This document shows, piece after piece, positions 1 through 64,000 of a stretch of 64,000 nucleotides of DNA. Both the position numbers and the translations under genes were made by a program. The notes beneath the pieces were generated by a model that saw only the letters and a program-made list of their open reading frames with translations, searched no databases and was not told where the DNA came from. Source of the DNA: Macrostomum hystrix (lineage: Eukaryota > Animalia > Platyhelminthes); assembly GCA_950097015.1 (NCBI GenBank), contig CATNEN010000005.1:5394001-5458000 (forward strand), in the 5' to 3' direction. Position 1 is the first letter of the stretch. Each line of letters opens with the position of its first letter.

Positions 1-107
1 TACAGAAAGAAAAAAATGTGGGTGTTTGAAGTATCACCGTAGCCTTTCTACTGTTAAGCGTTGGTACCAGACTGTCAAGATATCATTAAATAACTTTTTT
101 TCATCAG

Positions 108-3100
108 GGCTTGGCCCAATCGGGCAGCTGGGGCTGCTTCGACGAGTTCAACCGCATCGAGCTTCCGGTGCTGTCCGTGGCAGCTCAGCAGATCGCCATT
201 GTGCTCCATTGCAAGAAGGAGCGCAGGAAGCAGTTCATTTTCACCGACGGCGACCTGGTCGATTTGAGTCCGGAGTTCGGCATCTTCCTGACCATGAACC
301 CGGGCTATGCTGGACGTCAGGAGCTGCCTGAGAACCTAAAGATCAACTTCCGCACCGTGGCCATGATGGTGCCAGACAGGCAGATTATCATCCGAGTGAA
401 GCTGGCTTCCGTCGGCTTCATCGACAACGTAGTGCTGGCCAGAAAGTTCTTCACGCTTTACAAGCTGTGCGAGGAACAGCTCACGAAGCAGGTGAGTTTT
501 CGGGCTGCCGCAAGTCAAGTCAGGAATGCACGAATTGAGCAATTGAGATTCGTGCTGATCGACTTATCGAGAAAATGAAATTATCGATAGCTAATTAAAC
601 TAACTGTCGTTTGGTGTTGCTGTCGTTTAGGACGCAACACTCGCCTTTTTTATAGAAAAACATGTAAAAGCCACTTTTCTCGAAAAGTAAATATCCCGAA
701 GAGTGTTAGTGTATGTTATCGTCATACCTTGGAAGCATATGGTTGAAAAGTATTGTGTGTTCATCAGGCACACAAAACTCCCACTTCTAGACAATGGGGA
801 ACAATTGCCTAGGAATTCATAACAGTCACGTGACAACTACTGCAGTTGCTACTTCTTCCTTGGTAGTGAGTGGTTCGTAGTCTTCTGGGTCCTTGTAATC
901 CGGCGGTTCTTCTTCTCCTTGTTCCGGACGACCGTGAAGTTTCGGGTCTGTTGCTTCTTTAGTCTTTGTAGTCTTATTGTCTTCTTTGTCTTCCTGGCAG
1001 CTGCTAGTCGATCCTGTCTGTTGCGCTTAAATTTGTCCGTTGGCCAATAAAGGACGAGAGAGAATCAGATCATTTGTCGGTTTCCTTGAGCTCGGAATTC
1101 ACAATAGAAACGTGCGCCCTAGTGAACAATTGAAATCTCTCTTGTGTCTCTTTAAAAGGTCCTCCTGAAGGGCGTCTTCTTCGTTACCTCCGAGAGACAA
1201 CGGATAACTCAAATCAATCAATCACTAATCCTCTAGGAATGTATCCTAGGAAACAGGGGGGCCTTTCTCAAATGTATCGACGATATGTGGCTCTCGTAAA
1301 ATTAGTTCAATTCAACAACGATTGCTAGCAATAAATAACTCTGTCTAGTAAAGCGCTTACCACCTGTCTTTCCCTCAGAGATGAGTCCTCTTCTCCGTAA
1401 AGCTGTCTGAATTTTTTAGCTCGGATTTTCGATAGTAAAAGTTTGGGAGAACCGGTTTAGGACCGGGTGTTTACTTAGGGCATACATGCTTGCATAGCGA
1501 GGTCAAGCTTGTTTGTTAATCTGCATTCTTGGGTTTTTAAGGTGAGCATTACCATGTATAGGAGTATGAGCAATACAGCTGTCGAGAACCGTTTTTCCGG
1601 CTTCAAGTCACATGACTTTGTTTGCATATGAGTCATCATGACTCATTCCTAAAAATAGAGTAAAAGTTATAGCTTAGGTTTCCTTGTGTTATTACTTTAA
1701 GTAGCGCGTTAAACAAATGGCATATTTTACTACTTTTTACAGGGTAACACACTAGCTATAAGACTATGCTATTAGTAAGCCCTGAATGCTATAATATAAT
1801 ATAAGGTGGGATAATTTTATAGGTTCCCGCAAAAGAAGCACCTTTCCGTTAAAAAAAGGAATCGTTTCGAAAAGTGAAAATAGAAGTAGATTTCGATGTA
1901 CATTTAGGTCCATTACGATTTCGGACTGAGAAACATACTGTCGGTTCTGCGGACTCTGGGCGAGGCGAGGCGCGCCAATCCGGCGGAATCGGAGCAGTCA
2001 ACAATGATGCGCGTTCTCAGGGACATGAACATGTCCAAGCTGGTGGATGAAGACGACCCGCTGTTTATGTCGCTCATCGACGACATATTTCCTGGTTAGT
2101 GATAATTTATGAGCTCTGAAGCCTAAATATTAAACTTAAAAAATTATTAGCAAGCCTTCCATAATGTTCTCCGCAGGCTTGAGGCTTGACAAGGCCGTCT
2201 ATGAAGATTTGGAGAAGGCCATCCACAATCAAGTGCAAGAGGCGGGTCTCATCAACTGGGACTCCTGGAACCTGAAGCTCATACAGCTGTTCGAGACGCA
2301 GCGGGTTCGTCACGGCATGATGACGCTGGGCCCGTCCGGAGCTGGTAAGACCTGCTGCATCCACACGCTGATGAAGGCAATGGCTGACTGCGGCGAGCCG
2401 CACAGGGAGCTGCGGATGAACCCCAAGGCCATCACCGCGCCGCAGATGTTCGGCCGGCTCGACGTTGCCACCAACGACTGGACTGACGGCATTTTCTCCA
2501 CTCTGTGGCGTCGAACCCTGAAGGCCAAGAAGGGCGAACACATCTGGCTGGTGCTGGACGGTCCCGTAGATGCCATCTGGATTGAGAACCTCAACTCTGT
2601 GCTGGACGATAACAAGACACTCACACTGGCCAACGGAGACCGCATCCCCATGGCACCCAACTGCAAGATCATCTTCGAAGTGCACAACATTGACAACGCT
2701 TCGCCTGCCACCGTGTCCCGCAACGGCATGGTGTACATGTCCAGCTCCGGCCTGACCTGGAGCCCACTGCTCAGCGGCTGGCTGCTCAAGCGACCGGAGT
2801 TCGAGCGCCGCTATCTGTTTCCTCTCTTTGAAGATTCTTTTGCTAAAATTATGCGATTTGCGACCCAATTTCTGACTTTTAAAATGAGCGTCCTGGAAGC
2901 TTTCATTGTGCGTCAGTGCTGCGATCTGCTAGAGGGTCTAATTCCTGAGCGAGATGAGAAGGACGCTATCCCCGGCCCAGACGTGTACAAGCGGCTGTAC
3001 GTCTTTGTCTTGATGTGGTCCGTAGGCGCCCTTCTAGAATGGGATGATCGGACTAAACTTGAGCAGCAGTTGCGAAAGCTGGGCCTAGACCTTCCAAAGA

Positions 3101-6100
3101 TTGATAACTCCGACAGCACAATGTTCGATTTCTTCGTGGGCCGCACTGGCGAATGGAAGCACTGGGAAAAAGAAATCGAGGAGTTTACGTATCCGAAGGA
3201 CAGTACGCCAGAGTACGGATCTATCCTAGTGCCAAATGTCGACAATGTGCGAACTGAGTTCCTGATTCGCACCATTCACAAACAGGGGAAGCAGGTGCTG
3301 CTCATAGGTGAGCAGGGCACTGCTAAAACCGTGCTCATCAACAAGTTCCTCGCCCAGTTCGACCCGGAAGTGCACATGAAGAAGGCGCTTAACTTTTCAA
3401 GCGCAACGACGCCGATGATGTTTCAGCGGACAATTGAGAGCTACGTTGACAAGCGCATGGGGTCCACCTTCGGACCGCCAGCTGGTCGAAAGATGACTGT
3501 CTTCATCGACGACATCAATATGCCGATGATCAACGAGTGGGGCGATCAGACAGCTAACGAAATTGTCCGTCAGCTAATGGAGACCTCCGGCTTCTACAGC
3601 TTAGAGAAGCCAGGCGAGTTCACGACGATTGTGGACCTGCAGATCGTTGGCGCCATGATTCATCCTGGAGGAGGCCGGAACGACATTCCCCAGCGCCTGA
3701 AGCGAAGATTCAACATCTTCAACTGCACCTTGCCGTCGAATTCTAGCATCGATAAGATTTTTAGCGCGATTGGCTGCGGTCACTTCTGCAAGGAGCGTGG
3801 ATTCCCTGAGGAGGTTCAGAGTCTCGTGGCGAGTCTGGTGCCGCTCACCAGACGCCTGTGGCAACAGACTAAGAACAAGATGCTGCCAACGCCGGCCAAG
3901 TTTCATTATGTTTTCAATCTGCGAGACCTCAGCCGCATCTGGCAGGGCATCATCAGCACGGATAGCGAAGTGGTCAACAGTCCGAGCGTCCTGCTCAGCC
4001 TCTGGAAGCATGAGTGCTGCCGAGTGATCTCTGACAGGTAATTATCACAAAAGTGGAACTAACTGATCATTCGCAAGGCTACATTTCACTGATAACGTCA
4101 TTCCAGATTCGTGAGCCCTGATGAGGCATCATGGTTCGAGAAAACCACTGTCAGGGTTGTTCGAGACGGCTTGAGTGAGGCCCACGTGCCCGCGGTGGAG
4201 GGCGCGGCATTTTTCGCCAATTTTCTCAGGTACTTAAAAGCGATTGCACGTTTTCGTCACAGCTTTGTAATCTTCTAAATCTAAAATACTTCAAGCATTT
4301 GAACTGCCTAAAATTTCAGAGATCTTCCCGAAGCCACAGGCGAGGAGCCAGAAGACGCGGTGATTGAGGTCCCAAGAGTCTACGAGCCAGTAAGTTCGAG
4401 TCCAGAAAATATTTTTTCAAGTTTCTGTAGACATTCTAAGGCATATTGGTCTATATTAAACTTGCAGATTCCATCGTTCGAGTTCCTGAGCGACAGGCTG
4501 GACAATTTCCTCGGACAATACAACGAGAACATTCGCGGCGCTGGCATGGAATTGGTCTTCTTCCGCGACGCGATGACTCACCTGCTGAAAATCTCGCGAA
4601 TCATCAGCACGCCAAGGGGCAACGCTCTGTTAGTTGGGGTTGGTGGCTCCGGCAAGCAGTCGCTGACCAGGCTTGCATCCTTCATCGCAGGCTACAATAC
4701 CTTTCAAATCACGCTCACGAGATCCTACAATGTCACAAACTTGATGGAGGATCTTAAGTTTCTGTATAGAACCGCTGGTCAGCAGGGCAAGGGAGTGACA
4801 TTTCTGTTCACTGACAACGAAATCAAAGACGAGAGCTTCCTCGAGTACCTCAACAATGTCCTCGCCTCTGGAATTGTGCCGAATCTGTTTCAGAGAGAAG
4901 AGATGGACGAAATCTGCCAAGAACTGGTTGCTGTTATGAAGAAGGAATATCCAAAACGACCACCAACCAACGAGAACCTGCAAGAGTACTTCTATTCCAG
5001 GACCAAGCAGAACCTGCACGTTGTACTTTGCTTCTCCCCAGTGGGTGAGAAGTTTCGCAGTCGAGCGCTGAAGTTTCCAGCTTTAATCTCCGGCTGCACA
5101 GTCGACTGGTTCCAGCGATGGCCTCGAGACGCGCTTATCGCTGTGGCTGACCGATTTCTGTCCAAGTTTCCGATTGACTGCTCGGATAGCATCAAGAGCC
5201 AGATAATTGAAACAATGGGCGTTGTCCACGACGGAGTGGCAAAAAGCTGTGGCGAATACTTTCATATGTACCGCCGTAACACTCACGTAACACCGAAGTC
5301 ATACCTCAGCTTCCTGCAAGGCTACAAGGAGATCTACACGCGCAAGCAGCTGCACTATGGCGACCTAGCAGAGAGAATGGACACTGGCCTGCAGAAGCTG
5401 CTTGAAGCTCAGGAGTCCGTAAGAATCTTGAGTTTAGAGCTGGTTGACAAGGAGAAAGAGTTGGCTGCCGCCAGCAAAGCGGCCGAGGAAGTGCTCAAGA
5501 TTGTCGCCATTGAACAGCGCGAAGCGCAGGAGATAAAAAACACCGTCCAGTCAGTAAAGGATCGTGCTCAGGCCCTTGTTGAGTCCATCGCTCAGGACAA
5601 GGCTTTCGCTGAGACCAAGCTGGAGGCCGCTCGACCCGCACTAGAAGCAGCCGCTGAAGCACTGAACACCATCAAACCTACGGACATCGCCACCGTGAGA
5701 AGGCTTGGCAGTCCGCCGCATCTGATCATGCGCATTATGGACTGCGTTCTGATTCTATTCCAGCGACGCTTGGACTCAGTTGAGAAGGATCCTGAAAGGC
5801 CATGCGTGAAGCCAAGCTGGGCTGAGTCACTGAAGCTCATGTCCAATGCTGCTTTCCTGGGTATGCTAATGCAGTTTGCGAAGGATTCCATTAATGAAGA
5901 GAGCATCGAGCTGCTCATGCCTTACCTAGAAATGGAGGACTACAACATGGACATGGCAAAGAGAGTCTGCGGCAACGTTGCCGGCCTGCTCTCCTGGACC
6001 AAGGCGATGCAGGAGTTCTTCTGGATCAACAAGGAGGTCGTGCCGCTGAAGGACAATCTAGCGAAGCAAGAAATTCGCCTAAAAAAGGCCAACGAGGACT

Positions 6101-9100
6101 TGATCGCTGCCCAAGCGACCCTCGACGAAAAGGAAGTCGAGTTAGCGAAGGTCCGGGCAGTCTACGAGGAGGCGATGCGTAAAAAGCAGATTCTTGAAGA
6201 CGATGCGGCAACTTGTCGCAGGAAGATGAGCGCCGCCGAGCAGCTGATCACCGGCCTGGCAGACGAGAAAGAGCGCTGGACTCGCCAGAGCAAAGAGTAC
6301 AGGTCTCAAATCGGCAGACTGGTTGGCGACGTCCTCATGGCCACCGCGTTTCTGTCCTACTCGGGCCCGTTCAACCAGGACTTCCGGCTGCTGCTGAACA
6401 AGAACTGGAGGAGACTCTTGCAGGAAAAGAAGATTCCGTACAGTGAAAGTCTCAACCTCATCGATATGCTAGTAGAAGCCACTACTATTGCAGAGTGGAA
6501 CCTGCAGGGTTTGCCAAACGATGAACTGAGCACAGAGAATGGCATCATTGTTACACAGGCAAGCCGCTATCCTCTGCTGATTGATCCACAGGGACAGGGA
6601 AAGATATGGATCAAAAATAAGGAGTCAGCTATGGATCTCCAAATCACAACGCTCAATCACAAGTACTTCCGACAGCATGTTGAAGACGCCCTGTCTCTGG
6701 GTCGGCCGCTTCTGATTGAAGACGTCGGTGAAGAGCTAGACCCTGCTCTGGACAACATTCTCGACAAGAATTTCATCAAGCAAGGCTCGAGAAAGAAAGT
6801 GAAAGTTGGCGACAAAGAGATCGATGTAATGTCCGGGTTTTACTTGTACATGACTACGAAGCTTCCGAACCCCGCCTATACGCCAGAAGTATACGCTAGG
6901 GCAAGCATTATCGACTTCACCGTGACAATGAAGGGCCTGGAGGATCAACTGCTCGGTCGTGTCATAAAGACTGAGAAATCTGATCTGGAAGATCAACGAG
7001 TACTCCTAATGGAGAATGTCACAAGGAACAACAAGCAAATGAAGGCATTGGAAGATACTCTCCTGTTCCGTCTCACTAGCGCGCAGGGTTCTTTGGTGGA
7101 TGATGAGAAGCTGATCAACGTTTTGAAGGAGACAAAAGTGACATCGAATGAAGTTCGACAGCAGATTGAAACTGCGAAGGAAACTCAGGAGCAAATTGCT
7201 GTTGCGAGAGAAGAATTCCGTCCTGTTGCTTCAAGAGGCTCTATTTTGTACTTTCTTATCACAGAGATGTCCATGGTCAATGTGATGTATCAGACGTCTT
7301 TAAGACAGTTCCTCGGTCTTTTTGACCTGTCGATGGAGTGCTCCACCAAATCACCGGTTAACTCTAAGCGCATTGCGAACATTATCGAATACATGACATC
7401 GTTTATATGGAGGTACATTATCCGAGGCCTGTACGAAATCGACAAGCTGACATTCACTCTTTTGCTGGCTTTAAAGATTGACATGCACTCAAAAAAGATT
7501 AAGCGAGAGGAATTTCAGACTCTAATCAAAGGCGGCGCGTCCCTCGATCTGAACGTTGTGCAACCAAAGCCTTACAAATGGATCCTTGACTCAACCTGGC
7601 TTAACCTTGTTGAGCTGTCGAATCTGCACCAGTTCTCCGGTATTCTAGACCAGATCTCTCGAAGCGAAAAGATCTGGAAGCAATGGTTTGACCAGGAGGC
7701 TCCCGAAGAGGCTTTAATACCTGACGGATACAGCGTCGCACTGGACTCATTCAGGCGCTTGCTGCTCATCAGGTCCTGGTGCCCGGACCGCACCATCTCT
7801 CAAGCTAAGAAGTACATTGCAGACAGTCTAGGAGAAAAATTCGCCGAAGGTGTCATTTTGGACGTAGAAGCAGTCTGGGAGGAGTCCGAGCCGCGAACGC
7901 CCATGGTTGGTCTGTTGTCGATGGGATCTGACCCGACGCCAAGCATCGAGCTACTAGCCAAGAAGCACAAAAAGGAATGCAGGATCATCTCCATGGGCCA
8001 GGGTCAGGAGGTTCACGCCAGGCGTCTGATGTCCAACTGCCTGCAGAATGGTGGCTGGGTGCTGCTGCAGAATTGCCATCTGTCGCTAGACTACGTCGTG
8101 GAATTAATGGACCATCTGCTTGATGCTGAAACAGTGCACGATGATTTTAGTCTGTGGGTCACCTCCGAAGTGCATCCGAAGTTCCCAATCGCTTTCCTCC
8201 AGCAGTCCATCAAGTTCACTAACGAGCCGCCTCAGGGAGTGAAGGCAGGCCTGAAGCGAACCTTCACCAGCTTCACTCAGGACTTCCTGGACATCAGCAA
8301 CATGCCGCAGTGGCGCCCGATGCTCTACGGTGTTGCCTTCCTGCACACAGTCGTCCAAGAACGTCGAAAGTTCGGCCCGATCGGTTGGAATATTCCCTAC
8401 GAGTTCAACACCGCTGACTTAAATGCAAGCATCCAGTTCGTGCAGAACCACCTTGACGATGTTGACCTCAAGAAGGGCGTCACCTGGAGTACCGTCAAAT
8501 ATATGCTTGGCGAGATCCAGTACGGCGGCAGGGTTACCGACGACTTCGACAAGATTTTGCTCAACACCTTCTGCAAGGTCTGGTTCTCCGAGAAGATGTT
8601 CGAGCCAACTTTCGAGTTCTACAAAGGCTACAGCATTCCGAAGTTCGCCAAGCTCAACGAGTACCTCGAGTATATTCAGAACCTGCCCGGATATGACACG
8701 CCGCAGGTGTTCGGCCTGCACGCCAACGCTGACATCAGCTACCAGGGCCGCACCACTAAGACCATTCTGGACTGCATCCTCAGCATTCAGCCGAAGGACT
8801 CTGGTGGCGGCTCAGGTGAAACTCGCGAGTCTGTGGTGTACAAGCAGGCCGAGGACCTCCTAGAGAAGCTGCCGAGTGACTATGTGCCGTTCGAGGTGCG
8901 TGAGCGGTTGAAGAAAATGGGCGAGCTGCAGCCGATGAACATCTTCCTCAGGCAGGAGGTGGACCGGATGCAGCGCGTCATCTCTGCCGTGAGAACCACG
9001 CTGACAGATCTCAAGCTGGCAATCGACGGCACCATCATCATGAACGAGAACCTGCGCGATGCTCTGGACTCCATGTACGACGCCAAGATACCGAAGGTGT

Positions 9101-9642
9101 GGAGCAAGATCTCCTGGGACTCTTCCGCTCTCGGATTCTGGTTCACGGAGCTGATCAACCGGAACCAGCAGTTCCACACCTGGGTGTTTTCCGGCCGACC
9201 CAACTGCTTCTGGATGACCGGCTTCTTCAATCCGCAGGGCTTCCTGACTGCCATGCGCCAGGAGGTGACGCGCGCCCACAAGGGCTGGGCGCTGGACAGC
9301 GTCCTGCTGCACAATGATGTCACCACGATGCACTTGCCAGATGTGAAGGAGCCGCCAATGGAGGGCGTTTACGTTCACGGCCTGTTCCTCGAGGGCGCCG
9401 GCTGGGACCGCAGAAACAGTCGCCTGACGGAGGCCCGGCCGAAGATCCTCAACGAGCAGCTGCCTGTGGTGCACATCTACGCCATCAACGAAGCAACCAA
9501 AGACGACAGGGTCTACCTGTGCCCGATCTACAAGAAGCCACGACGCACCGATCTTACCTACGTGGCTACAATCAGGCTCAAGACGGGCATGTCTGCCGAA
9601 CATTGGGTGATGCGCGGTGTGGCCCTTCTGTGCGACGTTTGA
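108..9642 (+). CDS. DNAH5: Axonemal outer-arm dynein heavy chain, DNAH5/DNAH8 class (5'-partial). Exons 108-491, 1908-2094, 2177-4037, 4107-4229, 4320-4389, 4468-9642
   Basis: AAA1 motifs [11 protein letters not shown] and HYDFGLRN; P-loops [24 protein letters not shown]; microtubule-binding domain [30 protein letters not shown]; C-terminus [12 protein letters not shown]. All five introns are GT-AG with matching phases. DNAH5 versus DNAH8 cannot be resolved without a tree. Confidence 0.95.
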
Positions 9643-10353
9643 AAACTTTTCTTTCTGTTAAAACAAATTCTTGTTTTTTAATCATTCTTAGAAGTTTTTT
9701 ACTTTCTGTGGCTTGAAGAAACACATTCTATCATAGCAACAGACTACTGATGCAGTGATTACAAAACGAGTGAAAAGGCTTTTAAGTTTAGTCGATGATT
9801 TTGTAGAATTTCCTTTATCGTATGATAACTGTATTGCAAGGACTCTCGGAGTATTTGGTGATTCAAAATTTTAGAGGATTTCTAAAACTTTACTGTATCA
9901 CATGAGTTTTAAAGCCACATAAAGTGCTAAAGTCTTAAAAAAAACTTTTTTTATTTTTCTTTTTAAGTAAGTCTCTTCTCAACGAAGAATACTAACTGTT
10001 TAGCATTCAATGGACTTTGCACTAGACTAAATGAACGAACAAAAACCAATTATTTGTGATTTCTTATATTTCTATATTTTTACATTCGATTTTAAAAACA
10101 TTTTGTTTTCGAGCTACGTTCAAAAATGATTTCTAGAGTTTTCAAAAATCCATATTCAAATATAGTGATAACGCTTGGATTATCGTAAGGGCTTTTTTCA
10201 ATTGAATATTTAAATATGTTTTTCTATGCCTTATGTTTTACTTTTTGCACTAGAGCAAACCAGAGAGACTAGATACCAAACTTTTTGTAAATCACACGGA
10301 CTAACAAATTAATGAGTATAGTCTTGTTTTCCACGTGGTTCAGATTGTTAAAT

Positions 10354-11620
10354 TTATTCCCAGGCTTCCATATCTCTTGGACATGATCGCATGTCGACCA
10401 TTTCTGTGGCAAATCGACTGCAATGCCTAGCAGCGGCCGTCTCGTCAGTCACTACTGCCGACTTGTCCGATGATCCGGATGCGGTGAGTTCTACTAACAG
10501 CCTCCTCTTGGACCAGAGACAGGTATTAGCAACAACTCCAACATTGATCAGTAGAAAAGCGACGCAGGCGAGATGAAATGAGTAGCCAAAATTGTAGGTA
10601 CAAATTGGCGGATGATTTGGTCCACCGTGGTCTGACTGGTTCGTCATCTCAGTTTCGGCGTCGTTTAGGCCTTCGAAATCCACCGCGCCAAGAAAGTGGA
10701 GAAAGCCGGCTCCCAGTGAGATGGCTGTGGAGAAGAAAACGCATAGACTGCACAATTAGTTCTCCAACCTAGATATTATATATCTTTAGACGCGTCTAAT
10801 TATAAATAAAAACAGATAAGCGTACAGGACAAGCCAAGCAGACATCCGCTAGCGATGTGACAGTGAAGAGCAACAGCAGCAGAAGTTGAGCCCACAATCA
10901 TTGCTCCTGGAAGCATTAACAATGGCGAAAGGCAGATTGCGGCGGCTAGACAGATGGCGCTAGCGGTGTAGAATGGCATGCCGCATTTGTAGTTCTCTGA
11001 ATGAGCGTAATTTAAATTCAGCGCCGTTTTGTCTCATCATTACTCGCCAGATACCGTACGTATAGGCACATCTGCCATGAGTTTCTCATCGTTAGGCGCC
11101 CCATCCATATTAATATGGCCTCGCCGTGGAATGGTGCTTATGGACCTCGGCATGAGGGAAGCGCGTTAACCGCGTTAACCCTCCTACTTCACTCTTCACT
11201 CTTAAAAAATGGGGTCTAGTATTGCTAGTTGCATATACTAAAGTGCCTTAATTCAATTTTTAGTAGGTAAATCGGCAACTCACCAATCAATGAGAATGTT
11301 GTCATCGGCTCAGTGAACTGTTCATAGTGGAGCTGCAATCGCAGATTGCCGTAGTCGATCGAGTCACATTTAGGTTCGCCGCCCTCAACAATGAGGCCGT
11401 CGATTTGGAGTTCAATTGTTGAACAGAACCGCCAGAATCCTGCATAGGTGATCAGTTTAGACCGCGAGTTATCTTTCAGCAGTTCCTGCACTTCTATCCA
11501 TCGCGGTGATACCAATGCCACCGCCAGTGTGACTGCCGCTATCAATTCCGCTGTCATCAAGCTGACAAACTCGAAGGGAAATTTTGCTTTTGTTTTCTGC
11601 TTTTTGGGCAAGCGTGCCAT
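10354..11620 (-). CDS. Four-TM claudin/PMP22/CACNG-superfamily membrane protein. Exons 11620-11284, 10996-~10826, ~10747-10354
   Basis: TM1 followed by W..-YAGFWRFC...C (the W-GLW-C-C claudin-type signature); hydrophobic TM2/TM3; YNFGYSFHLACVAF before TM4. The exon1/exon2 phases match; the exon2/exon3 junction is off by 1 nt (see findings). Confidence 0.75.
11127..11184 (-). mobile_element. Diverged head of the tRNA-derived SINE, in intron 1 of the claudin-like gene
   Basis: TGGCCTCGCCGTGGAATGGTGCTTATGGACCTCGG...GCGCGTTAACCGCG aligns by eye to the heads at 14417-14493 and 27900-27977. Confidence 0.5.
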
Positions 11621-13310
11621 TTGTTAACCGTGCCAAGTCTGAGTCTCCTTGCGGATTTTTGTTTCAATGACGATCAGAAGCTGCATACGATGTTTTATAT
11701 TCAGAGGCTAGAAAAACAGCAAAATTTTTTCTCAATTGAGGAGACATCTTAATGGACAACGTTGACACCAACCAAAAAATTCACAGATGTGTTTTGAATG
11801 AATGAATTATTCAAGAATCAAAATTTCTGCAACTGCGGCTCGGTTTTCAGAACGTATTTGCAGAACCAATCTAGTTCTTCGCTTTTTGACCTGAATGTCA
11901 CAGTTTCGATAAAAAAGCTGCATTCGACAATATTTGAAACATATTCAGCAGTGATGGGAGATTCTCGCTTGTAAAGATTTATCTTTATTTGTTGATTTTT
12001 GATAAACATAACATGGACCTTAACCTAAGTTTCATTATTTCTGTATCTTCCATAATATTCTATTAATCGCCACGCGAAAATCCAGAACATAGCTTAAAAT
12101 ATTCCGCTCATTGCGATGAAACAATTTCCAGAATCACAGAATCTCGTCAAGGTGTATAGTTGCAGAAACTACCAATAAAGGCACAATTTTTCTTCTCACA
12201 AAATTTCGTCATGTAATAATGTCGGGTAATTGTTGGTCATAAAGTATTGCTTATGTTATAGCTGTCCTTAATTTGTCACCAGGGTATTGGACAACAATAG
12301 CCGAATATCTGTTTTTGAAAGTTAGTTCACCGTAAAGGATTTGGACACATGTATAGTTAGAATTTCACGAAAATAGGTCATTCGGTTACTTAAAACAATG
12401 TGGTCTTCTAATTTATTCTACTTCTATGCATGCTTGAGTTGAGGTTAAGTGTATCGAGAAAATATTATTTACTTTAGGTAGTGTTTACAGGTAAATGTGA
12501 ACTTTAAATTTTATCTTATCTATCTTGATTGCAAAGGTACCAAGTGCCATTTCTTAAAGACGTGAGCAATTTATAGAAGGCAAATTAATGGCAGTTCAAA
12601 GTGCCTTTTTGCATAAGTAGTTAAATTTTAACGCTTCAGTGTCATTCTTACGAGGTAAGTGGTCTAAAAAAATAAAAAAATCTAAAATAAAGTGCTGTTA
12701 TGAATATCAAGATGATACAAACATACAGTTTTTTTTCTAAATAGTCACTCTTTATATTTATTGGAAGTGAAGATCATTAACAAAATTATCACAGAGGATT
12801 TTAGCAAAAATATCTAATTTAGTTATAAAGTTATAAAACAACTCTTGGTGAAAAAAATTGCAATACAAATTTACGAGAATCGTCAGTTAACAAAAAAAAC
12901 TTGCTATTGAACAAATCGTGGAGAAAATACGAGTTTGCTTGTCATTCTCATTTTGATGCATGTATTTAGAACATTTAAGAATCACGTGAATTGTAAAAAG
13001 TCAATTTGCGAATATGACATGAAATGAGATTTTTTTTCTATTTTGTCAACCATCTATTTTTGGTTGAAAATCTAAATAACAAGGAGTCATACAATGATAT
13101 AAAACATTTTGTTTAATACTGATAAAACAGTTTTCTCATAATCTACTTATATTTTAAAGTAGTAACACTAAGAAATAATTGGCTTAAAAATTCTGCCGAG
13201 GTAAAAGGAATAATTGATCGAAGTTTGAGTAAAATAATGATTGCAAAAATTATCTATTGATTAATTTATCACGCTCAAAAATTTTATTAGCATACTCATT
13301 TCAATTAAAT

Positions 13311-13610
13311 TTTACTGCCGTGGGGAGGAGTGAGGTTGCTGTTTACTGTCCAGGGGAGGAGTGAGGTGGCTGTTCGCTATCCTAGGGAAGGAGTGAGGTG
13401 GCTGTTCGCTATCCTAGGGAAGGAGTGAGGTGTCTGTTCGCTATCCTAGGGAAGGAGTGAGGTGGCTGTTCGCTATCCTAGGGAAGGAGTGAGGTGGCTT
13501 TTCGCTATCCTAGGGAAGGAGTGAGGTGGCTGTTCGCTATCCTAGGGAAGGAGTGAGGTTGCTGTTTACGGCCCAGGGTAGGAGTGACGTGGCTGTTCGC
13601 TACCCTACTG
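13311..13610. repeat. Minisatellite, 32-bp unit GGGAAGGAGTGAGGTGGCTGTTCGCTATCCTA, about 9 copies
   Basis: Direct tandem repeats with degenerate end units. Confidence 0.9.
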
Positions 13611-13803
13611 TGTAAGGAGCGATGTGGGGGTTTAAATAACCAAATAAATCAAACAGAAATGTCAAGCTTTACTTACTACTGGCTAGTACTCTATTAATAC
13701 TATTAATTCGTCTGACAAGCCTTACTTTATTAATAGACAAACGTTATTAAACGATAACAGGTTAATTAATATTGCGCCCAGGATTCAAATATTCAGAGCC
13801 CAG

Positions 13804-16800
13804 TTAGCCAATGAGTTCAGTTCCAGTCCATAGACCGCGCACCTCCCGGATTTGAGGCGCCCATCGGGCCAACTGGTCCATGCCAGCCTGACTGATTCGG
13901 GCGCAATAGGACAAGTCTAAGAAGCGCAGCGAATCCATGGTCAGACAGGACAGGCCGGCGTCCGTGAGGCTGTCACAGTTGGACAGGCTCAGGCTTCTCA
14001 GTCTGTGGCATCGGCTGGCTAGAACTGTCAATCCGGAGTCAGTGATGCCAGCGCTGCCTGACAGGTGTAGCTGTCGAAGGCTAGGTGCTCCGGAGGACAG
14101 GCTGATCAGGTGAGAATCGGTCACGTGACGATTGCCTTGCAGGTGAAGCTCTTCCAAGTCGACGAACGGGAATTTGTTAGGCTGGAATAGCTGCACAGTA
14201 GTGGCGAGGTTTTTTGGAAAGTATTTTATTGTACTCATGAGCACACAAACACACAAATACTGTACGCAGGCACACACTCACACAGGTGTGTACATCTGCC
14301 CTGACTTTCTCATTGTCAGTGTACACTCTCACTGTGCCTTGGAGATTGGCCCTCAAGGGCGTAAATTGAACAAAAATCACCGAGCCTTCTCTCGGCGGCC
14401 GCGCCTCAAATAAATGTGGCCTCGCCGCGGAATTGAGCTCAGGGACCTTGGTGCGAGAGGCAAACGCGTTAGACCGGTCTGCCACTGACCCCCTTGTACA
14501 ATCCTTTAACTGTTACTGGCTTCTATCACTGCATTAATACTGTCACTCCGTCTGTCATGGCAGTATCTCATCTTCAATACAAAAACAATTCTCTCACCTC
14601 GTCTAGTCCAACTCGAGTAACCTTCGAGCAGTTGCTTAAATCCAAAAGTTTCAATCGGCGCAAATTGGCCAGAGAGAAACGCGGCCCGATTCCGTCAGCT
14701 GCGCTGTCAGCGGCTCGCTCGGAATGCCTGCGAAGCTCAGCCAGAGATGGCGGCGAGTAGGCTGGGTCGCCTGGAAATTTTCCGGGTTTTTCGTTATTTA
14801 CAACCGCAACCGTAGAAACCGATTTGTTTGAAACTAAAATCGCATTTATGCACAAACAGATCCTCACCAATGTCAACGGCTCGTTTATAATGCGGAAATT
14901 GTTCCACTTTGCGTCCGTCGATTCTCTTCGACGACGACAACGTGACATCGATAGAGCCATGAACTTCCTTTGCCGCCTTCGGCTCGGGCAATCCCATCAG
15001 ACCCCAATCGGTGATGCCCCGAAGCCAGGCTAGTCTCAAGCCTTTTAAAGTGGCGCTCAATTGTCCGCAGACAAGGCGCAGACCAACGTCGGTAAATCCT
15101 GCACACGAAGACACATTGAGATGCTCCAACGATTTGAGCGAATCGGCGGCGAGAGCATCGCTAAAACCGACGTCTGTCACTGCGGTGCATCGAGACAGTA
15201 CCAAACGACGAAGATGCCTAGCAGCAACCAGAGCGCTAGTGAGGGCGCCAGTGGAAATTCGATTGCAATCTGCGATGTCCAAGACCGTCAGGCTCGGCGC
15301 AGATGCCACCAGCAGCCGATCGCTGATGAAATTCGAGCTGCCAGCACCGGACAGCTCCGTTAGATGCTCCGGTATCATTGACGGTGTTTGAAGGTGGCGA
15401 TTCTTTGCTACACTGAGGCGTTCCAGACTGGCGCACTGGTTTGTCAGGAGGCGAGCGAGACCGCGACCTTCCAGCAGGCGACAGGAGTCGAGGCGGATAC
15501 CGGTAAGGTGAAGATTTTCGACCTGGTAGTTTTGGATGATATTCATTAGGCTAGGCTTCACATTTTCAATTATTCAGCTAAGGCAAGGTCGCTTAAAGAA
15601 TGTTGACTCTAGGAGTAGGCTCAGCAAATTTGAAAACCATCACCCTAGGCCAGTGTCCTTAGTTGCTGATCACTAGGCAAGGGCCAGGTCACTAGTGTTC
15701 TATTAACATCCCCAAAATTAGACAGCTGCTCACGTCTCACGTAGCTATCGCTCACTATCAGCGTCCTCATGGCAAAGCATTCAATAACTGGTTATGTAAA
15801 ACTGTTTGTCTGTGTGTAATCAAGCGGTAACTATCTAATATTCTGTCATATTCTTACCGTCGAAAGCAGCTCGAGAGCAGCATCCGTCACATCCGTGCCG
15901 CTCAGATCTAGCTCCGAAATTTGACACTGCCGTACAACGTCCAGTACGGCTGAAAAGGTCAACACTGAGCCTTCTACAGACGAAGACATGACAACGGAAT
16001 TTGAGCAGACTAACGAACAGCCGCTGAGGCAGATCGATTCCAAACCGGTGAACAGACTCGTTAGGCGGCGCAATCCATTGGCCGTCAGGTGGGACAGTCC
16101 GGCGAGGCTGAGTCGTTTGACACCGCCCAGCTGCTGTTGAAGTGCCAGTCTCTGAGCCTCGTCTGAGAACAGATCATGAGCCAGGCAGAGGGCGTCGCAT
16201 CCGCTTAAGTCAACGCTGACCAGTCGGTGACAGCCGTCAAGTGTGGTGGCCAGTTGGCGCCAATTTAAAGCGGCTGAAGATGACGAACCTGAAGACGACC
16301 GGCTGCCCAGCACCAGACTGCGAACAAGCGGCTTCCACTCGGTTGGCAAAATGGACCCGGAGTTGGATGCGGCCGCCGAAGATGCAATGTCAGAGAGACA
16401 GGCTCCTAGAATTATATTGAAAGAGGACAAAAAACAATCAGGAGTCTTTTTTTGAACGTGGTAAAAACAGGATAGTCTTACCAGCATCTAGAACTACATC
16501 CCGCATCAAGGCTGGGTGCCTGGCTGCGTTGAGCCATCGCCTGCATGCCAGTGAAGCAGATTTGCGATCTGGCAGGCTAAGATAAAGCAAAATGTGAGCA
16601 ACCACCTGAGGGGTGCAAGGCCATTTCAGGTCACTATTTATTGCTGGTTTTTTGAAGAAATATCACAACAAGAAGTCGAAAAACCAAAATATATGTATAT
16701 AATTATTTACGTAGTATAAATCATGGCTTTTTTATTTTTTATCTTTTGTTGTCTGACAAGTAAAACACAAATGTAAAAAACAATTAAGATTTTTGTGAAT

Positions 16801-17226
16801 CTTAAAGTTTGTTTTGATTTTATAACTTCATTGTTGAGTTACAGATAAGTTAAGGTATACAAATTATATCAATTTTATTTCTTAGTTAGTAACAACTAGT
16901 TACCAAACAAGAAATTAAAATAGTTTTATTAAATTGAGCACTACAAAATCCAATTCTTTGAGTGGATCAAAGAAGAAAAATCTAAAGTATTTTAAATAAA
17001 CTAAAGGGCTATAAGAACATAACAAATATCTGCATCCCTGGCTCTAAATCCCAACCATAAAATGAATTATCTTGCTCATTGAAATCTAAATAATATATTA
17101 ATACTTTGTTATACTTTATGTAATGAAATTCCTAAATCATTTACTATGTGCCAGGATTAAACAATTTTCAATGTACAATGCATATGCATTTACCTCTTCT
17201 GGTAAAACATCAACAGTCGCTATCAT
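13804..17226 (-). CDS. F-box/leucine-rich-repeat protein (LRRC29/FBXL9-like), ~636 aa. Exons 17226-17194, 16605-16482, 16405-15858, 15522-14868, 14770-14598, 14181-13804
   Basis: The spliced N-terminus MIATVDVLPEE|VVAHILLYLSLPDRKSASLACRRW is an F-box. Many AMN1-type cysteine-containing LRRs follow (LxxLxLSxCxxxTDxG). All five introns are GT-AG with consistent phase; exon lengths sum to 1911 nt. Confidence 0.85.
14240..14493 (-). mobile_element. tRNA-derived SINE, near full-length, in the last intron of the FBXL gene
   Basis: Minus-strand head GGGGGTCAGTGGCAGACCGGTCTAACGCG...GAGCTCAATTCCGCGGCGAGGCC has A-box- and B-box-like motifs; the body is shared with copies at 27.8, 55.7, 56.7 and 57.3 kb. 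Confidence 0.75.
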
Positions 17227-18481
17227 TTTCCAGAAATAAATAGGAAGTCACTACAACTAATTTTGGCAGCTAATAACTAACTAGTAATTTCGATTCAGAC
17301 ACCAGGCATTAATATTGCACACTAATTGGATTACGATAACTTGCAAGTTAGCACTTACATTAAGTTATTAAATCAAATTACTTGTAGTTTGCTATTCTAA
17401 ATTCGCGCACTTTCTTTTCTGTGACGCATACTATTTTAGCATTTTACCTTAATAGTTATAAAAATAAGCAGATTTCCGGTATAATTTATAAAGCTTAAAA
17501 CAAAACCTCTTCTTGTTCATATTACAACGCTTATAAGACAATTTTTGTTTGTACGGGCATCTACGTTACATATTGAACGCGGAAGAGATTTTTAAGTGAA
17601 TTGACTTCTCTGACATATTTGCAACTAAGTTTTACAGCATGAGAAACTAAAATGAGACGAAGGTTCACGTGTAGTAAATGTTTCCTTAAAGAAAAGCGAA
17701 GTCTTAAACTACTATAATCATGTATTCTATAATCATGCACGAAATCGCATACGAAATTCGGCGCCAGGTCAACCACAGGGCCATTGTGTATTATATGCAG
17801 TGTTGTATGCAAAATTTAATATTTAAACCAAATGTCTTAATTAATTCAGTATGCCCTTGTAAGTAATTACTGTAACGTGATCAGAGAAATACAAACTAGT
17901 ATTTTATTAAAAATTTCGAGACAGTTTTGATGTACATTTAAGCATTGGTAGTGAAATTAAGTTAATCCAAATTGGGCAAGGACCATATTATCGATTACTA
18001 TGGTATGTAATAATAGCAGACATATCATAAAATTTTCTTTACTTTAGAGAGTTGCGATTCCAAGTCAACCGTTTTTACAGTTAAATCTTGTTCTGGCTTC
18101 AAATCGGTACATAGTTCGACTTTTGAGACAAATTTTCATGTCGCGAGAGTGTAGCACCAATATGTGTAAATGCAATGCCATGAGTATAAGCTGTAGTCAA
18201 GCAAAGCCTAGTTTTTCTATGTGTGCTAGGTCGCATTGTGCTAGGTCGCATTGATTTATTGTGCCTTTCATACTTCCTTATCCGCATTTTTTGTATAAAT
18301 TTCACCTGCTATTTTTGCTTCTATATTTGGGCATCCTTGATCAGTACTAGCGCACGAAATGCTAGCTAATTTTTCCTGTGAATTGATTTTAAAGTTTAAA
18401 TGCTGCAATGCATGATCGTAAAGGTAAGATAGTTTTGTTTTAACACAAAGGAAGCCTTCTTTCGATGCTAAGCGTCGAAAA

Positions 18482-21400
18482 ATGATTCAGACAACCAGCT
18501 GGTCAAGTGCGAAGTCAAAAAATGGCGAGAAGCAGAGCTTGCTCAAGTCTCAGCGACCATGCCTGGACTACGACTTTGGCGGACTTTGGCGACCAATTAG
18601 TGACATTGGGACCGGGGCAATCAAACCCGGCGACATTCTCCGAACGATCTACTACGGATTCTATCATGTCGCAGTCGTGGAATCCGTGCTGATTGAGAAG
18701 TCGAGCTCTTGCGCAGATACGGCGACTGTGCGCGTCATTCACATGGGATTCCCCAGTTGCCTGACCTTCTACAGGCGAGTGATGAGAGACGACGTGACGC
18801 TGAGCGCCAGCTCCAGCAGCAACTGGATCTATGAACTGCCAACTGAGCTGTGCTACCCACCGGAGACAGTAAGAATGCACGTTTATAGAGCTCTGAGTCA
18901 TGGCTCTGACAGCTCTTGGTGCTTTTCTTTGTCATGGAATGATGTCAATTATATACTGAATAGTATTATCGTCCCTTTTTAATGTGTTCCCTCGATTGTT
19001 GAAATGGGGAAGTTTGTACTCGTAGCTCAGAGCTTAGGCCTTCCGACGCAAGTTAGGTCGGGAGTTCAAATCCCAACCCTGAAGAAAAAACACTAAATTC
19101 CTTTGTTCTACGGTTGTCCTGGAGCTGAAAAGGGTTTTTTAATCAGCTGGAGTAGAAACTAGAGTGTGGATCTGGCGTCCCTCATTCTGTCCATGGACTG
19201 AACGGTTGTACGCAGCCTTTGGAAGCAGAACGCAATGGCTTCAGCTGGGACACTGGCTGCATGTACATCCGAGCTAGGTGGCCTCAAGCAATACTAAATT
19301 AGAATAACTAGGCTAACTGCTAGTCGTCATTGTATGTCATTTGTATCAATCTATCGATCTATCTTCATAAAAAATCGGTTGAATTTACACAAAGAGTGCA
19401 TTGTTCCAGACGCTGTCAAGGGCCCGAAGCCGTCTCAACGAGACCGAGAGCAATCTGTTTAGCGATCCGGCAGATTTCGCAATGTGGTGTAAAATTCCTT
19501 GCCGTTTTCAACGCCGCGACTGCTTTGTACCCATCTTGGCGCCATCACCGGACTGTGACGGGCACAGCTTGACAGTCGGAAGTCACGCCAACCTACCCGT
19601 AGCTCTGGGCCAGTCGATGCGACTGCACTTGATTGTGACGCAAGTGGATGAACTGGCTTCTTCGGGCAAGTCACCGCTGCTCTTGATTGGCTATCGTGCA
19701 GTGGCCGATCGCTACGACGCTCTGCAACCGCCGGAGCTGCACGTGGAGGATGTGACGCTCAAGGCGGACGCTTCACTTCGACGATATGCCAGTAAGACTG
19801 GCGCCTGCTGCGAGGATGGCACCTTCGACATCGGCGCTGCGAAGAGCGCTCTAGAACGTTACTCCGGCACTGGAGTAGCCAGCAAGTGCAACTTGCCTGA
19901 CTGGCTGGTGCTCAAGCTTCTTCTGATTGAGCAGAATCCTGAGTGGCTGCTTAATGCCTGTTCAGGAAACATGCATCAGGAGGTCGGGAGAAACCGGAAA
20001 CCAGCGTATACCACGACGAAGGCTAGAGATGCGCAGCCAGGCGACTTGCTGTTGTGCCTGCCAGATGGAGGTTCTGGCCTCGTGCTGGAGCCTTCGTCGG
20101 TGACATCCACGTCGGCGACGCTTTGCGTGGCTCGTTTCCGACCTAGACAGGCCATATCGGCTTTCGCTAGTCCTGGCCTTCACCTGGTTGATCGACGCCT
20201 TCTGCTAGATACGCGAGATCAGCGAGCAAAACTATGCGTGCACAACTGGGACACTGAGGATTGCGAGGTGCTTGGCGGTTCGCTGATTCGCACGCCGGAT
20301 TATTCGATCCGCAGAGTTGAGAACGGCGCCGAATTAACAGCTGGAATGCCAGTGTGTCTGAAGCGATTCTGTCACTACAAACATGCTGTCCTGACAGAGG
20401 TGGCATTGACCAACGTTCCAGGTAATGCGACTCTAAAACCTAGTCATTGTATATGCATATTTTGCATGTATTTTTTGTTAGATTTCGAACCTATCCTAAA
20501 ATGAATCCACCTGGGTTCAACGGGGCGAGTAATGTTAGTGCAGGCAGTAGGCCGACAACTAGTGTCGCGAAAATCAGAGCGAAATGTACCATTTGAACCC
20601 CCATTGCTTCGAAGACCTGCTTTGCGAAGACTTTTCAGGATCTTTGTAGGATATGTGTACGATCCCTGAGAAAACTACGTTTTACATAGTTAAGTCCTAA
20701 GACCAGATTACTATTTCTGTCCAACTAATAGTCTCTATTGACGACAGACAAAGTCCATATGTTCGGCCCCCACAGACGAAGCAATCTTGACGCTAGTTTA
20801 CTACGCCGTAAAGCCTGTGCGCAGTCTGCTGTTCATTCAACGCGTTGTGACGAGCGCCACGGCTCGAGTCAACCTAAAGAAGGACCGCCTGTTCCTTATT
20901 GAGTACCACGTAGCTGAAGACAGGCGAGTCACCGGAGAAGTAGCTGTTCAACGCGCTTTAAGTCGGCTAGGCGAGGCTGAGTACAACATCCAGTGGAACA
21001 GCTCGCGCGACCTGGTCCGCTGGTGCTGCACGACTCATCCGACTAACCGCGAGTTTTCTATGGCACCATTGCTGTCCGGAAGCTGCCTTGAGTCGCTGGT
21101 GGCACGACGTCAGATGCAAGTGATGTACAGTCGCGCTTTCGGTCTGTACTACCACGAAGTGATGATTCGAGAGTGCAAGCTGATCAGGAAAGGTGAAAGC
21201 TGCGATCTGCTCAGCTTTCGCTGCTACGAGTCAGCTGAGACAAATGTTGTCGTGCTCATCGACCGATTGGTCATGAAGGACTTGAAGCTGATCGGCCGAG
21301 TGTGCTACCTAGGTGAGACCAACTCGGAGGAGTCCGTGCGCAACAAGGCTAATCTACTTCTAGGAGCATCGTTCATCAGCGATGCTACCGATTCTCTCGT

Positions 21401-22319
21401 TGATGGTCGGCTGCTGTGCGAGTGGTTGAAGCTGAGCAGCGGACCTGGCCTGGAGGACCTGATGCACCTCATGATCGGCTCGGGCTACAATCCTCATGGG
21501 GTGCACAAGAAATTCGAGCTCTCCATTTCTACTGGCTCTGTGAAACCGTTGGATCATCTGGTGATTCGCCGGAATGGAAAGACGAAAGAGCACGCACTGT
21601 TGCTGGATTGGGATGGCGGTTCAGAGGCAACCTTCGTGCGGCTCGGCGTTCCGCCTGGCATGGAGAACTTTGTTGGACCGACGGAAACCAAAGGCTTCAT
21701 GCTGCTGCCGCGAAACCCGTGCTCGCCTGGAGTGTACGCCAAAATTCGCAACCGACCAATCGATGTCGACCTAATGGACAAACGCATGGCCTGCGTCAGC
21801 AACAGCGGCCACGCATACTACGACGCTTTCACCTACAACTGCGAACACATGTGCGGTCTGCTAGCCAATGGGCGAACCTACTCAGCCCAGTCTTCGTCAA
21901 TCGCCAATCGAGCAGCCAGTCTAGCTGTGAAGGCGGGCCGCTGTCTGTACCAGATACTGTTGCCACTGTCGAATCTATTCAACCTTCTGGGCTCATTTCA
22001 TTACTACATATCCGGAGGTGTCGCCCTGCTCTCGCTGCTGATTCTGGCAGCCATAGACTCTGGCGCCGTCTACCACGAAGCCAGACGTTTCGGCATGACG
22101 AGGCGCGAATTGCATCGACGCCTTGGTCAAATCAGCGTGCTCGCTTTATTCTCCGCCTTTGCTAGCGTGTTGGCCTTCCTGATTGGCCACTTCCTGGGCG
22201 ACCTGTACGACAAGTGGGCCCTAGAATTCATCTGCATTCTGATTGGCGTGCCGATGTCTCTGGCCGGTATTGTGCTCTGCCGACTAGCTGATTACTACAG
22301 GCACGTGCATATGCCCTGA
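18482..22319 (+). CDS. Tandem LRAT-like (permuted NlpC/P60, H-box/NC) repeat protein with C-terminal TM helices, ~980 aa. Exons 18482-18868, 19410-20421, 20776-22319
   Basis: Repeat 1: KPGDI...YHVAV...VIH...RARSRLNE...FAMWCK. Another repeat: YKHAVL...RALSRLGEAEYNIQWNS...VRWC. Last repeat: KPLDHL...EHALL...YDAFTYNCEHMC. Donors GTAAGA (18869) and GTAATG (20422) are in phase with the acceptors at 19409 and 20775. Three or four hydrophobic segments lie at the C-terminus. The start codon is tentative. Confidence 0.8.
19016..19330 (+). mobile_element. Second Pol III-type (tRNA-headed) SINE-like element in intron 1 of the LRAT-repeat gene
   Basis: TAGCTCAG (A-box-like) and GGAGTTCAAATCC (B-box-like) at tRNA-like spacing, but no complete cloverleaf. 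It is followed by ~250 bp of GC-richer non-coding body. It is single-copy in the window, so the boundaries are uncertain. Confidence 0.4.
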
Positions 22320-23412
22320 TGCTCTGGACTGATGCCAGGGTGTCTGACTGCTACACAAGAGGTTTGAGACAGAGAACAATTTGACCAGGTGATGGAACCT
22401 TTTATTCTGGTTTAGCTTTCTATTTTAGAGCTGTAAACACCTCACTCCCAGGCACGAAGACAGACAGCGATTGAGATAAAGCAGAGCACGAGGAGGGCAC
22501 TGTCTATGATGCCGAAAATATATTATTGGGCATATTTGTTAGGTATGTTTGCTCGTAAAGGAAAGTATTTTGAAATGACAGTATGAGTAGAAAGACTAAG
22601 GGGTAATGAAAAACAAAATCTGGCTTTTCGTCGTCGCTTAAAATATTCAACCTTGAATTGTCATGAAAGACTAAGAAAGAAAGAAAGAATAAATTACAAA
22701 GCAGCGCGAGCAAAAGTTGGACAGAACGCGGATGCCAGCTAAAGTACACCAAAGCTCAAGGCGGTGGGGTGGGTGTCTGGGTTGGGTGTTTACAGCCAAT
22801 CAGCGAGCACTGATTGGACACGTTGATATGCTTTATTTTCAATTTAAGTTGTACTTTTTGACTGAATTTCAAAAGCGCTGGAATCAGAGAAAGTGAGGCT
22901 TTAGTTGCCAGAAATTTCAATAAAAATCTGTCTAGTCGGAGCAGTCAGTAAGATTAATTGGAGTCGGTATTTGCTATATTACTGTTATGCTCACCTTCCG
23001 CTTATTAATCCGTCGAAAAATGATTATTTATAAGCCTAGGTTTTCTAGAAAATTTCTACGAAGGATTTATAATGCCATAAACAGGATATTTTGCACTTCA
23101 CAAAAGCTCGCAAACAAGCACATTGATGAGAACAGATATCAGACAACACAATCAACTTATAGAATTCAGAAAAATTAAAATAAGTTACCGAATTAACTTT
23201 ATAGAATGAATTTCAAAGGTTTCTAAGATTAGCAATAAGAATTCCATTTAAAAAAGTCATTTTTCGTTGCCTTTTGTTTTTTTAGGTTTACTGAACCATT
23301 TTTTCTTGTCTTTTGGTGAACCACTTCACGCAATAAATTTGATGAAATTGTTATCGAGAATTCGAGAACTTTCAATAAAGAGAAGTGCACTGTCTTTTTG
23401 TGTCTTGCTGTG

Positions 23413-23599
23413 TGTGTTGTACTTTTATATGTGTTGTACTTTCATTATATAGAAACTAGTATTTGACCGTTGCAGCTAAATATCCCATAGACAATTCGTT
23501 CTACCTGTTTGTTTGCGAGGACCGCGTTAAGAGTGTTTGCGGCTCTAGCTTTCGTGCTAACCCCGGGCTTTGCTATCTACACAAATTCATTAGACCACA
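23413..23599 (+). repeat. 5' LTR (187 bp)
   Basis: Identical base for base to 27518-27704 by visual comparison. Confidence 0.95.
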
Positions 23600-23622
23600 A
23601 GCTATCGCGGCAATACGCAACG

Positions 23623-24333
23623 ATGGCAAGCGCAGTCAAATTCAGCGACATAATCAAGCAGTACGACGGTGAAGAGGATTTTTCGCGCTGGGCACAGAAG
23701 CTCGAACTCGTTGCCAAGCTCCAAAAAGTGAATGACCTGGCTGCTTTCATCCCACTATTTCTATCGGGAGGTGCGTTCGCCGTGTACCAGGCACTAAACG
23801 AGGAAAGCAAGTCGGACTACAAAGCTCTGAAAGCGGCTCTTACCTCAGCGTTCTGCCCAAACAAGTACAAAGCATACGACGAGTTCGTGTCACGCAGGCT
23901 CGGCCCTGGGGAGTCCGTGGACGTTTTTCTCGCGGATCTCACGAGGCTTGCACGCCAAGTGGACGAGATCCCCGGGGAAGAATGGATCAAATGCGCATTC
24001 GTCCGCGGGCTTCCAGCAACCGTCAGTCAGCAGCTGATCGCTTCCTGCTCTCTAAAAGAGCTCGAACTCCATGAACTAGCGGAGAAAGCTAGAAACTTAA
24101 CGATCAGTCGCGAGTCCTGCTGTGTTGTCTCGAGCGCAGGAAATGCGCGAAGCGCTGGAAAGTTCGCCCCACGCAACAAAGTGATGTCGTGCTACTCGTG
24201 CGGCAAGGAGGGCCATGTGAGCAAAGAGTGCATGGAACGCAACCGAGCGAATCAAGGTTGTTTTGTTTGTGGAAAAGCGGGACATGTCGCTGCTCGATGC
24301 CCGCAGCGCGCCGATTTTCAAAAAAACGAGTGA
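23623..24333 (+). CDS. gag: Retrotransposon Gag (236 aa) with two CCHC zinc knuckles
   Basis: ATG at 23623 just after the LTR; CYSCGKEGHVSKEC and CFVCGKAGHVAARC. Confidence 0.92.
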   Translation: MASAVKFSDIIKQYDGEEDFSRWAQKLELVAKLQKVNDLAAFIPLFLSGGAFAVYQALNEESKSDYKALKAALTSAFCPNKYKAYDEFVSRRLGPGESVDVFLADLTRLARQVDEIPGEEWIKCAFVRGLPATVSQQLIASCSLKELELHELAEKARNLTISRESCCVVSSAGNARSAGKFAPRNKVMSCYSCGKEGHVSKECMERNRANQGCFVCGKAGHVAARCPQRADFQKNE

Positions 24334-24367
24334 TGGAAGCGCGGAATGTTTGCGCCAACGGGCTTCC
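24321..24367 (+). promoter_or_regulatory. Putative -1 ribosomal frameshift signal
   Basis: Slippery heptamer A-AAA-AAC (24321-24327) in the gag frame; pol is in the -1 frame. A stem GGAAGC (24335-24340)/GCTTCC (24362-24367) begins 7 nt downstream. Confidence 0.7.
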
Positions 24368-27300
24368 TTGTGCACCGGCGCACCTACCATCGTTAAGTGT
24401 TCATGTTAATAGTTTGGTCGTTACTGCTTTAGTAGATACTGGTTGTTCGCGGTCCATCGTTTCTTCACGAGTTACTGGAGTTAAAAAACGTCCCGTTCAC
24501 GAGAGGGTCACGATGATGAATGGTGACTCAGCAGAATGTGAATGGGAGGCTGACGTTGCTTTGTCTGTTCGAGGCCACCAATTACCAGTGCTGCGATGTA
24601 TCGTTATGGACATCCTTCCTGGGTTCGATTTGCTGCTTGGGATGGATGCTATCAGCCGATTGGGCGGTGTCTCTGTGAAGCGAGATTGCCGCAGTGTCCG
24701 CTTCGGTATTGAAGAGCAGTCATTAGCGCTGGAGACTGCTGCGGTAGCCAAGGCTTTCACAAAACCAAAGGCGGAGTCACCTGTGAGCTGTCCGGCAGGA
24801 GAGGTCGAGTCACCTGTGAGCTGTCCGGCAGGAGAGGTCGAGTCACCTGTGAGCTGTCCGGCAGGAGAGGTCGAGTCACCTGTGAGCTGTCCGGCAGGAG
24901 AGGTCGAGTCACCTGTGAGCTGTCCGTCAGGAGAGGTCGAGTCACCTGTGAGCTGTCCGACAGGAGAGGTCGAGTCACCTGTGAGCTGTCAGGCAGGAGA
25001 GGTCGAGTCACCTGTGAGCTGTCCGGCAGGAGAGGTCGAGTCACCTGTGAGCTGTCCGGCAAGAGGAGCGAGGCTTGCGAAAAATACTTTAACCGAGGCG
25101 TGCCTGGTGCTTGAGGAAAAAGACTTCTCTGCTAAGTTTATCGATGGAGAGTGGACAGTGGCATGGAAGTGGCTGGATGAGGCCCCACTACTGTCAAATA
25201 CGATAGCTCAATACCGAGTCCCACCAGAGGCGGTAGGCGAGTATGAGTCAGAGATAAAAGACTGGATTCAGCGAGGTTGGCTGCTACCGTTCGAAGGTGA
25301 CAGTGACGGCGTCATCCCTCTGATGGCAGTGGTGCAGACCAACAAAGCAAAGGTGCGGCCTGTACTCGACTATCGCGAGTTGAACCAGTACGTGTCAAGC
25401 CACACCGCCGAAAGCGTCGTGTGCGGCGCCAAGCTCCGGGCCTGGCGGCGGCTCGGTGAGAATGCGAGTATCATCGACCTGCGGAAGGCCTACCTACAAC
25501 TGCGATTGGACCCCAGTCTCTGGCGCTACCAAGTAGTGAGGTTCAAAGGCCGCCGTTACTGTCTCACCCGGTTAGGATTCGGACTCAACGTGGCGCCAAA
25601 AATTATGACGGCGGTTGTGAACAAAGTCCTGTCGATGGAAGACGACGTGCGTGAGGCCACGGACTTTTACATTGACGACATTATTGTGAACAATAGCAAG
25701 ATTCCGAATGAACGCGTAACTGGGTTGCTTGCCCGGTTCGGGCTAGAAGCCAAGCCTCCTGAGAGCCTCATTGGGGGCCGCGTGCTCGGCCTCCGCGTCT
25801 ACCGTCGAGAGGATGGGGTCATTTGCTGGAAACGAGACAATGTCCTCTCTCAGTTGAAAGGTCCAGCAACACGACGGCAACTATTCTCCTGGTGCGGCCA
25901 GCTAGTAGGCCATTTCCCCGTCGCCGCATGGCTGCGTGTCGCATGCAGCTACTTGAAGCGGGTCACCAGCACAATCGCGTGGGACGCTATCGTCAGCGAG
26001 TCTGCCATGCGGATCGCCCAAGAAATCAGCGAAATGGTCCAGGAACGAGATCCTGTCGCTGGGGTGTGGACCGTTGACGAGACTTCGCGCTGTCGCGTCT
26101 GGTGCGACGCCAGCAGCATCGCCATTGGAGCCGTCATCGAAATTGGTGGCGTAATCGTGGAGGACGCCTCGTGGTTGCGAAAACAAGACGACGCTGCGCA
26201 CATCAATCTTGCCGAACTTGAGGCGGTCCTCAAGGGTATCAACCTTGCCCTCGCTTGGGGTACGAGGAAAGTTGAAGTGTTGACTGATTCTGCAACCGTG
26301 CACGGCTGGCTCCAGTCTTTGATTGTCGGCGATAAGCCCGTGCGAGTCAAAGGTCTCGGTGAAGCTCTGGTTCGGAAACGGCTATCATTAATCCGAGACA
26401 CGGCGTCGGAGTGCGAGCTCGAGCTACTGACATCGCTGGGGCCATCTTCAGCAAACAAGGCAGACGCACTGACGCGAGTACCGCAACAGTGGCTGCGCCA
26501 GCGGCCCTTCTGTGCAGTGGCGCTGCGCCCCGTTGACATGGATCTCCGTGCGTGCCACGAGAAGCACCACTTCGGGGTGGACAGGACGCTCTACCTGGCC
26601 AAATTGTGCTTCCCTGAACGTGAGGTACTGCGTGAAGAGGTTGAGCGCATCGTTGCAAACTGCATCCGATGCAAGTCCGTAGACCCTGCGCCGATGGTTT
26701 GGGACCATGGCAGACTCGAGGTGGATGCAAACTGGTGGCGCTTGGCCTGCGACGTGACCCACTTTAAGGACGACCGCTATCTGTCCATTGTTGACTGCGG
26801 GCCGAGCAGATTCTCGCTGTGGCGAAAACTCACCGACGAGCGGACAGCGTCAATTACCGGGATACTCGTGCAGGTGTTCCGAGAGCGGGGCCCTCCCTGG
26901 CAGCTGCTTCTCGACAATTCACCGACCTTCCGCTCCGCTGAGGTCCGTGCGTTTTGTGAGGCTTGGGGAGTGCAGCTCCTCTTCCGTTGCGCTCACCGGC
27001 CGTCAGGCAACGGAATAGTCGAGCGCAATCATCGGACGATTAAGCGGATGGCAGCCAGAACCGGAAAGGACGTACTGGAAATGGTGTTCTGGTACAACAT
27101 GGCTCCAAAGGATGGCACTCGCAAGGACAGCGTGCCCAGCAGAATGGTCAGCACCTATGACTGGAAGCCGCCAACTGTGTCTCTCCCTGAGGCCTTGGAG
27201 ACCTTGGAGGCAAACCCACGCCCCACGCCCACCCTGCCAGTGGGAACAGAAGTGTTTGTTAAACCGCCGGCCGTCAGATGCACCGACGAGTGGCCTAGGG

Positions 27301-27488
27301 GACGCGTGACGGGCCAGGGACAAGGGTCTACGGTGGAGGTCGATGGCCTTCCCCGTCACGTAGCTGACGTCCGCCCGGCACCAGACACGCAACCGCAGCC
27401 TCCTGGGGTGGAGCGAGCTGTCGAGCGGGATGCCGAACCACGACGGTCTAATAGGGTGAAGTCGGCGCCGGTCCGTTACGAACCTTGA
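24328..27488 (+). CDS. pol: Retrotransposon Pol (protease, RT, RNase H, integrase), intact
   Basis: PR LVDTGCS; RT IDLRKAYLQL, FGLNVAP, YIDD; RNase H WCDAS, NLAELEA, LTDS, ADALTR; integrase HHCC plus D (ACDV), D (LDNS), E (VERNHR). No stop codons. Confidence 0.95.
24774..25061 (+). repeat. In-frame 33-bp minisatellite in pol (ESPVSCPAGEV, about 8.7 copies)
   Basis: GAGTCACCTGTGAGCTGTCCGGCAGGAGAGGTC tandem units between the protease and RT domains. Confidence 0.95.
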
Positions 27489-27517
27489 TCTCTTGTGATC
27501 CGGAGATCAGGGGGTGA

Positions 27518-27704
27518 TGTGTTGTACTTTTATATGTGTTGTACTTTCATTATATAGAAACTAGTATTTGACCGTTGCAGCTAAATATCCCATAGACAAT
27601 TCGTTCTACCTGTTTGTTTGCGAGGACCGCGTTAAGAGTGTTTGCGGCTCTAGCTTTCGTGCTAACCCCGGGCTTTGCTATCTACACAAATTCATTAGAC
27701 CACA
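27518..27704 (+). repeat. 3' LTR (187 bp)
   Basis: Identical to the 5' LTR and followed by TSD CTGTG. Confidence 0.95.
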
Positions 27705-27780
27705 CTGTGGCTTTCCTAATTCCATAAATGATTAATTATAATAATATTTCAAGGAGGGCTGCGGGCAATGGCACAGATAC

Positions 27781-27977
27781 CATACTCAGGAAGTGTCCAT
27801 CTGCCCTGACTGTCTCATCGACAGGCAGTGTACACTCTCACTGTGCCTTTGAGGTGGCCCTCAAGGGCGTTAATTGGACGACAAGCCCCCAAATGAATGT
27901 GGCCTTGTTGCGGAATCGAGTTCAGGGACCTTAGTGCCAGAGGTAAAACACGTTAACCGCGCTCAACCACTAACCCC
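27781..27977 (-). mobile_element. tRNA-derived SINE copy
   Basis: Head GGGGGTTAGTGGTTGAGCGCGGTTAACG...GAACTCGATTCCGCAACAAGGCC; shared body GTACACTCTCACTGTGCCTT...CCTCAAGGGCGTAA. Confidence 0.7.
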
Positions 27978-28053
27978 CTTTTCTTAATCGTTAGGGTTAG
28001 ATGTCCACAAGCTAGATACAGCCCGCTTCTACATCCGCCCGTCAAGAACTCTA

Positions 28054-28160
28054 CCGTGTCTAAACCACTGATATCAGACAGTCGCATCTCTCCCGTGTCT
28101 AAACCACTGATATCAGACAGTCGCATCTCTCCCATGTCTAAACCACTGATATCAGACAGT
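28054..28160. repeat. 39-bp tandem repeat, about 2.7 copies
   Basis: CCGTGTCTAAACCACTGATATCAGACAGTCGCATCTCTC repeated. Confidence 0.85.
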
Positions 28161-28770
28161 AGTCGAAATGGATGCACATATTTTATGCATATAAACTTTT
28201 ATGTACATCCAACAGTACAAGACCTCACGATTCCTTTACTGTTAAAGAAGATTAGCTGTCTTTATATGCTTTCTATTGAGCCGTCGCTTTCAAATCCTTC
28301 TATCATTTTTAATTAAAAAGCCCAAAACCTACTCTTCTGTTGTTTCCTGGATTTGTAGGATTTAATTCAAAGTACAGCTTTCAATTATCTTCAGAAATAA
28401 TATTAGTTGCATCGATCGTTTGTCATTAGATTCAGAACCAATAATTAAAGCGAACAGACCTCGTAGACACGATTGCGTTCTTCCAAAGAGAATTAATTCG
28501 GCAAATAAGACATACATTTATTATATTTCATATAAAAGAAACTTTGAGTTCGCTCATAAATAGAGTTTTGAGAAAAAAGTTATTTTAAAGACGATTTTAT
28601 TTTATTTTAGCTAACACGATAACTTTTTAATTTCGATTTCTTATTTGTTTCTCCGAAAGCTAGCTCAGAGCATGCGTACATTTAGTCCAGTACATGTAGT
28701 TATTATTATTATATTTTTCGTATTTTTATTAAATCTCACAAATTCCATATAAATCTAATTTATAAGTCTA

Positions 28771-30606
28771 ATGGAATCTGACGAGTTTAACCTTCTACCC
28801 CTAAGTGATTCCGAGAAAGGTACGTTTTATTGTTTTATACTTAAAGAAAACTTATATTTCTAACGTTTGTTTACTTTTTTAGTTTTACTAATTTTATCTA
28901 CTTTTCTTTATATATATATTCAAGCATCACGATGAAGTTATATATTTATTTAGGTAAAACTGTTTATAAAAATGTTGTATTTAGTGGAGCATATCTAAAA
29001 ATCAATTGTTTAAACTATTAACTAAATAAAACTGCAAGAGATAAAATTTGAGTTATATTGCAAATTTAGTTTTCCTTACTTCTGACTGATAATTAGGTTT
29101 ATTATTTCGTAGCAAAAAGTATACCTAATGTTAGCCAGAAATAGGAAACCATTGATGTTGAAAATGAACTTATGTTTTGGAGACCTTGCAAAAGCAAACA
29201 TCTTTTTCAAATGGCTCAAAGTGAAAAGTGTAATATTATCAATATTTTCATAAACAGATCCTTTAAAACATTTTTTGTAATTTATGGCAATTACAACAAC
29301 TAATATCAAATATTGTGTAGTTAATTATCTGGCTAACAAGTAATTGCCTTATAAAGGTAGTGTAAGAAGTAGGGTAGCTATTATTGATAAGTATATGGAT
29401 ATTACTTATTATGCAGGACTAATGTAATTTTGTAATAGCCAAAAATAGATAAGTAACACATCAAAACATCAAATACCTATTAGCCTTACTTTTGCTTTAC
29501 AAGTCGATTTTTTGTTTTATTTTTTACATTTTATATATCTTTACACCTTAAATATTTTCTTTATGTTGGCCTATGTGTAGCTACTTGTATATTTCAGTGT
29601 CTTGCTCAAATAATATTCATTGTGTTACATTCAAATGTGGGATTTCTTGATTTGTAGCTTAAATTTCCAACCCCATGGATTTAGCTAGGCTAAAATCACA
29701 CATTTGATTCCTTAAAATTACACATTTGTTATTCTGTTCTATAAAGTAACAAATTTTTGGTTTATTCTTACTGTACTTTTTGGCTGAAGCAATTTTCCTT
29801 CTGGTTATTTTTTCTATGACAGCTCTACTAGCCGAAGTTAAGGAAGCTGTTCTTACAGCGGAAAATAGTGGAGCATTCGACGATTGCACGCCCATCCCAG
29901 CTGCTCCCGCCGCTGCTGCCACTTCAACTGGCACCGCCGCCGCCATTGGCTGGGAGCACCCGGCTGTGCGCTTTTTGGCTTCAACTTTTGTTAGAAAATG
30001 TTTGACTCAATTGGAGGTGCTGAGAGCTCATGGTGTGGCCTACTCACTCAAGGAGCTGGTCTGGTTTGTACTGAATCTAGAACGCGATCCAAGCTACATG
30101 CTGGGTCTGACGGGATCCGATTGCAGTGAGGAACAGGTGGGTGAAACTATTTTGGGAGAAACAAAAAATTAATATGTGAATGTGAATGTGGAGCAAGTTT
30201 AGCAAATTTAGATTGAAAAAAAATTGCACTCGAACAGGTTCGCTCTCTGGCTGACCGCTTGCCACTTTCGCCAGCCATCTCCGTGCCGCCAGAGCCTTTG
30301 CTTCTCCTGCCCGTCGGTGCAGCCTGCGGCGTTGCCGGATCTCTCGACGACGAAGTCTCCTTGCAGTCGTCGACAATGGACGCATCTACTGGAACTATTG
30401 GAGCCGCTGATTGGCCAACAGTTCGCGAGGCACTCGATCGACTGCGCGAACTAGTCGACGCTGCAGCCGATGATGACAGACGTCGGCCAAGGCGCCGCGG
30501 CTTGCCAGCGGAGCGTCCGGTGCTGACTGTCACTCTGCCGGACCTGCCGGAGTTGCCACCGTGTCCTATGGATCCCGTGGGATCCGGGGATCAGGGCGAG
30601 GAATAG
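28771..30606 (+). CDS. Hypothetical protein, ~243 aa. Exons 28771-28819, 29823-30136, 30238-30606
   Basis: Phase-consistent GT-AG model (phase 1, then phase 0) giving MESDEFNLLPLSDSEK|ALLAEVKEAV...WEHPAVRFLASTFVRKCLTQLEVLR...SEEQ|VRSLADRLP...; the exons are GC-rich against AT-rich introns. Exon 1 is tentative. Confidence 0.6.
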
Positions 30607-30610
30607 GGGA

Positions 30611-33600
30611 AGAGTGACATCCGGGTGGTGTGACATTGGAGTGATATGGAGTGACATTCATATTCATATTCATATGGAGTGACATTCAAATGGAGTGACA
30701 TTCAAATGGTGTGACATTCAAATTAGAGTGACATTCAAACGGAGTGACATTCAAATTAGAGTGACATTCAAATGGAGTGACATTCAAATCGAGTGACATT
30801 AAAATTAGATTGAAATTCAAATGGAGTGACATTCAAATTAGAGTGACATTCAAATGGAGTGACATTAAAATTAGATTGAAATTCAAATGGAGTGACATTA
30901 AAATTAGAGTGACATTCAAATGGAGTGACATTCAAACGGAGTGACATTCAAATTAGAGTGAAATTCCAATGGAGTGACATTCAAATTAGAGTGAAATTCA
31001 AATGGAGTGACATTCAATTAGAGTGAAATTAAAATTAGATTGAAATTCAAATGGAGTGACATAAAATTAGAGTGACATTCAAATGGAGTGACATTCAAAT
31101 TAGAGTGAAATTCAAATAGAGTGAAATTCAAATGGAGTGAAATTCAAATTAGAGTGACATTCAAATTAGAGTGACATTCAAATGGAGTGACATTCAAATG
31201 GAGTGACATTCAAATGGAGTGACAATCAAACGGAGTGACATTCAAATTAGAGTGACATTCAAATTAGAGTGACATTCAAATGGAGTGACATTCAAATGGA
31301 GTGACATTCAAATCGAGTGACATTAAAATTAGATTGAAATTATAATGGAGTGACATTCAAATTAGAGTGAATTCAAATGGAGTGACATAAAAATTAGAGT
31401 GACATTCAAACGGAGTGAGATTCAAATTAGAGTGACATTCAAATGGAGTGACATTCAAATGGAGTGAAATTCAAATTAGAGTGAAATTCAAACGGAGTGA
31501 GATTCAAATTAGAGTGACATTCAAATTAGAGTGACATTCAAATTAGAGTGACATTCAAATTAGAGTGACATTCAAATTAGAGTGACATTAAAATTAGATT
31601 GAAATTCAAATGGAGTGACATTCAAATTAGAGTGACATTCAAATTAGAGTGACGTTCAAATGGAGTGACATTCAAATGGAGTGACATTCAAATGGAGTGA
31701 CATTAAAATTAGATTGACGTTCAAACGGAGTGACATTCAAATTAGAGTGACATTCAAATGGAGTGACATTCAAATTAGAGTGACATTCAAATTAGAGTGA
31801 CATTCAAATGGAGTGACATTCAAATTAGAGTGACATTCAAATTAGAGTGACATTCAAATTAGAGTGACATTCAAATTAGAGTGACGTTCAAATGGAGTGA
31901 CATTCAAATGGAGTGACATTCAAATGGAGTGACATTCAAATGGAGTGACATTCAATTGGAGTGAAATTCAAATTAGATTGAAATTCAAATGGAGTGACAT
32001 AAAATTAGAGTGACATTCAAATGGAGTGACATTCAAATTAGAGTGAAATTCAAATGGAGTGAAATTCAAATGGAGTGAAATTCAAATTAGAGTGACATTA
32101 AAATTAGAGTGACATTCAAATGGAGTGACATTCAAATGGAGTGACATTCAAATGGAGTGACAATCAAACGGAGTGACATTCAAATTAGAGTGACATTCAA
32201 ATTAGAGTGACATTCAAATGGAGTGACATTCAAATGGAGTGACATTCAAATCGAGTGACATTAAAATTAGATTGAAATTATAATGGAGTGACATTCAAAT
32301 TAGAGTGAATTCAAATGGAGTGACATAAAAATTAGAGTGACATTCAAACGGAGTGAGATTCAAATTAGAGTGACATTCAAATGGAGTGACATTCAAATGG
32401 AGTGAAATTCAAATTAGAGTGAAATTCAAACGGAGTGAGATTCAAATTAGAGTGACATTCAAATTAGAGTGACATTCAAATTAGAGTGACATTCAAATTA
32501 GAGTGACATTAAAATTAGATTGAAATTCAAATGGAGTGACATTCAAATTAGAGTGACATTCAAATTAGAGTGACGTTCAAATGGAGTGACATTCAAATGG
32601 AGTGACATTCAAATGGAGTGACATTAAAATTAGATTGACGTTCAAACGGAGTGACATTCAAATTAGAGTGACATTCAAATGGAGTGACATTCAAATTAGA
32701 GTGACATTCAAATTAGAGTGACATTCAAATGGAGTGACATTCAAATTAGAGTGACATTCAAATTAGAGTGACATTCAAATTAGAGTGACATTCAAATTAG
32801 AGTGACGTTCAAATGGAGTGACATTCAAATGGAGTGACATTCAAATGGAGTGACATTCAAATGGAGTGACATTCAATTGGAGTGAAATTAAAATTAGATT
32901 GAAATTCAAATGGAGTGACATAAAATTAGAGTGACATTCAAATGGAGTGACATTCAAATTAGAGTGAAATTCAAATGGAGTGAAATTCAAATGGAGTGAA
33001 ATTCAAATTAGAGTGACATTCAAATTAGAGTGACATTCAAATGGAGTGACATTCAAATGGAGTGACATTAAAATGGAGTGACAATCAAACGGAGTGACAT
33101 TCAAATTAGAGTGACATTCAAATTAGAGTGACATTCAAATGGAGTGACATTCAAATGGAGTGACATTCAAATCGAGTGACATTAAAATTAGATTGAAATT
33201 ATAATGGAGTGACATTCAAATTAGAGTGAATTCAAATGGAGTGACATAAAAATTAGAGTGACATTCAAACGGAGTGAGATTCAAATTAGAGTGACATTCA
33301 AATGGAGTGACATTCAAATGGAGTGAAATTCAAATTAGAGTGAAATTCAAACGGAGTGAGATTCAAATTAGAGTGACATTCAAATTAGAGTGACATTCAA
33401 ATTAGAGTGACATTCAAATTAGAGTGACATTCAAATTAGAGTGACATTAAAATTAGATTGAAATTCAAATGGAGTGACATTCAAGTTAGAGTGACATTCA
33501 AATTAGAGTGACGTTCAAATGGAGTGACATTCAAATGGAGTGACATTCAAATGGAGTGACATTAAAATTAGATTGACGTTCAAACGGAGTGACATTCAAA

Positions 33601-34101
33601 TTAGAGTGACATTCAAATGGAGTGACATTCAAATTAGAGTGACATTCAAATTAGAGTGACATTCAAATGGAGTGACATTCAAATTAGAGTGACATTCAAA
33701 TTAGAGTGACATTCAAATTAGAGTGACATTCAAATTAGAGTGACGTTCAAATGGAGTGACATTCAAATGGAGTGACATTCAAATGGAGTGACATTCAAAT
33801 GGAGTGACATTCAAATGGAGTGACATTCAAATCGAGTGACATTCAAATGGAGTGACATTAAAATGGAGTGACATTCAAATTAGATTGACGTTCAAACGGA
33901 GTGACATTCAAATTAGAGTGACATTCAAATGGAGTGACATTCAAATTAGAGTGACATTCAAATTAGAGTGACATTCAAATTAGAGTGACATTCAAATTAG
34001 AGTGACATTCAAATTAGAGTGACATTCAAATTAGAGTGACATTCAAATTAGAGTGACATTCAAATTAGAGTGACATTCAAATTAGAGTGACATTCGGGTG
34101 G
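30611..34101. repeat. Satellite array of 16/17-bp units GAGTGACATTCAAATG / GAGTGACATTCAAATTA (~3.5 kb) with ~930-bp higher-order structure
   Basis: Continuous tandem array; rare variants recur at intervals of 938 and 921 bp. Confidence 0.97.
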
Positions 34102-34504
34102 ATTGAGCCCAAAGTCGTGCTCGTCAGTTTTAAAATTAAGCCTAGTATACTACTTATTAGCTGTACAGTGACGTTCAGAAAAAATTGTGGTGCAAAACTG
34201 AATTAACAGGTAAGCTTACATGCGCGCGTTTTTAGTTGCAGTATAAGTTTCGTATCTATGTGCAATCAGCTTATATCTACAGTACTAGCTCATTTGTTAA
34301 TTTACTCTTAATCCATGACTTATATTATTGCTTTTGCATGTTTTTTGCGTTAGAATTCGAGTTTTTATGTAACGTTTGCGGTTTGAAATATACTGGTCTA
34401 GAGATAATTATGCAGACATTTTTCCTCCACAGTTTTCGACGTTTAGATTTTATTCTAAATAATATCGAATATATTTTTACCCATTTTTTAATCTAAAATA
34501 TAAA

Positions 34505-37500
34505 ATGTCATTTCCTAGCTAGTTGGTCTTCATGGAGTGTCATTTCCTAGCTAGTTGGTCTTGATGGAGTGTCATTTCCTAGCTAGTTGGTCTTCATGGA
34601 GTGTCATTTCCTAGCTAGTGGGTCTTCATGAAGTGTCATTTCCTAGCTAGTTGGTCTTCATGGAGTGTCATTTCCTAGCTAGTTGGTCTTCATGGAGTGT
34701 CATTTCCTAGCTAGTTGGTCTTCATGAAGTGTCATTTCCTAGCTAGTTGGTCTTCATGGAGTGTCATTTCCTAGCTAGTTGGTCTTCATGGAGTGTCATT
34801 TCCTAGCTAGTTGGTCTTCATGGAGTGTCATTTCCTAGCTAGTTGGTCTTCATGAAGTGTCATTTCCTAGCTAGTGGGTCTTCATGGAGTGTCATTTCCT
34901 AGCTAGTGGGTCTTCATGAAGTGTCATTTCCTAGCTAGTTGGTCTTCATGGAGTGTCATTTCCTAGCTAGTTAGTCTTCATGAAGTGTCATTTCCTAGCT
35001 AGTTGGTCTTCATGGAGTATCATTTCCTAGCTAGTCTTTGTGAAGTGTCATTTCCTATAGCTAGTTGGTCTTCATGGAGTGTCATTTCCTAGCTAGTTGG
35101 TCTTCATGGAGTGTCATTTCCTAGCTAGTTGGTCTTCATGAAGTGTCATTTCCTAGCTAGTCTTTGTGAAGTGTCATTTCCTATAGCTAGTTGGTCTTCA
35201 TGGAGTGTCATTTCCTAGCTAGTTGGTCTTCATGGAGTGTCATTTCCTAGCTAGTTGGTCTTCATGGAGTGTCATTTCCTAGCTAGTTGGTCTTCATGAA
35301 GTGTCATTTCCTAGCTAGTTGGTCTTCATGGAGTGTCATTTCCTAGCTAGTTGGTCTTCATGGAGTGTCATTTCCTAGCTAGTTGGTCTTCATGGAGTGT
35401 CATTTCCTAGCTAGTTGGTCTTCATGAAGTGTCATTTCCTAGCTAGTTGGTCTTCATGGAGTGTCATTTCCTAGCTAGTTGGTCTTCATGGAGTGTCATT
35501 TCCTAGCTAGTTGGTCTTCATGAAGTGTCATTTCCTAGCTATTTGGTCTTCATGGAGTGTCATTTCCTAGCTAGTTGGTCTTCATGAAGTGTCATTTCCT
35601 AGCTAGTTGGTCTTCATGAAGTGTCATTTCCTAGCTAGTGGGTCTTCATGGAGTGTCATTTCCTAGCTAGTTGGTCTTCATGGAGTGTCATTTCCTAGCT
35701 AGTGGGTCTTCATGGAGTGTCATTTCCTAGCTAGTTGGTCTTCATGGAGTGTCATTTCCTAGCTAGTTGGTCTTCATGAAGTGTCATTTCCTAGCTAGTT
35801 GGTCTTCATGGAGTGTCATTTCCTAGCTAGTTGGTCTTCATGGAGTGTCATTTCCTAGCTAGTTGGTCTTCATGGAGTGTCATTTCCTAGCTAGTTGGTC
35901 TTCATGAAGTGTCATTTCCTAGCTAGTTGGTCTTCATGGAGTGTCATTTCCTAGCTAGTGGGTCTTCATGAAGTGTCATTTCCTAGCTAGTTGGTCTTCA
36001 TGGAGTGTCATTTCCTAGCTAGTTGGTCTTCATGGAGTGTCATTTCCTAGCTATTTGGTCTTCATGGAGTGTCATTTCCTAGCTAGTGGGTCTTCATGAA
36101 GTGTCATTTCCTAGCTAGTTGGTCTTCATGGAGTGTCATTTCCTAGCTAGTTGGTCTTCATGAAGTGTCATTTCCTAGCTAGTTGGTCTTCATGAAGTGT
36201 CATTTCCTAGCTAGTTGGTCTTCATGGAGTGTCATTTCCTGGCTAGTTGTTCTTCATGGAGTGTCATTTCCTAGCTAGTTGGTCTTCATGGAGTGTCATT
36301 TCCTAGCTAGTTGGTCTTCATAAAGTGTCATTTCCTAGCTAGTTGGTCTTGATGGAGTGTCATTTCCTAGCTAGTTGGTCTTGATGGAGTGTCATTTCCT
36401 AGCTAGTTGGTCTTCATGGAGTGTCATTTCCTAGCTAGTTGGTCTTCATGGAGTGTCATTTCCTAGCTAGTTGGTCTTGATGGAGTGTCATTTCCTAGCT
36501 AGTTGGTCTTCATGGAGTGTCATTTCCTAGCTAGTGGGTCTTCATGAAGTGTCATTTCCTAGCTAGTTGGTCTTCATGGAGTGTCATTTCCTAGCTAGTT
36601 GGTCTTCATGAAGTGTCATTTCCTAGCTAGTTGGTCTTCATGAAGTGTCATTTCCTAGCTAGTTGGTCTTCATGGAGTGTCATTTCCTAGCTAGTTGGTC
36701 TTCATGGAGTGTCATTTCCTAGCTAGTTGGTCTTCATGGAGTGTCATTTCCTAGCTAGTTGGTCTTCATGAAGTGTCATTTCCTAGCTAGTGGGTCTTCA
36801 TGGAGTGTCATTTCCTAGCTAGTGGGTCTTCATGAAGTGTCATTTCCTAGCTAGTTGGTCTTCATGGAGTGTCATTTCCTAGCTAGTTAGTCTTCATGAG
36901 TGTCATTTCCTAGCTAGTTGGTCTTCATGGAGTATCATTTCCTAGCTAGTCTTTGTGAAGTGTCATTTCCTATAGCTAGTTGGTCTTCATGGAGTGTCAT
37001 TTCCTAGCTAGTTGGTCTTCATGGAGTGTCATTTCCTAGCTAGTTGGTCTTCATGAAGTGTCATTTCCTAGCTAGTCTTTGTGAAGTGTCATTTCCTATA
37101 GCTAGTTGGTCTTCATGGAGTGTCATTTCCTAGCTAGTTGGTCTTCATGGAGTGTCATTTCCTAGCTAGTTGGTCTTCATGGAGTGTCATTTCCTAGCTA
37201 GTTGGTCTTCATGAAGTGTCATTTCCTAGCTAGTTGGTCTTCATGGAGTGTCATTTCCTAGCTAGTTGGTCTTCATGGAGTGTCATTTCCTAGCTAGTTG
37301 GTCTTCATGGAGTGTCATTTCCTAGCTAGTTGGTCTTCATGAAGTGTCATTTCCTAGCTAGTTGGTCTTCATGGAGTGTCATTTCCTAGCTAGTTGGTCT
37401 TCATGGAGTGTCATTTCCTAGCTAGTTGGTCTTCATGAAGTGTCATTTCCTAGCTATTTGGTCTTCATGGAGTGTCATTTCCTAGCTAGTTGGTCTTCAT

Positions 37501-39960
37501 GAAGTGTCATTTCCTAGCTAGTTGGTCTTCATGAAGTGTCATTTCCTAGCTAGTGGGTCTTCATGGAGTGTCATTTCCTAGCTAGTTGGTCTTCATGGAG
37601 TGTCATTTCCTAGCTAGTGGGTCTTCATGGAGTGTCATTTCCTAGCTAGTTGGTCTTCATGGAGTGTCATTTCCTAGCTAGTTGGTCTTCATGAAGTGTC
37701 ATTTCCTAGCTAGTTGGTCTTCATGGAGTGTCATTTCCTAGCTAGTTGGTCTTCATGGAGTGTCATTTCCTAGCTAGTTGGTCTTCATGGAGTGTCATTT
37801 CCTAGCTAGTTGGTCTTCATGAAGTGTCATTTCCTAGCTAGTTGGTCTTCATGGAGTGTCATTTCCTAGCTAGTGGGTCTTCATGAAGTGTCATTTCCTA
37901 GCTAGTTGGTCTTCATGGAGTGTCATTTCCTAGCTAGTTGGTCTTCATGGAGTGTCATTTCCTAGCTATTTGGTCTTCATGGAGTGTCATTTCCTAGCTA
38001 GTGGGTCTTCATGAAGTGTCATTTCCTAGCTAGTTGGTCTTCATGGAGTGTCATTTCCTAGCTAGTTGGTCTTCATGGAAGTGTCATTTCCTAGCTAGTT
38101 GGTCTTCATGAAGTGTCATTTCCTAGCTAGTTGGTCTTCATGGAGTGTCATTTCCTGGCTAGTTGTTCTTCATGGAGTGTCATTTCCTAGCTAGTTGGTC
38201 TTCATGGAGTGTCATTTCCTAGCTAGTTGGTCTTCATGAAGTGTCATTTCCTAGCTAGTTGGTCTTCGATGGAGTGTCATTTCCTAGCTAGTTGGTCTTG
38301 ATGGAGTGTCATTTCCTAGCTAGTTGGTCTTCATGGAGTGTCATTTCCTAGCTAGTTGGTCTTCATGGAGTGTCATTTCCTAGCTAGTTGGTCTTGCATG
38401 GAGTGTCATTTCCTAGCTAGTTGGTCTTCATGGAGTGTCATTTCCTAGCTAGTTGGGTCTTCATGAGTGTCATTTCCTAGCTAGTTGGTCTTCATGGAGT
38501 GTCATTTCCTAGCTAGTTGGTCTTCATGGAGTGTCATTTCCTAGCTAGTTGGTCTTCATGAAGTGTCATTTCCTAGCTAGTTGGTCTTCATGGAGTGTCA
38601 TTTCCTAGCTAGTTGGTCTTCATGGAGTGTCATTTCCTAGCTAGTTGGTCTTCATGGAGTGTCATTTCCTAGCTAGTTGGTCTTCATGAAGTGTCATTTC
38701 CTAGCTAGTTGGTCTTCATGGAGTGTCATTTCCTAGCTAGTGGGTCTTCATGAAGTGTCATTTCCTAGCTAGTTGGTCTTCATGGAGTGTCATTTCCTAG
38801 CTAGTTGGTCTTCATGAAGTGTCATTTCCTAGCTATTTGGTCTTCATGGAGTGTCATTTCCTAGCTAGTGGGTCTTCATGAAGTGTCATTTCCTAGCTAG
38901 TTGGTCTTCATGGAGTGTCATTTCCTAGCTAGTTGGTCTTCATGAAGTGTCATTTCCTAGCTAGTTGGTCTTCATGAAGTGTCATTTCCTAGCTAGTAGT
39001 GGGTCTTCATGGAAGTGTCATTTCCTAGCTAGTTGGTCCTTCATGGAAGTGTCATTTCCTAGCTAGTTGGTCTTCATGGAAGTGTCATTTCCTAGCTAGT
39101 TGGTCTTCATGAAGTGTCATTTCCTAGCTAGTTCAGTGGAGTGTCATTTCCTAGCTAGTTGTCTTCATGAGTGTCCCCATTTCCTAGCTAGTTGGTCTGA
39201 CATGGAGTGTCCATTTCCTAGCTACTGGTTTGAAGTGTCCTTCCTATGGTCTTGATGAGTGGTCAGTTCCTAGCTAGTGGGTCTTCATGGAAGTGATCAT
39301 TTCCTAGCTAGATTGGTCTTCATGGAGTGTCATTATCCCTAGCTAGTTGGTCTTCATGAAGTGTCCATTTCCTAGCTAGTTGGTCGTTCCATGGAGTGTC
39401 ATTTGCCTAGCTAGTTGGCTTCATGGAGTGTCATTTCCTAGCTAGTTGGTCTTCATGGAGTGTCAATTTCCTAGCTAGTTGGTCTTCATGGAAGCTGTCA
39501 TTTCCTAGCTAGTGGGTCTTCATGTAAGTGTCATTCCTAGCTAGTTGGATCCTTGATGGAAGTGTCCATTTCCTAGCTCAGTTGGTCTTCATGGAGTGTC
39601 CATTTCCTAGCTAGTTGGTCTTCATGAAGTGTCATTTCCTAGCTATTTGGTCTTCATGGAGTGTCATTTCCTAGCTAGTGGGTCTTCATGAAGTGTCATT
39701 TCCTAGCTAGTTGGTCTTCATGGAGTGTCATTTCCTAGCTAGTTGGTCTTCATGGAGTGTCATTTCCTAGCTAGTTGGTCTTCATGGAGTGTCATTTCCT
39801 AGCTAGTTGGTCTTCATGAAGTGTCATTTCCTAGCTAGTTGGTCTTCATGAAGTGTCATTTCCTAGCTAGTCTTTGTGAAGTGTCATTTCCTATAGCTAG
39901 TTGGTCTTCATGAAGTGTCATTTCCTAGCTAGTTGGTCTTCATGAAGTGTCATTTCCTAG
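34505..39960. repeat. Satellite array, 32-bp unit GTGTCATTTCCTAGCTAGTTGGTCTTCATG(G/A)A (~5.5 kb)
   Basis: Continuous tandem array with 32-bp period (e.g. 34506 to 34538). Confidence 0.97.
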
Positions 39961-40348
39961 CTAGTCTTTGTGAAGTGTCATTTCCTATAGCTAGTCTTCG
40001 TGAAGTGTCATTTCCTATAGCTAGTCTTCGTGAAGTGTCATTTCATATAGCTAGTCTTCGTGAAGTGTCATTTCATATAGCTAGTCTTCGTGAAGTGTCA
40101 TTTCCTATAGCTAGTCTTCGTGAAGTGTCATTTCCTATAGCTAGTCTTCGTGAAGTGTCATTTCCTATAGCTAGTCTTCGTGAAGTGTCATTTCCTATAG
40201 CTAGTCTTCGTGAAGTGTCATTTCCTATAGCTAGTCTTCGTGAAGTGTCATTTCCTATAGCTAGTCTTCGTTAAGTGTCATTTCCTATAGCTAGTCTTCG
40301 TTAAGTGTCATTTCCTATAGCTAGTCTTCGTGAAGTGTCATTTCCTAG
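39961..40348. repeat. 30-bp derivative array GTGTCATTTCCTATAGCTAGTCTTCGTGAA
   Basis: Homogeneous 30-bp units contiguous with the 32-bp array. Confidence 0.92.
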
Positions 40349-41154
40349 TTGTTCTTTATTAAGTGTCATTTTTACTGTCCTTTAAGAAAGTGTCATCTTC
40401 TAGTATTTTCTCATCACGTCGACTGTCTACAGGTAATTCAGAAAGATGTGTATTTAGTTTCAATTGAATTAGTCACGTTCTGTTAAAAAATCAAAACGAT
40501 GATAGAGATTTTCAACTTACTTTACTTAGGGGTCAAACAATGGTGTTTTCTACTAGTAGAGAAAATTAGCTATGAATAAAAAAGGGTAAATGTGTACACA
40601 CTTGAGTGTAGTTTGGTGAATACTTGTTTGAAGAGGCAAATTCTCTCTCTCTACTTGTCTGCTTGTGTGTGTGTTTGCTTCTGCTTTCATTGACTATAAA
40701 AACAGGTTGTGGCCTGTGGAGAGGACTAATGTTATAGAATACTAATATTGTGTGCTGTCGGATGTGCTGTCGGATCTCGTGACCCCTTACAGCAACCCCA
40801 TTTTTCGTCTGCTTTTCCTTCTAGTTATGAGTCCAGTTCTTATTACTCACAAGCTTAACTTAGCTTCTCAATATTTTTGTAGAACCGAGCTAAGAATAAA
40901 AAGCTGAAATACTGTGCTAGCCTAATCTTTGACTTGATATATAGCTAGGCGACTGTTTGATTGAAAATAATAATTAGGCCTAAAGTTTCGACTCAATGTG
41001 ACAGCAACAAAAATTGATACGGTATTTTATTGACTTCATCCGCACTCGACTAACTGCTGGAATGAGTGTCAGATTTTAGCCATGCTGGTAAGCTGCTTTT
41101 TGTGTTGCAGTTTTCTGCGACTAGTGCTCTGAGAAACAATAGCTATGTACTTTT

Positions 41155-41727
41155 AGCTTCTCTCCCTTTCCCTCCCTTCATCTCTCCCTGACTCTCACTT
41201 CATCTCTCCCGTACCCTTCATGAAGAGCAACATTTATGTACTTTTAGCTGCTTCAACTCTCATCTCGCTTTCTTTCCGTTACCCTCCCTTCATCCCTCCC
41301 TAACCTTCCCTTCATCTCTCCCTGACCTCCCTTCATCTCTCCCTGACCTCCCTTCATCTCTCCCTGACCCTCCCTTCATCCCTCCCTAACCCTCCTTTCA
41401 TCTCTCCCTAACCCTCCCTTCATCTCTCCCTGACCTCCATTCATCTCTCCCTGACCTCCCTTCATCTCTCCCTGACCCTCCCTTCATCTCTCCATGACCC
41501 TCCCTTCATCCCTCCCTGACCCTCCCTTCATCTCTCCCTGACCCTCCCTTCATCTCTCCATGACCCTCCCTTCATCTCTCCATGACCCTCCCTTCATCCC
41601 TCCCTGACCCTCCCTTCATCTCTCCCTAACCCTCCCTTTATCTCTCCCTAACCCTCCCTTTATCTCTCTCTGACCTCCCTTCATCTCTCCCTGACCTCTC
41701 TTCATCTCTCCCTGACCTCCCTTCCCT
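41155..41727. repeat. Pyrimidine-rich minisatellite, 21-22-bp unit CCCTCCCTTCATCTCTCCCTGA
   Basis: Tandem repeats. Confidence 0.9.
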
Positions 41728-42208
41728 GACACACACAAGTGCATCTCTAATTAGACACCCACATAGATGTCGCTTGTCAAGCCATGAAAGCTAGACATTT
41801 TATCAGACTGAAATAATTTGTACTTTTAAGCTAAACTTCCTGTCCCATTCATTTTCATCGCCTTTACTCTTAAAAAAAGCCTGAAACCTAAAAGTGCACA
41901 CAAACTTAATTATACAGACAAGAGAAATGCAAAGTTAATTAGTTCAAGATTTGTGTGGGCGTTTTTGCAGGGCTAAAATGTTAATACGAAACCTTGTAAC
42001 AACAGGTTACAGAGAAAAATAAATTAGCATATACAAAATTTCGCTGCAACACACTATACACTGGCCCCCGTAACTTATGTAAAACCCTGCAGATTCGGAT
42101 CTGGCGAATCGTACGACAAAACGCTTTCAACTAGCGAAAACAGTTCTTACTCTGCCATTCTATTTAAAGCTCCTAGCTCAATAAGAGAGCCGCGAAAGGT
42201 TTGCAATT

Positions 42209-43123
42209 ATGGGGAACAGACTAACGACTGGCGCGAGCGTCGGCACAGAGGAGCCGATGTACTTCGACGAAAGTGCCAGTGTCAGTCTGGGCGAAGATCT
42301 CTCGGACTCTTCGTTGGACATTTTAGCTCCTCAAAATTATAATTCAACTTCTTCTGGAGCTTCTGATGTCTTGTCGTCGGCGACGCGAGATACGACAACG
42401 CCGGCAGTCAGCGATGATGGCGGGCTTAGCAATCTGGCGTTTGCGCCCAGCCTGAAAGACATCAGCGCCAGGACTGTGCTGACTACGACTGTCTTAGCGT
42501 CTGAACCGCTTCAAGCAGCCGGTCAGCAGCCTCACTCGGATGCGGACCGCAGGACGCGCATTTGTCCGATAGTTCAAAACGGCCGCCAAGTCACCAAGGA
42601 TTTCTATTGGCTGCTCCCGGAGCGAAGGAAGCCTTCTATTGGTTCGCGAACCCTGCCAGCCGTGGCCGATGAAGACGAATACCAGAATGTGATCAGCGGC
42701 AGCTCGTCAACGCCGAAGCCTCCACCGAGAAGGATTTGCCGTTCAGAGTCCAGCGGACCTGCGGTCACCGGTGGAGCCGCTCACAGGCGAGCATCGGCTG
42801 TCAGACTGTGCCGCAGGACGGCGTCATCAGCCAGCGACTCGGCGGGCTGCACTTTTGCCGCATTCGCGCCGCATCAGTGGCGGCACAGTCTGGTGCTGGA
42901 AGTTCAGTCAGCTGTGCCCGGAGTTACAGACGATGAGTGCCGACTGGCTCTGGGATTAAACCGCGGCAACTCGGAGCTGGCTGCCAAATATCTCAAGGTT
43001 GAGCAGCTGTTTCGGCTGGGCTTGGCTGAGCGGAGCGACTGTCTGGCCGTGCTGCAGGCCTCAGACTGGTGCTTGGAGACCGCTGCAGTGGCGCTGGCTG
43101 ACCGGGCGGCCTGCACTGATTGA
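42209..43123 (+). CDS. ACK1/TNK2-like C-terminal region (MIG6-homology segment plus tandem UBA); standalone ORF or terminal exon
   Basis: RICPIVQNGRQVTKDFYWLLPER matches the ACK1/MIG6 motif (..CILPI..DGKKVSSTHYYLLPERP). VPGVTDDECRLAL...AAKYLKVEQLFRLGL...C..VLQ..DWCLE.A matches the ACK C-terminal UBA pair. In-frame stop at 42182 lies upstream of the ATG. Confidence 0.8.
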   Translation: MGNRLTTGASVGTEEPMYFDESASVSLGEDLSDSSLDILAPQNYNSTSSGASDVLSSATRDTTTPAVSDDGGLSNLAFAPSLKDISARTVLTTTVLASEPLQAAGQQPHSDADRRTRICPIVQNGRQVTKDFYWLLPERRKPSIGSRTLPAVADEDEYQNVISGSSSTPKPPPRRICRSESSGPAVTGGAAHRRASAVRLCRRTASSASDSAGCTFAAFAPHQWRHSLVLEVQSAVPGVTDDECRLALGLNRGNSELAAKYLKVEQLFRLGLAERSDCLAVLQASDWCLETAAVALADRAACTD

Positions 43124-43234
43124 TTTCGATCTGTCAAAATCGAACTTCATTTGTAAATGGTGCGTTTACAAATTGCTCTGGAAAATATTCTAGATTAACT
43201 TTGATTTTTCTCTCCCCTACCGCCGCTCTCTCAT

Positions 43235-43905
43235 TCCTTTCCTCTCTCCCTCTATGCCTTTTCCTCTCACCCTCTATGCCTTTTCCTCTCTGCCTCTATG
43301 CCTTTTCCTCTCTCCCTCTATGCCTTTTCCTCTCTCCCTCTATGTCTTTTCCTCTCTCCCTCTATGCCTTTTCCTCTCACCCTCTATGCCTTTTCCTCTC
43401 TGCCTCTATGCCTTTTCCTCTCTGCCTCTATGCCTTTTCCTCTCTGCCTCTATGCCTTTTCCTCTCTGCCTCTATGCCTTTTCCTCTCTGCCTCTATGCC
43501 TTTTCCTCTCTCCCTCTATGCCTTTTCCTCTCTCCCTCTATGCCTTTTCCTCTCTCCCTCTATGCCTTTTCCTCTCTCCCTCTATGCCTTTTCCTTTCAT
43601 CCTCTATGCCTTTTCCTTTCTCCCTCTATGCCTTTTCCTTTCTCCCTCTATGCCTTTTCCTCTCACCCTCTATGCCTTTTCCTCTCACCCTCTATGCCTT
43701 TTCCTCTCTCCCTCTATGCCTTTTCCTCTCACCCTCTATGCCTTTTCCTCTCACCCTCTATGCCTTTTCCTCTCTCCCTCTATGCCTTTTCCTCTCACCC
43801 TCTATGTCTTTTCCTCTCTCCCTCTATGCCTTTTCCTCTCTCCCTCTATGCCTTTTCCTCTCTGCCTCTATGCCTTTTCCTTTCACCCTTGATGCCTTTT
43901 CCTCT
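43235..43905. repeat. 22-bp minisatellite CCTCTATGCCTTTTCCTCTCTC
   Basis: About 30 tandem units. Confidence 0.95.
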
Positions 43906-44689
43906 GGTCAAATCAATTTTCATCTAACAGTTTTCATTTATGCAATCTCCTTTTTAGGAGTTTGATTTCAAAACCTCCTTCTTTTCTACTGTAAGTAATA
44001 AGTAGCGAAGTCATAACTTTCGAAAAAACGAAATACTTTTTGAAACGAATTTCAGAATTAACAGAAAAGTCAACCAACGAAAGGCTAATGAATTTGCGAC
44101 TAAACTAAACATTTTTTCATATCATTTTGTCTATAAGTTCACGCTTTGTACTTGTAGATAACATTCTGTAAGCACGCTATTTATATACATATTGTTTGTT
44201 AGAATATATGTATTATTATATATATTATTAATTTAAGATTGCTCGTAAGTTGACTTGATAAATTCATAGATCAGTATTGATTCTATATTAGATATAAGCA
44301 CATTTTCATTTTAATTCAGCAGACAAGAAAGCATAAATCGTTTGTTTTGCCATTTTAAGCAGTGTCTGTGGTTCTTGCTTCCATAATTAACTATGCGCTT
44401 CCTAGTTTCTGACTTCCACACTTTAAACTGCCTGCGATGCAGACACTTTGAAAAATTCGAAAGCTTTCGTTTAAATAATATTTTGTCAGTTTTTGTTGCA
44501 CAAAAACTTTGTATTCAATTAACTTTTGTTTTATTTCAATACATCACTGCACCGATTTGATTTTTTTATACTTTGCATCTGTGAAGGCACCGATTAAAAT
44601 ATCAATTAAAACTAGTTCTTAGATATTTGTTTTATTGATTCTTCAAAATGAAAAAGATTATGTTAGTTCTAAACAATATTTTAATTTCT

Positions 44690-45250
44690 AATTCTACTCC
44701 TAGTTCTAGTTCTAGTTCTAGTTCTAGTTCTGGTTCTAGTTCTAGTTCTAGTTCTTGTTCTAGTTCTAGTTCTAGTTCTAGTTCTAGTTCTTTTTCTAGT
44801 TCTAGTTCTTGTTCTAGTTCTGGTTCTAGTTCTAGTTCTAGTTCTACTTCTTGTTCTAGTTCTACTTCTTGTTCTAGTTCTTGTTCTAGTTCTAGTTCTA
44901 ATTCTAGTTCTAGTTCTAGTTCTTGTTATAGTTCTAGTTCTTGTTCTAGTTCTAGTTCTAGTTCTGGTTCTAGTTCTAGTTCTAGTTCTAGTTCTTGTTC
45001 TAGTTCTTGTTCTAGTTCTAGTTCTAGTTCTAGTTCTAGTTCTTGTTCTTGTTCTAGTTCTAGTTCTAGTTCTAGTTCTTGTTCTAGTTCTAGTTCTAGT
45101 TCTAGTTCTTGTTATAGTTCTAGTTCTACTTCTAGTTCTAGTTCTTGTTCTAGTTCTTGTTCTTGTTCTAGTTCTAGTTCTAGTTCTAGTTCTTGTTCTA
45201 GTTCTAGCTCTAGTTCTAGTTCTAGTTCTAGTTCTAGTTCTAGTTATAGT
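44690..45250. repeat. (TTCTAG)n hexanucleotide array
   Basis: Tandem hexamers with TTCTTG/TTCTGG variants. Confidence 0.95.
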
Positions 45251-45254
45251 TCTA

Positions 45255-45400
45255 TACAAGTTATAGTTCTAGTACTAGTTATAGTTCTAGTACTAATTAT
45301 AGTTCTAGTACTAGTTATAGTTCTAGTACTAGTTATAGTTCTAGTACTAGTTATAGTTCTAGTACTAGTTATAGTTCTAGTACTAGTTATAGTTCTAGTG
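45255..45400. repeat. 18-bp tandem repeat AGTTATAGTTCTAGTACT
   Basis: About 8 copies contiguous with the hexamer array. Confidence 0.9.
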
Positions 45401-45799
45401 CACATGATGTACCTTCTTTAGAACGCCATGAATATTTCCCTAAGCAACGACCAGTTCTTAGCGGTCAAATTGAGCAAGAATTATTTTTGTCCAAAAAGGC
45501 GTCATAGCTTCATTTTTGTCCGCCAATTCAGTGACTCTGTCTTGTCTTTGAGAATATACTTTGATTTAGGATGAAAATTGCAAGCCATCGTCCATGCCAG
45601 CAAAGAGTGTTTATAAAAGCATAGCCAGATTTTTTAGATTCAATCGTTCTCAAAAAATATAATTCAAAGGAAACGCTAAGCACGACCAGGACACTTAGCT
45701 TGCGTTTTTGGCGACGTTAAAATACTGAAATCTGCGAGTGGAATGGTGTGACACTGGAGTGACTGAATCTGCGAGTGAAATGGTGTGACACTGTCGGTG

Positions 45800-46726
45800 A
45801 TTATTCTAGCTACGATTCTAGCAACGATTCTAGCTTCGATTCTAGCTTCGATTCTAGCTTCGATTCTAGCTTCGATTCTAGCTTCGATTCTAGCTTCGAT
45901 TCTAGCAACGATTCTAGCTTCGATTCTTGCTTCGATTCTAACAACGATTCTAACAATGATTCTAGCTACGATTCAAGCTACGATTCTAGCCTCGATTCTA
46001 TCTTTGATTCTAGCTTCGATTCTAGCAACGATTCTAGCTTCGATTCTTGCTTCGATTCTAACAACGATTCTAGCTACGATTCTAGCTACGATTCTAGCCT
46101 CGATTCTATCTTCGATTCTAGCTACGATTCTAGCTTCGATTCTAGCTACGATTCTAGCTACGATTCTAGCAACGATTCTAGCCTCGATTCTAGCTTCGAT
46201 TTTAGCTTCGATTCTAGCTGCGATTCTAGCAACGATTCTAGCCTCTATTCTAGCTTCGATTCTAGCTTCGATTCTAGCTTCGATTCTTGCTTCGATTCTA
46301 GCTACGATTCTAGCTACGATTCTAGCCTCGATTCTATCTACGATTCTAGCTACGATTCTAGCTTCGATTCTAGCTACGATTCTAGCTTCGGTTCTAGCTT
46401 CGATTCTAGCTACGATTCTAACAACGATTCTAGCTACGATTCTAGCTTCGATTCTAGCTACGATTCTAGCTTCGGTTCTAGCTTCGATTCTAGCTACGAT
46501 TCTAACAACGATTCTAGCTACGATTCTAACAACGATTCTAGCTACGATTCTAGCTTCGGTTCTAGCTACGATTCTAGCTACGATTCTAGCTTCGATTCTA
46601 GCTACGATTCTAGCTTCGGTTCTAGCTTCGATTCTAGCTACGATTCTAACAACGATTCTAGCTACGATTCTAGCTTCGATTCTAGCTTCGATTCTAGCTA
46701 CGGCTCTAGCCTCGATTCTAGCTATG
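45800..46726. repeat. 12-bp minisatellite GATTCTAGC(TT/TA/AA/CT)C
   Basis: Tandem units with fixed 12-bp period. Confidence 0.95.
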
Positions 46727-47412
46727 ATATTTATATTTAAATTTATAAAATTTCTTACTGCCTGGCTTTAACCCTATAGTGCTATTTTTGTAAAACCGTT
46801 TTAGTTTCAAACTAAAAGCAGATATTTCCAGAGCTGCAACAAAATCTTCAAATACTTGCACTACTAATCTAATCGATAACGTTAACAACCAGAAGAAGGT
46901 CTAATTACCGGCAAGAAAATTTCGTCGCTACATTGTTCTAATTGGTCGTTAAATAAATTTCATTTAATTGTCGATTGATTGGGTGAATAAGATGAGGATC
47001 AGGCCAACGGTGTTTCTACATTGCGTAATTAATTATTTTGCTAGCTTATTTTTTAATGAAAACTGCATTTCTTTATTCGGCAAATTGTTTAGATAACAGC
47101 TGACGGGGGCTGTAAGGCAAATCAATATTTTCTGTCCGAATAATATTATCCTCTGCGTGAAGTGAAATGAAAATAAAGTGTTTCAAATATTAGATATTAG
47201 TTTGACCTGTTTGGTAGATGGAGAAAGTCATCGGTTAAATAATAAAATCTCCTTTTATATAAAAAAATCACCTGTCATACACAAAATCTCTCTTTAGACA
47301 CAAAATTCACAAAATTATTTACGCAAATAAGAGTAAGACTGACAAAAAACTTGTCAGATGTGAAAATCTAATGTTCGATACGAAAATCCGATGTTATATA
47401 TACAAAAAATGC

Positions 47413-48265
47413 TTTCTAGATAGAGAAAGTCACTTGTCAGACAGAGAAAGTCACTTGTTAGACAGAGAAAAACTCTTGTCAGACAGAGAAAGTCGCTTGT
47501 TAGACAGAGAAAGTCACTTGTTAGACAGAGAAAGTCGCTTGTTAGACAGAGAACGTAACTTGTTAGACAGAGAAAGTCACTTGTTAGACAGAGAAAGTCA
47601 CTTGTTAGACAGAGAAAGTCACTTGTTAGACAGAGAAAGTCACTTGTTAGACAGAGAAAGTCGCTTGTTAGACAGAGAACGTAGCTTGTTAGACAGAGAA
47701 AGTCACTTGTTAGACAGAGAAAGTCGCTTGTTAGACAGAGAACGTAGCTTGTTAGACAGAGAAAGTCACTTGTTAGACAGAGAAAGTCGCTTGTTAGACA
47801 GAGAACGTAGCTTGTTAGACAGAGAAAGTCACTTGTTAGACAGAGAAAGTCACTTGTTAGACAGAGAAAGTCACTTGTTAGACAGAGAAAGTCACTTGTT
47901 AGACAGAGAAAGCCACTTGTTAGACAGAGAAAGTCGCTTGTTAGACAGAGAACGTAGCTTGTTAGACAGAGAAAGTCACTTGTTAGACAGAGAAAGTCAC
48001 TTGTTAGACAGAGAAAGTCGCTTGTTAGACAGAGAAAGTCACTTGTTAGACAGAGAAAGTCACTTGTTAGACAGAGAAAGTCGCTTGTTAGACAGAGAAA
48101 GTCGCTTGTTAGACAGAGAAAGTCACTTGTTAGACAGAGAAAGTCACTTGTTAGACAGAGAAAGTCGCTTGTTAGACAGAGAAAGTCGCTTGTTAGACAG
48201 AGAAAGTCACTTGTTAGACAGAGAAAGTCACTTGTTAGACAGAGAAAGTCGCTTGTTAGACAGAG
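47413..48265. repeat. 21-bp minisatellite TTGTTAGACAGAGAAAGTC(A/G)C
   Basis: About 40 tandem units. Confidence 0.95.
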
Positions 48266-48728
48266 TACAAATTGTCTAAAACAAAAAATTAAATCGTTTC
48301 CTTAAAAATTGAATATCGACAAACAGTGATCTCAACGACAGATAATTTTCTAGAACAAATAAATTAAAATTTTTCTTTTCTATTCGCATCCCAATTGAAT
48401 GCTAACGTCATTAGAAATTTCTCCCTAGGCTACAGGTGCGTGATCCAATTTTCGATTTCCAATCGAATTCGTCTGCGAATGTGGGCAGACAATCTCGTGG
48501 GCGAGTCGACAAATCGGACAGCAGTTCCAAGCCAAGATGGCTACCCCATTTGCCTATAAATATTGGGAAAATTCCCGCCTTGGAAATCTATTCACGGATG
48601 CCAAAGCTGTTTCGCTTCAATATCTACAGGTAATAGCCAAGTTTTTCACCTCAGATACGTTTGAATTATCGATTTAAATAATTCTCATTGGAATAAAATC
48701 GACTTTCAGATTCTCTGAGAAGCCAAAC

Positions 48729-49049
48729 ATGCATGTGAGCACAATGATCCTAGCCTGTGCTCTAGTAGCTGTGTCAGTCTGCTCCACCAACGTAGCTTCA
48801 GCCAACGACGACAATAAGAGCTACAGAAGCTCGCCGCGCAGGCAGTTGCCCAGTCCATACGGATCTGGAGCCGACCTGTCCCAGTATCCGTTCTATGATT
48901 TCGAGCGCCGATGCAACCGGGACATTGGACTGAACTTCGCGCCGTGCACCAGTCACAGCGACTGCTGCTATCCCAACATCTGCTTGCGCAGACGCGGTCA
49001 GGCCACGGGTTATTGCTGCTGCAGCTTTCCTGACGAGGGCAAAAAGTGA
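48729..49049 (+). CDS. Secreted cysteine-rich (knottin/ICK-like) peptide precursor, 106 aa
   Basis: Hydrophobic signal peptide; polar propeptide ending ERR; mature region C-x10-C-x5-CC-x4-C-x10-CCC; C-terminal GKK. Upstream acceptor (CTTTCAG, 48709) and downstream AATAAA (~49179). Confidence 0.8.
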   Translation: MHVSTMILACALVAVSVCSTNVASANDDNKSYRSSPRRQLPSPYGSGADLSQYPFYDFERRCNRDIGLNFAPCTSHSDCCYPNICLRRRGQATGYCCCSFPDEGKK

Positions 49050-49419
49050 TGGCCTTCTTCTGAGAGTCGATTGAAGATGAAAACTTGAGCAAACAATTTA
49101 TTAGCTATGCAATCTGTGTTGTTATTCTATATTATACCCAAAATGCAGACCGACAATGTAAAATATATTAATTCTGGAATAAAGATTCTCAAATGGGAGC
49201 TGGTTTGAGTCGTTTACAGAATTATTGGCAATCAAATATTTTCTGGCAGTTTTGCTAGTTTCTTTAACTTACTTTCTAAATACAAATTGACTATTATCAT
49301 TGATGGTAGGCGAGACGAATTGTGCACATTGCTCAGAGACCCATCGCCCTGAAAAAGAAGGGAAATTGTGAAGAGAGGGAATCGAACTTGATTTATAAAG
49401 AATCTATCGATACTAAAGA

Positions 49420-49735
49420 AATGACTGAAAAAGAGAGTCGTTCGTAGATAGAGAATCGACCGAGGATACAGAATCAACCGAAGATTGAGAATCGACCGAG
49501 GTTATAGTATCGACCGAAGATATACTCGTAGATTCGAACGAAGATAGAGAATTGACCGAGGATAGGGAATCAACCAAAGATTGAGAACCGACCGAAGATA
49601 GAGAATCGACCAAAGATAGAGAATCGACCGAAGATAAAGAATCGACCGAAGATAGAGAATTTACTAAAATTCGAGATTAGTCGAAGATGGAGAATCGTCA
49701 GAGGATTGAGAATAGACGAAAGTACAGAATCAAAC
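49420..49735. repeat. Degenerate 18-bp repeat GAGAATCGACCGAAGATA
   Basis: Imperfect tandem units. Confidence 0.75.
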
Positions 49736-50086
49736 CAGCATCGCATAGATAATTGCATAGATCAAAAGAATAAAACTCAGGAGAGTCCCTCAAAAAAATA
49801 AAAGAAAATACATTCTAGCCTGTGCTTTGACAATAAGCGCATTATTATATTCTTTGACCAAAATTGGACTGCCTCGCGTTTTGTTAAAAAGTCCACATTC
49901 TGTTAGCACGTTTGAAGACAGGAAGGCGACTTATAATATCCACGTCGTGTGGGCGAGAATTTATCAAAGAAATGTGTTAAATTTCTGATTGTCTTATGAC
50001 TTTGACTTTCCATTCTCATCAACCTTCTATATTTTATCTGATGAAGCGACTGTGGAATATATCAACGGAAAATGATGGACTGAGAG

Positions 50087-50534
50087 TTTCACCTGTTAGA
50101 CAGACTGTTTCACCTGTTAGACAGACTGTTTCACCTGTTAGACAGACTGTTTCACCTGTTAGACAGACTGTTTCACCTGTAAGACAGACTGTTTCACCTG
50201 TTAGACAGACTGTTTCACCTGTTAGACAGACTGTTTCACCTGTTAGACAGACTGTTTCACCTGTTAGACAGACAGAAAATCCACCTGTTAGACAGAAAAT
50301 CCACCTGTTAGACAGAAAATCCACCTGTTAGACAGAAAAGCTACCTGTTAGACAGACGATAAGCTACCTGTTAGACAGACGATAAGCTACCTGTTAGACA
50401 GACGATAAGCTACCTGTTAGACAGACGATAAGCTACCTGTTAGACAGACGATAACCAACCTGTTAGACAGACGATAAGCTACCTGTTAGACAGATTAAAG
50501 CTACCTGTTAGACAGACCAAAACAAGCTGTTAGA
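50087..50534. repeat. 20-22-bp minisatellite series (TTCACCTGTTAGACAGACTGT grading to CTACCTGTTAGACAGACGATAAG)
   Basis: Tandem units sharing ACCTGTTAGACAG. Confidence 0.92.
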
Positions 50535-51009
50535 CTATTACCTTTAACCTAATCGTGACTTAATTACAGCGCAATGCAATGTGGAAATATAGTTTATATG
50601 GTCGGATAATTGAGTGGAACAGTGTTAGCAGGGATCTTGACAAAACGAATTTCTCTCTCCAAGAATCTCTTTGTCAGCTGCTCTCAATTTAAGAGAGCAA
50701 AACACCCACGCGTTTGAGTCTCACCTGCACAGTGCCTGAGTGCAATCAAAGAGGTCATCGTTAACCACCAAGGAAGGTTTTTGTTTAAGGATTGTTTTCA
50801 AGTGATTAAAATGTCTGAGCACTATCAAATAGACTTGTTAAGGTAGCAGGTGTGAATTATTGTTGTGAAAAGCTGTCAAAAAACGTTAGATTAGCAAATA
50901 AAAAACAAATAAACTATTCGTTACATTCGAGTATGTTTATTAGAATTGTAATTTTTTTTAAAGATCGGTAAAAAAAATCTGAGGTATTGGTAGACCAAGA
51001 GACGGACAT

Positions 51010-54000
51010 GGCAGAGATTGGTAGATAGAGATGGGAGAGATTGGTAGAAAGAGATGGCAGACATTGGTAGATAGAGGTGGCAGATAGAGATAGTAGAGAT
51101 TGGTAGATAGAGATAGTAGAGATTGGTAGATAGAGATAGTAGAGATTGGTAGATAGAGATAGTAGAGATCGGTAGATAGAGATGGCAGAGATTGGTAGAT
51201 AGAGATGGCAGAGATTGGTAGATAGAGATAGTAGAGATTGGTAGATAGAGATAGTAGAGATTGGTAGATAGAGATAGTAGAGATTGGTAGATAGAGATGG
51301 GAGAGATTGGTAGATAGATATAGTAGAGATTGCTAGATAGAGATAGTAGAGATTGCTAGATAGAGATAGTAGAGATTGGTAGATAGAGATAGTAGAGATT
51401 GGTAGATAGAGATAGTAGAGATTGGTAGATAGAGATAGTAGAGATTGGTAGATAGAGATAGTAGAGATTGGTAGATAGAGATAGTAGAGATTCGTAGATA
51501 GAGATAGTAGAGATTGGTAGATAAAGATAGTAGAGATTGGTAGATAGAGATAGTAGAGATTGGTAGATAGAGATGGCAGAGATTGGTAGATAGCGATGGC
51601 AGAGATTGTTAGATTGAGATGGCAGAGATGGTAGATAGCGATGGAGAGATTGTTAGATAGCGATGGCAGAGATGGTAGATAGCGATGGAGAGATTGTTAG
51701 ATAGCGATGGCAGAGATGGTAGATAGCGATGGAGAGATTGGTAGATAGCGATGGCAGAGATTGTTAGATAGAGATGGCAGAGATTGGTAGATAGAGATAG
51801 TAGAGATTCGTAGATAGAGATAGTAGAGATTGGTAGATAGAGATAGTAGAGATTGGTAGATAGCGATGGAGAGATTGTTAGATAGAGATGGCAGAGATTG
51901 GTAGATAGAGATAGTAGAGATTCGTAGATAGAGATAGTAGAGATTGGTAGATAGAGATAGTAGAGATTGGTAGATAGAGATAGTAGAGATTGGTAGATAG
52001 AGATAGTAGAGATTGGTAGATAGAGATAGTAGAGATTGGTAGATAGAGATAGTAGAGATTGGTAGATAGAGATAGTAGAGATTCGTAGATAGAGATAGTA
52101 GAGATTGGTAGATAGAGATAGTAGAGATTGGTAGATAGAGATAGTAGAGATTGGTAGATAGAGATAGTAGAGATTGGTAGATAGAGATAGTAGAGATTGG
52201 TAGATAGAGATAGTAGAGATTGGTAGATAGAGATGGCAGAGATTGGTAGATAGCGATGGCAGAGATTGTTAGATAGAGATGGCAGAGATGGTAGATAGCG
52301 ATGGCAGAGATGGTAGATAGCGATGGAGAGATTGTTAGATAGCGATGGCAGAGATTGGTAGATAGCGATGGCAGAGATTGGTAGATAGCGATGGCAGAGA
52401 TTGGTAGATAGCGATGGCAGAGATTGGTAGATAGCGATGGCAGAGATTGGTAGATAGCGATGGCAGAGATTGGTAGATAGAGATGGCAGAGATTGTTAGA
52501 TAGAGATGGCAGAGATTGGTAGATAGCGATGGCAGAGATTGGTAGATAGCGATGGCAGAGATTGGTAGATAGCGATGGCAGAGATTGGTAGATAGCGATG
52601 GCAGAGATTGGTAGATAGCGATGGCAGAGATGGTAGATAGCGATGGAGAGATTGGTAGATAGCGATGGCAGAGATTGGTAGATAGCGATGGCAGAGATGG
52701 TAGATAGCGATGGAGAGATTGTTAGATAGCGATGGAGAGATTGGTAGATAGCGATGGCAGAGATGGTAGATAGCGATGGCAGAGATTGGTAGATAGAGAT
52801 GGCAGAGATGGTAGATAGCGATGGAGAGATTGTTAGAAAGCGATGGCAGAGATGGTAGATAGCGATGGAGAGATTGGTAGATAGAGATGGCAGAGATGGT
52901 AGATAGCGATGGAGAGATTGTTAGATAGAGATGGCAGAGATGGTAGATAGCGATGGAGAGATTGGTAGATAGCGATGGCAGAGATGGTAGATAGCGATGG
53001 CAGAGATTGGTAGATAGCGATGGCAGAGATGGTAGATAGCGATGGCAGAGATTGTTAGATAGAGATGGCAGAGATGGTAGATAGCGATGGAGAGATTGTT
53101 AGATAGAGATAGTAGAGATGGGTAGATAGCGATGGCAGAGATTGTTAGATAGCGATGGCAGAGATGGTAGATAGCGATGGAGAGATTGGTAGATAGCGAT
53201 GGTAGAGATTGGTAGATAGAGATAGTAGAGATTGGTAGATAGAGATAGTAGAGATTCGTAGATAGAGATAGTAGAGATTGGTAGATAAAGATAGTAGAGA
53301 TTGGTAGATAGAGATAGTAGAGATTGGTAGATAGAGATGGCAGAGATTGGTAGATAGAGATAGTAGAGATTGGTAGATAGAGATAGTAGAGATTCGTAGA
53401 TAGAGATAGTAGAGATTGGTAGATAAAGATAGTAGAGATTGGTAGATAGAGATAGTAGAGATTGGTAGATAGCGATGGCAGAGATTGTTAGATAGAGATG
53501 GCAGAGATGGTAGATAGCGATGGCGGAGATTGTTAGATAGAGATGGCAGAGATGGTAGATAGCGATGGAGAGATTGTTAGATAGAGATGGCAGAGATTGG
53601 TAGATAGAGATAGTAGAGATTGGTAGATAGAGATGGTAGAGATTGGTAGATAGAGATAGTAGAGATTGGTAGATAGAGATAGTAGAGATTGGTAGATAGA
53701 GATAGTAGAGATTGGTAGATAGAGATAGTAGAGATTGGTAGATAGCGATGGAGAGATTGTTAGATAGAGATAGTAGAGATTGGTAGATAGAGATAGTAGA
53801 GATTGTTAGATAGAGATGGCAGAGATGGTAGATAGCGATGGAGAGATTGTTAGATAGAGATAGTAGAGATTGGTAGATAGAGATAGTAGAGATTGTTAGA
53901 TAGAGATGGCAGAGATGGTAGATAGCGATGGAGAGATTGTTAGATAGAGATAGTAGAGATTGGTAGATAGAGATAGTAGAGATTGGTAGATAGAGATAGT

Positions 54001-55088
54001 AGAGATTGGTAGATAGAGATAGTAGAGATTGGTAGATAGAGATGGTAGAGATTGGTAGATAGAGATAGTAGAGATTGGTAGATAGAGATAGTAGAGATTC
54101 GTAGATAGAGATAGTAGAGATTGGTAGATAAAGATAGTAGAGATTGGTAGATAGAGATAGTAGAGATTGGTAGATAGAGATGGCAGAGATTGGTAGATAG
54201 CGATGGCAGAGATTGTTAGATTGAGATGGCAGAGATGGTAGATAGCGATGGAGAGATTGTTAGATAGCGATGGCAGAGATGGTAGATAGCGATGGAGAGA
54301 TTGTTAGATAGCGATGGCAGAGATGGTAGATAGCGATGGAGAGATTGGTAGATAGCGATGGCAGAGATTGGTAGATAGCGATGGCAGAGATGGTAGATAG
54401 CGATGGAGAGATTGGTAGATAGCGATGGCAGAGATTGGTAGATAGCGATGGCAGAGATGGTAGATAGCGATGGAGAGATTGGTAGATAGCGATGGAGAGA
54501 TTGTTAGATAGCGATGGCAGAGATTGGTAGATAGCGATGGAGAGATTGTTAGATAGCGATGGCAGAGATTGGTAGATAGAGATGGCAGAGATGGTAGATA
54601 GAGATGGCAGAGATGGTAGATAGCGATGGAGAGATTGTTAGATAGAGATGGCAGAGATTGGTAGATAGCGATGGCAGAGATTGGTAGATAGCGATGGCAG
54701 AGATTGGTAGATAGCGATGGCAGAGATTGGTAGATAGCGATGGAGAGATTGTTAGATAGAGATAGTAGAGATTGGTAGATAGAGATAGTAGAGATTGGTA
54801 GATAGAGATAGTAGAGATTGGTAGTTAGAGATAGTAGAGATTGGTAGATAGAGATGGCAGAGATAGGTAGATAGAGATAGTAGAGATTGGTAGATAGAGA
54901 TGGCAGAGATAGGTAGATAAAGATAGTAGAGATTGGTAGATAGAGATAGCAGAGATTGGTAGATAGAGATGGCAGAGATTGGTAGATAGAGATGGCAGAG
55001 ATTGGTAGATAGAGATAGAGATGGCAGAGATTGGCAGAAAGAGATAGTAGAGATTGGTAGATAGAGATCGCAGAGATTGGCAGAAAGA
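51010..55088. repeat. Purine-rich satellite, 22/23-bp unit AGAGATTGGTAGATAGAGATAGT and variants (~4.1 kb)
   Basis: Continuous tandem array. Confidence 0.96.
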
Positions 55089-55727
55089 GGAATGGAGGCG
55101 TACTGTTTGGAGAGCGCTGTGAAAAGTAAATATTTTGAACAGTATTCATTAAAGTACTTTTCAAGAAAGTCTGAAAACTGGCGTGTACTTTTAAATTTTA
55201 AGATTTGTAACCCATTCAGCGAAAAACACGTTGGCTTTTTTATTTTTCCTAAAATGGCAAGTCTATGTATTATTTAACTGGTTTACAAATCGTGCTCACG
55301 AAAATTTTTAACAGACCAGCTTTTTTCAGCCTTGAGTAGTAAATATTCTTAAAAAATGACTGATGTTATTGTTTATTAGCAAGTCAATTAAAATGGAGTG
55401 ATTGAACTATTGGGCTTTGTAAATTTTACGCTCCTGTCTGACAGGTAACTACGTGCCAAACAATTTAAAGTACATATCAAACTACTAAATATATTTATGA
55501 CAGGTAAGCGTGAAATGTCTAACGAATAAAAGTGCTTGTCAAACAAATAAAAGTACACGTCTAACAGTTAATCGTGGGTATATGAAAAACGGATAAGTAC
55601 ATATCAAACTGATAAGAAGATGTCTAACAGGAAAGTACAGCTTGTCAAAGTAAATTTTCTGACTGCTTGATAATAACAATAATTGCAGGAGGTCTGCTTT
55701 GGCAATGGTGCATCATTCGGCTGACTC

Positions 55728-55823
55728 CTGAGCACACACTCACACAGGTGTGTACACTCTCACTGTGCCTTGGGAGGTTTACGTGCAAGGGCGTAAATTG
55801 CACAATACCCCAAACCTTCTCTC
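55728..55823 (-). mobile_element. Truncated SINE body fragment
   Basis: GAGCACACACTCACACAGGTGTGTACACTCTCACTGTGCCTTGG...AAGGGCGTAAATTG matches 14240-14400. Confidence 0.65.
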
Positions 55824-56076
55824 TTCTCTCCAAAAAATTTCACGAAAATTGCCTTAAGCATGCAAAAAATTGTCTTCTAGAAGACAGTTTCCTTGCCAAA
55901 ATTTACGAGTTTCTCCTTTTTTGATGGAAGTTTTATTTAAAAATTTCCATAAACTTTTTGTAACCAAAAATTGTCCTACTGGTGGCGCGTATAAAAATAA
56001 TGCGATTGTCGACTACTATTAGTAGTGACAATGTATTTTTATTTAAAATGAAAAAGTAATTGATTAATAAAGAGTT

Positions 56077-59000
56077 TTAAAATACGTAGTGACTTCGAGG
56101 TCGCCTTGTTGAATTTTGTCGTGGCATTGGCTGATTCTGCAACTCTTCTCTGTTCTAAAATCAATATTTCGGATAACAAAACATGTAAATAGCATAAATA
56201 TGTAAATCTATATTATTAAATATCAATTGGCATACCTTTCCTCTCGCGCGAACTAAAAGATATGTAACAAGCGCAACAACAGACAAAATGAAAACTGATG
56301 AAGGAATCACTGTTGTCACAAGCAGAATTTTCGTATTAAATGTTGCTGAAAATTTACAGATTAAACCTTATATTATTGCATACGCATTGGGGTAATTTTT
56401 CTATTTTTAGCGTAAGATGTACATTCGATTAGAAATCCCTCGTCGTTAACTGTACACTGATGGATTTGATGTACTTTGAATTGGGATTCCCCAAAAATTA
56501 GTGTACATCAATGGAATTCTATATTGTTGATTGTACACTGACGGGATTGCCATAGCAAAAAAATATTTCCAAGAGTGTTGTGTGTACTGGCACATCATTT
56601 GGTGACACTAGACCCTCAGCCAGCAAGGAGGCAATTCTACCTAATCCATTAACTCTTGAGCACACACGAACACAGATAACTGTACGCAGGCACACACTAC
56701 TGTAGTTTCTCATAGTCACTGCAGTACACTTTCACTGCGGATCCACCATAGCTGAATGTACACTGATGGAATTCCCTATTTCGATCCCAAGTACGCATAC
56801 TGAATTCTCTATTTCGAGTGTACATAAACTGGAAATCCCCCCAGTGTACGTTTCATACCAGCACGGCAGTCCCAGCTGATCTGCTTGGCGACAGTAACAT
56901 TCCACAAAGCTAGGACCGATTTCATTTGTACAACAGTGCATTGCACGACAATGTCGCCCATAGTAGACTTTGAGCAATTTTCGCAAATCCATTCTGAAAT
57001 CTGGGCAACTTTGAACTGATCGAAGTGGCTATAGCTTATTTGGTGTCTCATTCTCAGGTTTTGTTTATATCCTGTTAAATTGGTGGCAGAGCACAATTCT
57101 GTTGCTGCAGTACCTAAAATACCTGGCACCGCTCCGACTAATGGCGATTCCAGCGTGATTCGAACGGGTCGAGGTACCGAAGATTCGCAGATATAGTTTT
57201 TTGTTTCATTAGGCTGCGTTATCTTTATCAACGGATCTAAAACGAATAAATACGAAACAACCTACTATTGTCTACGGACGGCCTCATTTGTCCACGGACT
57301 GAACACAGATACTGTACGCAGGCACACGCTTACACAGGTGTGTACATCTGCCCTGACTCCCTGCGGTACACTTTCATTTGAGGTTGGCTCTCAACATTGC
57401 GCGACAAGCCCCGAGCCTTCTCTCGGCAGCTGCGCCTCAAATGAATGTGGCCTCGCCGCGGAATCGAGCTCAGGGACCTTGGTACGAGAGGCAGACGCGT
57501 CACACCACTCTGCCAATATCAACCCGCTGCACTTGTATTAATAAGTAATTTACCGCAGTAAGCATGCCTTTTTCAACTTACTTTTAACATTAACGCATTG
57601 AATCCACATGTTAGTGAAGCTCATCGACATTAGCTTGAAATTCTGCGAGCTAGACTTTGTCAGTCTTATCATAGTAGCCTGCAAAATTGATTGCTTTGTT
57701 ATTAACTTACTACTTACAGTGGTAGAGATAGAATCAGTAATGGCATGGAAGCTTACATATCTATTCTCGCATAAAACCGTAACTTTATTAGTGCCAGTAC
57801 TGCCACAGTAGTGCCAGTTGCTGAAATACTCGTACTTATGTCCTGAATCACCAGTTAAGCAGTGCCCAGAACCGAGTGAATATTTCTGGGGCAGAATCCG
57901 TACTTCGATATCTTCAGCGAGACCGTAGGGTACAACTGTGTTTTGTGCCGCTTCTGAAGGTTATAATTATTGCTAATACCATCATTGTCGACTAACATGT
58001 GATGCATCTGCCTAACAGGTCATGCATCTGTCTAACAGGTGATGCAACTGTCTAACATGTGATGCAACTGTCTAACAGGTGATGCAACTGTCTAACAGGT
58101 CATGCATCTGTCTAACATGTGATGCAACTGTCTAACAGGTCATGCATCTGTCTAAAAGGTGATGCAACTGTCTAACAGGTCATGCAACTGTCTAACAGGT
58201 CATGCATCTGTCTAACATGTGATGCAACTGTCTAACAGGTCATGCAACTGTCTAAAAGGTGATGCAACTGTCTAACAGCTGATGCATCTGTCTAACAGCT
58301 GATGCAACTGTCTAACAGGTGATGCATCTGTCTAACAGGTGATGCATCTGTCTAACAGGTGATGCAACTGTCTAACAGGTGATGCATCTGTCTAACAGGT
58401 GATGCAACTGTCTAACAGGTTATGCATCTGTCTAACAGGTGATGCATCTGTCTAACAGCTGTTGCATCTGTCTAACAGCTGATGCATCTGTCTAACAGGT
58501 GATGCAACTATCTAACAGGTCATGCATCTGTCTAACAGCTGTTGCATCTGTCTAACAGGTCATGCATCTGTCTAACAGGTGATGCAACTATCTAACAGGT
58601 CATGCATCTGTCTAACAGGTGATGCATCTGTCTAACAGGTGATGCAACTGTCTAACAGCTGATGCATCTGTCTAACAGGTGATGCAACTATCTAACAGGT
58701 CATGCATCTGTCTAACAGCTGTTGCATCTGTCTAACAGGTCATGCATCTGTCTAACAGGTGATGCAACTATCTAACAGGTCATGCATCTGTCTAACAGGT
58801 CATGCATCTGTCTAACAGGTGATACATCTGTATAACAGCTGTTGCATCTGTCCAACAGCTGTTGCATCTGTCTAACAGATGTTTATATTACTTGCCTATA
58901 TTTGAAATCGTGACCGATGTGACAATCTCCACTTTTCTGAGCTGCACAAGAAACCAATGAACACTTCTATCGTTTAGGAAGTCCGTGTGAAAGTAAAATT

Positions 59001-60380
59001 TAGTGCCAGCACTGCTTGATTGATTGCTTTTTGTCTTGAAGCATGTAGTTTCACCGCTTGCGAAAGTCAAACTTGATGACTGCCAACAATCAGCAATAGT
59101 TGCGCTGGTGATGAACAGCTGTTCTGTAATGTAAAAATATAGCCCATGGATTTCAAATGCAACTGGTAGATTTTACATCTAACAGGCCGATTTTACATAC
59201 AACAGGTAGATTCTACACACAACAGGTAGATTCTACATACAACAGGTAGATTTTACATACAACAGGTGGATTTTACATAAAACGGGTAGATTCTACATAC
59301 AACAGGTAGATTTTACATAAAACGGGTAGATTCTACAGAACAGGTAGATTCTTCATACAACGGGTAGATTCTACATACAACAGGTAGATTCTACGAACAA
59401 CAGGTAGATTTCATATCTAACAGGTAGATTTCACATATAACAGGTAGATTTCAGATTTTACCAGGTAGATTTCTGATCTAACAGGTAGATTTCTGATCTA
59501 ACAGGTAGACTTCACATCTAACAGGTAGATATCGGATCTAACAGGTAGATTTCACATATAACAGATAGATTTCACATCTAACAGGTAGATATCGGATCTA
59601 ACAGGTAGATTTCACATCTAACAGGTAGATATCGGATCTAAAAGGTAGAATTCACATCTAACAGGTAGATATCGGATCTAACAGGTAGATTTCACATATA
59701 ACAGATAGATTTCACATCTAACAGGTAGATATCGGATCTAACAGGTAGATTTCACATCTAACAGATAGATTTCACATCTAACAGGTAGATATCGGATCTA
59801 ACAGGTAGATTTCACATCTAACAGGTAGATTTCACATCAAACAGGTAGATATCGGATCTAAAAGGTAGAATTCACATCTAACAGGTAGATATCGGATCTA
59901 ACAGGTAGATTTCACATATAACAGATAGATTTCACATCTAACAGGTAGATATCGGATCTAACAGGTAGATTTCACATCTAACAGGTAGATTTCACATCTA
60001 ACAGGTAGATATCGGATCTAACAGGTAGATTTCACATCTAACAGGTAGATTTCACATCTAACAGGAGATATCGGATCTAACAGGTAGATTTCACATCTAA
60101 CAGGTAGATTTCACATCTAACATGTAGATATCGGATCTAACAGGTAGATTTCACATCTAACAGGTAGATTTCACATCTAACAGGTAGATATCGGATCTAA
60201 AAGGTAGAATTCACATCTAGAAATTATATTAAAAAAAAATGTCACAGATCGATTTCAAATGCCGCAGGTTTTGATTTATTAGAAATCGAATCAATAAAAA
60301 AGCGAATTACCTTGACAGTTTACGGCCAGAAATGTGGCAATAAGCATCAGATATGCTATGACAATATAGTTTGTGCACAT
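56077..60380 (-). CDS. Single-pass type I membrane protein, ~381 aa: signal peptide, F5/8C- or fucolectin-like domain, Ig-like domain, TM, short tail ending HYVF. Exons 60380-60311, 59123-58896, 57953-57718, 57678-57582, 57236-57123, 57071-56859, 56345-56236, 56154-56077
   Basis: Eight exons with consistent phases throughout (1146 nt). Signal MCTNYIVIAYLMLIATFLAVNCQ; motifs HWFLVQLRKVEIVTSVTISN and EVRI...C...C..RYVS; Cys pair ~65 aa apart; TM ILLVTTVIPSSVFILSVVALVTYLLV then RARGK. Domain names are inferred from motifs. Confidence 0.7.
56655..56740 (-). mobile_element. SINE 3' body fragment (intronic)
   Basis: GAGCACACACGAACACAGATAACTGTACGCAGGCACACAC matches the tail of the 14.24 and 57.3 kb copies. 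Confidence 0.55.
57301..57516 (-). mobile_element. tRNA-derived SINE copy, in intron 4 of the receptor gene
   Basis: A-box TGGCAGAGTGG and B-box-like GAGCTCGATTCC on the minus strand; body shared with the other copies. Confidence 0.75.
57993..58878. repeat. 20-bp minisatellite GATGCA(T/A)CTGTCTAACAGGT, filling intron 2 of the receptor gene
   Basis: About 44 tandem units. Confidence 0.95.
59163..60219. repeat. 20-bp minisatellite TTCACATCTAACAGGTAGAT / ATCGGATCTAACAGGTAGAT, filling intron 1 of the receptor gene
   Basis: About 52 tandem units of two alternating variants. Confidence 0.95.
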
Positions 60381-60699
60381 TTTACTAAGCTTGTTAAAAT
60401 ATGTTTTAACTATGTTTTCAAGAGGTTTTCACATCCAATACGGCAGTTATAATTGTCGAGGAATATTATTTATGTGCGATTGGGCTGTATTTAAAGCATG
60501 TCGTCAATTTGCAGTTCGCTATAATTGAGTCCTGAAGATAATTTTAAACAGTTTGAACCTGAAAATTTGCTATTAAGATTTGTTTACAAGTCGTGACAAG
60601 TGTTAGTGGAAAATTATAAATACTTTAACTGTGTGCCTAGCATATTTATCAATAGTGTAACAAATCAGCCCCATCACATCAGTCTAACAAACTAATAAT

Positions 60700-62338
60700 A
60701 GGTCTAACACACAAATCACGTGTCTAACACATCAATCACGTGTCTAACACATAAATCACGTGTCTAACACACCAATCACGTGTCTAACACATCAATCACG
60801 TGTCTAACACATCAATCACGTTGGTCAACACATCCATTTCGTGTCTAACACATAAATCACGTGTCTAACACACCAATCACGTGTCTAACACACCAATCAC
60901 GTGTCTAACACACCAATCACGTGTCTAACACACCAATCACGTTGGTCAACACATCCATTTCGTGTCTAACACATAAATCACGTGTCTAACACACCAATCA
61001 CGTGTCTAACACACCAATCACGTGTCTAACACACCAATCACGTGTCTAACACACCAATCACGTGTCTAACACATCAATCACGTGTCTAACACATCAATCA
61101 CGTGTCTAACACATAAATCACGTGTCTAACACATCAATCACGTGTCTAACACACCAATCACGTGTCTAACACATCAATCACGTGTCTAACACACCAATCA
61201 CGTTGGTCAACACATCCATTACGTGTCTAACACATAAATCACGTGTCTAACACATCAATAACGTGTCTAACACATCAAGCACGTTGTTTAACACACCAAT
61301 CACGTGTCTAACACACCAATCACGTGTCTAACACACCAATCACGTGTCTAACACACCAATCACGTGTCTAACACACCAATCACGTGTCTAACACACCAAT
61401 CACGTGTCTAACACACCAATCACGTGTCTAACACACCAATCACGTTGGTCAACACATCCATTACGTGTCTAACACATAAATCACGTGTCTAACACATCAA
61501 TCACGTGTCTAACACACCAATCACGTTGGTCAACACATCCATTACGTGTCTAACACATAAATCACGTGTCTAACACATCAATCACGTGTCTAACACACCA
61601 ATCACGTTGGTCAACACATCCATTACGTGTCTAACACATAAATCACGTGTCTAACACATCAATAACGTGTCTAACACATCAAGCACGTTGTTTAACACAC
61701 CAATCACGTGTCTAACACACCAATCACGTGTCTAACACACCAATCACGTGTCTAACACACCAATCACGTGTCTAACACACCAATCACGTGTCTAACACAC
61801 CAATCACGTGTCTAACACACCAATCACGTGTCTAACACACCAATCACGTGTCTAACACACCAATCACGTGTCTAACACACCAATCACGTGTCTAACACAC
61901 CAATCACGTGTCTAACACACCAATCACGTGTCTAACACACCAATCACGTGTCTAACACACCAATCACGTGTCTAACACACCAATCACGTGTCTAACACAT
62001 CAATCACGTGTCTAACACATCAATCACGTGTCTAACACATAAATCACGTGTCTAACACATCAAGCACGTTGTTTAACACACCAATCACGTGTCTTACACA
62101 TCAATCACGTGTCTAACACACCAATCACGTGTCTAACACATCAATCACGTGTCTAACACATAAATCACGTGTCTAACACATCAAGCACGTTGTTTAACAC
62201 ACCAATCACGTGTCTTACACATCAATCACGTGTCTAACACATCAATCACTTGTCTAACACACCAATCACGTGTCTAACACATCAATCACGTTGGTCAACA
62301 CATCCATTACGTGTCTAACACATTAATCACGTGCCTAA
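60700..62338. repeat. 20-bp minisatellite AATCACGTGTCTAACAC(ACC/ATC/ATA)
   Basis: About 80 tandem units. Confidence 0.95.
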
Positions 62339-62713
62339 GACATCAGTAACTGTTTGACTAGTTTTTGTCTAAAACAAAATAGTTTAGAGCGTTACCATAG
62401 TTACCAGATCTGTTTAAAGCGTCACATAGTTACTGGTGTTGTTTTAAGCGTCGCCATGGTAACAGAAATTATTTTGAACATAGGGCTTCAGAGTACGCAT
62501 CTTAGCCTAATAGCAAAACAAACGACAAAGGTTTTTAGTTTTTTTAAGTAAGATAACTAATCAAACGAACAGTTGGAGCCTGTGTACTATTAGTGAAAGA
62601 ATATATTTGTTCATTTCCTGTTAATAGCAATGACCTGGGATGAGAAAATGTAAATAGGGGCGCTTTAACATGCCAAAATGTTGAATATTAAAGGATTTAT
62701 AAGTGACCTCCAG

Positions 62714-63910
62714 TCAAGTATTCATTAAATGAGTAATTGTCATTATTGAGCAGCAAATCAATAAACACCTCACTGAAGCAGTTAACATTTTGGAACCGTC
62801 AACTGGTGCATCGTCACTTGTGGCACTCTTTGCTGGATTGTCAGTTAGAGATGGTTGCCACCGGGTCAGCGTGAGCTCTCTGATATTGCTAGTCGCTTCA
62901 TTGTCGCTTGGAGGTGTTATAACACCACCTGCCGTTGTGGAACTGCCTGATTTGGTGGTTGCAGCTGTAGATGTTGCTGTAGCTGTAGGAGTTTCAAATG
63001 CAGCTTCTATTGAACACAAAGCCTGATTATGTAGAGGTAAAGTCTTCCTTTGAGTCGGAGTACATTTTGTTGTAGTTTCACCGATGAATATTTTCAAATT
63101 GCTGCAATACACTGGCTGCTCAAAGAGTTTGAGCAGCCAGACGCTGTCTCGCATCTGCTCGCGTATCGCTGCCCTGCCCAGCTGTTCAATGAGATCGTCC
63201 AGCGGCGATGTGAATGAAATCGTGTCCAATGCCGAGCTGCGGTTGCTAATGTAACCAGACGCTGGTCGATTACATGCGTCAACCAGATCTTGCGCGCATA
63301 AGCAGGTAAGAAACGTGGAGAATATGGTGCTATAAGTGGTAGCAAAGTCTGCTAGTCTGGCAACGCATTCTGAACCGCAGGTGCTTTCATAGCAGGGCAG
63401 GTTGAGCACAGCAGTCAGAGTCGATCGGCAGAAAAAGTCTCTGGCGCACAGAAGTCCAGCTAGCCAGCATTCCGAACGAACTTCGCCATCCAAAAAGCGC
63501 CGAAGCAGAACGTCAGTTTCTAAAAGGAGTTGAGCACACATTTGCTGCTTGCGTATGACCAACGTGGCCCAGACCATGTGCCGGCTATAGTTGCAATCTC
63601 TCAGCCTGACACCTGAGCTGGTGTTAAAAAACACCGAGAGCAGAATGGCGCACGATGAGTCGCAAGCGAGCTGGGATCTGTCGGCCCTCTCTAGGCCATA
63701 GTCAGCGGTTTCGTAGCAGTATGCGTACACTAGCCGTAGCAACGGACCACAGCTGTCATCGTACAGGCAGGCAATGGTCTCGTACAGGCAGTCGCCTTTT
63801 TCGTATTTAACAACGACTCGATCCTCTGCTGGTTGAGAAGACGCACTAAATGTACTGCTAATGACGAACACTAGCAGCAGTTTGAGTATGTGTTGAGCAT
63901 GAATTCGCAT
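62714..63910 (-). CDS. GAS1/GFRalpha-family (GDNF/GAS1 domain) GPI-anchored protein, 398 aa, single exon
   Basis: Signal peptide; two Cys-rich domains (CLYETIACLYDDSC...C...CDSSC...G..L.DC and CWLAGLLCARDFFC...C...CGSEC...L.TCLC); Ser/Thr-rich stalk; hydrophobic C-terminal tail with no cytoplasmic domain. Confidence 0.75.
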   Translation of the reverse strand: MRIHAQHILKLLLVFVISSTFSASSQPAEDRVVVKYEKGDCLYETIACLYDDSCGPLLRLVYAYCYETADYGLERADRSQLACDSSCAILLSVFFNTSSGVRLRDCNYSRHMVWATLVIRKQQMCAQLLLETDVLLRRFLDGEVRSECWLAGLLCARDFFCRSTLTAVLNLPCYESTCGSECVARLADFATTYSTIFSTFLTCLCAQDLVDACNRPASGYISNRSSALDTISFTSPLDDLIEQLGRAAIREQMRDSVWLLKLFEQPVYCSNLKIFIGETTTKCTPTQRKTLPLHNQALCSIEAAFETPTATATSTAATTKSGSSTTAGGVITPPSDNEATSNIRELTLTRWQPSLTDNPAKSATSDDAPVDGSKMLTASVRCLLICCSIMTITHLMNT

Positions 63911-64000
63911 TTTCCACGGTGGCCTCTTGGTCTACAGTAGATTCTAACGCTTCTATAATCGATTGAGTTCGTGCACTTTTTAGCAATAAACTCTCCACCC

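Follow-up and report, generated by a model that had tools for sequence, protein, structure and literature searches.

Sequence comparison suggests that a real three-exon gene with six LRAT-like units in Macrostomum hystrix probably encodes a membrane-anchored PLAAT-type acyl-enzyme that carries non-catalytic sister units in the same chain. The gene lies in a stretch of 64,000 nucleotides from contig CATNEN010000005.1, referred to here as the window. The six units, D1 to D6, which probably all go back to the NlpC/P60 fold in its circularly permuted form (LRAT/PLAAT), would form the cytosolic N-terminal part of the protein. The last of them, D6, is the only one with an NCEH motif and stands directly before a membrane block.

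Gene model

The first-pass annotation had spliced three ORFs into a single gene. We compared the exons one by one, unjoined, against reference proteins. Exon 1 matched residues 9-135 of a 979-aa M. lignano orthologue, P0010 (57% identity), exon 2 matched residues 136-467 (57%), and exon 3 matched residues 469-979 (67%). The codon split by intron 2, with G before and AC after the intron, encodes Asp and corresponds to Asp468 of P0010. P0010 was thus colinear residue for residue through both junctions (18868/19410 and 20421/20776), and an intronless 1005-aa paralogue from the genome of the window gene (L002:43-3057) was also colinear over them. Joined, the exons give one reading frame of 980 codons plus stop (387+1012+1544 = 2943 nt), and intron 1 would contribute 5 stops if translated in frame. 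Separate genes, or a pseudogene in decay, are a very improbable explanation of the three ORFs, since every frame is open, splicing is at canonical (GT-AG) sites, both junctions are exact against the orthologue, and there is a single start and a single stop. These comparisons indicate that this is a real three-exon gene, orthologous to the M. lignano Mlig023781 group, and the original splicing holds at both junctions. A tRNA-like fragment was seen near 19018-19085, inside intron 1; neither ARAGORN nor Rfam found an RNA gene in the 64-kb window.

Table 1. Coordinates in the window of the exons, introns, LRAT-like units and predicted membrane helices of the gene
Feature	Position	Strand	Description
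Exon 1	18482..18868	+	129 codons; ORF opened by ATG; donor GTAAGA at 18869; N-terminal tail, then D1 strands
Intron 1	18869..19409	+	541 nt, GTAAGA...CAG
Exon 2	19410..20421	+	337 codons + 1 base; D1 helices, D2 and D3 complete, opening strands of D4
Intron 2	20422..20775	+	354 nt, GTAATG...CAG
Exon 3	20776..22319	+	2 bases + 513 codons + TGA; remainder of D4, D5, D6, membrane block
D1	18584..19514 (18584-18868 + 19410-19514, intron 1 between)	+	LRAT fold
D2	19518..19970	+	Degenerate but full-length, LRAT-like
D3	20001..20273	+	Half unit: PGD strand and sheet, helix pair absent
D4	20292..21047 (20292-20421 + 20776-21047, intron 2 between)	+	LRAT fold
D5	21048..21485	+	Degenerate, full-length
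D6	21495..21881	+	Sole NCEH-bearing unit
Membrane block	21942..22277	+	Three strong TM helices and one weaker
Weaker TM helix	21942-21998	+	Mean KD 1.25 (hydropathy scan)
Strong TM helices	22014-22070, 22131-22187, 22221-22277	+	Mean KD 1.96, 2.39, 2.31 (hydropathy scan)

The LRAT-like units

Pfam LRAT (PF04970) matched exon 3 at D4, around its WNSSRDL motif, with 28.4 bits (cut-off 24.3; E 2.2e-6); D6 by itself stayed below threshold (12.8 bits, E 0.15), and D2 gave no Pfam match. The same family scored 35 bits on P0010 and 56 bits on the paralogue L002 (three stretches, E 5.4e-15), and matched the paralogue's D6 at E 3.3e-7. Within the family, hhalign connected D1 and D4 only, and an outside profile was needed. 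We used one built from 248 LRAT-like domains from outside Macrostomum.

All six units matched this profile (E 3e-32 to 6e-6), in agreement with the five or six tandem domains first described: five are full and D3 is a half. The hhalign probabilities were 99.9% for D1, 99.8% for D4, 95.0% for D6 (E 3.6e-8, 111 columns), 92.2% for D3 (E 5.9e-7), 88.6% for D2 (E 2.6e-6, 109 columns) and 85.3% for D5, the D3 match covering only 64 columns, the N-terminal half of the profile. As a control, the membrane block reached 0.1% (E 0.66), and reversed and column-shuffled controls reached at most 3.8% with E at least 0.011; for shuffled D2, D3 and D5, E was at least 0.12 (at least 0.13 for the D2 shuffles). 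The permuted LRAT topology, with the His-bearing sheet first and the nucleophile helix last, was present, and the predicted secondary-structure order was the same as that of PLAAT. D2, for example, was predicted to run through five strands, a helix, a strand and two helices. By DSSP, D3 consisted of strands only in the structure model, and its C-terminal end carries a conserved LCVHN...DC..LGG stretch.

If only D1, D4 and D6 were LRAT domains, the chain would hold three such folds, and D2, D3 and D5 would be unrelated Tudor-, SH3- or Agenet-like beta or beta/alpha modules. We consider this improbable, as the 85-92% hhalign values of these three units lie far over their shuffled controls, the D2 and D5 alignments to the LRAT profile are full-length with the elements in the correct order, and the predicted succession of strands and helices is that of PLAAT. 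Moreover, HMMs of D2, D3 and D5 matched bivalve LRAT-type domains in register, that of D3 at the domain starts (e.g. P0065, i-E 3e-8). Profile-profile comparison and predicted topology, rather than a strong fold match, thus suggest that D2 and D5 are full-length LRAT-derived units and D3 a half unit. A duplicated triple (D1-D2-D3 equal to D4-D5-D6) was also considered and found no support, hhalign giving 0.6% for D2 against D5 and 0.7% for D3 against D6.

Catalytic residues, membrane block and relatives

LRAT domains (PF04970) are circularly permuted, have a Cys-His-His triad and work at the membrane-water interface (PMC10318531). In the window protein, the sole Cys at the NCEHF position is encoded by a TGC codon at 21840-21842 in D6. 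The corresponding residue is Ala in D1 (19470-19472), Ser in D4 (21003-21005) and Gly in D5; the alignment of D2 is too weak to assign its residue, and the nucleophile helix is missing from D3. D5 does have a family-invariant Cys (21417-21419), four residues past the nucleophile position. As for the histidines, D6 keeps the H-box His (21591-21593) and has Arg (21639-21641) at the second-His, or third triad, position; D1 keeps both (18665-18667, 18740-18742) and D5 one (21153-21155), and in D2 and D4 the H-box alignment leaves a one-residue uncertainty in register. A full triad is therefore found in no single unit, D6 having Cys plus one His and D1 two His without Cys. The first-pass annotation had read the residues in the same way: a catalytic Cys in the last unit only, an apparent FVR at its second-His position, and both His but no Cys in the first repeat. 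The third triad position is Arg in the window gene and its orthologue, Thr in most Macrostomum paralogues, and His in none of the Macrostomum members.

The first transmembrane helix starts about 35 residues after NCEH. Three or four helices had been expected here, and hydropathy found three clear ones, of which the second and third are joined by an Arg-rich loop, and one weaker; the structure model of P0010 has four long helices in the block. No signal peptide was found in the 980-residue protein. M. lignano has many paralogues with the tandem LRAT-like build, and the M. hystrix genome holds an expanded, lineage-restricted gene family. The window gene, its orthologue and the NCEH-bearing Macrostomum paralogues keep Asn-Cys-Glu-His and the H-box His at about 25% overall identity. 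All full-length NCEH-bearing members of the family have at least two predicted transmembrane helices right after the motif, and the paralogues without NCEH (L004, L005, P0007, P0008) have zero. Loss of NCEH accompanies loss of the helices, suggesting that NCEH is of importance in proteins that retain the membrane anchor.

Members were found in Macrostomum and several bivalves. Similar predicted proteins occur in Potamilus, Mytilus, Mercenaria, Sinanodonta and Ruditapes, with 4-10 stretches matched by the family profile. Common to both groups are Cys-less units and one NCEH unit directly before a multi-helix membrane block. However, the bivalve order is the NCEH domain, a block of 2-4 helices and then 2-9 Cys-less LRAT-like units, that is, catalytic domain and membrane block first and array after, whereas in Macrostomum the array comes first. 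The bivalve Cys-less units mostly keep both His and have Ser at the Cys position (156/192), while those of Macrostomum are more degenerate. The sequence of the membrane block is conserved in Macrostomum only; in a 161-protein set, the bivalve and Macrostomum blocks hardly resembled each other in sequence (best E about 1e-3).

The tandem-LRAT build is not unique, being already present in public databases, where M. lignano and several bivalves have unreviewed, unnamed predictions labelled 'LRAT domain-containing'. The first-pass annotation took known LRAT/PLAAT/FAM84 proteins to have one domain and this architecture to be uncharacterised. The former stands for characterised proteins but not for the multi-unit database predictions. 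The build is not unseen, although our search for literature on tandem or multiple LRAT domains found no paper, apart from a vitamin A review applying the words to a dimer, and none was found that names the M. lignano gene ids.

Proposed working and its meaning

D1-D5 have lost the nucleophile, and D3 its helices too; D6 before the membrane block keeps the NCEH Cys and the H-box His. We propose that the block would hold D6 at the cytosolic face of the membrane, where its Cys-His pair may form a thioester with an acyl chain drawn from a glycerophospholipid. Transfer of this chain to water would make D6 a phospholipase A, and transfer to another lipid an acyltransferase. The non-catalytic units may be built-in partners that shield or complete the active site, bind lipid or protein, or mimic an LRAT-type dimer. 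As first put forward, these putative pseudo-domains could plausibly regulate or supply a single acyltransferase/lipase at the end of the array, with a part in lipid remodelling or defence. The one line of indirect support is the absence of TM helices from paralogues that have lost NCEH, and none of the results points to defence. We counted in favour of a PLAAT-type enzyme that the NCEH domain stands directly before the membrane block in both Macrostomum and bivalves, and against it that D6 lacks the third triad His and scores only 12.8 bits alone.

The same shortfall in D6 could mean that the whole protein is a pseudoenzyme, with NCEH kept by descent and the chain acting only as a scaffold or a platform for binding, anchored in the membrane, in the way proposed for the single-domain LRATD/FAM84 proteins. 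Arg or Thr replaces the third triad His in every Macrostomum member, the window's D6 is under the Pfam LRAT threshold and, at 57% identity to the M. lignano orthologue against 53-69% for D1-D5, no better conserved than the dead units (values that themselves indicate constraint on these units), and long open frames survive in paralogues that have no NCEH at all (L004, L005). We nevertheless regard this as unlikely. NCEH and the H-box His are kept across the NCEH-bearing members despite such low identity, the motif disappears together with the membrane helices, and papain-like enzymes function with a varied or absent third residue (PMC10318531).

Another possibility is that D6 is a peptidase or deconjugating enzyme (an NlpC/P60-PPPDE-type amidase or isopeptidase) whose substrate at the membrane is a protein, or a protein with a lipid anchor, and not a phospholipid. 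The NCEH region of a paralogue gave weak Pfam matches to Peptidase_C97/PPPDE (E 0.004-0.04), and many peptidoglycan peptidases and a deSUMOylase appear in the structural-alignment list of D5-D6. However, LRAT comes out as the best family match in every case, the C97 matches are confined to some 18 residues that flank the Cys, and the NCEHF signature with a membrane anchor directly after it is a PLAAT/LRAT trait, so we give this possibility little weight.

Structure prediction, from shallow alignments of 16-19 sequences, covered the full-length M. lignano orthologue (979 aa) in place of the window protein, and D5-D6 within exon 3. The predicted strand and helix order is that of PLAAT. With Foldseek, neither model had a match at E <= 1e-3; PLAAT chains came up for the full model at E 0.05-0.25 and were absent for D5-D6. 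A word search with exon 3 alone found nothing, which its length filter explains, the relatives being 980 aa or longer. A PDB sequence search with exon 3 gave no match, and ESM Atlas gave no usable match for the membrane block or D2-D3. Structural alignment of the 979-aa model was dominated by helical-bundle matches to the membrane block. The D5-D6 model had a pTM of 0.83, which points to one compact body. On it, permuted-type relatives (PLAAT4, C92, YiiX, TseH, Aichivirus 2A) aligned from about residue 16 to 280, and canonical helix-first NlpC/P60 enzymes all aligned to residues 92-204, that is, to the D5 helices and D6 strands.

These ranges, from low-Z alignments, and the pTM raise a tentative reading, which we think rather doubtful, that D5 and D6 pair within the chain by a reciprocal helix swap, with the D6 NCEH helix on the D5 sheet and the dead D5 helices on the D6 sheet. 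A domain-swapped dimer converts a PLAAT-type hydrolase into an LRAT-type acyltransferase. LRAT itself forms a dimer from two identical chains, each a single domain that carries helices at the N- and C-terminus, while the D5-D6 swap is a lead from alignment ranges. These hint at a helix exchange in one chain comparable to that of LRAT and the HRASLS3/LRAT chimera, which belong to the same family; in the chimera (PDB 4q95) the Cys helix is swappable between protomers and the C-terminal Cys helix completes the neighbour's active site (PMC5133064). If the swap were true, the array would be a hard-wired dimer in one chain, mimicking the domain-swapped LRAT-type dimer, and the His partnering the D6 Cys could be that of D5.

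The proposed enzyme resembles PLAAT/HRASLS in having a catalytic-type domain (D6) followed by a C-terminal membrane anchor. PLAAT1-5 (HRASLS, H-rev107, AdPLA, TIG3), however, have one domain, one C-terminal helix and about 160-280 residues, whereas the Macrostomum protein has 980 residues, six units and 3-4 helices, with five Cys-less units ahead of D6, Arg for the third triad His, and only 12-16% identity to them. To our knowledge, every studied LRAT/PLAAT member is single-domain, and activity needs membrane anchoring and, in LRAT, also dimerisation. The LRATD and picornavirus 2A proteins are not known to be catalytic. LRATD1/LRATD2 (FAM84A/B) and the picornavirus 2A H-box/NC proteins are single domains, soluble or within a viral polyprotein, whereas here dead domains are fused serially to a live-looking one.

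LRAT/PLAAT enzymes take part in membrane remodelling, N-acyl lipid and retinyl ester synthesis, and organelle dismantling. Natural chains that join one live-looking domain to conserved dead copies occur in two spiralian groups, with the order reversed between them, and allow one to test what purpose dead LRAT folds serve, be it thioester shielding, active-site completion in trans or partner binding. They also offer a handle on the unexplained LRATD/FAM84 pseudoenzymes, and the analysis annotates an expanded gene family in the Macrostomum genome.

The gene model and its surroundings

The first-pass annotation had proposed one spliced gene of about 980 codons with junctions at 18868/19410 and 20421/20776, joining three plus-strand ORFs. 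Both introns are GT...AG, the exons total 2943 nt (980 codons plus TGA), and intron 1 translated in frame contains five stops. We then compared the exons one by one with P0010, the M. lignano orthologue (UniRef A0A1I8JKI0, 979 aa). The exons were colinear with it, and the junctions matched its residue boundaries exactly, including Asp468, whose codon (G, then AC) is interrupted by intron 2. The paralogue L002:43-3057 (contig C11), with an intronless frame of 1005 aa against two introns in the window gene, is unbroken over both junction positions. Homology gives the predicted three-exon gene all the support that it can.

Within intron 1 lies a tRNA-like fragment; its T-arm (GGGAGTTCAAATCCC) is good, and TAGCTCAGAG resembles a D-arm. 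ARAGORN and Rfam made no call on it, and a DNA search of its own genome found a single copy, which makes it no obvious SINE. The window otherwise comprises GC-poor spacers and spliced genes. Two long ORFs cover part of a dynein heavy chain, namely AAA3-AAA6, the stalk and the C-terminal region (Pfam E-values as low as 1e-99), and a 1099-aa LTR-retrotransposon pol frame (protease, RT, RNase H-like, DUF7047, integrase) lies directly downstream of the LRAT gene. Two long stretches have an extreme strand composition, the GC skew reaching 0.80 at 52-54 kb and the AT skew falling to -0.41 at 36-38 kb, and are probably satellite arrays.

Positions of features in the window
Feature	Position	Detail
Dynein heavy chain	2164-9642 (+)	
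ORF 1	18482-18982 (+)	
ORF 2	19401-20504 (+)	
ORF 3	20787-22319 (+)	
Exon 1	18482-18868 (+)	aligns to P0010 9-135
Exon 2	19410-20421 (+)	aligns to P0010 136-467
Exon 3	20776-22319 (+)	aligns to P0010 469-979
D1 His codons	18665-67, 18740-42	
tRNA-like fragment	19018-19085	
Linker after D1	~19490-19560	
D4 Cys position	21003-05	Ser
Linker after D4	~21020-21060	
D5-D6 as modelled	21039-21902	within exon 3
D5 first His	21153-55	
D6 His	21591-93	
D6 second His position	21639-41	Arg
D6 Cys	21840-42	
Weaker helix	21942-21998	
Strong helices	22014-22070, 22131-22187, 22221-22277	mean hydropathy >1.9
LTR-retrotransposon pol	24189-27488 (+)	
Strand-skewed stretches	30000-44000, 50000-56000	

Six LRAT-like units and their predicted fold

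Pfam LRAT (PF04970), proposed earlier as a check, gave a single above-threshold match in the window, to the WNSSRDL unit; in paralogue L002 it matched three stretches (E 5.4e-15), which correspond to units 1, 4 and 6. We searched a Macrostomum family profile against 1.84 billion representative proteins and obtained 1109 matches at E <= 0.001, many of them aligning over 4-10 separate stretches. An outside profile was made of 248 LRAT-like domains cut from non-Macrostomum proteins among the best 150 of these 1109 matches, and six family blocks, with boundaries taken from the AF2 model of P0010, were aligned to it with hhalign. All six blocks matched, D3 over the N-terminal half of the profile only; the first count had been five to six tandem domains. 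For D2, D3, D5 and D6, the reversed blocks and 20 shuffles of their columns never exceeded 3.8% nor bettered E 0.011. The alignment columns ran as expected from the PGD strand through the H-box and IHY strands to the RA..G helix and the NCEHF..WC helix. HMMs of D2, D3 and D5 matched bivalve proteins, with 17 of 20 matches on independently defined LRAT-type domains, often from the identical start residue.

hhalign of family blocks against the outside profile
Block	Probability	E	Columns
D1	99.9%	3e-32	114
D2	88.6%	2.6e-6	109
D3	92.2%	5.9e-7	64 (profile's N-terminal half only)
D4	99.8%	2.2e-28	121
D5	85.3%	5.9e-6	112
D6	95.0%	3.6e-8	111
TM block (control)	0.1%	0.66	

In D1, D2, D4, D5 and D6, the AF2 model of P0010 (19-sequence alignment; pLDDT 70.9, pTM 0.61) has the element order of PLAAT, about five strands and then two or three helices; D3 has only strands, and four long helices close the C-terminus. 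A second model, of D5-D6 from the window itself, was confident (pLDDT 83.2, pTM 0.83). Evidence for the fold is strong in D1 and D4; in D5-D6 it is family-specific but weak.

Catalytic residues and membrane block

LRAT chemistry is defined by a Cys-His-His triad (PMC10318531). We mapped the catalytic positions from the hhalign columns onto the window sequence, with a register of plus or minus one residue for D2 and D4. D1 carries both His, as first described, and an Ala at the Cys position. In D4 the Cys position is occupied by Ser and the second His position by Tyr; a conserved His lies one residue away from the catalytic column. D5 retains the first His. D6 has a His and, within Asn-Cys-Glu-His, the sole such Cys of the six units, in agreement with the single nucleophile proposed, and the suspected FVR was borne out by Arg at the second His position, where most paralogues have Thr. 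None of the six units holds a complete triad, and D6 has a Cys-His pair at most.

The "three or four" TM helices noted earlier resolved by hydropathy into three strong helices and a weaker one upstream of them, and the scan found no N-terminal hydrophobic stretch. An Arg-rich loop follows the second strong helix; for it to obey the positive-inside rule, all four helices must span the membrane. Given four crossings, both protein ends and D1-D6 would lie in the cytosol.

Relatives and proposed mechanism

The close relatives of the gene all came from Macrostomum lignano (52-67% identity), which has at least ten family clusters; two of these, P0003 and P0004 (~1380 aa), carry an additional N-terminal D1-D2-D3 set. 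The M. hystrix assembly (220 Mb, 42 contigs; window at C5:5394001-5458000) contains at least five further family loci. L002 and L003 lie on opposite strands of C11:1482431-1493082, ~8 kb apart, and one in-frame TAG in L003 marks either a pseudogene or an intron. L006 is on contig C38. On contig C39, L004:1168-3660 (-) and L005:1003-3459 (-) have frames of ~820-830 aa that retain D1-D5; their D6-like unit lacks NCEH ('DSAVGW', 'DDAASW'). A hydropathy scan of P0007 and P0008, the M. lignano clusters that correspond to them, found no TM helix. From sequence, L004 and L005 look like fully non-catalytic, probably soluble members.

Conserved Cys/His-rich linkers follow the last helix of D1 and of D4, with the pattern WC...S.HR.DC.VP, after which the first strand of the following unit has GDH or GH. 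This Cys/His pattern is invariant in 8/8 family members and might form a metal site between adjacent units.

Named multi-unit matches outside Macrostomum were all bivalve (Potamilus, Mytilus, Mercenaria, Sinanodonta, Ruditapes). These bivalve proteins have one NCEH domain near the N-terminus, 2-4 TM helices within ~60 residues and then 2-9 Cys-less units, so the module of NCEH domain plus TM block is kept with the array on its opposite side. Among the Cys-less units of the mostly bivalve relatives P0009 and P0011-P0152, Ser replaces the nucleophile Cys in 156/192 domains, and the H-box His are present in 170/192 and 173/192; these Ser-bearing units may be a Ser-His-His variant instead of dead domains.

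We found no literature on tandem LRAT domains or on genes of this family, in line with the view that the architecture is uncharacterised, but it already stands in databases for M. lignano and bivalves, in automatically predicted entries ('hypothetical', 'uncharacterized', 'LRAT domain-containing'). A small number of these entries bear odd names assigned by rule, such as SET or Agenet-like. The gene adds a new member to an unstudied family that databases already list.

The first-pass observation is confirmed and its interpretation supported in part: the architecture of tandem units, single Cys and TM block holds. Identity to the M. lignano orthologue is 53-69% in the dead units versus 57% in the live D6, the single nucleophile adjoins the membrane anchor, and NCEH loss accompanies TM-helix loss. 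On the simplest reading, by analogy with the known family (PMC10318531, PMC5133064), the protein would be a PLAAT-type acyl-enzyme bound to a membrane, with its dead sister domains acting in cis. In type, the protein varies the LRAT/PLAAT theme and is not categorically new.
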